A program made the position numbers and the translations under genes. Below the pieces are notes generated by a model. The model saw only the letters and a list, made by a program, of their open reading frames with translations, searched no databases and had not been told where the DNA came from. Below are positions 1-32,000 of a stretch of DNA of 32,000 nucleotides, piece after piece; the stretch's first letter is position 1; the number at the start of each line of letters is the position of its first letter. The stretch lies in NCBI RefSeq assembly GCF_001997385.1, contig NZ_CP019633.1, forward strand, positions 1,290,001-1,322,000, written 5' to 3'. This stretch comes from Sedimentisphaera cyanobacteriorum. Lineage in GTDB: Bacteria; Planctomycetota; Phycisphaerae; Sedimentisphaerales; Sedimentisphaeraceae.

Positions 1-1137
1 AATGAATACGCCGTCAACAATCTCATTTGAAGGAACAAGCCTGTAGCCGGACTTGCTAGACTGAAGCTTTGTGGTCTTCCGAATATATTCTCCTGATGAA
101 AGGTTTATTGCTCTGCCTATAACACCATTTCCTGTCCCGCTGCCGCTGCCGAGTATATCAGCAAGGCTTATATTTTCTCCATGCCAATAGAAATTTTTGG
201 AGGAATCCATTATCCTCAAGAAGCCCGAAGAGCTTTGGACAATATCGGAGGTTTCGCCTTTTTCGGATATCTTAACCGCTTCACCTTCCTCAAAGAGCCT
301 TGCGCCTTTAGTTCTGTTTTCGATACGCGGGGCCATAGAGCATTTCCCCCTGAACATATGCAGCTCAGAAGAGCCGCCTGAGAATACAGAAACCCCAAAC
401 TCTGTTCCCAGATCAATAATTCGTGAAGTTGGAGTATCAGCAATGAAACCGATGCATGTAGAGGGAACCTTAAAATACGCACTTCCTTCAAGCACATTTA
501 CCCTCTCTGCATTCTCAATCTCAAATTTCGCCTCGTCTTCGAGCAGAAATTCTACGCCGTTGGATAAAAGTATCTTAGCGAAACCCTCCTCAAGCTGATA
601 TTGTTTGGAGGTGCGGAGGTAAATCCCGTTTTCATTCTCCACAGGCCTGCTGCCCTGCCACAAAACATCTGAAGAATCTGCTACCTGAGCAACCTGATGA
701 GGCCTGCTGGGCACATATACATTAACGTAATAAAGCTGATATAGTAGGAAAAGTACGCAGAGCACCGCAGCGGCAAGGGCAGACCTCTCTATCCATCGCA
801 CTGCAGTAAAGCGAACCTTACCCGACCTTTTCTGACTGGAATCTAAGGGCTGAACGTTACCCTCCTGCTGCTTTGGAGTGCACGCGCATGGAGCGGTAAG
901 CTCCATCTGCTCAATCTGGCGGCATATCTTATCAAAATCTTCACCTTGAAAGCTCACCGCCTCGCCGCCTACCTTTCCAAGAGCAGTGTTGATTGTGATA
1001 AGGTCCAGGTAGAAGCTTCGGGCATCTTCGGAGCTTTCAAGCATACTCTCCAGCTCTGCCTTTTCCTTTGGCGAAAGCCCTGTTTCCACAGAGCCCACCG
1101 TAAGCATTCTAAGCCTTATTTTCTGTTTTTCCGTCAT
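1..1137 (-). CDS. Anti-sigma factor, FecR-like, single-pass membrane protein (3' end runs off the window)
   Basis: It is absent from the ORF track because there is no stop in the window. Hand translation of the minus strand from ATG 1137-1135 stays open to base 1 (379 codons): MTEKQKIRLRMLTVGSVETGLSPKEKAELESMLESSEDARSFYLDL... It has one hydrophobic span (ALAAAVLCVLFLLYQLYY), then a beta-rich FecR-like part (IIDLGTEFGVSV, ELHMFRG, ARLFEEGEAVKI). The start overlaps the sigma-factor stop (ATGA at 1134-1137), the usual sigma/anti-sigma coupling. Confidence 0.75.
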   Translation of the reverse strand, partial: MTEKQKIRLRMLTVGSVETGLSPKEKAELESMLESSEDARSFYLDLITINTALGKVGGEAVSFQGEDFDKICRQIEQMELTAPCACTPKQQEGNVQPLDSSQKRSGKVRFTAVRWIERSALAAAVLCVLFLLYQLYYVNVYVPSRPHQVAQVADSSDVLWQGSRPVENENGIYLRTSKQYQLEEGFAKILLSNGVEFLLEDEAKFEIENAERVNVLEGSAYFKVPSTCIGFIADTPTSRIIDLGTEFGVSVFSGGSSELHMFRGKCSMAPRIENRTKGARLFEEGEAVKISEKGETSDIVQSSSGFLRIMDSSKNFYWHGENISLADILGSGSGTGNGVIGRAINLSSGEYIRKTTKLQSSKSGYRLVPSNEIVDGVFI

Positions 1138-1652
1138 TTTGACTCACCCATCACGAATCTGACGCACCTCTGCAGAAGTTCGTGAATTTTATATATCCGG
1201 CGGTAAACCTTAGGGGCAGGAAGACCTGTATGCCCTGCGATTTCATTTGCCGTACACTGCTGATTGTATTTCATATCAACAAGTTCTCTGTCTAAGTTGG
1301 GCAGCTTGCCAACGCACTCCTGGAGTGCGTCTATCCAGTCGTCAAGATTCTCCGATCTTTTCCTGCTCTGCTCTGAGAGCATACGAATGAGCTTTTCGTT
1401 CAGCACCGCCCTGTCGCCCTTTTTCTTGAGGTATTTTAGCACCTGAAATTTGGCTACAGTAAAGGCCCACGGCAGAAACTCTTCGCTGCTGCTGAGCTCT
1501 TCAAACTTCTCCATCATCACAATTGAGGCCTCCTGCATAATATCATCGGCCTCCGTACGATTTGGAACCATCGAAAGGATGAAATTATATATCCTGTGAT
1601 AGTTCGAAGTAAGAAGGTTTACAAACTCTATATTTTTAACTTTATCAAGCAT
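1134..1652 (-). CDS. ECF-type sigma-70 family RNA polymerase sigma factor
   Basis: 172-aa ORF. It has a region-2-like segment (DDIMQEASIVMMEKFEEL, LPWAFTVAKFQVLKYL) and a region-4 HTH (CTANEIAGHTGLPAPKVYRRIYKIHELLQ). It is translationally coupled to the downstream anti-sigma gene. Confidence 0.9.
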   Translation of the reverse strand: MLDKVKNIEFVNLLTSNYHRIYNFILSMVPNRTEADDIMQEASIVMMEKFEELSSSEEFLPWAFTVAKFQVLKYLKKKGDRAVLNEKLIRMLSEQSRKRSENLDDWIDALQECVGKLPNLDRELVDMKYNQQCTANEIAGHTGLPAPKVYRRIYKIHELLQRCVRFVMGESK

Positions 1653-1754
1653 AATCTCTCAATGTTTTATAGCCTGAGAAAGCATATTTTACGGGAAAAA
1701 ATAAAAAATTTCACTTATAAAGCAAACAAAATTTAAAATCTCTTTTACCTAAAA

Positions 1755-1791
1755 CAATTCAAAAGAAAGGCCGGCAGTTAAAACCGGCCTT
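1755..1791 (-). terminator. Intrinsic terminator after the R-M cassette
   Basis: Hairpin AAGGCCGG-N9-CCGGCCTT (1767-1791), followed on the minus strand by TTCTTTTGAAT. It lies about 27 nt after the methyltransferase stop. Confidence 0.65.
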
Positions 1792-1818
1792 CTGATTCGC
1801 TTCGGGAATGAATACTTT

Positions 1819-2718
1819 TTAAAACAAACGAGAATCTTCCTCTTTCCTCTGCTGTTTGTATTTATCAATCCTCTTTCTGCAGACATCAGCATATCCCTGA
1901 TCGACTTCATAGCCCACATACTTTCGATCTGTTTTCAACGCTGCCAATGCCGTTGTGCCGCTGCCCATGAAGGGGTCCAGTATAATATCCTCCTTATAAG
2001 AATACAGCTCTATAAGCCTTCTTGGGAGCTCTTCGGGAAACGGAGCGGGATGACCTACTCTTTTAGCTGATTCGGTATTCATATTCCATACAGATTTAGT
2101 CCATTCCATGAAATCTTCTTTGCTTATGGTGTTCTCTTTATCTTTCTTAGGCCTTTTAAAATCGCCTTTAGAAAAGACCAAAATATACTCATGAACATCC
2201 CTTAAAACAGGGTTAGAAGCTGATTTCCAACTGCCCCAAGCCATCGAAACTCCCGCTCCTGAGCCTTTGTTCCAGATTATCTCACCCCTCATTTTAAAGC
2301 CGATATCAAGCATAATCCGAGATATAAAATCTGACAGCGGGATATACGGCTTTCTGCCGATATTTGCAATATTCACGCAAGCGCGGCCGCCGTTAACCAG
2401 AACTCTGTAAGTTTCAGTGTAAACGTTTTTCAGCAAAGCAAGATACTCATCAAGGTCAAGATTATCATCGTAATCTTTAGATACATTGTACGGGGGAGAA
2501 GTTATCATCAAATGAAGCGAATTATCAGGAATCTCCTTCATATTTTGTGCATCAGCCTTTATCACTGTATTCAGCAGCTCCGAGGGAAACTCATTATCCG
2601 GTTCAGATGCGGAAGATTTGCTGAGATTTGAATAAATCTTGGAATTGTAAAACCCGCTTGAGTCGTGATTTATTCTTTTACTCGTTCCGAAAGAAGACGT
2701 TTTTGTACCTGAGCCCAT
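1819..2718 (-). CDS. Beta-class N4/N6 DNA methyltransferase (type II R-M, possibly m4C)
   Basis: The ORF track gives 1819-2760. I prefer ATG 2718 (MGSGTKT...) because GGGAGGA lies 8 nt upstream and it abuts the upstream stop (TAG, 2722-2720). The motif order is catalytic ITSPPYNV first and SAM-binding DPFMGSGTT near the C-terminus (PF01555-type layout). SPPY rather than DPPY is, from memory, more frequent in N4-cytosine enzymes. Confidence 0.85.
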   Translation of the reverse strand: MGSGTKTSSFGTSKRINHDSSGFYNSKIYSNLSKSSASEPDNEFPSELLNTVIKADAQNMKEIPDNSLHLMITSPPYNVSKDYDDNLDLDEYLALLKNVYTETYRVLVNGGRACVNIANIGRKPYIPLSDFISRIMLDIGFKMRGEIIWNKGSGAGVSMAWGSWKSASNPVLRDVHEYILVFSKGDFKRPKKDKENTISKEDFMEWTKSVWNMNTESAKRVGHPAPFPEELPRRLIELYSYKEDIILDPFMGSGTTALAALKTDRKYVGYEVDQGYADVCRKRIDKYKQQRKEEDSRLF

Positions 2719-2719
2719 A

Positions 2720-3358
2720 CTATTGATCCTCCCACATATCAAGCCAGCGTTTGTATGCATCGAACTCTAAGTTATTCTTATCCCATTGTACCTGTATTTC
2801 AAAAGTATTATCGTGTTCCAGTATTTCATTGAAGGCCTTAGATGATATTTGAACACCCCTTGGATTTGTACCTCTTTTAGGAAACTTTAGATAGTTATTG
2901 CATCCCAAATTTCCAAAAACTGATTTTTGAACTTCTACAGGAATATAGTAGAAAGAACCAGCATTATACCAGTTTATTCTGACAAAGATAATATCACAAA
3001 AAGGACGATAGCTTTCGCAAAATTCGCTCACTTTATCCCAATCAACAGTCCAAATCAGCTTAAAACCTGACTTCCCTCTGCCTGTTTGTGTTTTTATAGA
3101 AATTGGCTTTTTACATACCTCTACATCAACTTCTTTCTGGGTTATTGGGATGTCTGTCTTAACATTATCCCGACCGAATTTGTAAATAAGCATAGCAATG
3201 ATGATTCGCTCACGCAAAAAACCTACTTCCATCCCAATTTTTCCAGCACTTGAGCATTCCAATTCTGCTAGATGGAACATTGCCGGCAGTTTGCTTTTAA
3301 TCTTTTCTACAAGAGCTTCATCGGCTCTAATAGATTTTAGAACAGCGTTATCATCCAT
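2720..3358 (-). CDS. Putative type II restriction endonuclease (family not recognised)
   Basis: 212-aa ORF directly upstream of and co-oriented with the methyltransferase (1-nt gap). It shares the same roughly one-third GC. There is a possible PD-(D/E)XK-like stretch, TDIPITQKEVDVEVCKKPISIK. The call rests mainly on context. Confidence 0.5.
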   Translation of the reverse strand: MDDNAVLKSIRADEALVEKIKSKLPAMFHLAELECSSAGKIGMEVGFLRERIIIAMLIYKFGRDNVKTDIPITQKEVDVEVCKKPISIKTQTGRGKSGFKLIWTVDWDKVSEFCESYRPFCDIIFVRINWYNAGSFYYIPVEVQKSVFGNLGCNNYLKFPKRGTNPRGVQISSKAFNEILEHDNTFEIQVQWDKNNLEFDAYKRWLDMWEDQ

Positions 3359-3414
3359 AAAAACCTTCTAATTTTTATATTATATTCACTTATCTTACCA
3401 TAGATTAAGAATTA

Positions 3415-3452
3415 AACAATTGAAAGAGCACTGCTTTCGTAAAGCAGCACTC
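3415..3452 (-). terminator. Probable intrinsic terminator after pgi
   Basis: 12-bp stem with a 2x2 internal mismatch (GAGCACTGCTTT-CGT-AAAGCAGCACTC, 3426-3452), followed on the minus strand by TTTCAATTGTT. It lies 30 nt after the pgi stop. Confidence 0.5.
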
Positions 3453-3481
3453 CATTGATTTGCAGAAGCGAAATTCAAGAT

Positions 3482-5128
3482 TTACCTCATTAATTTGTAA
3501 GCGTTTATCAGGCCGTTAGTAGATGCGTCGTGGGAATTGATTTTTTCATCTTCTTTCAGCTCCGGGAGGATTGATTTGGCCAGCTGCTTGCCCAGCTCCA
3601 CGCCCCACTGATCGAAGCTGAAGATATTCCATATCACGCCTTGAGTGAATATTTTATGTTCATACATAGCAATAAGGCTGCCGAGGGTTCTTGGCGTAAT
3701 CTTCTTAACGAGAATAGAGTTTGTAGGTTTATTACCTTCAAACACCTTGAACGGCAGGAGCGATTGAATCTGCTCATCTGTTTTGCCTGCATCTTTGAGT
3801 TCCTGCCTGACCTGCTCTTTTGTTTTGCCCATCATAAGGGCTTCGGTTTGTGCGAAGAAGTTTGAGAGCAGTTTGCTGTGGTGGTCTGATTCGGGATTGT
3901 GTGTTTGTGCAGGGGCTATAAAATCGCATGGTATAAGCTTTGTGCCCTGATGGATAAGCTGATAGAATGCGTGCTGGCCGTTTGTGCCGGGTTCTCCCCA
4001 TACAATCGGGCCTGTCTGATAATCCACAGGATTGCCGGAACGGTCCACGGATTTGCCGCTGCTTTCCATATTCCCCTGCTGGAAATACGCGCTGAACCGG
4101 TGCATATACTGATCGTAAGGCAGGATTGCCTCGGTTTCAGCTTGGAAGAAATTGTTGTACCAGATACCGATAAGGGCAAGTATAACGGGCATATTCTTCT
4201 CAAAGGGCTGTGATTTGAAATGGCAGTCCATAGCCTCAGCTCCCTCGAGCAGTGCTGAGAAATTCTCGTATCCGATGGTGCAGGCAATTGAAAGGCCGAT
4301 AGCAGACCAGAGCGAGTATCTCCCGCCTACCCAGTCCCAGAATACGAACATATTTGAAGGGTCTATGCCGAACTTCTCCACCTCGTTTTGATTTGTTGAA
4401 ACAGCAGCAAAATGCTTTGCGACTGCTTCTTCACTCCCTGTTTTATCCACAAACCACCTGCGTGCGGTATGTGCGTTTGTCATAGTTTCCTGAGTTGTGA
4501 AGGTTTTGGAGGCAATGATAAAGAGGGTGGTTTCCGGATCAATTTTCTTGAGCGTTTCGCATATATGCGACCCATCGACGTTGGAAACAAAATGCGGGGT
4601 GATATTTTGCCAGTATGGCCTGAGAGCCTCAGTAACCATAACAGGGCCGAGATCAGAGCCGCCTATTCCTATATTCACAACGTCAGTGATCTGCTTTCCT
4701 GTGCAGCCTTTCCACTGTCCGCTGAGCAGTTTATCGCTAAAATCTTTCATCTGCGAACGAACCGCCCTCACCTTCGGCATCACATCCTCACCGTCAACGT
4801 AAACTGGCTCATTAGAGCTGTTTCTAAGGGCGGTATGGAGCACGGCTCTGCCTTCAGTTTCGTTTATTTTCTTCCCTGCAAACACCTTTTCAATCGCTTC
4901 TTTAAGCCTAGTCTCTCCAGCAAGGTCAATAAGCAGAAATAGTGTTTTCTCGGAGATCCTGTTTTTTGAATAGTCCAGCAGGATATCTTCAAATTTCAAA
5001 GAAAACTTTTCAAACCTTTCGGAGTCTTCGCTGAAGAGCTCCTTCATATGAGCGTTTTTCATATCATCAAAATGTGCGTTGAGCTCTTTCCAAGCAGAAG
5101 TTTCTGCGGGATTTATTTTATTAAGCAT
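3482..5128 (-). CDS. pgi: Glucose-6-phosphate isomerase
   Basis: 548 aa with full-length PGI-family sequence: [40 protein letters not shown], and a C-terminal [13 protein letters not shown]. Confidence 0.97.
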
Positions 5129-5232
5129 ACGATAAAGTCCTGTAATAATATTAGCAATTTAATTCAACTTACCGGAAAGTAAATTATACCTATCAGGGAA
5201 AATTTTAAAAGCGTCTGGCTGGGAAACTTTCA

Positions 5233-5264
5233 CAAAAAAAGGCCTGCTCATATAGAGCAGACCT
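5233..5264 (-). terminator. Strong intrinsic terminator closing the PilMN operon
   Basis: Minus-strand hairpin AGGTCTGCTC-TATAT-GAGCAGGCCT (5240-5264, one mismatch), followed by TTTTTTT (A-run 5234-5240 on the plus strand). It lies 28 nt after the stop at 5292. Confidence 0.85.
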
Positions 5265-5291
5265 TAGGGTATTTTCAAATATAAATCATTA

Positions 5292-7211
5292 TTATCTTCC
5301 GGCACCGCCGAAGGGGTCAAAACCGGCGCCTCCGCCGAACGGATCGAAGCCGCCCTGTCCTTCGCCGCCTCGCTGCATGCCGCGGTTGAATCCGCCTGAG
5401 CGGGATTCCTTAACCGTGATATCACGCTCGGCCTTTGCGGTTATCGTTTTGTAGGCCTTTGTCATTGAAGAGCTCCAGTTGCGGTTTCTAATCGGAACAA
5501 CGTTCACCTGCTGATCCTGAATATATACCATACTCTCATACTGCTTTTCTACGAAGTTTCCAAGCAGAGACCAAGTGCTGGTATCGACAGTGTCCACATA
5601 AACAGCGCCTGTTGCATAATCAAACTCTTCAGGTTCAGTTTCTTCTTCCTCCTGCTGATCTCTCTGCCCGGGGCGACGGCGTCTATCGTCCTTCTTCTCT
5701 TCAACTAACCTTCCAACGCTCTCTCCCGGTTTAACAAAGAAATCATGCAGATGCCACTGACCGAGCTCAAGCTTTGCAACCTTGCAGAGCACTCCGTTGG
5801 TTTTGCCGTCTGAAGGGAATATATACTGATTTTTAAGTATATCGAAGGATTTTGTGGGTTCTGTAAAATCACTCCAGAGAACCACATCATCATTGTATTC
5901 GCTGTACTGCTCGCTGAGCCATTCTTTGCCTGCTACAGGATTAAACACTCCGCATCTCATTCTGTATCGATAGGTTTGCCCGGGCGAAACAGAGTCGTCA
6001 TGCGTCCAAACATTTATAACTCCGGAAAGCTCTTCGAGCTGCTGCCCCTCTTCTATGAGGAGCTTTTGATATTCTTCTTCCAAATCCACCTGCGGCCTTT
6101 GCGGAGTTTGCTCTTCCTGTCTTTCATCTCTTCTTCGCGTTCTTCTGTCGCGGTTTGTGTCCGGCTGATTCATACCCGGGTTGAAGCCTGCGCCGCCTCC
6201 GCCGCCTCCGCCAAACGGATCAAAGCCTCCGCCTCCGAGATCCTGCGTGTCTCTCTGAGGCCTTCTTCTTCTGTCTTCTCTTTCTTCACTTTCCTCCCTG
6301 CGCGATTCTCTGAGCTCTCTGAGCTCTTCGCGTCTTTGCATCTCAAGCTGCTTTTCATATTCATCATATAGCGACGGGGGATACCATTTCTGATCCACGA
6401 CTGCAATATCGTACATCTGCGGCTGGAGTGCATTTCTCCAAACATCCGAGGTTCTAAACTGCGGCATAAGCACATTAAGCTTATTTGCCGCCTCTACATC
6501 GTAAACCTGCTGTATAAGCTCTGCATACTTATCCACCTTAGGCCTTTCGACGGTTTGCCATTCGCTCCAGCCTGAGGCCGTAAGCACCTGCCTCTGCATT
6601 TCAATGCCTGCAAAAACAGGACTTGCAAGGGTTTGGTCTCGCCATTCGGCCTTGATGCCGCGTCCTGCGAAAGTTCTTTTAAAGCTTGCAAGCAGCTCTG
6701 AAATATCAAACTCTGCCTGAAGGGTAACAACGTCAATATCTCTCGGTTCTACTTCAGCCTGTGAATAATCATTTGCCGGCTCGAGCTTGCTGAGAGGCAT
6801 AAACCCAACCGTTCGCACCTTCTGTGCTGCAAGATTTGCAAGCTGCGGTATATCAGGCAGTCCATACTCCCTGTCTCCCTGAATTGCATCGAGCTCTGCA
6901 GCGGGCACTCCAATGGGCTGGAGGTCGAGCCCGCCTAAGCTGCTGTCCATCATAGATTTGAAATCATCCAGCTTAGCAGAATACTGCGGCTTGGGTTCGG
7001 GGGAGGATTCAAGTTTATTCTTAATAGCCTGAGTGTCCTCAAGTATTTCTCTGTCAACGTTTGCAGGGGAAACCTCCTGAGAACCATACTTTACGGCATT
7101 AGGCCCCATAATTACAAAATAGAGCAGTACCGCAAGTGAAAACAGCACCGAAACACCCAGCACTATCCAGTGTACAATACGTTCTATAGGACTTTCTTTA
7201 GATCTACTCAT
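5292..7211 (-). CDS. Hypothetical N-terminally anchored protein with R/E-rich and Gly-rich FDPFGG tracts (operon gene 3)
   Basis: 639 aa. A K/R-containing N-terminal stub is followed by a TM (IVHWIVLGVSVLFSLAVLLYFVIM). The charged block RREELRELRESRREESEEREDRRRRPQRD precedes GGGGFDPFGGGGGGGAGFNPG, and the C-terminus ends GGFDPFGGGAGFDPFGGAGR. I recognised no known domain. Confidence 0.8.
   Translation of the reverse strand: MSRSKESPIERIVHWIVLGVSVLFSLAVLLYFVIMGPNAVKYGSQEVSPANVDREILEDTQAIKNKLESSPEPKPQYSAKLDDFKSMMDSSLGGLDLQPIGVPAAELDAIQGDREYGLPDIPQLANLAAQKVRTVGFMPLSKLEPANDYSQAEVEPRDIDVVTLQAEFDISELLASFKRTFAGRGIKAEWRDQTLASPVFAGIEMQRQVLTASGWSEWQTVERPKVDKYAELIQQVYDVEAANKLNVLMPQFRTSDVWRNALQPQMYDIAVVDQKWYPPSLYDEYEKQLEMQRREELRELRESRREESEEREDRRRRPQRDTQDLGGGGFDPFGGGGGGGAGFNPGMNQPDTNRDRRTRRRDERQEEQTPQRPQVDLEEEYQKLLIEEGQQLEELSGVINVWTHDDSVSPGQTYRYRMRCGVFNPVAGKEWLSEQYSEYNDDVVLWSDFTEPTKSFDILKNQYIFPSDGKTNGVLCKVAKLELGQWHLHDFFVKPGESVGRLVEEKKDDRRRRPGQRDQQEEEETEPEEFDYATGAVYVDTVDTSTWSLLGNFVEKQYESMVYIQDQQVNVVPIRNRNWSSSMTKAYKTITAKAERDITVKESRSGGFNRGMQRGGEGQGGFDPFGGGAGFDPFGGAGR
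5295..5400 (-). repeat. Coding Gly-rich repeat tract (2x FDPFGG plus FNRG) at the C-terminus of gene 3
   Basis: The minus strand encodes SGGFNRGMQRGGEGQGGFDPFGGGAGFDPFGGAGR*. Confidence 0.9.
6171..6239 (-). repeat. Coding Gly-rich repeat tract (FDPFGG plus FNPG) in the middle of gene 3
   Basis: The minus strand encodes LGGGGFDPFGGGGGGGAGFNPGM. Confidence 0.9.
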
Positions 7212-7248
7212 TATCTCTTCCCGTTAATTCTAAGAGGGTTATTTCGTT

Positions 7249-8436
7249 TTAATCTTCTTCGCCCTGCATCTTTGTTTTAATGCTTTCAGGGATAATTTCT
7301 TCGTAAGCCTTGCGGGCAAAAATATACTCGCATGATGCAGTCCACTGAACTACAGATTTATCGCCGTATCTGTAGTATTCGTGTGCCCTTGCATCACGCA
7401 ATATCGGCATAGAACTCCAATCGAGTATTGTAATCTGATTGCCCTGATAGGTCTTTTCTTCCTGATTTCCGTCCCAGCCGTAAAACTTATGCATCTTTTC
7501 AGAACAGAGCTCTTCAACAAATTCCGGTATTTTGCTCTTCTCTATTACCACTGACACGCTGAAATGTATTACGTCCAGAGTTTCGTTATCGCCCACCCTG
7601 TTTGTAACAGAGCTTGCCACAAGAATGGGCTTGTTGTTTTCTGTAACGTAGTAAGGCTCGTCTATAATCTTGGATTTTCCTGCTCCCCTTGAAACGTAGT
7701 CAACATTGTCCGCCCTTTTCTGAAATCTCACAGCGAGCAGTCTTTTTAAGGGCGAGGCAAACACGCTCTGGGCATCTGCGTTGGCCGCTTTAACAGACTT
7801 AACTACATCCTGATACACCCATAAGGCAACCTGAGAATTCCAGCAGTCCTGAACCGCAATATTCTCCGATACAAACTCGTACTTATGCCAGAAATCGTAC
7901 CACGGAAAATTCCTCGGGTTCATATAAACCGGGTTGGAAGCAGCTTTGTTTCTGCAGAGGGCTTCAACAATCGGATCCTCGCCTTCTTCACTTCTTGACC
8001 TTCTCTCGCGGGCAGCCTTAACATTCTTTATTTCCTGCTCGCTGGGAGCATCAACCCCGCCGGCATTTTCCACCATCTTCTCAACGGCTGTCCTGTACTT
8101 TTTAGAGTAGTCCGTAAACAGCTGCCTTGAAGTGTCGTCGGGCTTAGGAAAAATCTGATAGCTTATCAGCTCTCTCATTGTGGTCTGAAGGAACATATTC
8201 TCTATAGTTGATGCGTCTTCTTCATGCATATTCTGATAGGAAGCCTCAACCCTATACTGCTCTTCAGAAGGCGTTTGAGAAGCTAATCTGCGAACCTGCG
8301 AACCCATTGAAACGCTGTCCTGCATATTGTCTTTCAAAGCAGAATTCGAAAGCCACGTAAGCACGAGTACAACAAGGCCTGCCAATGCGATAGCAGACGG
8401 TATTATTATAGTTAAATATCTTTTTAGGAAATTCAT
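7249..8436 (-). CDS. Hypothetical N-terminally anchored protein (operon gene 2)
   Basis: 395 aa with an N-terminal TM (YLTIIIPSAIALAGLVVLVLTWL); the remainder is not low-complexity. It lies 23 nt downstream of the PilMN gene, with CTGGAG 6 nt before the ATG. No family recognised. Confidence 0.8.
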   Translation of the reverse strand: MNFLKRYLTIIIPSAIALAGLVVLVLTWLSNSALKDNMQDSVSMGSQVRRLASQTPSEEQYRVEASYQNMHEEDASTIENMFLQTTMRELISYQIFPKPDDTSRQLFTDYSKKYRTAVEKMVENAGGVDAPSEQEIKNVKAARERRSRSEEGEDPIVEALCRNKAASNPVYMNPRNFPWYDFWHKYEFVSENIAVQDCWNSQVALWVYQDVVKSVKAANADAQSVFASPLKRLLAVRFQKRADNVDYVSRGAGKSKIIDEPYYVTENNKPILVASSVTNRVGDNETLDVIHFSVSVVIEKSKIPEFVEELCSEKMHKFYGWDGNQEEKTYQGNQITILDWSSMPILRDARAHEYYRYGDKSVVQWTASCEYIFARKAYEEIIPESIKTKMQGEED

Positions 8437-8459
8437 TAAATTCTCCAGCTAAGCATCTA

Positions 8460-10706
8460 TTATTCAGCGACCTCTGTCTCAGAGTCGGCTTCGGGGGCAT
8501 CCTTCCAAAGGAACTTGAACTTCAGCTTGAACCAATGGTCTCTTATAACATACTCTTTCTCGCTGTAGTCGTCGAATTGGATAACGCCGCTCTCGTCTGT
8601 CTTTACCACCTTACTCATCTCTTCCCCTGTAACAGGGTCAATGAGAACTGTTTCTTCTTCGAGTATATCTTGGCCGGCCTTTGCCTTGCTTTCTTCGGGG
8701 TCTAACCTCTCAACAGTTTTTTCAACGCCGATACCTACAGGCATTTCGCTGCTGTCTGGGGAAACCGGGCCTGTTTCATATTCAAAGTGATTCGAGGATT
8801 CCTTCTGGAAGAGCTCTATGTCATACCTTTCGAAAATTTCTTTGAAATTCTCAAGGCGTGTAACAAATCCCCATTTATCCTTGTTATCACCAACGCCGGC
8901 AGGGTCCATAATCTTGCCGATTTCGCTGTAAGGGGAATACCCTTCAATCACAACAACAAATCCTGGGCCGTCTTCTTCTGTTTCTTCTTCATCGGTTCTT
9001 TGCTCAGTATCCATACCGCCCATTCCGCCGACAGTTCCGCCGCCGCCGAAGGGGTCGAAGCCGCCTCCTCCGCCGCCGCCAAACGGATCGAAGCCGCCTC
9101 CTCCGCCAAAGGGGCTGGCAGTTCTGTCTGTTCCGCCTCGCTCGGTCTGCTTTCTTGTCTCAGAAAAAGCGGTTGTTTTTACGCTGTCTGTATAATCTAT
9201 AACGAGGCTCGATACAAATATCTGCTTTCTTTCAGAACGTGGAGTCTGCTTGACCTTTTCAATGTTGCCGTTTTTGAAAGCCTCATAAAGCTCGGCCTGC
9301 TCTGGGTTGTTCTCAGCATTCGGCATACAGAAGCCTATACCCTGAACAACAGAGGGTATAATATCCCTGTTGTCAAAGTAATCCATATACTTTGCTATTT
9401 TCTCTTCAAGCTTTTCATCCTTCTGCTTCTGCTCATCGAGTTTGCTGATAGCATCCTGAGCTCTGTCTATTACCGCTTTGACTTCTCTTCTTGTATCCTG
9501 ATTTGCGCTGTAAGCAATCTTGTCTGCCATGCTTTTCCCGAAGGCTGCAATACAGGCTAAAAGGAAGATAAAAGCTGCTGCATACATATAAACAGACTTC
9601 TGCTTCCAAGCCATAGACCTCGCTACGTTTGTAGGCAGAAGATTTGCATTTATCGGGGCTTTACCCAATGCCTGAAGGCCGATTCCGTAAGCCACGCTGT
9701 TGTCTAATATGTTTTGGTGGAAGCTTGCCGCAGAAACTCCCGACCCCAGCTTAACCTTCTTGAATTCGGTGGGCATAAACATCTTGATCCCGAGACTCTG
9801 CTGGAGATACTTTGCAAGCCCCTGGAGCTTAAAGCCTCCGCCAAGGCCTATCACACGAACAAAATCTACCTTGTGGGCATCAGAATAGTATCCAAGTGAT
9901 CTCTGTATCTCTTCTGAAAGTTCTGTGTAGGTGCGGCGCATCGCCTGGAATATCTGCTTGGCATACTTGCTGGACTGTGAATTCCTTTTGAGCTTTTCGG
10001 CCTTCGCAAAATCAATCTTGAATGCGTCTGCGACAGCTTCTGTAAAATCATTGCCGCCCATAGGTATGCATCTTTGCCATACCGAATTTCCGGAACATAC
10101 CACAAGGTTTGTATTGTCCGTTCCGATATCAAGCAGAACTATAGCCTTGCCTGGATTCTTGAGCACATCAGGGAATTCATAGGCGGCATAGTTATAGATA
10201 GCCATCGGAGCCATCTGAACATAATTAACACGAATGCCGGCTTCAGTGTAATGGGAAAGGATAGACTCAACCAGCTCATTCTTGATTGCAAAGATTCCAA
10301 TAGATGTGTCCGGGGAATCCTCCTCGCTCATCAGCTCGTAATCCCATTCAACTTCGTGTATGTCGAAAGGAATCTGCTGAGCGGCCTCATGCCTTACCAG
10401 CTTTGAAAGCTGCTTTTTATCTACAGGAGGAAGCTTTACGAACCTGGCAAAGCTTGTCTGCCCGGGTACTGATATCGCCACCTCTTCACCTCGAAGATCG
10501 TGCTTTGAGGCGAATTTCTTTATCGTTTCTGCCGCATACTGCTCTTTCTGCTCTTCGCCCACTTCAGGAGCGCTGAGCAGCTGCCTGTGCTCGATGAGTT
10601 CTGATTCAAGAACCTCAACGGTTTCGCCGTCTAACCTGAGATGCAGTGCCCTCAAGGCTCGACTGCCCACATCTAAAGCCCATACGTATTCGCTGCCAGA
10701 TGCCAT
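8460..10706 (-). CDS. PilM-PilN fusion protein with a Gly-rich linker and an extra C-terminal periplasmic domain (operon gene 1)
   Basis: 748 aa. Residues 1 to ~350 are a PilM/FtsA-type actin-fold ATPase (WALDVGSRALRAL, LLDIGTDNTNLVV, VIGLGGGFKLQGL). Next come the PilN N-terminal signature INANLLP, a TM (VYMYAAAFIFLLACIAAFG) and a coiled coil (ISKLDEQKQKDEKLEEKIAKY). After that come SPFGGGGGFDPFGGGGGGGFDPFGGGG, an acidic linker and ~240 aa of unassigned sequence. AAGGAG lies ~10 nt before the ATG. Confidence 0.85.
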   Translation of the reverse strand: MASGSEYVWALDVGSRALRALHLRLDGETVEVLESELIEHRQLLSAPEVGEEQKEQYAAETIKKFASKHDLRGEEVAISVPGQTSFARFVKLPPVDKKQLSKLVRHEAAQQIPFDIHEVEWDYELMSEEDSPDTSIGIFAIKNELVESILSHYTEAGIRVNYVQMAPMAIYNYAAYEFPDVLKNPGKAIVLLDIGTDNTNLVVCSGNSVWQRCIPMGGNDFTEAVADAFKIDFAKAEKLKRNSQSSKYAKQIFQAMRRTYTELSEEIQRSLGYYSDAHKVDFVRVIGLGGGFKLQGLAKYLQQSLGIKMFMPTEFKKVKLGSGVSAASFHQNILDNSVAYGIGLQALGKAPINANLLPTNVARSMAWKQKSVYMYAAAFIFLLACIAAFGKSMADKIAYSANQDTRREVKAVIDRAQDAISKLDEQKQKDEKLEEKIAKYMDYFDNRDIIPSVVQGIGFCMPNAENNPEQAELYEAFKNGNIEKVKQTPRSERKQIFVSSLVIDYTDSVKTTAFSETRKQTERGGTDRTASPFGGGGGFDPFGGGGGGGFDPFGGGGTVGGMGGMDTEQRTDEEETEEDGPGFVVVIEGYSPYSEIGKIMDPAGVGDNKDKWGFVTRLENFKEIFERYDIELFQKESSNHFEYETGPVSPDSSEMPVGIGVEKTVERLDPEESKAKAGQDILEEETVLIDPVTGEEMSKVVKTDESGVIQFDDYSEKEYVIRDHWFKLKFKFLWKDAPEADSETEVAE
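9012..9116 (-). repeat. Coding Gly-rich repeat tract (SPFGG plus 2x FDPFGG) in the PilMN fusion
   Basis: The minus strand encodes SPFGGGGGFDPFGGGGGGGFDPFGGGGTVGGMGGM. Confidence 0.9.
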
Positions 10707-10779
10707 ATATCACAGTCTCCTTGCCCGCCCTGAAAAAGCAGGGCTTGTTTTTGGTTACAATTTTTATATCTTCTGGAGT

Positions 10780-12057
10780 ATGGTAACATTTTATATAACT
10801 ACGCTGGGATGTAAAGTAAACCAGTACGAAAGTCAGCAAATTAGGCAATTTTTGCGGTCAAAAGGGCTCAGTCAGACGTTCAAACCCGATAATGCCGACA
10901 TTGCTGTGGTGAGAACCTGCTGCATAACCAAAAACGCCTCATCCAAGAGCAGGCAGGCGATAAAGCGAATACACAAAGCCAACCCCGAATGCGTTATTAT
11001 TGCCAACGGATGCCTTATAGATTCAAAAACTGAAGAGAAACCTGAGGAATTGAATAATCTTATTTTCCAAAGAAAAAATTATCCGCTTGAGCAGGTTTTA
11101 GAGCAGGTTTACGGAAAACTGAAAACAGACGAAAAAATTTTTGATATAGGGCTGAAAAACTACGGCCTGCAGACAAGGGCTTTTCTGAAAGTACAGGACG
11201 GCTGCGACGGCTTCTGCAGCTACTGCATAATACCGAAAATCAGGACTGAAATTTCATCAAAACCTTTAGACAATATCTTGAAAGAGTCTCGGGAGCTTGT
11301 GAATTCCGGACACAAGGAGATTGTGCTTACCGGTGTGTTCCTCGGGGCGTACGGGAAAGAAACCGTAAAGAGAAACCGTTGGAACGAGAGGGTAAACCGT
11401 GAATTTCTGGAGCTCGTGGATTCAGTTGCGCAGACCCCAGGGCTGGAAAGGCTCAGGCTCAGCTCTGTAGAGCCGGGCGATATAAGCGAAGAGCTGATGG
11501 AGATTTATAAGTGCCGCGGAAACCTTGCCCCGCATTTCCATATCTCGCTTCAGTCCGGCAGCAGCCGGGTCTTGAAGCTTATGAACAGGCAGTACAGCAG
11601 CGAAACCTTCCGGCATAAGATTGATCTAATAAAATCAAGCCTGCATAAGCCGGCAGTTACTACTGATTTGATTGCAGGTTTTCCGGGAGAAACTGAGGCG
11701 GATTTTGAGGATTCTTTAGCGATGTGCAGATATTGCGGCTTCTCGAAAATGCACGTTTTCAGCTATTCCTCGCGTTCTGGAACAGGCGCTGCAAATATGA
11801 AGGGCCATCTGCCCGCCGGGGTAATTAAGCAAAGAGCAGCGAAGCTCTCACAAACAGGCGATAAGCTTGCTGAGGAATTCCGGGATTCTCTTGTCGGAGA
11901 AGAAGCGGGAGTAATAATCGAAGATCAGGAAAACCAGAGCGGCAAGTGCGAGAGATATCTCGACATAAAACTCACTGAAGGCTGCTTTGAGAGAGGCAAG
12001 CTGGTGCGTTCAGAAATCCTGCCCGGCGGGAAAGAGGCAAAACCGCTCTTCGAATGA
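10780..12057 (+). CDS. mtaB: Radical-SAM methylthiotransferase, MtaB-like (tRNA ms2t6A)
   Basis: The ORF track starts this gene at 10594, inside the opposite-strand PilMN gene. The conserved N-terminus begins at ATG 10780 (MVTFYITTLGCKVNQYESQ). It has the radical-SAM motif CDGFCSYC and a TRAM-like C-terminus. I chose MtaB over MiaB/RimO by eye from the N-terminal pattern. Confidence 0.75.
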   Translation: MVTFYITTLGCKVNQYESQQIRQFLRSKGLSQTFKPDNADIAVVRTCCITKNASSKSRQAIKRIHKANPECVIIANGCLIDSKTEEKPEELNNLIFQRKNYPLEQVLEQVYGKLKTDEKIFDIGLKNYGLQTRAFLKVQDGCDGFCSYCIIPKIRTEISSKPLDNILKESRELVNSGHKEIVLTGVFLGAYGKETVKRNRWNERVNREFLELVDSVAQTPGLERLRLSSVEPGDISEELMEIYKCRGNLAPHFHISLQSGSSRVLKLMNRQYSSETFRHKIDLIKSSLHKPAVTTDLIAGFPGETEADFEDSLAMCRYCGFSKMHVFSYSSRSGTGAANMKGHLPAGVIKQRAAKLSQTGDKLAEEFRDSLVGEEAGVIIEDQENQSGKCERYLDIKLTEGCFERGKLVRSEILPGGKEAKPLFE

Positions 12058-12165
12058 AAATAATCTTGCATGATCAATTAACGCAAACCTAGAGGACGCA
12101 CCCTTTTATTCCGCTCCACAGAACTTAACCCAATTCAATCTATACGAACAACATAAGGATCTCGT

Positions 12166-13394
12166 TTATAGGTCAAAGTTAAAAGTACCAACAGCTCGGT
12201 GGAAATCGGACAGTGCTGTATAATAATCCCACCCGGCTTGTGCCCTGTTGCCTTCAGCCCTGACCAGGGCGGTACGGGCGTCGAGCAGATCGTTAGTGGT
12301 GGATTGTCCGACCTGATATCTTTCCTGTGTAAGTCTCATACCTTCCTGTGCTTCTTCTACAATAGTTTTTGTAGCTTCCAGTGCCTGATATGCCTCTTTC
12401 AGTTTTGCAAAGTCATTCCAAACCTGCTGTTTAACTTCGAGAATCAGGTTTTGCAGAAGCGCCTCTTGCTCGGAAAGCTGAGCCTTAGCATGCCTGACAT
12501 TGTTGTCTCTGGCAAAGCCGTCAAAAAGCGGCAGTTCTACGAAGATTCCGACCATCCAGCTGTCATCATTCGGGAAAAAACCGTCGTCCTGTCGGCCGTA
12601 GCTTGCCCTTGCCGAAACATCCGGACCGTATTCACTTTTTGCTGCCTTAATATTACTCTTTGCTGCTGATATCCTGTTTAAGGCTGCTTTTAGTTCGGGA
12701 CGCAGATATACGGCTTTCTGTAATGCTGAATAAAGACGTTTTTTCGTAGGCTCCTGAAAAGCTGGGTGCTGATCATTGATACTTACAGGTATTTCAGCAG
12801 GTAAACCCATTGACCTGTTTAGTTGTCCCTGTGCTATTCGAATCATTTTTTGTGTCCGCACAAGCGACAGATTAGCCTCTGAAACATCAACCTTTACTCG
12901 TAAGACTTCTGCCTGGGGGATCTGGCCTGCGCTGCGACGCTTTTGGGCGATTTCCAGATGATTTTCAGCTTTTCTTAGGTTTTGCTTCGCAATCTGATTG
13001 GCATCCTGTGCTGCCAGATAGCCGTAATATGCCCTGTGGACATTCTGGATAATATCCTGGCGAATTTCTCTGGCGGTTTGCTCGCTTGCCTGCTGCCGAA
13101 ATAAAGCAGACATGAGTTCGGCTCGACGTTTTCCGCTGTCATATAAACTATAGCGAAGATTTAAACTTGCCGTCCAGTCCTCGGTTGGTCCGACGGTGCT
13201 TGACATGCCTGGCCTGGTAACCCCCTCCGGCAGGAATATATGTCTTTCCCATCGGCTGTAACCGCCGGTCGCGTCAATCTGGGGGTAATAGGATGAACGT
13301 CTCAGGCCGACAATAGCTTTTGCTGCCGCAACACCTTCTGATGCCGCACGCTGAAGAGGATTTTTATCCAGCGCTATCGCCACACACTGATTAG
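12166..13394 (-). pseudogene. TolC/OprM-family outer-membrane efflux protein, 5' end removed by the IS5-family element
   Basis: 405-aa ORF with only a GTG 'start'. It has OEP-type repeats (ALDKNPLQRAA, YYPQIDATGGY, LPLFDGFARDNNVRHAKAQ). In-frame upstream codons read FSGATNQC before VAIALDKNP and hit a stop at 13425-13423. There is no signal peptide, and family members normally start ~25-35 aa earlier. Confidence 0.7.
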
Positions 13395-14924
13395 TCGCCC
13401 CTGAAAAAGTTTTAAATTTTCCTTAAATTCTTTTCTGATAATGGTTTATATGATTGAAAAGCTTTCGAGATATGGTATAATATTGCAAGTGTTTATCTTA
13501 CATCTATCAAAACATTGCAATATTGGGACAAAATAATGAAGGCAAAAAACAATAAAGCAGGCTTACTCTTTCAGCAGCCATTAAAACCTCTTGTAAATCC
13601 TGATCACTCTTTAGTCCAACTCTCAGAGGTTGTCAACTGGTCTCGCTTTGAAGAGAAGTTTGGCAGTTTATACAGTCCTGATTCAGGCAGGCCGGCCAAG
13701 CCGATTCGCCTGATGGTCGGCCTTCAGTATCTCAAGTACACTTTCAATCTCAGCGATGAAGCAATCGTTGCCGGCTGGGTTGAGAATCCTTACTGGCAGT
13801 ATTTCTGCGGCGAAAGATACTTCCAGTACGAGCCTCCTATTGATCCAACCAGTATGACTAAGTGGCGTAATAAGGTAAAATCTGATGGTCTTGAAGAGCT
13901 GCTCGAAGAAACTATCAAAGCCGGCTTGAAGCTTAAGGTTATCAAAAAGAACGATTTCAACAAGCTCGTTGCAGATACAACCGTTCAGCAGAAGAACATC
14001 ACTTATCCGACCGACGCAAAACTCTGCCACAAACTGCGCATTAAGCTTGTAGATCTTGCAAAAGCATCAAAACTCCAACTTCGCCAAAGCTACGAAAGGG
14101 TTGGAAAAAGGGCGTATGTAATGCAGGGCAGGTATCGACGTGCAAGACAGTTCAAAAGAGCTAAAAAAGAAGTGAAGAAATTAAGGAACTACCTGCGGCG
14201 AATTACGAAAGAGGTCGAGCGGAATATAGCAGGCAATGAGCAGTTAAGAATAATTTTTGATACATTGCTTCAAGCCGCTAAGAAGCTTTTAGCCCAGACA
14301 AAGAAAAGCAAAAATAAGCTCTACAGTATTCACGAACCTCACGTCTGCTGCATTGGGAAAGGCAAAAGCCACAAGAAATATGAGTTTGGAAATAAGGTTG
14401 GAATTGTAACTACTGCCAAGAATAATTTTATCGTAGGAGCGTTGGGCTTTGAAGGAAACCCTTATGATGGCCATACTCTTCGGGCTAATCTGAAGCAGAC
14501 AATGAATTTAATCGGGAGAGAAAAGCTTGGAGATGTTTATGTTGATGGAGGATACAAGAAACATGGCTGCGAAGATATTGGAAATGTTGAAATTGTAGAA
14601 AAGGGCTGGCGAAAAAAGAAACGAAGTATCAAGAGGTGGATTAAGAGAAGATCGAGCATAGAACCAACGATAGGCCACCTCAAAGAAGACAACAGGTTGG
14701 GAAGAAACTTCTTGAAAGGTGTAGAAGGGGACAAAATGAACGCCCTCGGCAGCGCTTTTGGGTACAATATGCGTAAACTTCTAAAGAAGTTTACTTTTGC
14801 CTATATTTTTATGCTTAAAATTATTGAATTTTACAGAAATTTGGCAATGAAAAGCAAATTAAAGACTCGATTAGCCTGATATATTTTTTTAGTTTCCCCA
14901 AAATCATTGATTTTTCAGGAACGA
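13395..14924 (+). mobile_element. IS5-family insertion sequence (~1.53 kb)
   Basis: A single transposase gene is flanked by imperfect terminal inverted repeats. The left end TCGCCCCTGAAAAAG (13395-13409) matches the reverse complement of the right end, TCGTTCCTGAAAAAT (14924-14910), at 12/15 positions. The flanks are TTAG (13391-13394) and CTAA (14925-14928). Ends are uncertain by a few bp. Confidence 0.7.
13536..14879 (+). CDS. IS5-family DDE transposase
   Basis: InsH/DUF772-type N-domain (GRPAKPIRLMVGLQYLKYTFNLSDEA) and a DDE C-domain (VADTTVQQKNITYPTD, VYVDGGY, SIEPTIGHLKEDNRLGRNFLKG). I prefer ATG 13536 to the TTG at 13515 used by the ORF track. Confidence 0.92.
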   Translation: MKAKNNKAGLLFQQPLKPLVNPDHSLVQLSEVVNWSRFEEKFGSLYSPDSGRPAKPIRLMVGLQYLKYTFNLSDEAIVAGWVENPYWQYFCGERYFQYEPPIDPTSMTKWRNKVKSDGLEELLEETIKAGLKLKVIKKNDFNKLVADTTVQQKNITYPTDAKLCHKLRIKLVDLAKASKLQLRQSYERVGKRAYVMQGRYRRARQFKRAKKEVKKLRNYLRRITKEVERNIAGNEQLRIIFDTLLQAAKKLLAQTKKSKNKLYSIHEPHVCCIGKGKSHKKYEFGNKVGIVTTAKNNFIVGALGFEGNPYDGHTLRANLKQTMNLIGREKLGDVYVDGGYKKHGCEDIGNVEIVEKGWRKKKRSIKRWIKRRSSIEPTIGHLKEDNRLGRNFLKGVEGDKMNALGSAFGYNMRKLLKKFTFAYIFMLKIIEFYRNLAMKSKLKTRLA

Positions 14925-14926
14925 CT

Positions 14927-15016
14927 AAATATATAGGAGAAAATGCCGTTGTTATTCTTAATGAATTTGGGCAAGTTGTAACAACATGGGCTACTTCTTC
15001 AAGTGCTTGGAGGTAA
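14927..15016 (+). pseudogene. 3' stub (~30 codons) of a toxin-like gene cut by the IS5-family element
   Basis: In frame with stop TAA 15014-15016 and 6 nt before the immunity ATG: KYIGENAVVILNEFGQVVTTWATSSSAWR*. It reads like the terminal beta-strands of a polymorphic-toxin C-terminal domain. Everything upstream is IS sequence. Confidence 0.45.
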
Positions 15017-15022
15017 TATAAG

Positions 15023-15454
15023 ATGGCAAATGTAAATATAATAGGTACAACTGGTGACAGTATCAATATGTTGATTTCCAGACGAACTTATCCGCAGGAG
15101 CAGGATAAATGGGATGGAAATTGGCTGAACACTCAAATTAAGATTAAAGTTGGGAGTTTCTCAGGGAAAACAGACGCATTATTGAGAAGCGATGAGTTTG
15201 AACAATTATCAAAAGCAATTGAACAGTTTCTTTATAAAAAAGTGGAGTCTGTAACATTTTCGCCTATGGAACCCTGGATATGTTTTAGGGCAACAAAAAA
15301 CCGAAAACAGAATATTGAGTTTGCTGGAGAGGTCACAGACCGTCTTGGAACTGGAAATATTCTAAAATTTCAACTTGAACTATCTCTGCCCGATCTTAAA
15401 AAAATACTTGAAGAGATAAATGCTGTACTACATGATTTTCCAGTAAAGCAGTAA
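15023..15454 (+). CDS. Polymorphic-toxin immunity protein, WapI-like
   Basis: 143 aa. The pattern RRTYPQEQDKWDGNWLNTQIKIKVGSFSG...LLRSDEFEQL...FSPMEPWICF matches my memory of WapI-family immunity proteins (YP..D.NWL, then EP.l.f). It sits immediately after a toxin-like 3' stub. It needs HMM confirmation. Confidence 0.5.
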   Translation: MANVNIIGTTGDSINMLISRRTYPQEQDKWDGNWLNTQIKIKVGSFSGKTDALLRSDEFEQLSKAIEQFLYKKVESVTFSPMEPWICFRATKNRKQNIEFAGEVTDRLGTGNILKFQLELSLPDLKKILEEINAVLHDFPVKQ

Positions 15455-15581
15455 AGGAATATTATGATAGGACATTACAAATGACACTTTGGGCTGTAGC
15501 TCTCCCATAGAATTGAACACTTTAAATTAGACGGTTCCTGAATAATATAAACCAACTCAAATATTTAGAAAGGAACTTAAA

Positions 15582-15848
15582 ATGCGAAGATCGAGGTTTA
15601 GTGAAAGCCAGATACTTTCGATTCTCAAGGAGTCAGAAGCCGGTTTAGAGGTCAGTGATTTGACCAGTAAATACGGCATATCCCGTGCCACATTTTACAA
15701 CTGGAAGAGCAAGTATTCTGGTATTGGCGGCAGTGAGATAAGGCGTTTACGCGAGTTAGAGCGAGAGAACGGCAAGCTCAAAAAGATGTATGCGGACTTA
15801 TCATTAGAGAATAACGTTCTCAAGGATTTAATAGAAAAAAACTTCTAA
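15582..15848 (+). CDS. IS3-family transposase OrfA (HTH)
   Basis: 88 aa with an HTH (SESQILSILKESEAGLEVSDLTSKYGISRATFYNWKSKY) and a leucine-zipper-like tail (LRELERENGKLKKMYADLSLENNVLKDL). Confidence 0.9.
   Translation: MRRSRFSESQILSILKESEAGLEVSDLTSKYGISRATFYNWKSKYSGIGGSEIRRLRELERENGKLKKMYADLSLENNVLKDLIEKNF
15836..15842 (+). other. Programmed -1 ribosomal frameshift heptamer, A AAA AAC
   Basis: The heptamer is in the orfA zero frame, just before the orfA stop. The -1 frame continues KKLLKPAERKDFARQAHSKGLCVQSSCKAAGISRGSFYY into orfB. Confidence 0.7.
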
Positions 15849-16725
15849 AGCCTGCCGAGCGAAAGGATTTTGCCAGGCAGGCACATTCTAAGGGCTTATG
15901 CGTGCAATCATCTTGTAAAGCAGCAGGCATCAGCCGGGGCAGTTTTTACTATACTCCTTCAAGAAACGATGATGCTGAGGTAAAAAGACAGATAGAGCTG
16001 GTAATAGATTCCCGTCCTCGACGCGGATTTCCAAAGATATTCGACAGTATCCGCCGCAAGGGATATAGCTGGAATCACAAAAAGGTTTATCGTGTTTATA
16101 AGGAAAATGAATTTCAGCTTAACAACCGTAAAAAGAATTTGATAAGGCAAATAGAGCGTAAACCTATGCCAGAAGCCACGAGAGCTAATGAGATATGGAG
16201 TATTGATTTTATGAGCGATAGTTTGAGTAATGGTCGGCCATTCAGGGCTTTCAACGTTATCGATGAGTTTAACCGTGAGGCATTGGATATTGAGATCGAC
16301 ACGAGCTTACCTTCGCTTCGCATAATTCGTAGCCTTGAATTAATAGGCTCTGATCGGGGTTTCCCCGCTTTATTCGCAGCGATAATGGGCCGGAATTTAG
16401 GAGCCTTCAATTTCGCAGGTTCTGCTGCCGAAACAGAATCAGGCACCGCCGTATAGAAGCAGGCAAGCCTCAGCAAAACAGTTTTATTGAACGATTCAAT
16501 CGGAGTTATCGAGAGGATATACTTGATATGTACAGTTTTAAGAATTTATCAGAAGCTCGTAATTTAACTTTAGATTGGCTTATAGAATATAATTATGAGC
16601 GTGGGCACGAATCACTGGGAGGGAAAGCTCCTGTAGAGTATGTCCGCAGTTTTTTGCCTTTCACCCCTCAAAATAATTCTGAAGGGGCAAAAGGAAAAAA
16701 CTGCTGTTTGAAGGAATTTGTCTAA
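15842..16725 (+). pseudogene. IS3-family transposase OrfB (rve/DDE integrase core), frame-broken
   Basis: The frame of 15902-16456 carries EIWSIDFMSDSLSNGRPFRAFNVIDEFNREALDIEID. The frame opening at 16354 carries FPRFIRSDNGPEF...IEAGKPQQNSFIERFNRSYREDILD...YNYERGHESLGGKAPVEY up to the stop at 16725. Joining the two needs a 1-nt indel within GGGGTTTCCCC (16356-16366). Confidence 0.8.
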
Positions 16726-16738
16726 TTATTACTGTTCA

Positions 16739-17281
16739 AAGACAGGGGAGAGGCACACTATTAACGGACAATGGATGTTTGCTGCAGCAATGGCTTCGGC
16801 AATACTTACTTATGTAGTGGTTTCTCTGCTTACCTGCAAACAGAATTTCAACCTCGAAAAAATGCTCCATAGAGGAAAATATAAAATAGAAGGAGAAGAA
16901 GACACAAGAGAAAAACCTAAACGAGGCCTGAGCATCTTCGGGGTTACAGAAGAGTTTTCCAAGAGCGATAAATTTATTTACTTTATAACAATCTTCTGGT
17001 CTCTGGGCTGGATGGCGGTGTTTTTAATTGGAACAGCGTATGCTTTGATCTCCGGGGATACAACAACCATGGGATGGGCGAAATTCTGGCAGCTTCAGTT
17101 CTGGATATTAATAGCAGTTTCTGTAGTTGTTAGTATATGGCTCCTGATAGGCGGAATAAAAAATATGATAGAAATGTTCGTTGACCTGAAAACACTAAAG
17201 AGAAACGAATTGGATGACGGTAGAGTCGTGGGGAGTCATAATTTAAGCGATGAAAAAACCAGCCCGGATGGGGACGAATAA
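16739..17281 (+). pseudogene. 3' fragment of a multi-pass transporter (sodium:solute symporter-like C-terminus), 5' end replaced by IS3
   Basis: The ORF-track start (TTG 16718) lies inside the IS3 right inverted repeat. The remaining ~180 codons have three hydrophobic spans and an MLHRGKYKIE motif that I associate with long SSS-family C-termini. No N-terminal transporter core is present. Confidence 0.45.
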
Positions 17282-17482
17282 AATCAGGCTTAATAATTAG
17301 ACGCCTGTGAGAAAAATATTGATTTAGCACGGACGACTATACTTTATAATAAAAGAGCTCCGCTGAACACAGAGAATCAGCTTGGTTGATTTTAAGCAGC
17401 GTGAAGCAGCGAACAGCTTTAATGTGCTGATTACGGCCTTTTATTATTTGAGTTCTAATTTCGACGAAAGAAAAAGTTTAAA

Positions 17483-18232
17483 ATGAAAAAGATATTGGGT
17501 TTTATTATAATGGCCTCTTTACTTTTATTCGGCAATTCATGCAGTAAATTAGATATATCTGCAAATAAAGAAAAAACATATTCAGTTAAACGCATCAATG
17601 AGCCATTGGAAATTGATGCAAAATGGAACAAGCCTTTTTGGCAGAACATTGACCCGCTTACAGTTGCGCAGTATATGGGGGATAAGCCTGAGTTTATACC
17701 AAAAGTGAAGGCAAAGCTTGCTTATGACCAAGAAAACATATACGTCATATTCAAAGTTGACGACAGATACGTTAAAGCTGAAGCTGAAGGCTATAATTCA
17801 CCTGTGTGTCTTGACAGCTGCGTTGAGTTCTTTTTCACTCCAAGCGATAATATCAAGGACGGTTATTTCAATCTGGAAACTAACTGCGCAGGCACAATAC
17901 TGATGTACCACCAGCTCGAACGGGGCGTAGAAGCAAAACCAATGAGCGAAGCAAAGCTCGACCAGATAGAAATAGCTCACTCAATTCCGGGCTTAGTAAA
18001 GGAAGAGATAAAAAAGCCCTTAACATGGACATTGGAATATCGTCTGCCTTTAAGCATCTTGGAAAGCCGTTCAGCATTAACCAAGCCGGCATCAGGTACA
18101 ATATGGAAAGCTAACTTCTACAAATGCGCTGATAACACTTCTAATCCGCACTGGCTGACATGGTCATTCGTTGATAAGCCATACCCAGACTTCCATAGGC
18201 CTGAATTCTTTGGAACGCTGATTTTTGAGTAA
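17483..18232 (+). CDS. Secreted/lipoprotein-like carbohydrate-binding family 9-like (DOMON-like) protein
   Basis: 249 aa with a signal peptide ending LLLFGNSC. The body pattern (WNKPFWQNI, AKLAYDQENIYVIFKVDD, CVEFFFTP, YFNLETNCAGT, WKANFYKC) matches CBM9-like domains from memory. Confidence 0.6.
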   Translation: MKKILGFIIMASLLLFGNSCSKLDISANKEKTYSVKRINEPLEIDAKWNKPFWQNIDPLTVAQYMGDKPEFIPKVKAKLAYDQENIYVIFKVDDRYVKAEAEGYNSPVCLDSCVEFFFTPSDNIKDGYFNLETNCAGTILMYHQLERGVEAKPMSEAKLDQIEIAHSIPGLVKEEIKKPLTWTLEYRLPLSILESRSALTKPASGTIWKANFYKCADNTSNPHWLTWSFVDKPYPDFHRPEFFGTLIFE

Positions 18233-18261
18233 GCTTTGACTGCTGTCTGCGGTATTAATTT

Positions 18262-18298
18262 ACAAGTTAGGCTCTGCTTCGCTTAAATCCTAACTTGT
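18262..18298 (+). terminator. Possible terminator hairpin between convergent genes
   Basis: 10-bp stem ACAAGTTAGG-N17-CCTAACTTGT followed by TTTG. The U-tract is weak. Confidence 0.35.
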
Positions 18299-18331
18299 TT
18301 GAATGGGGATTATTCGAGCTGAATTAGATCA

Positions 18332-19225
18332 TTAGCCCCCAATGTGGGTATTCTTAAAATGAAGCGGAGAGCTTCCATGAAACTTTTTGAAGTTTCTTGA
18401 GAAATGGTACGGGTCTTCAAATCCTACTTCATAGCCCACCTCACGAATTGTCAAGTTTGTCGTTAATAATATGCTTGCGGCCTTGTTGAGCTTCAGCCTC
18501 ATTATGTATTCTTGAGGCGTGATATTTGAATACCTCTTAAACAATCTTGACATATATCTTATGTTAACCGAGCACGCCTCTGCAACATCCATAGGCGAAA
18601 TGATTTCAGAGAATTTTCCGTCAATGTACTTTTTGCACTTCCTGTATTTTTCAAGTGATAAGGTATGATTGTTTTCAGAGGGCGAAAGGCTTAATGTTTG
18701 CTCAAGAATAACAGCCTCAAGATACAAAGAGCACAGTCTTGAGGAAAGTTCCATCTCCTCTAAACCCTTTTCAAGGATCACTTCAGTTAGAAAATCAATT
18801 CGCGAAAAGTTAGTAACTTGAACTACTTTGCCATTGCCCAACCCCGCAGTTTCGAAAAGTTTACTTGCGTAAGTGCCAGTGAATGCAAGAAAGATATGCT
18901 CCATCGGGTCATCCTTATTGCACCTGTAGTGGTGAGGTGTACCAGGAGCAAAAGCCCCTATCGTACCCTTTTTGAGTTTATAATCTTGCGTATCAATTTC
19001 AAAAAAACATTCGCCCTTCGTTGGTATCTCAAGAACATAATACGGGTAGGTTCTTCTCTGTATCTCAAAATCCGGAGCGCATTCTTCGTATCCGCCAAAG
19101 ACAACAGCGAGCTTTTCTTTTGTATCCGGCTTGGTGTCAAAAAAGAAATATTTCGATTTCTCATCATTGACACTTCCCTCAAGGGCAAGATGCGTCTTCT
19201 TTTCTATTTGCTCTTTCTGTTTCAC
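18332..19225 (-). CDS. AraC-family transcriptional regulator (cupin-like N-domain plus HTH)
   Basis: 297 aa. The C-terminal AraC HTH reads LTIREVGYEVGFEDPYHFSRNFKKFHGSSPLHF. GTG start with GGGAGA upstream. It is divergent from the 19342-23221 operon. Confidence 0.9.
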   Translation of the reverse strand: MKQKEQIEKKTHLALEGSVNDEKSKYFFFDTKPDTKEKLAVVFGGYEECAPDFEIQRRTYPYYVLEIPTKGECFFEIDTQDYKLKKGTIGAFAPGTPHHYRCNKDDPMEHIFLAFTGTYASKLFETAGLGNGKVVQVTNFSRIDFLTEVILEKGLEEMELSSRLCSLYLEAVILEQTLSLSPSENNHTLSLEKYRKCKKYIDGKFSEIISPMDVAEACSVNIRYMSRLFKRYSNITPQEYIMRLKLNKAASILLTTNLTIREVGYEVGFEDPYHFSRNFKKFHGSSPLHFKNTHIGG

Positions 19226-19341
19226 CGCTTTCTCCCAAAGTTACTTATATCCATTATTATGTTACTTGGCTCTATGGAAGTCAAGGATAATTATGGGATA
19301 ATCAAAAAGCGAATTGCAATACTGAAAACAGAAAGCGCATT

Positions 19342-20208
19342 ATGATATTCAGCGAAAAATTTAAAACAAAAACAGAGTATGTCCGCCTTGTCGGCGACGA
19401 AAGAAGAACCGGAGAAACCCTTGCAGATGTTTCAAGAAGCTGGCAGGGAAAAGGAGAACGGTTTCTTTTTGTAAGCCCTCATGACGATGATGTTTTATTG
19501 GGTGCAGGGCTTTTTATGCAGCTTGCTGTTAAAGAAAACGTGCCTGTATATATAATGGTCGTTACAGACGGTTCAATGGGTTATTGCGATGAGAATGAGA
19601 AAAATTCGATTGCTGAGCTCAGAAAACAAGAGACCTATGAATGCTATATGTCTCTTGGCATACCTCGCGAGAATATAATCTGGCTTGGCTTTCAGGACTG
19701 TCGATTAAACAGCTGTCAGGGACGAAGGTTTGATGAGGGCGAGATGTCGCTTAAAGGGGCAGAAGGCCTTCAGAATTCATTCACCTATTGGATTAGAAAC
19801 ATAGCGCCCACCCAGTGTTTCCTGCCTACCTCAAGTGATATACATCCAGACCACAAGATCGTACATCAAGAGTTTTTGATAAGCCTGTTTCATGCAGCAG
19901 GCGATATATGGCCTGAGCTTGGCAAGCCTATATCAAAGGTTCCTTATGTCCATGAGATGGGTGTGTACTGCGACTTCCCTGAACCGCCCCATTTACGGGT
20001 TAAGGCGCCGTTTTCACTGCTTGAAAAAAAGCTGCAGGCAGTGGAAATGTTCAAATCACAAAAGCAGATCAGCTCACTCATTGAGATAGCCGAAAATTCA
20101 GGCCCTTATGAATACCTGCGAGAATTAAAGTATAAGCTTTATCATCCTGAAGCCTATTATGCGATGTTTGAACGCAGCCATCATTATTATCTGCAGAGGC
20201 AGAGATGA
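19342..20208 (+). CDS. PIG-L/LmbE-family N-acetyl-sugar deacetylase
   Basis: 288 aa with the family motifs VSPHDDDVLLGAG and DIHPDHKIVHQ. Confidence 0.8.
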   Translation: MIFSEKFKTKTEYVRLVGDERRTGETLADVSRSWQGKGERFLFVSPHDDDVLLGAGLFMQLAVKENVPVYIMVVTDGSMGYCDENEKNSIAELRKQETYECYMSLGIPRENIIWLGFQDCRLNSCQGRRFDEGEMSLKGAEGLQNSFTYWIRNIAPTQCFLPTSSDIHPDHKIVHQEFLISLFHAAGDIWPELGKPISKVPYVHEMGVYCDFPEPPHLRVKAPFSLLEKKLQAVEMFKSQKQISSLIEIAENSGPYEYLRELKYKLYHPEAYYAMFERSHHYYLQRQR

Positions 20209-20963
20209 GCATGAAAGACATTCTATACTTAGGCGATACCGACCTCCGGCAGCAGGGAGGATACCTTGCAGGGATTATGTCTTACAGCGGCATGAGTTTT
20301 GATTACCTCGCATCCAACTTACCTTTTGATGAGAATCTGCTGAAAAACAGCTACAAAGCTGTTGTGATAAGCGATTATCCTTCTTCAAATTTTACAGCAA
20401 GCCAGTTAGAGCAGTTAGCGGCGAAGGTAAAGCAGGGAACGGGCTTGATAATGATAGGAGGATGGGAGTCGTTTCAGGGGCTGGAAGGCAATTACAGCGA
20501 CACTGCCCTTGCAGAAATTCTGCCTGTCAGTATTTCAGAAAATGATGACAGGATGAATTGCTCCTCGCCCCTGCTGATATCAAGAGAATCCCTGCACCCT
20601 GCAGTTTCTGAGCTGCCCTTTGACAAGCAAACTCCTGTGATAGGCGGGCTCAACAAAGTTACGCCCAAGCCGAATTCTGATGTAATCCTGAAAGCTGTAA
20701 AGTTTTCGGCGGGCAAGACAGAATCCTCCTCATATAACTTCAGTGAAGAAAAAAGCTATCCGCTTCTTATTACTGGCTCCAGCGGGAGCAGCCGAACAGC
20801 TGCCTTTACCTCTGATGTTGCGCCGCATTGGGCAGGGCAGCTGCTTGACTGGGGCGAAACCCGAATACATGCGCAGGCAGAAGGCGCAGAAGCTATTGAA
20901 GTTGGCAATTATTACGCTCAGTTTTTCAGAAATATTCTTAAATGGTTAATGAAAGAAATATAA
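20205..20963 (+). CDS. Class-I glutamine-amidotransferase-like (DUF1355/ThuA-like) protein
   Basis: 252 aa. The segments AVVISDYPSSNF, GTGLIMIGGWESFQG and RTAAFTSDVAPHWAG resemble GATase1-like domain proteins. The start overlaps the upstream stop (ATGA). Confidence 0.45.
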   Translation: MSMKDILYLGDTDLRQQGGYLAGIMSYSGMSFDYLASNLPFDENLLKNSYKAVVISDYPSSNFTASQLEQLAAKVKQGTGLIMIGGWESFQGLEGNYSDTALAEILPVSISENDDRMNCSSPLLISRESLHPAVSELPFDKQTPVIGGLNKVTPKPNSDVILKAVKFSAGKTESSSYNFSEEKSYPLLITGSSGSSRTAAFTSDVAPHWAGQLLDWGETRIHAQAEGAEAIEVGNYYAQFFRNILKWLMKEI

Positions 20964-20979
20964 TAAGCAAGGGACAATT

Positions 20980-22194
20980 ATGGCAAAAGGCAATGCAATT
21001 ATAGGCCAGTCCGGCGGGCCGACATCAGTTATAAATGCATCTCTTTCAGGCGTAATAGAAAACGCTTTGAAATCTGAAAATATTGATAACGTTTATGGGA
21101 TGCGTTATGGGATAGAAGGTTTTATGGCTGGAGATATAATCGATCTTGGAGCTGAATCTAAAAGCTCAATCAAAGCTCTCAAAAACACCCCTTCAAGCGC
21201 TTTAGGCTCGTGCAGATACAAACTCAAAGATGAGGATATTCCGCAGATCATTGAAATTTTTGCTAAATACAACATACGTTTTATGTTCCTGATCGGCGGT
21301 AATGATACAATGGACACGATCCATCGCATCGAAGCTTACGCAAAGTCCAGCGGCTATGAAATAATTGCTGTGGGCATCCCGAAGACTGTAGATAATGATC
21401 TGTTCGGGACAGACCATACACCTGGATTCCCTTCAGCGGCAAGGTATATGGCACTTTCTGTAATGCAGGCGGGCATTCTTGCAAGAGATATGAAAAATGT
21501 TGACCAGTTCGTTGTGTACCAATGTATCGGAAGAGAAGCAGGCTGGCTTGTCGGAGCCAGCGGGGCAGGGAAGAGAAAAGAATTTGATGCTCCTCATATA
21601 ATGTGCTTTCCTGAACGCCCTTTTGACAAGGCAAAATTTCTGGCAGATGTAAAGAGATGCTATGACCAGTACGGCTTTGTCTCCATCGTTTGCGGCGAAG
21701 GGATCGCTTATGCAGACGGCACACCCGTATCAGACTCAGATACGAAAGATAGATTCAATAATGTTGAGTTCGGTGCAATGGGCGGAACAAGTGCAGCAAT
21801 GGCCCTGCACCAAATGACTGCAAACGAGTTTGGGTTCAGAGGAGAATTCCAGATCACAGAATCTTTGCCGATGTGCGCTGCGGACAGAGCAGCATCGCTT
21901 GATATTGAAGAGGCTTACATTTGCGGAAGAGATGCTGTTCAGCTAGCAGAAAAAGGCGTTACGGGTGTTATGGTTACTATTGAAAGATACGGCGATGTTT
22001 TCAATTATCACTCCAAGACCTCTACCGCTCCATTGTCAGAAGTTGCCGTGAGTGCAAAGCCTATGCCCGATGAATTTATCAATCCTGAAGGAAATTTTGT
22101 AACAGATGCCTTCTTTGAATACTTAACACCTCTTATCGGCGAGATGCCAAAGTATGCAGCTTTAAACTATAAACCAGTTCCATTAATGGCTTGA
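20980..22194 (+). CDS. pfp: Phosphofructokinase-family enzyme with PPi-type signature residues
   Basis: 404 aa with GQSGGPTSVINASLSG, IGGNDTMDT, IPKTVDNDL and TDHTPGFPSAARY. It has Asp at the E. coli Gly104 position and Lys at the Gly124 position, which are the PPi-dependent signatures as I recall them. The preceding Asp is Asn here. Confidence 0.7.
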   Translation: MAKGNAIIGQSGGPTSVINASLSGVIENALKSENIDNVYGMRYGIEGFMAGDIIDLGAESKSSIKALKNTPSSALGSCRYKLKDEDIPQIIEIFAKYNIRFMFLIGGNDTMDTIHRIEAYAKSSGYEIIAVGIPKTVDNDLFGTDHTPGFPSAARYMALSVMQAGILARDMKNVDQFVVYQCIGREAGWLVGASGAGKRKEFDAPHIMCFPERPFDKAKFLADVKRCYDQYGFVSIVCGEGIAYADGTPVSDSDTKDRFNNVEFGAMGGTSAAMALHQMTANEFGFRGEFQITESLPMCAADRAASLDIEEAYICGRDAVQLAEKGVTGVMVTIERYGDVFNYHSKTSTAPLSEVAVSAKPMPDEFINPEGNFVTDAFFEYLTPLIGEMPKYAALNYKPVPLMA

Positions 22195-22207
22195 AAGGAA
22201 AAATAAA

Positions 22208-23221
22208 ATGAATTATCAATCAAAATACGACCAGTTTGCATTGTGCCGTGAGATGCTTCAAACGCCTGATATTATCAGAAATTTTTCATTATTAGGCTGT
22301 TCGGAGCTTGTAAATTCTATAAAACAAATCGGGAGCCTTTTTCTTACAGGTGAGGGTTCAAGCCGAATATTCCCTGCCAAAAATGCTATATATAATGCTA
22401 TGGCTCAGGGCTCTGCATTAAAGCTTGCCACTGAAGGCGCAAGACAGGCAAGTGAATATGACCTCTCAAAAAGTATAGTGTTTGGAGCCTCTAACAGCGG
22501 CTCTACAAAAGAAGTTATTTGTCTTATAAACCAGCTTAAAGAAAAGGGACATATAAACTGCTATGGTCTTACCGCAAGAAAGAACACAAAACTTTCCGAA
22601 ATCTGCGACGACACGTTTGTTTTGAGCTGCGGTTGGGAGGAAGCAGTTGCTGCAACTAAAAGCGTAGCTGAACAGGCACTGTTCTATCAGGAGCTTATCC
22701 GGCAGGTGGAAGGAAGCAGCATTTCCCCCCTGCTCTCAGAACTTGCACACTCTGTGCAGGATGTTCTTCAAGTTGATGTACCAAGCGAGATTACTGATTC
22801 GATTGCAAATGCCGAGACGATCTATTTTGCCGGCAGAAATGACGGAGTTGCAGAAGAGCTTACGCTCAAAACAAACGAGATTACAAGAAAGAAAAGCGAC
22901 TACCTTGAGGGAACTTATGCCGTCCATGGAATCGAGGAAGTATTGAATAAGGATGATGCTGTTATCCTTATGAACCCCTTTAAGCCAGAGCTTGAAAAGA
23001 TCAAAGAAACGCTTGCAGACGGTGTTGGGCTTAATGTTATAGCAGTTTCAGATGAACAAACAATATTCCCGACTATCAAGGTTTCGCCGGTGCAGGGAGT
23101 AGAAGGATATACGTATCTTGCAGCTGGCTGGAACATTCTTGTCGAAGTTGGCGTGAGGCTTGGGATAGAACTTGATAAAGCTGAAAGAGCACGAAAAGTG
23201 GGCAATGAAATCGTAGGCTGA
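22208..23221 (+). CDS. Double SIS-domain sugar-phosphate isomerase/deaminase (AgaS/GlmS-C-like)
   Basis: 337 aa. The first SIS motifs are FLTGEGSSRIFPA and FGASNSGSTKEVI. A second SIS-like half reads IYFAGRNDGVAEELTLKTNE. Confidence 0.7.
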   Translation: MNYQSKYDQFALCREMLQTPDIIRNFSLLGCSELVNSIKQIGSLFLTGEGSSRIFPAKNAIYNAMAQGSALKLATEGARQASEYDLSKSIVFGASNSGSTKEVICLINQLKEKGHINCYGLTARKNTKLSEICDDTFVLSCGWEEAVAATKSVAEQALFYQELIRQVEGSSISPLLSELAHSVQDVLQVDVPSEITDSIANAETIYFAGRNDGVAEELTLKTNEITRKKSDYLEGTYAVHGIEEVLNKDDAVILMNPFKPELEKIKETLADGVGLNVIAVSDEQTIFPTIKVSPVQGVEGYTYLAAGWNILVEVGVRLGIELDKAERARKVGNEIVG

Positions 23222-23241
23222 AGCTAAAAACTCCCCTGAAA

Positions 23242-23288
23242 GCAGATCTGCCATAACTTTATAAGTTTTGGGAGATCTGCTTTTTTTT
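23242..23288 (+). terminator. Intrinsic terminator after the SIS gene
   Basis: GCAGATCT...AGATCTGC stem (23242-23280) with inner AACTT/AAGTT pairing, followed by TTTTTTTT. Confidence 0.8.
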
Positions 23289-23606
23289 GTGGGATATATT
23301 GCTCTGCAAAATTTGGGCGTGCCCTAAAAAACTGGCAATCTCGAAGGGATTCTCAGCATATCTCCCTGCGGCGAAACCGAACGCTTAAGCTGCCAATAAC
23401 CCTGCTGAGGCAAAATTAAATGTATACAAAGCTCTAAATTACTTATTTTATCCGACAGAAAAATATCATTAACTTTTAATCATATCCAATAGAACGCTTT
23501 TCAATCCTATATTTTAACAGAATCCCGCCAAAAACAGCTTTATTGCCCGCAGAGAAGCGATATAATAGCATCCTGCTTGAAATAAAAATTAAAAAGCTCT
23601 TTCTTA

Positions 23607-24299
23607 ATGAAAAGAAAGCTTCAAATGAAAATAACACCTTACGGCAAAAAATTAGACATAGACGGGCTTATGGAATCTCTGCGTATATCTTTCGATAACT
23701 ATAAGATTCCCATCGTAACACTTATAGCGGTTCAGGAGAAAGACCCGTTCAAGGTGCTTATCTCCACCATGCTATCTTCGAGAACGAAAGACCAGACAAC
23801 AGCAGCTGCATCAAAAAGGCTTTACGAAAAAGCAGGAACCCCGGAAAAGCTTGCAGGACTGGCTGTTGCAGATATCGAGAAACTCATCTATCCGGTAGGC
23901 TTCTGGCGTACAAAGGCCCCTCGAATAAAATCCGCCGCAAAAAAACTTATAGAAAGCTTTGATGGACAGGTTCCTCAGAGCCTCGAGGAGCTGATGAGCT
24001 TTGAAGGGGTGGGCAGGAAAACGGCAAATCTTGTGCTCGGCGAGGCATTCCGCAAAGAGGCAATATGCGTTGATGTGCATGTGCACCGAATATCAAACCG
24101 TCTCGGGATTATCGAGACAAAAACCCCATACGAAACAGAGCAGATGCTTGAAGAGGTGCTGCCCAGAAAGCATTGGATAAGGTACAACACCTATATCGTT
24201 GCACACGGCCAGCAGATATGCAAACCACTCTCGCCTCTTTGCTCTCAGTGTCCTATAACTTCCTACTGCAAACAGATAGGGGTTGAAAAAAGACGGTAA
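23607..24299 (+). CDS. nth: Endonuclease III (HhH-GPD DNA glycosylase/AP lyase)
   Basis: 230 aa with the HhH motif LMSFEGVGRKTANLVL and an Fe-S cluster motif, CKPLSPLCSQCPITSYC (C-x6-C-x2-C-x5-C). The start could instead be the Met at 23625. Confidence 0.9.
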   Translation: MKRKLQMKITPYGKKLDIDGLMESLRISFDNYKIPIVTLIAVQEKDPFKVLISTMLSSRTKDQTTAAASKRLYEKAGTPEKLAGLAVADIEKLIYPVGFWRTKAPRIKSAAKKLIESFDGQVPQSLEELMSFEGVGRKTANLVLGEAFRKEAICVDVHVHRISNRLGIIETKTPYETEQMLEEVLPRKHWIRYNTYIVAHGQQICKPLSPLCSQCPITSYCKQIGVEKRR

Positions 24300-24346
24300 A
24301 ACGTTAAACTTCTCGTTTGTTTTGTGAAGATTTTCAGGTTCGGCAA

Positions 24347-24856
24347 ATGGAAAAAAGCTTCAAAGTTATAAAAGGTGATATAACACAACAGAAGACTGAT
24401 GCTGTAGTAAACGCAGCAAATAAGACCCTGCTCGGGGGCGGCGGTGTTGACGGGGCAATTCACAAGGCCGCAGGCCCGATGCTTCTTGCCAAATGTGTTA
24501 CTCTCGGCGGCTGCAAAACCGGCGAGGCCAAAATAACACCGGGATACAACCTGCCCGCTGAATACGTAATTCATACTGTAGGGCCTGTATGGAGAGGCGG
24601 AGACTACAACGAGCATCAGCTCCTTGCAGACTGCTACAAAAACTCCCTCAGGCTTGCAGAAGAATACAGGCTCAGTTCTGTAAGCTTTCCTTCGATTAGC
24701 ACAGGTGCATACCGCTTCCCCCTGCCCGAGGCAGCGAAGATTGCAGTAAGAGAGATTGGTAAGTTTCTTCAAACTTCAAAAAACGTAAAGGAAATTTATA
24801 TGGTTGCATTCTCTGATTCTGCATACCTAACCTATAAACACGCACCAAAAGAATAA
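24347..24856 (+). CDS. Macro-domain protein (O-acetyl-ADP-ribose deacetylase, YmdB-like)
   Basis: IKGDITQQKTDAVVNAANKTLLGGGGVDGAIHKAAG, VIHTVGPVW and SFPSISTGAYRFP. I prefer ATG 24347 to the TTG at 24317. Confidence 0.88.
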   Translation: MEKSFKVIKGDITQQKTDAVVNAANKTLLGGGGVDGAIHKAAGPMLLAKCVTLGGCKTGEAKITPGYNLPAEYVIHTVGPVWRGGDYNEHQLLADCYKNSLRLAEEYRLSSVSFPSISTGAYRFPLPEAAKIAVREIGKFLQTSKNVKEIYMVAFSDSAYLTYKHAPKE

Positions 24857-24946
24857 ACTCTTAAGCACGATCACCTTCTAATAAACAGTTTTTTATGGCT
24901 CTATGAGTCAATCAGCAACTTTTTCATAATTTTATTTAGAATTGGT

Positions 24947-24974
24947 TTGACTTAGCTTCTCAATTCTATAGAAT
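24947..24974 (+). promoter_or_regulatory. Sigma-70-type rRNA promoter
   Basis: TTGACT (24947-24952), a 16-nt spacer, then TAGAAT (24969-24974). It is preceded by an AT-rich UP-like tract (TTTTCATAATTTTATTTAGAATT) and lies ~236 nt upstream of the 16S 5' end. Confidence 0.6.
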
Positions 24975-25007
24975 TCCACGTTCCTTGTCAGCGAAGGCTG
25001 TCGAGGA

Positions 25008-25020
25008 GTTCTTTAACAAC
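25008..25020 (+). promoter_or_regulatory. rrn antitermination boxA-like element
   Basis: GTTCTTTAACAAC, compared with the E. coli rrn boxA TGCTCTTTAACAA. Confidence 0.6.
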
Positions 25021-25038
25021 TTAACAGGGTACAGACCA

Positions 25039-25052
25039 GAATCGTTAGGAGT
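25039..25052 (+). other. 16S leader half of the processing stem
   Basis: GAATCGTTAGGAGT pairs with the trailer at 26817-26831 (14 bp, one bulged U). Confidence 0.65.
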
Positions 25053-25209
25053 GCTTTAATTTTTGCGGCTCGCACCGCATAATTAAGGCTTAAATAATAA
25101 CACAGGTGTGTTATAAATCATACTCCTTGCGAGAAACTGGAGTGTGAAGCATCCGTAAAAAAGAAATCACACAAATCGCTTAAACAGTAGATTTATGAGA
25201 TAAGGATTT

Positions 25210-26753
<1,544 letters not shown>

Positions 26754-26816
26754 GATGAAAAACTAAGCAGTAAGGCAATTAGGCCAAAATTTTAGCTGCT
26801 TAGCCTTTTACGTCAG

Positions 26817-26831
26817 ACTCCTTAACGATTC
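26817..26831 (+). other. 16S trailer half of the processing stem
   Basis: ACTCCTTAACGATTC is complementary to the leader at 25039-25052. Confidence 0.65.
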
Positions 26832-26851
26832 AGTGCCCTGATAAGAAATTT

Positions 26852-26886
26852 AAAGCTCGGTGAGTAATATCGCCGAGCTTTTTTTA
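26852..26886 (+). terminator. Intrinsic terminator directly after the 16S
   Basis: AGCTCGGTG-AGTAATAT-CGCCGAGCT hairpin (9 bp including one G-U) followed by TTTTTTT. It lies ~100 nt past the 16S 3' end. Confidence 0.8.
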
Positions 26887-27185
26887 ATGCCCACAGGCTT
26901 GGCCGCATTATAAACGCAGCTCGGAAAAAAAATCTCGCAGATTTATGCCGCATCAAAGTTTATTATCCACAGATGACACGGATCGCACAGATAATTTTAT
27001 GAATGTAAATCATTGCTATAAAATATCTTACAAAAATCTTCGTGTCCTTCGCTCCCTTAGTGGTTTAAACCAATCCCACAAAGTTTAAACAAATTCCCCG
27101 CCCAAAAATCCTTTCGATCCTGTCTAAAGATCGAGTTTTTCATTGTCAAGAGCTTATAAAAATTTATCGCCGAAATCATCATAGC

Positions 27186-28717
27186 TTAGACAATCTGCTT
27201 GGGGTATATGTTGTATTTTTTGATTTTGTAGCCCATCATCCTTTCTGTAAGCCCGAGCTGCTGGGCTGCCTTTCTCTGCTGGCCTCTGTTTTTCTTCAAG
27301 GCATCAACTATCATCTCCCTTTCGAAATTTTCCACCATCTCAGGCAGCGTTCTCCCCGGTGTTTTATGAGCTGCGGCCTCTTCAAACTGAAGCGAGGGGG
27401 GGAGGTGTTCACTTCGAATCACCTCTTCATTACAGAGCAGGACCGCCCTTTCAATGCAGTTTTCCAGCTCCCTTATATTCCCGGGCCAGTGGTAGCTTGT
27501 CAGCATATTGATAGCTGGGGTGGAAAGGCGTGTGATGTTTTTGCTGTTTTCTTTGCTGTATTTCTCAAGGAAGTAGTCTGCGAGGAGCATAATGTCATCC
27601 TTGCGTTCTCTGAGCGGTGGAAGGAAGATTGGGAAAACGTTGATCCTGTAGTATAGGTCTTCGCGGAAAACGCCGTTTTTGATATCTTCCTCGAGGTTGC
27701 GGTTTGTTGCAACTACAATTCGTACGTTTGTCTTTATTGTTTCGTTCCCTCCAACTCTCTCAAACTCCTTGAACTGTATTGCCCGAAGGAGCTTCACCTG
27801 AAGGTTCAGCGAGAAATCGCCAATCTCATCGAGGAATATTGTGCCTCCGTTTGCCCGTTCAAAGCGCCCGATTTTCCTGTCTGAAGCGCCTGTGAACGCC
27901 CTTTTTCATGCCCGAAAAGCTCGCTCTCCAGAAGCGATTCAGGAAGGGCTGTGCAATTTATCTTTATAAACGGCTTATCTGCTCTGAGGCTGCTGTAGTG
28001 GATTGCGTGGGCGATAAGGTCTTTACCTGTCCCGCTCTCGCCCCTTATCATAACAGTAGCATTGCTTTGGGCAACCTGCTCCACGAGACGGAAAACCTCC
28101 TGCATAGCGTTGCTCGAGCCTATCATATTGTGTATTTTGAAACGGTTTCTCAGCTGCTGACGAAGCTTGAGGTTTTCCTCCTGCCAGCCGCGTTTCTCCT
28201 TTGTGTAGAGGTCGTTTATCTTAACTGCCTGGCCAACCATCGTTGCTATAACGTTCAGGATTCTTGCGTCGTTTTGAAGGCTTTTTCCAGAGCTGGTTTC
28301 CTTGCTAACGCTCATCGCGCCGGCAGTTTTGCCTTCAACCTTTATCGGAACGCAGATAAATGCCATCTTCTTGTCTTCCTTAGGTTTTCTCTCGCCCGCT
28401 TTGGCGAGGAAGCGTTTGTCCTTCTGGATATCAGGCACAATCACCGGCTCGCCTGACTGATAAACTATGCCTGTTATCCCCTCACCCTCTCGGTATTCAA
28501 TCTGCTTTTGCAGCTCTGAATCAATATTATGAGCGACGGCTATTTTTATAGTTTCAGAATCAGGATCGAGCAGATTTATAGTTCCCATCTGAAGCGCCAT
28601 ATGCACCTCAAGGGCCTCGAGCACGCCTGCGAGTGTTCGTTTGAGTTCCAGCGATTCGGCAAGGGCTCGGGCTATACGGCTGAGCAGCTCGGTTTCGTGA
28701 ATCCGTCTGTAAGGCAT
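27186..28717 (-). pseudogene. GAF-domain sigma-54-dependent transcriptional activator (NifA-like architecture), split by a 1-nt frame break
   Basis: The upstream ORF holds a GAF domain and the start of the AAA+ domain ([29 protein letters not shown]). The downstream frame continues exactly with [42 protein letters not shown], then has the GAFTGA-type loop, [19 protein letters not shown] and a Fis-type HTH ([21 protein letters not shown]). The break lies in CCCTTTTT (27899-27906). The start ATG at 28717 has GAAGGAG 5 nt upstream. This could be a sequencing error rather than real decay. Confidence 0.85.
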
Positions 28718-28928
28718 AAAAGCTCCTTCACTTATTGAAATTGCAATTGGGTTTTTGAGTAAGCCTTTATCACCTAATCTATACAAATATGTAATTAGTT
28801 CAATTAAAAAATACTTTTTTGTTTATTGTTTTAATGAAAAATTCAAATTTAGCTCTTTTAATATATACTCTGCTTATGTATAATAAAAATTCAAAAACAG
28901 ATTCAATTTTTAAGCTGTCCGGCAAGGT

Positions 28929-28960
28929 TGTTTGTAAACACCTTAATGATATGTGTTTAT
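28929..28960. promoter_or_regulatory. Candidate activator binding site (upstream activating sequence)
   Basis: Palindrome TGTTT-GT-AAACA (28929-28940) plus inverted repeat TAAACAC-N11-GTGTTTA (28935-28959). It sits ~130 bp upstream of the -24/-12 element, in the regulator/glnN divergent region. Confidence 0.35.
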
Positions 28961-29074
28961 GTCAATTCTTTCTGCTGTATTGTATTCAAACCGGGCTGCG
29001 AACCCGCTGAGGGAGGGAATTGAGCGTTTCTTTCCCTGCTGATTTTTATATGCTTCAGCGGTTTTCGCCGTGTT

Positions 29075-29090
29075 TGGCACAGCAGTTGTT
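29075..29090 (+). promoter_or_regulatory. Sigma-54 (-24/-12) promoter candidate for glnN
   Basis: TGGCAC-AGCAG-TTGTT, compared with the consensus TGGCAC-N5-TTGCW (GT instead of GC at -12). It lies 57 nt upstream of the glnN ATG, next to a sigma-54 activator gene. Confidence 0.55.
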
Positions 29091-29146
29091 TCTGCTGGAG
29101 AGAAACAGAAAAAAACTTATTTTAATAATTACAGGAGCAGTAAAAA

Positions 29147-31264
29147 ATGAGTAAAGATGCCAAGAAGCCTTTAAGTGAGATGTTCGGGTCGTATGTGTTC
29201 AACGATGCGGTAATGCGTGAACGTCTTCCAAAGACTGTTTACAAGGCATTCAAGAAAACCGTGGAACTGGGCGAGCCGCTCGATTTGCAGGTAGCGGATG
29301 TTATTGCCAGTGCGATGAAAGACTGGGCAGTGGAGCTTGGTGCCACACACTACTGCCACTGGTTCCAGCCTATGACCGGAGCGACTGCGGAAAAGCATGA
29401 TTCGTTTATCTCCCCTACGCCTGAGGGAAGAATCATTATGGAATTCAGCGGCAAAGAGCTGATTCAGGGCGAACCGGATGCCTCAAGCTTTCCCAGCGGA
29501 GGGCTCAGGGCAACATTCGAGGCCCGCGGCTACACCGCCTGGGACTGCACAAGCCCGGTATTCTGCAAGAAAGACGGCGATAATGTAACTATGTTCATTC
29601 CCTGTGCGTTTATATCATACACAGGTCAGGTGCTTGATAAGAAAACCCCTCTTCTGCGTTCGATGGAAGCGATCGACAAACAGGCGACAAGGGTTTTAAA
29701 GGCCCTGGGCAACAAAACAAGCAGCAGAGTTAATTCTACTCTCGGCGCTGAGCAGGAATACTTCCTCGTTGACAAGGAATTTGTTGATAAAAGGCTCGAT
29801 CTGCTTGTTGCAGGGTGCACGCTTTTCGGCGAATCTCCCTCAAAGGGGCAGGAGCTCGACGACCACTATTTCGGTCAGATTGAATCACGCGTTGCCTCGT
29901 TTATGGCCTGCCTAAACCGCGAACTGTGGAAGCTCGGCATAACCGCCAAAACCCAGCATAACGAGGTGTCTCCGGCTCAGTATGAGATTGCTCCGGTGTT
30001 TGCCTCGGTTAATGTGGCAGTTGACCACAACCAGCTTACTATGGAAACGCTAAAGCGTGTGGCTAGAGAGCACGGCTTTGTATGTCTTCTCCACGAAAAG
30101 CCTTTCGCCGGCCTGAACGGCTCGGGCAAGCACAACAACTGGTCTATGAGCACAGATGACGGGATGAATCTGCTCAATCCGGGCGATACACCTCACGAAA
30201 ATATGCAGTTCCTCGTGTTCCTTTTTGCGGTTATAAGAGCTGTTGACAAATATGCAGACCTTCTGAGGACATCAGTAGCAAGTGCATCAAATGACCACCG
30301 CCTTGGAGCGAATGAAGCCCCTCCTGCGATTATAAGCGTCTTCCTCGGGGAACAGCTTACTGAAATATACGAGCAGATAAAATCCGGCGGGCCGGGCTCA
30401 TCCAAGGAGATGGGGCAGCTCAAGCTCGGGGTTTCCACTCTCCCCCAGCTGCCTCAGGACTGCACAGACAGAAACAGAACCTCGCCATTCGCATTCACCG
30501 GAAACCGCTTTGAATTCCGTATGCCGGGTTCGATTATGTCCCTTTCAGGCCCGAACTTTGTACTCAATACAATAGTGGCCGATGTACTCGAAGAGATGGC
30601 TGAGAAAATAGAAGAATTCTCTTCTGATTCATTCAATTCAGACGTTCAGAAGATGCTCAAAGAGTTTGCTGTAGAGCATGAAAAGGTAATATTTAACGGC
30701 GATAATTATACAGACCAGTGGGAGAAAGAGGCGGAAGAGAGAGGCCTGCCTAATCTGAAAAACACTGTGGATGCTCTTGCGAGCCTCGACAAGGAGAAGA
30801 ATATTTCTGTATTCGAAAGGCAAAAAGTTCTCAACAGCTCTGAGCTTTCCGCAAGGCAGGAGATTCTGTATGAACAGTATGCCAGTCTGCTGAATATCGA
30901 GGCGCTTGCTGCCTTGAATATGGCTAAGAGGGAGATCCTTCCGGCAGCCGTTAAATATTCCAGCCAAGTCGCATCATCTGTGAATACCGTAAGCTCTGCA
31001 GGTATAGAGCCGGCATCTCAGAAAAAACTTCTCGTGGAACTCAACGAAACTATCAGCGATCTGTCAAACGCTATCTCGCAGCTTGAAAATGCCTGCGGAG
31101 AGGCGAAAAACATAGAAGAACCTGCAGAATCTGCTAAATGCTACAGAGATAAGGTAATCCCTGCGATGACAGCCTTAAGAGAGGCGGCAGACAAAATTGA
31201 AGGAATGGTGGATGCACAGATTTGGCCTCTGCCTACATACGCTGACATGCTATTTAAGAGATAA
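29147..31264 (+). CDS. glnN: Glutamine synthetase type III
   Basis: 705 aa. It has the GSIII length and N-terminus ([38 protein letters not shown]) and catalytic-domain motifs ([31 protein letters not shown]). AGGAG lies before the ATG. Confidence 0.93.
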
Positions 31265-31300
31265 ACGGCATCTTAGAAATCACCTTAAAACATTTTATCA

Positions 31301-31330
31301 GCCGGCGGGTATTCTCGCCGGCATTTTTTT
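31301..31330 (+). terminator. Intrinsic terminator after glnN
   Basis: GCCGGCG-GGTATTCT-CGCCGGC followed by ATTTTTTT. Confidence 0.85.
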
Positions 31331-31682
31331 CGACAATTTCGGCGGCTGGTTCATATCTCAATCGCTGAGATCTGGGTGGAATAAAATCTACTGTCCACTT
31401 ATTCCGTACGCCGCAGAAGTACTATAAGCATACGTGGGTGCATAATTGACTGATTGCGCAAATTTTTGTTCGTTCTGAAAGTTTTATATCACAACATTGC
31501 TCTGATTTCACATATTTTTATTGAATGTTAAGCGATGCGGGGAAATATTATTGCCAACGCACCTGCAGGGCTGAGGATTTTGATATGGTTAAAATGGCAG
31601 TTTTTGTTAAAATACCCACTTCGGCAGACTCATTTATTGAGCAGATTAGGATTATTAGCCAAGCATAGAAAAAGGAGCTGAA

Positions 31683-32000
31683 TTGAGTATTTGGCGTTTT
31701 GAAATATCCAGCAAGATAGGCTGGCCGGACGTACACGGAAAGGCAGTTCTCGAGGAGATCAGGGAGCTGGGCATAGAAGGCGTTGAAAATGTGGAGTGCA
31801 CAAAGGTATTCCTTATAGAGGCGGATTTTGATGAGGCGTTTGCAGGACGAGTGGCAGATGAACTGCTCACCGACACTGTCTGCGAAGACTGCTTTTTGGG
31901 CAGGAGAACCGAGAAGGAAACCGAAAACCGCAGGATCGTGGAGGTTCATCTCAAAAGCGGTGTTACCGATTCGGTGGCCGGTTCTGTAACAGCTGCACTT
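31683..32000 (+). CDS. purL: N-terminus of a PurL-like phosphoribosylformylglycinamidine synthase (PurS-like lead domain), partial
   Basis: It is not in the ORF track because there is no stop in the window. TTG start at 31683, with AAGGAG (31672-31677) 5 nt upstream, and 106 open codons: SIWRFEISSKIGWPDVHGKAVLEEIRELGIEGVENVECTKVFLIEADFD...IVEVHLKSGVTDSVAGSVTAAL. This resembles the PurS-like N-terminal repeat of PVC-type FGAM synthases, from memory. Confidence 0.5.
   Translation, partial: MSIWRFEISSKIGWPDVHGKAVLEEIRELGIEGVENVECTKVFLIEADFDEAFAGRVADELLTDTVCEDCFLGRRTEKETENRRIVEVHLKSGVTDSVAGSVTAAL

Follow-up and report, generated by a model that had tools for sequence, protein, structure and literature searches.

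What does a PilM-PilN fusion protein do when it is encoded together with two membrane-anchored partners and away from any recognisable pilus or secretion gene? The question is raised by three neighbouring genes on the minus strand of Sedimentisphaera cyanobacteriorum, hereafter g1 (748 aa), g2 (395 aa) and g3 (639 aa), located in the 32-kb window, i.e. the whole stretch of 32,000 nucleotides that was analysed. No earlier description of this operon was found in the literature on PilM in Planctomycetota and Phycisphaerae. The operon and its immediate borders comprise the following elements:

10780-12057, plus strand: mtaB, coding for a radical-SAM methylthiotransferase, divergent neighbour (Pfam UPF0004 and Radical_SAM in relatives)
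10707-10815, minus strand: g1 leader/promoter region, joint with the divergent mtaB (SD AAGGAGA, hairpin at 10727-10744)
8460-10706, minus strand: g1, PilM-PilN-type fusion protein, Amuc_1101-like homologue
7249-8436, minus strand: g2, bitopic protein of PilO/Amuc_1100-like predicted fold (TM at the N-terminus, then long helices and an alpha/beta domain at the C-terminus)
5292-7211, minus strand: g3, bitopic protein outside known families
5231-5265, minus strand: intrinsic-terminator-like hairpin and T-run at the operon end (stem of 11 bp with 6 GC pairs)

An earlier note on this DNA had described three co-oriented genes with SD-like sites, separated by 23 nt (g1/g2, 8437-8459) and 37 nt (g2/g3, 7212-7248), and this layout was confirmed from the ORF coordinates and start contexts. 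The SD-like sites ahead of each ATG are AAGGAGA for g1, GGAG for g2 and GGGAAGAG for g3, the SD and start context of g1 being unchanged across four divergent loci. The strong terminator placed after the last gene is also present, and its former boundaries (5233-5264) were correct within 1 to 6 nt: a hairpin beginning 26 nt past the g3 stop codon, with its stem at 5265-5239 and a loop of 5 nt, is followed by TTTTTTTGTG. It is the strongest such site within the scanned region and falls within the block common to S. salicampi. At the other end of the operon, the mtaB ATG at position 10780 lies 73 nt from the start codon of g1, exactly as the earlier note had it. A sigma70-like TTTACA-16-TAAAAT, found at 10815-10788 within the first mtaB codons, is a consensus match only and was discounted as evidence of a promoter because both hexamers sit in conserved mtaB coding sequence.

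The first gene gives the operon its identity. From the N- to the C-terminus, its product can be divided into six segments, all encoded on the minus strand:

9672-10706, minus strand: residues 1-345, cytoplasmic PilM actin-fold domain, aligned to PilM structures 3jc8, 2ych and 5eox
9633-9653, minus strand: residues 352-358, INANLLP, PilN N-terminal PilM-binding signature in cis, aligned to 5eou
9531-9599, minus strand: residues ~370-392, single TM helix (Kyte-Doolittle)
9162-9524, minus strand: residues 395-515, periplasmic coiled coil and first conserved periplasmic segment (Amuc_1101 alignment)
8967-9161, minus strand: residues 516-580 (approximately), Gly-rich low-complexity linker with GGGGFDPFGGGG repeats
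8487-8966, minus strand: residues 581-740, conserved C-terminal periplasmic domain (majority identity 0.5-0.7)

PilM_2 (PF11104) matches residues 11-345 with an E-value of 7e-35 and 120.9 bits, against a cutoff of 27, while TIGR01175 (pilM) scores 146.6 bits for a cutoff of 133 and the PilM structure 3jc8 is retrieved at 1e-25. By profile scores that exceed the curated thresholds over the whole actin-fold domain, g1 thus qualifies as a member of the PilM family. Among 69 homologous sequences, this domain shows a majority identity of 0.6-0.86. The phosphate-1 residue D12 is kept in 66 of them and G14, G195, G289 and G290 in all 69, whereas the phosphate-2 position 193 is occupied by N in 40 sequences and by D in the other 29. 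The actin-fold motifs in question, DxG for phosphate 1, DxG for phosphate 2 and GGG for adenosine, are compatible with nucleotide binding, hydrolysis being uncertain.

As for the PilN moiety, the INANLLP of g1 lines up with RINLLP, the PilN peptide in the engineered PilM:PilN fusion 5eou, and I352, N355, L356, L357 and P358 are kept in 67 to 69 of the 69 family members. The TM helix that follows is the sole Kyte-Doolittle window above 1.6 in the protein. With an INLLP-type motif followed by one TM and a coiled coil, g1 has the N-terminal organisation of a PilN-type protein; PilN (PF05137) itself is absent at E ≤ 1 in g1, and also at E ≤ 10 across 35 periplasmic segments. Altogether, the PilM-type domain fused to a PilN signature claimed for the first gene is borne out, and so is its GspL-like single-chain topology, supported by the PilM domain, the one TM and a periplasmic part of ~350 residues.

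In this periplasmic part, for which the PDB profile search was empty, the first segment (395-515) has a conservation of 0.4-0.7, and the Gly-rich linker announced in the earlier note was found at ~516-580, with further periplasmic sequence beyond. Across the 69 homologues the linker is kept in position but varies in length (25-86 aa) and sequence. Its FDPFGGGG repeats were rejected as a conserved functional motif, since FG-type repeats occur in only three to five homologues; what is conserved in this region is the position and the low complexity, not the sequence. Residues 581-740 are without a Pfam, PDB or Amuc_1101 match.

The closest named relative of g1 is Amuc_1101. The NF045709 model (Amuc_1101 family) matches residues 7-458 of g1 at 1e-73, with 249 bits for an equivalog cutoff of 650, and only positions 6-458 of its 608 are aligned. 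BLASTP aligns 487 aa with Amuc_1101 at 27% identity (E 1e-39), as far as about residue 524, and hhalign gives a probability of 99.9 up to residue 456. Judged by these alignments, g1 is a homologue of Amuc_1101 and not its equivalog, the C-terminal stretches of the two periplasmic parts being unrelated. The module has therefore a named relative, the Amuc_1098-1102 locus of Akkermansia muciniphila, in which Amuc_1102 is pilin-like, Amuc_1101 is PilM-like and Amuc_1098 is a secretin, together with Amuc_1100 and Amuc_1099. This cluster defines MUL2, which matters for the acquisition of mucin (bioRxiv 10.64898/2025.12.30.696933); the same Akkermansia locus has been given as amuc_1099-1102 (PMC13174399).

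Concerning the two partners, each was said to carry one N-terminal TM and to be otherwise unassignable. The first part holds for both, with one N-terminal hydrophobic helix apiece; the second holds for g3 and fails for g2. The AlphaFold2 model of g2 (pLDDT 72.5) retrieved by Foldseek Amuc_1100 as its best matches (6lad, 6kny and 6laf, probability 0.97-0.99, E 3e-3), followed by PilO (2rjz and 5uvr, 0.93-0.94), so that g2 can no longer be called unrecognisable. The fold match is borderline to moderate, with E ~3e-3, a TM-score of 0.43-0.51 on the target and an rmsd of 9-14 Å. The predicted structure thus fits, at a moderate level of match, the bitopic topology, coiled-coil helices and C-terminal alpha/beta core of PilO-type proteins. 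At the sequence level, no Pfam or NCBIfam family could be assigned to g2 and 15 family members, the sole signal being a weak DUF7690 in five of 15 relatives (best E 0.004). No sequence relation was detected with PilO or GspM, nor with Amuc_1100 (hhalign probability 0.3-0.5), PDB sequence and profile searches were empty, and hhalign found nothing between the g2 family and Amuc_1099, Amuc_1098 or Amuc_1102. A PilN/PilO-type duplication is likewise not detectable, profile-profile comparison among the domains of g1, g2 and g3 having yielded no internal paralogy.

The modelled g3 (pLDDT 73.7) consists of a TM at ~9-41, an alpha/beta domain at 118-280 and a charged helix at 279-316, then a Gly-rich disordered spacer at 317-375, two beta-sandwich domains at 398-600 and a Gly-rich tail. 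Pfam, NCBIfam and PDB sequence/profile searches returned nothing, and Foldseek against the PDB only generic Fn3/Ig folds (probability ≤ 0.16). Across 17 members, no PilP/GspC signature, PDZ or any Pfam family was found; g3 also has no lipobox, Cys being absent from its N-terminal region. Comparison with Amuc_1099 by hhalign gave a probability of 0.1-0.2 (639 vs. 337 aa), and no relation to Amuc_1100, Amuc_1098 or Amuc_1102 was obtained for the g3 family. The TM and beta-sandwich architecture predicted for g3 is compatible with a PilP/GspC-like role, but is not evidence of membership. Profile searches had been proposed to see whether the second and third genes score as known families; neither gave a PilO, PilP or other clear sequence-family score. 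The g3 family itself is large: at E ≤ 1e-30 it comprises no fewer than 514 clusters (50% identity), and the profile search gave 2758 matches at E ≤ 1e-3, the best 150 of which are close family members only.

Is the trio a real unit? The order and strand of g1, g2 and g3 are identical in every locus with enough sequence, out of ~80 related loci, and g3 has relatives in the genomes of 228 species, almost all of which bear the label Phycisphaerae or Planctomycetota. The order of a g2-like then a g3-like gene is retained even in the most distant relative found (L166). The trio is therefore not a chance arrangement, and the conserved synteny which the earlier note had put forward for verification is indeed there, the three genes being passed on together throughout Phycisphaerae. 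Its ORFs are also similar in length across the ~80 loci, with many invariant positions. Furthermore, the composition of the disordered segments of g1 varies in step with that of the g3 segments from lineage to lineage (0.35 vs. 0 ± 0.04 in permutations), which fits with both proteins working in one assembly.

The surroundings of the trio are far less stable. Only positions 5234-12038 of the window are common to S. salicampi, the flanks being reshuffled even between congeners. The window contains IS elements as well as a sigma54 activator gene that is split. The immediate upstream neighbour of g1 is mtaB in 62 loci (median gap 79 nt); as far as the data go, it is a conserved divergent neighbour and not a functional part of the module. 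A GH2 gene lies just past g3 in 29 loci and was rejected as a functional linkage, being convergent and restricted to these loci. Pilin, ATPase, platform and secretin domains were absent from all ORFs ≥ 150 aa of the 32-kb window, and no prepilin motif was seen in any of its reading frames. Nor are pilus or secretion genes conserved within ±10 kb of the ~80 related loci, so the reported lack of such genes nearby holds well beyond this genome. One locus (L066) has a separate cluster, 7.5 kb away, with a canonical-type PilM (380 aa), T2SSM_b, a ParA-like protein and a secretin, so that the trio comes on top of another system there and is not the sole PilMNO.

Taken together, the operon is best explained, at about even confidence, as a PVC-type PilMN/PilO-like inner-membrane-to-periplasm scaffold related to the MUL2 module, whose third subunit is specific to the lineage and whose partners are unlinked or absent. 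Alignment subcomplexes of this kind are PilM-PilN-PilO-PilP in type IVa pili (T4aP) and GspL-GspM-GspC in type II secretion systems (T2SS), and the trio would form a three-subunit alignment or assembly-platform subcomplex of the type IV filament machine kind. We infer that the three subunits interact: the INxNLLP segment of g1 would be clamped in cis by the PilM domain of the same chain, g1 and g2 would pair through their coiled coils and core domains as PilN and PilO do, and g3, in a PilP/GspC-like role, would extend through the periplasm towards an outer-membrane component or peptidoglycan, over a distance that its disordered spacers would make variable. The trio would thus be the planctomycete counterpart of the Amuc_1101/Amuc_1100 module, with a different and unrelated third subunit, and any motor ATPase, platform protein, filament subunit or outer-membrane channel would be encoded elsewhere. 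Phycisphaerae are major degraders of complex polysaccharides; because of this lifestyle and of the MUL2 analogy, a role in surface-fibre assembly or in the capture and transport of macromolecules such as glycans is our leading guess.

The earlier note had suggested a scaffold used for something other than a canonical pilus. The inner-membrane scaffold is retained, but a function unrelated to pili is not favoured: the related Akkermansia locus includes a secretin and a pilin-like gene, which makes it more likely that the trio is part of a trans-envelope machine resembling type IV filament systems, its partners being unlinked. A rival view, which takes up the envelope or division role that the earlier note had offered as speculation, is an autonomous scaffold that organises the envelope or cell division, in which a PilM/FtsA-type protein and its two periplasmic partners would fulfil a housekeeping role and need no pilus components. 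It could serve peptidoglycan synthesis at the septum or the cell periphery, tether the membrane to the wall or space the periplasm in Phycisphaerae devoid of FtsZ and FtsA, and we consider it rather unlikely. The class-wide trio, fixed beside the housekeeping mtaB while its flanks reshuffle, the unusually well conserved PilM domain, the lack of conserved pilus-gene linkage and the separate canonical PilM cluster of L066 all agree with it, as does the absence of FtsZ, and mostly of FtsA, from Planctomycetes, in which Phycisphaerae use binary fission (PMC12673574, PMC8882080). Against it, g1 scores as a PilM and not as an FtsA, its nearest named relative sits in a pilus-like locus with a secretin, and the ±10 kb around the trio contain no conserved dcw gene. 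The mreBCD genes are found ~3 kb from the common block in S. salicampi; this linkage was rejected, as it is missing from the other 84 loci. As to the missing pilus neighbourhood, it is weak evidence because functionally linked genes are commonly scattered in planctomycete genomes. A bolder variant, to which we give somewhat less credit still, takes the trio for a self-sufficient, class-wide Phycisphaerae envelope machine uncoupled from pilus biogenesis: a PilM-type, actin-like ATP-binding module would be coupled across the membrane to a pair of periplasmic proteins, with lineage-matched Gly-rich disordered segments spanning or organising the periplasm, and would serve either FtsZ/FtsA-independent fission and wall synthesis or macromolecule capture and import independent of pilin and secretin.

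The single-chain topology of g1, its weak T2SSL match (E 0.0018) and a g3 that is bitopic like GspC, and not a lipoprotein like PilP, would also suit the GspL/GspM/GspC-like platform of a T2SS-type exporter for the large set of CAZymes and sulfatases that these bacteria secrete, or of secretin-borne slime or polymer export, with the other gsp genes elsewhere. The convergent GH2 gene of the 29 loci and the abundance of secreted hydrolases in Sedimentisphaerales (PMC11131199) point the same way. However, the T2SSL score of 18.2 bits is below its cutoff of 25.5 and TIGR01709 (gspL) reaches only E 0.12, g1 retains glycines of the nucleotide-binding motifs together with INxNLLP, as PilM/PilN typically do and GspL does not, neither g2 nor g3 matches T2SSM or T2SSC, and no gsp genes are linked; such an exporter is improbable. 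Finally, the pilin and secretin genes missing here but present in the related Akkermansia locus, along with the IS elements and the split activator gene of the window, might evoke what is left of a pilMNOPQ-type locus in decay, devoid of current function. Yet the three ORFs are intact, their order and length are kept in ~80 loci, g3 has relatives in 228 species and a family of at least 514 clusters, many positions are invariant, and the SD sites, start context and terminator are conserved. Such conservation implies purifying selection and effectively refutes decay, which we hold to be extremely improbable.

If the preferred reading of a MUL2-related scaffold is right, the Amuc_1101/Amuc_1100-type module, which owes its medical prominence to Amuc_1100 as the immunomodulatory protein of Akkermansia and to the need for MUL2 in mucin acquisition, extends from Verrucomicrobiota to Planctomycetota. 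The combination of a PilM-PilN fusion and a PilO-like protein would then seem to be a PVC building block of ancient origin, able to exist without linked pilin or secretin. Beside it, g3 stands for a wholly unannotated protein family, whose genes always adjoin this module. The strongly conserved, class-wide, membrane-spanning actin-fold scaffold is also a testable candidate for a part in the binary fission or the polysaccharide degradation of Phycisphaerae.

How, then, does the trio compare with known systems? With FtsA, g1 shares the actin-fold superfamily, membrane attachment and a weak Pfam FtsA match (1.9e-12, residues 190-313 only), but TIGR01174 gives 33.1 bits for a cutoff of 175.85 and NF007009 an E-value of 0.13, PilM models scoring far higher. 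Unlike FtsA, g1 is anchored by a true TM and not by an amphipathic helix, has a large periplasmic extension and lacks dcw neighbours. With T2SS GspL-GspM-GspC, it shares the order of cytoplasmic actin-like domain, TM and periplasmic domain, next to a bitopic, ferredoxin-like partner and a third component that is bitopic and beta-rich as GspC; the differences are the sub-threshold T2SSL/gspL scores, the PilM nucleotide-binding glycines and PilN motif kept by g1, the absence of a GspC family or PDZ match in Pfam for g3, and the absent gsp context. The T4aP PilM-PilN-PilO-PilP set of Pseudomonas, Myxococcus and Thermus differs in having PilM and PilN on separate polypeptides, Pfam PilN, PilO and PilP signals, a small lipoprotein where the trio has a 639-aa bitopic protein, and pilQ next to it; pilB, pilC and pilin are unlinked to the trio. 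Common to both are a PilM fold above thresholds, the INLLP motif, TM and coiled coil, a second subunit with PilO-like (here predicted) fold, and the order M, N, O-like and fourth periplasmic protein.

In comparison with the Akkermansia locus, the trio is without an Amuc_1102-like gene upstream and a secretin downstream, the periplasmic part of g1 exceeds its Amuc_1101 counterpart by ~140 aa, with its Gly-rich linker and extra C-terminal domain, g2 has no sequence similarity to Amuc_1100, and g3 is unrelated to the 337-aa Amuc_1099. On the other hand, g1 and Amuc_1101 are homologous from the PilM domain through the INANLLP segment (LNIDLEP in Amuc_1101) and the TM to the coiled coil; the two loci are collinear, with a PilM-TM fusion, a bitopic PilO-like protein and a bitopic third protein with an N-terminal TM; and both hosts are PVC bacteria that degrade glycans.

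The studied operon ("trio") consists of three minus-strand genes, g1, g2 and g3, the first of which is a PilM-PilN-type fusion, and it is followed by a terminator-like hairpin:

8460-10706, minus strand: g1, open reading frame (ORF) of 748 aa
7249-8436, minus strand: g2, ORF of 395 aa
5292-7211, minus strand: g3, ORF of 639 aa
5265-5239, minus strand: terminator-like hairpin, 11-bp GC-rich stem and T-run, beginning 26 nt past the g3 stop

The genes are separated by 23 nt (g1-g2) and 37 nt (g2-g3), each ATG is preceded by an SD-like site (AAGGAGA for g1, GGAG for g2 and GGGAAGAG for g3), and the divergent mtaB gene starts at 10780, 73 nt from the g1 ATG. The co-oriented arrangement, closing intrinsic terminator and divergent mtaB described in the earlier note were therefore all recovered. 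Between the divergent g1 and mtaB starts, just upstream of the g1 SD site, positions 10727-10744 hold a GC-rich hairpin (GCCCTG-N6-CAGGGC) with a flanking T-run, which is identical in S. salicampi; a hairpin of other sequence (CCTGATA-TGC-TATCAGG) lies at this intergenic position in one related locus (L003). The window element could serve g1 or mtaB as a leader or attenuator.

The following parts were distinguished along g1:

residues 11-345: PilM domain
residues 352-358: INANLLP motif
residues about 370-392: single hydrophobic transmembrane (TM) helix
residues 395-445: coiled coil
residues 446-515: first conserved periplasmic segment
residues about 516-580 (window 8967-9161): Gly-rich disordered linker
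residues 581-740: conserved C-terminal domain

The PilM assignment is provided by PF11104 (120.9 bits), TIGR01175 (146.6 bits, for a cutoff of 133) and the PDB PilM 3jc8 (1e-25), the scores against FtsA, MreB and GspL models being far under their cutoffs. Among 69 homologues, the nucleotide-binding D12 is present in 66, G14, G195, G289 and G290 are conserved, and the phosphate-2 acidic position is N in 40 and D in 29. The INANLLP motif starts seven residues past the PilM domain, is essentially invariant across the family and aligns with the RINLLP PilN peptide of the engineered PilM:PilN fusion structure 5eou. Together with the TM helix and the coiled coil, these matches confirm that a PilM actin fold and a PilN signature share one chain, with a Gly-rich linker and further periplasmic sequence, as initially proposed. 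The linker keeps its position among homologues and varies in length and sequence, while the C-terminal domain is well conserved; the periplasmic part has no PilN match in Pfam and no match in the PDB. The best named match of g1 is NCBIfam NF045709, 'Amuc_1101 family PilM-like pilus complex protein' (E 1e-73, residues 7-458), at 249 bits for an equivalog cutoff of 650.

Concerning g2, for which the earlier note could assign nothing, this holds at the sequence level: the protein and 15 family members gave no Pfam, NCBIfam or PDB signal, except for a weak match to DUF7690 (Pfam) at residues 181-228 (window about 7753-7896), seen in 5 of 15 members and under cutoff (best E 0.0043). It does not hold at the level of predicted fold. 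The AF2 model, built on a 15-sequence alignment (pLDDT 72.5, pTM 0.66), displays an N-terminal TM helix, long helices and then a C-terminal alpha/beta domain, and its top Foldseek matches in the PDB are the Amuc_1100 crystal structures 6lad, 6kny and 6laf (probability 0.97-0.99, E 3e-3 to 1e-2), followed by PilO 2rjz and 5uvr (0.93-0.94). These matches are moderate (TM-score 0.43-0.51 on target), and no relation to Amuc_1100, whose sequence was confirmed against the PDB, was detected by sequence profiles. Consequently, g2 can be called PilO/Amuc_1100-like in predicted fold, topology and gene position, family membership not being demonstrable.

As for g3, its AF2 model (17 sequences, pLDDT 73.7) is organised as follows:

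N-terminus: TM helix
residues about 118-280: alpha/beta domain
residues 279-316: charged helix
residues 320-371 (within segment 317-375, window 6087-6263): disordered Gly-rich stretch
residues 398-600: two beta-sandwich domains, including the invariant WxHDD...YRYRxRxGVFNPxAG block
C-terminus (window 5295-5414): disordered Gly-rich tail

Here the initial failure to assign the protein was upheld, since profile searches of Pfam, NCBIfam and PDB returned no match and Foldseek against the PDB gave just generic tandem Ig/Fn3 domains (probability <=0.16). No relation was found with Amuc_1099, 1098, 1100 or 1102, and the N-terminus carries no lipobox Cys.

The disordered segments of g1 (516-580) and g3 (317-375 and tail) have a composition that is lineage-specific and common to both proteins: FDPFGGGG here, GMPGMPGM or GGMDMPGG in other lineages. 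Over 67 loci, their centred composition vectors have a mean cosine of 0.35, vs. 0±0.04 for permuted pairs (0 of 5000 permutations reached the observed value), a statistic inflated by kinship among loci; the folded-domain control gave only 0.10. This covariation, which may reflect co-evolution or shared mutational bias, fits a presence of both proteins in one periplasmic assembly.

The closest sequenced relative is Sedimentisphaera salicampi (L165, CP021023.1). Its chromosome matches the nucleotide sequence of the window at 5234-12038 and nowhere else, with 87% identity. The matching stretch coincides with mtaB, the trio and the terminator; with unrelated sequence on either side, it behaves like a tight syntenic island amid rearranged surroundings. 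The hypothetical proteins of this other member of the Phycisphaerae are 95% (g2) and 92% (g3) identical. When one genome per GTDB species was scanned, 228 genomes proved to encode a g3 relative, nearly all labelled Phycisphaerae, Sedimentisphaerales, Anaerohalosphaeraceae, Phycisphaerales or Planctomycetota, with many being nominally 'uncultured Pirellulales'. An exhaustive profile search yielded 2758, 2040 and 514 clusters (50% identity) at E<=1e-3, 1e-10 and 1e-30, respectively, the named members all being annotated 'hypothetical'. When ORFs were called in 84 fetched loci and searched with family profiles, the order g1-like, g2-like, g3-like on one strand was found in all loci with enough upstream sequence, which establishes the trio as a conserved syntenic unit; even the most divergent g3 relative (E 3e-11) has a g2-like gene before it. 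According to neighbour clustering, a divergent mtaB lies directly upstream in 62 loci (median gap 79 nt). A convergent GH2 (beta-mannosidase-like) gene follows g3 in 29 loci, including L001, L011 and L066 (median gap 24 nt from the g3 stop), a placement that may stem from synteny within a subclade and not from a functional link. Some of these loci also have sulfatase or GH3 genes nearby. The other neighbours are variable housekeeping genes (AdoHcy hydrolase, DNA ligase, DEAD helicase, GGDEF protein).

The absence of pilus and secretion genes from the 32 kb, already remarked from the sequence alone, was corroborated when the other ORFs of 150 aa or more were scanned against Pfam and when a six-frame scan revealed no prepilin motif. 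These ORFs code for an ECF sigma factor, a ThaI restriction-modification pair, pgi, a TolC-like protein, transposases, CBM9, AraC, PIG-L, PFK, SIS, EndoIII, a Macro-domain protein, a sigma54 activator and GSIII. In a Planctomycetota MAG carrying the trio (L066), a separate pilus/secretion cluster (14865-20579, minus strand) lies 7.5 kb downstream of it, with a 380-aa PilM, an unassigned 218-aa ORF, a T2SSM_b protein, a ParA-like AAA_31 ATPase, a 287-aa ORF and a secretin. The trio can therefore coexist with a canonical PilM system, and in that genome it is an extra system.

Several other features of the window were recorded:

1819-3358, minus strand: type II restriction-modification pair, the ThaI-family endonuclease (6e-79) overlapping an N4/N6 DNA methyltransferase
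12166-16456: region with a TolC-like outer-membrane efflux ORF (GTG start, no obvious signal peptide as listed), adjoining a DDE transposase (13515-14879) and an IS3-like HTH_21/rve fragment (15902-16456)
25210-26747, plus strand: complete 16S rRNA gene (Rfam 1457 bits), a minus-strand ORF starting about 440 nt beyond
27186-28786, minus strand: sigma54-dependent activator (GAF, AAA+, HTH_8) in two ORFs of different frames (27806-28786 and 27186-27797), about 22 Sigma54_activat model positions missing at the junction

Since the TolC-like ORF without obvious signal peptide abuts transposase genes, IS-mediated disruption or rearrangement beside the conserved block is suggested. The 16S gene is an unlinked rrs, the window containing no tRNA and no 23S match in a window-wide Rfam scan; unlinked rrs genes are common in Planctomycetota. 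The split activator is a frameshift/pseudogene or a sequencing error.

Judged by the tests run here, on the window and on the surroundings of related loci, the operon differs from an ordinary split pilus locus, and to that extent the earlier suggestion of a scaffold other than a canonical pilus stands; its tie to the Amuc_1101-type module makes a role wholly apart from pili less likely. An autonomous envelope or division scaffold would agree with the class-wide conservation of the trio, its fixed linkage with the housekeeping mtaB, pilus genes never being linked to it, and the fact that Phycisphaerae lack FtsZ and FtsA (PMC12673574). Yet mreB-mreC-mreD, found with a Gp49/HTH toxin-antitoxin pair just past mtaB in S. 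salicampi, is near the block in that species only, this adjacency occurring in none of the other 84 loci, and we consider such a role less likely. The best-supported reading is an inner-membrane scaffold made of a fused PilM-PilN, a PilO-like protein and a third subunit, evolutionarily tied to the PVC Amuc_1101-type module. Beyond the domain identities, predicted topology, synteny and conservation demonstrated for the trio, the INxNLLP segment of g1 would dock in cis, g1 would pair with g2, and g3 might bridge in a PilP/GspC-like role; a partner ATPase, filament or channel, if any, and the biological function of the trio are likewise something we would infer rather than observe.

No description of the Phycisphaerae trio was found in the literature. 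Its nearest named relative is the Akkermansia muciniphila cluster Amuc_1098-1102, here taken from gut metagenomes (L085). Published work describes Amuc_1100 as PilO/PilN-like and the cluster as MUL2, a locus that is conserved among Verrucomicrobiales and important for acquiring mucin (PMC5332112; PMC13174399; bioRxiv 10.64898/2025.12.30.696933; PMC12928651).

Gene positions in the Akkermansia locus (L085) and in the window
Upstream: Amuc_1102, pilin-like, 242 aa; window, none (mtaB, divergent)
First: Amuc_1101, PilM-TM fusion, 612 aa; window, g1, 748 aa
Second: Amuc_1100, bitopic, 317 aa; window, g2, 395 aa
Third: Amuc_1099, bitopic, 337 aa; window, g3, 639 aa
Downstream: Amuc_1098, secretin, 907 aa; window, terminator

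Amuc_1101-1100-1099 are thus collinear with g1-g2-g3, whereas the pilin-like and secretin genes on either side of them have no counterpart at the window locus. Amuc_1101 is 27% identical to g1 over 487 residues spanning the motif, TM helix and coiled coil (hhalign probability 99.9, g1 58-456 vs. Amuc_1101 54-460); its C-terminal periplasmic part is unrelated to that of g1. Our verdict is that the trio represents the PVC PilMN/PilO-like module in a form found across Phycisphaerae, with no linked pilin or secretin and with a novel third subunit; the proposed scaffold would be a component of the type represented by the T4aP alignment subcomplex or the GspL-M-C platform of the T2SS.

Follow-up and report, generated by a model that had tools for sequence, protein, structure and literature searches.

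Why should a single hexapeptide, FDPFGG, recur in two different proteins of one operon? The question is raised by a 32,000-nucleotide (nt) stretch of Sedimentisphaera (Phycisphaerae) DNA, hereafter the window, in which an earlier note had reported five exact copies of the motif. We recovered the same five, two in a 748-amino-acid (aa) protein and three in a 639-aa protein, with the codon variation that had been described (TTC/TTT, GAT/GAC, CCG/CCC and GGC/GGA/GGT). A six-frame scan of the 32 kb detected no further FDPFGG, [FY]DPFG or DPFGG; the search for the motif elsewhere spanned 54 kb in all, and the 395-aa protein encoded between the two carriers has no copy. The genes and segments concerned are the following, in window positions.

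10594..12057, plus strand: MiaB/RimO-family radical-SAM gene, divergently transcribed (Pfam)
8460..10706, minus strand: PilM–transmembrane–periplasmic fusion gene ('PilMN', GspL-like architecture), 748 aa (open reading frame (ORF); Pfam PilM_2, TIGR01175; AF2 mean pLDDT 81)
9669..10706, minus strand: predicted cytoplasmic PilM (actin-like) domain of the 748-aa protein, residues 1–346 (Pfam/TIGR, AF2, Foldseek)
9537..9593, minus strand: sole predicted transmembrane segment of the 748-aa protein, residues 372–390, within a long helix 359–444 (hydropathy 2.18; AF2 helix)
8979..9152, minus strand: predicted disordered loop, 748-aa protein residues 519–576 (AF2 pLDDT about 29)
9102–9119, minus strand: degenerate SPFGG in this loop
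9075–9092, minus strand: FDPFGG copy 1, 748-aa protein residue 539
9042–9059, minus strand: FDPFGG copy 2, 748-aa protein residue 550
8484..8963, minus strand: predicted C-terminal periplasmic domain, folded, 748-aa protein residues 582–741 (AF2 pLDDT 81–94; conserved GFVV.IEGYSPY start)
7249..8436, minus strand: middle bitopic protein gene, 395 aa (ORF; no motif)
5292..7211, minus strand: bitopic partner protein gene, 639 aa, third in the operon (ORF; AF2 mean pLDDT 76)
6267..6380, minus strand: long Arg/Glu-rich helix, 639-aa protein residues 278–315, just ahead of the mid-chain tract (AF2)
6102..6257, minus strand: predicted disordered mid-chain tract, 639-aa protein residues 319–370, with FDPFGG copy 3 and a degenerate GFNPG (AF2 pLDDT 34–43)
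6207–6224, minus strand: FDPFGG copy 3, 639-aa protein residue 330
5295..5399, minus strand: predicted disordered C-terminal tail, 639-aa protein residues 605–639, with GGFNRG and FDPFGG copies 4 and 5 (AF2 pLDDT 32–37)
5331–5348, minus strand: FDPFGG copy 4, 639-aa protein residue 622
5304–5321, minus strand: FDPFGG copy 5, 639-aa protein residue 631

Each of the three proteins has one strongly hydrophobic segment (residues 372–390 in the 748-aa, 8–26 in the 395-aa and 16–34 in the 639-aa protein), in agreement with the single membrane span that had been proposed for each motif carrier. Because of this arrangement and the N-terminal PilM domain of the 748-aa protein, it is a reasonable inference that all FDPFGG copies lie in the periplasm. 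The disorder and the Arg/Glu block described earlier were likewise recovered: the three tracts have AF2 pLDDT values of 28–43, under 50 throughout, with confident domains on either side, and the block (639-aa protein residues 290–320) was modelled as one long helix. The tracts stay undocked on same-chain domains in the AF2 single-chain models. The loop of the 748-aa protein, inserted between two strands of its periplasmic domain, contains SPFGG and two FDPFGG units followed by a GGMGGM remnant, and corresponds to a hypervariable column block in a 71-sequence alignment. Valency is low, with 1–3 motif units per tract and 13 Phe in approximately 110 tract residues across both proteins; the Phe residues sit in poly-Gly spacers, but each FDPFGG unit also includes an Asp.

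The MiaB/RimO-family gene is a conserved neighbour of the three genes, lying head-to-head with them also in L001, L002, L004–L006 and L207–L212; the association is positional. Modification of the motif Asp by this RimO/MiaB-type enzyme was considered and rejected, as most lineages have no motif Asp and the tracts are predicted to be extracytoplasmic.

Similarity searches established a true PilM domain in the 748-aa protein, over its N-terminal 345 residues: Pfam PF11104 matched residues 11–345 with 120.9 bits (cut-off 27), TIGR01175 scored 146.6 bits (cut-off 133), and Foldseek aligned the protein to Pseudomonas aeruginosa PilM (5eou) with TM 0.82 and E = 1e-25, FtsA structures ranking second. 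The name 'PilMN' used in the earlier note thus holds for its PilM half, but the 'PilN' half describes architecture only, since all three proteins lack matches to PilN, PilO, PilP and GspM models. A separate PilN in the company of pilus genes (PilB/C/Q, pilins) was not found: the transmembrane and periplasmic parts belong to the same chain as PilM, and neither the window nor the module's surroundings in L001–L005 contain any other pilus gene. Genes for a pilin, ATPase, platform protein or secretin are likewise lacking in the window and in most related loci. T2SS-type F and G genes lie near the module in L006. The likeness to GspL is confined to domain architecture, the score against Pfam PF05134 (T2SSL) being 18.2 bits, under the cut-off of 25.5. 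The NCBIfam equivalog model Amuc_1101_fam (NF045709) gave 249 bits against a cut-off of 650, aligning residues 7–458 to model positions 6–458 of 608 and leaving the C-terminal 150 positions unmatched; by this measure the 748-aa protein is a relative, not a member, of the Amuc_1101 family. The 395-aa protein had no Pfam, NCBIfam or PDB match, and the 639-aa protein had no PDB match by fold or sequence, with nothing below E = 0.1 in Foldseek. Neither resembled solved structures, Amuc_1100 included, when searched as single sequences and as profiles, nor NCBIfam models.

To judge the recurrence of the motif against composition, we shuffled residues within the three tracts 200,000 times; FDPFGG appeared once in 0.15% of shuffles and twice in none, and hexamers with at most two Gly never exceeded two copies. 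Since shuffled tracts never yield two or more copies, the recurrence of FDPFGG is not a compositional accident. Comparison of the window with Sedimentisphaera salicampi revealed about 10–11 synonymous and 0 non-synonymous differences among the 30 motif codons, while tract residues next to the motif cores do change and 3-nt indels distinguish the Gly runs of the two species, the variability that had been predicted for them. Purifying selection therefore acts on the motif peptide.

Does the motif extend beyond the genus? Exact FDPFGG was found only in Sedimentisphaera and is absent from the other 281 of 283 family proteins, so that the earlier view of it as a conserved linear motif fails; in terms of classical short linear motifs, which are conserved across orthologues, it is invariant within the genus and missing elsewhere. 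The same note had taken a lack of the motif in orthologous operons as refuting a link between the two proteins; the orthologues do lack it, but the idea survives, because they bear matched motifs of their own. Synteny of the three-gene module holds in all related loci with sufficient upstream sequence, the middle gene invariably placed between the other two and its product the best conserved of the three, with many invariant residues. The 639-aa partner belongs to an unannotated family of approximately 3000 clusters at 50% identity, and relatives of the PilM fusion number more than 2800 at E ≤ 1e-30. Their three tracts (PilMN loop, partner mid-linker and partner C-terminal tail) vary greatly in length between lineages and carry lineage-specific motifs, among them GMPGM, PPGYG, GGRFGG, KMYEMMMG and MMDPMMMQMMMRGG; the relatives use Met, Arg-Gly or acidic motifs, Met being the commonest candidate 'sticker' (GMPGM), and in some the repeats recall abductin or resilin (for example, GGFGGGMP and PPGYG). 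Copper binding by the Met-rich versions (MxM/GMPGM) was rejected as a common function, as the Sedimentisphaera, PPGYG, GGRFGG and acidic-helical versions have no Met ligands.

The functional link via the tracts that had been proposed for the two proteins gained support from their co-variation across the family. Informative 5-mers were counted in 36 loci, dereplicated to below 70% identity, and compared with 5000 permutations that ignored the relatedness of loci. The PilMN loop and partner tail shared 29 5-mers within loci versus 0.027 per cross-locus pair, the loop and partner mid-tract shared 17, and the partner mid-tract and tail shared 13, each reached in 0 of 5000 permutations. Same-locus local alignments exceeded the 95th percentile of cross-locus ones in 47% of cases. 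Tract composition was correlated between the proteins (rho 0.79 for the Met fraction and 0.72 for the Tyr fraction), a correlation not seen in their folded remainder. Loop 5-mers occurred 16.3 times per 1000 aa in the partner tracts, versus 0.053 elsewhere in the three proteins and 0.066 in flanking ORFs (91,000 aa). Sticker-rich tracts were also gained or lost jointly: 16 loci had them in neither protein, 14 in both and 6 were discordant (Fisher p = 1.4e-4). Within single proteins, mid-tract and tail had 46 5-mers in common in a set of 113 representatives at 50% identity, versus 5.3 in permutations.

A prospective test, in which PilMN proteins with a distinctive loop were picked first and the partner was read afterwards, confirmed the match in three clear cases and one looser one. 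PGMFGPGMDPG was present in both proteins of A. lusitana, GGRFGG faced GGRMGG repeats in L209, and the 15-residue GMMDPMMMQMMMRGG was identical in both proteins of L210; in L212, the looser case, both proteins had tracts of the GGGMM/MPGG type. Near-identical stretches of 9–15 residues are common to both proteins in L005, L210 and L157.

Such matching could arise from copying of DNA between sites as well as from selection on the peptide. Family-wide, matched residues used the same codon in 149 of 360 cases versus 133 expected at random; because synonymous sites are mostly randomized while the peptides stay matched, copying must be rare and the peptide selected. Some lineages do copy: sites are identical over 43 of 45 nt in L210 and 26 of 27 nt in L005, the loop and tail of the window share codons at 16 of 22 positions versus 8.6 expected, and orthologous motif units are not always mutual closest relatives in DNA. 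Part of the similarity is therefore due to copying. The codon test rules out ongoing gene conversion as the only cause, leaving it as a contributor, and the earlier argument for peptide selection in place of DNA duplication stands in its first half, but not as a general exclusion of copying.

As both proteins switch motifs together across relatives, the segments probably recognize each other or one shared partner. We favour, with a probability of roughly 0.45, the reading that they are cohesive stickers tying the two subunits together in the periplasm. The five FDPFGG copies would be the Sedimentisphaera version of a feature spread across a family of envelope machines, each a fixed three-gene module of Phycisphaerae/Planctomycetota comprising the PilM–transmembrane–periplasmic fusion, a bitopic protein of approximately 400 aa and another of approximately 640 aa. 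The stickers, Met or aromatic residues set in Gly/Pro spacers and frequently accompanied by an acidic one, would be carried by the disordered, predicted periplasmic loop of the fusion protein and by the mid-chain linker and C-terminal tail of the third protein. Their sequence would change fast between lineages, whereas within any one genome purifying selection would keep the three sites similar. We infer that the segments make physical contact through like-with-like, multivalent, low-affinity cohesion, as in FG nucleoporins and the PEX13 YG domain, which would link the two subunits through their flexible periplasmic parts within an oligomeric assembly. The motifs comprise F, Y, W, M, RG and acidic-helical chemistries on scaffolds that are 45–55% identical, and for this reason self-recognition seems easier to reconcile with the family's sequences than one conserved pocket accommodating that range.

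Several features weigh against cohesion. About half of the lineages do without sticker-rich tracts in both proteins, so the core function can dispense with the feature, and the AF2 models show no docking of the tracts. With 1–3 units, each tract is far below FG/YG domains, and a network would need ring oligomerization, which we assume by analogy with PilM/N/O systems. Cohesive FG spacers are usually uncharged, whereas FDPFGG contains Asp. Cohesion driven by composition alone needs no near-identical sequences, yet some lineages have them. An extended form of the cohesive-sticker reading, in which a ring machine with a dozen or so copies per subunit would display on the order of a hundred stickers and form a periplasmic meshwork, a counterpart of FG/YG selective phases, strikes us as a long shot. 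Such a meshwork could gate or hold macromolecular cargo, for example, the polysaccharide or mucin fibres that PVC bacteria are thought to take up, and lineage-specific sticker 'dialects' would keep it self-compatible.

An unlikely, though serious, competitor is a shared third partner, with the three tracts serving as short linear motifs that dock on one site of another component: the folded periplasmic domains of the module, a secretin, a pilin-like subunit or an envelope protein encoded elsewhere. The motifs would then be alike because they fit one receptor that itself changes between lineages, and co-variation and purifying selection fit this model too. The near-identical stretches of L005, L210 and L157 look like sequence-specific recognition, not mere composition, and the tail copies occupy the extreme C terminus, a typical place for docking peptides. 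Such a receptor, however, would have to re-specify from Phe-Asp-Pro to Met-Pro-Gly, Tyr-Gly, Arg-Gly or acidic-helical ligands while the scaffolds remain 45–55% identical. The best-conserved candidate, the middle protein with its many invariant residues, is a poor fit to a fast-changing ligand; the motif is wholly absent from about half of lineages, and AF2 docks no tract on same-chain domains.

We think it improbable that the tracts bind nothing and act as entropic or elastic linkers spanning a variable periplasm, with only disorder and rough composition under selection and the likeness of sites arising from occasional copying (gene conversion or slippage) plus lineage-wide preferences in linker composition. 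The variable tract lengths, the lack of tracts in about half of lineages, the Gly-run indels between close species, the abductin- and resilin-like repeats and the copying signals described above (near-identical DNA in L210 and L005, codon sharing in the window, orthologous units that are not closest relatives) would all suit such spacers. Against them, peptides are matched although synonymous sites are near random, and the five cores have no non-synonymous change while adjoining tract residues do. Selection for disorder or elasticity alone would not preserve exact cores such as FDPFGG, the motifs are not shared by flanking genes or by the folded parts of the same proteins, and the middle protein of the same operon has not acquired them.

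The idea that FDPFGG is simply the ordinary look of Gly/Phe-rich low-complexity sequence is effectively refuted: a DNA-level search of a collection of 185,579 genomes did show GGFDPFGG, among the matches listed, which end before Sedimentisphaera, in unrelated G/F-rich linkers (G/F regions of DnaJ; small Bacillota proteins rich in Gly/Tyr/Phe), most of the listed matches being out of frame and due to chance in high-GC genomes, but the shuffles, the cores kept invariant between species despite saturated synonymous change and the family-wide co-variation of the tracts speak against it, and only 251 of 5.8 billion protein clusters share words with a synthetic FDPFGG-repeat query, the one match being irrelevant.

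The module is widespread, with its thousands of relatives, and two of its three proteins are unassigned to any family. Because the tracts of two subunits change together, in some cases as identical 15-residue strings, against a background of drifting synonymous sites, they provide an unusually clean natural signature of tracts that recognize one another or share a single reader. Should the tracts prove cohesive, assemblies based on aromatic or Met plus Gly stickers would extend from eukaryotic pores to the bacterial periplasm, and to PVC machinery linked in Akkermansia to host glycan uptake. For annotation, the case warns against dismissing such tracts as meaningless low-complexity sequence.

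Among known systems, the type IV pilus PilM–PilN–PilO(–PilP) and T2SS GspL–GspM assemblies share with the module the PilM fold and an actin-like, transmembrane, coiled-coil and periplasmic arrangement, fused as in GspL or as PilM plus PilN, and two more bitopic proteins follow in the module operon; these partners differ in being much larger (about 400 and 640 aa), with no known fold match. To our knowledge, no matched low-complexity tracts are known for PilN/O/P, and our literature search found no reports of such tracts in pilus or secretion machines or on the planctomycete module. The MUL2 locus of Akkermansia (amuc_1099, amuc_1100, amuc_1101 encoding the PilM-like MUL2B and amuc_1102 encoding the pilin-like MUL2A) has been implicated in mucin uptake and attachment (PMC13174399). 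It likewise has a PVC-superphylum PilM-like protein that contains a transmembrane segment and is extended at its C terminus, with two uncharacterized genes behind it, but the Sedimentisphaera module has no adjacent pilin-like or secretin gene.

GGFDPFGG also occurs, among the matches listed, in the G/F-rich region of many DnaJ proteins, a flexible Gly/Phe linker like the tracts. DnaJ is cytosolic, with this region after its J domain, whereas the module tracts lie beyond a transmembrane segment, and no DnaJ Pfam model matches the module proteins; the resemblance is one of composition, not family. Elastomeric proteins contain repeats such as GGFGGMGGGX in abductin and the PGYG type in resilin and others. 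The GGFGGGMP, GMPGM and PPGYG repeats of module relatives are similar, and their Gly/Pro content and disorder would suit an entropic spring, but the module arrays are very short, bacterial and putatively periplasmic, and elasticity alone leaves the sequence matching of two proteins unexplained.

The PEX13 YG and Nup98 FG domains associate via aromatics in Gly-rich spacers (PMC9795577, PMC4283134). The module differs from these in having 1–3 units per tract, not dozens, in its bacterial, putatively periplasmic setting, in Met as its commonest sticker and in the Asp and Pro of the Sedimentisphaera unit. It is likened to them by predicted disorder and sequence, not by a gel, a selective phase or a transport-receptor counterpart, and some of its lineages match exact strings of 9–15 residues, which FG/YG domains do not. 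Like FG nucleoporins (Nup98 GLFG) and PEX13, it would place disordered segments with aromatics between Gly-rich spacers on membrane-associated scaffolds, in some relatives with Tyr-Gly (PPGYG); in both, the sequence diverges between species while its character is kept, and different chains of one assembly bear the same type of repeat.

The peptide FDPFGG occurs exactly five times in the window, twice in the 748-aa PilM-fusion protein and three times in the 639-aa partner protein of a three-gene module whose co-directional genes are followed by pgi.

8460-10706, minus strand: fusion protein gene, 748 aa
9102-9119, minus strand: degenerate SPFGG, ahead of both FDPFGG copies of the 748-aa protein
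9075-9092 and 9042-9059, minus strand: two FDPFGG copies of the 748-aa protein
7249-8436, minus strand: middle protein gene, 395 aa
5292-7211, minus strand: partner protein gene, 639 aa
6207-6224, minus strand: mid-chain FDPFGG of the 639-aa protein
5331-5348 and 5304-5321, minus strand: two C-terminal FDPFGG copies of the 639-aa protein

We found no sixth copy or near-copy in any frame of the 32-kb window, and no FDPFGG outside the two proteins within the ~54 kb of Sedimentisphaera DNA scanned. Residues 1-346 of the 748-aa protein form a genuine PilM domain, scoring above the cut-offs of Pfam PF11104 and TIGR01175 and matching P. aeruginosa PilM in Foldseek with TM 0.82. In the AF2 model (mean pLDDT 81), PilM is followed by a long helix containing the sole hydrophobic segment (372-390), a strand (497-506), a motif-bearing loop predicted to be disordered (519-576, pLDDT about 29) and a folded domain (582-741). 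This predicted layout is that of GspL, or of PilM plus PilN; no PilN, PilO or GspL model of Pfam or NCBIfam matched a module protein at threshold. The AF2 model of the 639-aa protein (mean pLDDT 76) begins with an N-terminal TM helix and an alpha/beta domain; an Arg/Glu helix of 38 residues (278-315) leads into a disordered tract with one motif (319-370), and a beta-rich domain then precedes a disordered tail with two motifs (605-638). Its family comprises 3017 clusters at 50% identity, and sequence, profile and fold searches of Pfam, NCBIfam and PDB returned no match for it or for the 395-aa protein. We infer the topology of the module from the PilM domain and the single TM segments.

Both motif-bearing proteins have their nearest relatives in Sedimentisphaera salicampi, the 639-aa protein at 92% and the 748-aa protein at 95% identity, which places the window in a Sedimentisphaera (Phycisphaerae, Planctomycetota). 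All five cores are identical in amino acids between the two species, with about 10-11 synonymous and 0 non-synonymous differences across the 30 core codons, while residues beside the cores have changed (for example, TVGGMGGMDTEQ versus TMGGMQTGAEGEQ) and the Gly runs carry single-codon indels. Together these patterns show purifying selection on the peptide core and a labile tract length, as the earlier note had proposed on both counts; its observation that the units within the window differ mostly at synonymous positions also agrees with our codon comparison of those units, in which all differences were synonymous.

The exact motif is not shared across operon orthologues: [FY]DPFG was restricted to the Sedimentisphaera pair among 283 family proteins. 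What is shared is the matching of motifs between the two proteins. In the next relatives (40-57% identity) both proteins have GMGMPGM/GMDMGM repeats at the equivalent three sites, and at least fifteen motif dialects were found across loci, each common to both proteins of one genome, including KMYEMMMGGG, EEIMRIMMEG, GxxWM, YDEYDE..AM.Y, FDEFDEEEE, GMPPGMMGMP, EYEMMMEME, DDMPRPGRG and E.AF..MME.RGGR. In the window, Met/Gly strings directly follow FDPFGG units, TVGGMGGMD in the fusion (9000-9041, minus strand) and GFNPGMNQ in the partner (6171-6206, minus strand); by their sequence they resemble vestiges of the GMxGM-type motif that the nearest relatives use, which would fit replacement of an ancestral Met type by the Phe type.

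For a prospective reading, distinctive PilM-fusion loops were chosen first from the alignment and the operons fetched only afterwards. The loop of Anaerohalosphaera lusitana, PGMFGPGMDPGMFGPGG, was accompanied by MMPGMFGPGMDPG in mid-chain and PGMFPPGMFGPGGG at the C-terminus of the partner. Two other loci paired loop GGRFGTLGGRFGGRFGG with tail GGRLGGRMGGRMGGRTGRMGG (L209) and loop GMMDPMMMQMMMRGGPG with tail GMMDPMMMQMMMRGGAG (L210); in a third (L212) both proteins were of the GGGMM/MPGG type, a looser match, and two more contigs so chosen stop short of the partner's tracts. Across 36 loci dereplicated at <70% identity, fusion loop and partner tail shared 29 informative 5-mers at the same locus versus 0.027 per cross-locus pair, a level reached in 0/5000 permutations, as was also the case for loop versus mid-tract and mid-tract versus tail; these permutation p-values ignore phylogeny, and the many distinct dialects make a purely phylogenetic artefact unlikely. 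The median local alignment score was 32 within and 22 across loci, with 47% of same-locus scores above the cross-locus 95th percentile. Between the two proteins, tract Met content correlated with rho 0.79 and Tyr content with rho 0.72; their folded parts showed no such correlation. The partner tracts contained loop 5-mers at ~300 times the density seen elsewhere in the three proteins or in flanking ORFs (91,000 aa), and the middle protein did not share the motifs. Tracts rich in stickers (aromatic or Met motif residues in Gly/Pro spacers) were present in both proteins at 14 loci, in neither at 16 and discordantly at 6. Within the partner, mid-tract and tail had 46 common 5-mers versus 5.3 expected (113 independent representatives, 50% identity).

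The gene order, PilM-fusion, 400-480-aa protein, 610-760-aa protein, was constant in S. salicampi, A. lusitana and every metagenomic locus extending far enough upstream. A MiaB/RimO-type radical-SAM gene stood head-to-head with the fusion gene in all ten called-gene loci with an upstream side; this arrangement, conserved across the family, is listed for the window, for L001 (the S. salicampi locus) and for L002, L004-L006 and L207-L212, and no functional link to the module is evident. In the window its longest ORF begins at 10594, about 110 nt inside the fusion gene's start (10706), and its actual start is probably further downstream. No further pilus or secretion gene was found in the window, whose other features are as follows.

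1134-1652: ECF-type sigma factor, adjoining the restriction-modification pair
1819-2760, minus strand: N4/N6 DNA methylase, 41-nt overlap with the ThaI-family gene
2720-3358, minus strand: ThaI-family restriction endonuclease (PF15514, 265 bits)
10594-12057, plus strand: MiaB/RimO-family radical-SAM methylthiotransferase
12166-13383: short TolC-like outer-membrane efflux gene, 405 aa, GTG start
13515-14879: DUF772 and DDE_Tnp_1 transposase, insertion-sequence remnant
15902-16456: HTH_21 and partial rve fragment, insertion-sequence remnant
25210-26747, plus strand: complete 16S rRNA gene (Rfam RF00177, 1457 bits)
27186-28786, minus strand: NtrC-type sigma-54 activator, broken across two ORFs that lie in different frames

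In S. salicampi (L001 991-3417, CP021023), mreB-mreC-mreD sits beyond the radical-SAM gene, about 3 kb from the module on its upstream side; the window has the TolC-like gene and insertion sequences there, and the neighbourhood has thus undergone rearrangement between the two close species. In L002 a complete OEP-adaptor-ABC set directly follows the module, in place of the window's short TolC-like gene and insertion-sequence remnants. The endonuclease and methylase make up a compact type II restriction-modification pair. The 16S gene, which has no 23S gene downstream within the window, looks like an unlinked rRNA gene, a kind common in Planctomycetota; next come the sigma-54 activator, on the other strand, and a type III glutamine synthetase. 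The AAA+ domain is divided between the two activator ORFs: its first half lies with a GAF domain in 27806-28786, the remainder with the lid and HTH_8 in 27186-27797; a frameshift, pseudogene or sequencing error accounts for the split.

The data show functional coupling among the three tracts. We favour, at slightly below even odds (about 0.45), a reading in which the tracts would cohere mutually, like with like, between the two subunits, because a conserved pocket is unlikely to track such varied ligands, whereas self-recognising segments can drift if they drift together. Segments that combine aromatic residues or Met with Gly are known to make up cohesive domains, namely the YG domain of PEX13 (PMC9795577) and, in Nup98, the FG domain (PMC4283134), both built of aromatic and Gly segments. 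Against cohesion stand the low valency per chain, the Asp within the Phe unit and the roughly half of lineages that lack tracts. A third partner common to all tracts is a less probable alternative: with scaffolds that are 45-55% identical, a single conserved pocket is unlikely to track ligands as unlike as FDPFGG, GMPGM, PPGYG, GGRFGG and acidic amphipathic strings. Somewhat less probable again are linkers without binding, kept alike by copying. Near-identical DNA does join sites in some lineages (43/45 nt in L210, 26/27 nt in L005), the window's loop and tail use the same codon at 16/22 positions (8.6 expected), and orthologous units in Sedimentisphaera are not always mutual nearest DNA relatives, which points to occasional inter-site transfer. 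Family-wide, however, matched motifs used the same codon at 149/360 identical codon-degenerate residues versus 133 expected from codon usage; thus the DNA has drifted in most lineages with the peptide match retained, and transfer between tracts seems to have been occasional and its products afterwards retained by selection. A compositional artefact is effectively excluded, since 200,000 residue shuffles of the three Gly-rich tracts gave one FDPFGG in 0.15% and never two, so that the repeat is not accounted for by composition.

Among known systems, the 748-aa protein is a PilM-domain protein distantly related to Akkermansia Amuc_1101 (MUL2B), whose locus, amuc_1099-1102, has been linked to the uptake of mucin and to attachment (PMC13174399). 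It scored 249 bits against the NCBIfam Amuc_1101 equivalog (cut-off 650) and was rejected as a member; sequence, profile and fold searches linked neither the 395-aa nor the 639-aa protein to Amuc_1100 or Amuc_1099. Among the matches listed in a genome scan, GGFDPFGG lay in G/F regions of numerous DnaJ proteins and in small Bacillota proteins, and tandem GGFDPFGGFDPFGGFDPFGG in small Gly/Tyr/Ser-rich Bacillota proteins (Bacillota MAG contigs L021 and L066; other loci, of various kinds: L016, L028, L049, L064 and L074). The same hexapeptide thus recurs independently in unrelated Gly/Phe linkers, and the likeness of the DnaJ G/F regions and small Bacillota proteins to the module tracts is one of composition only.
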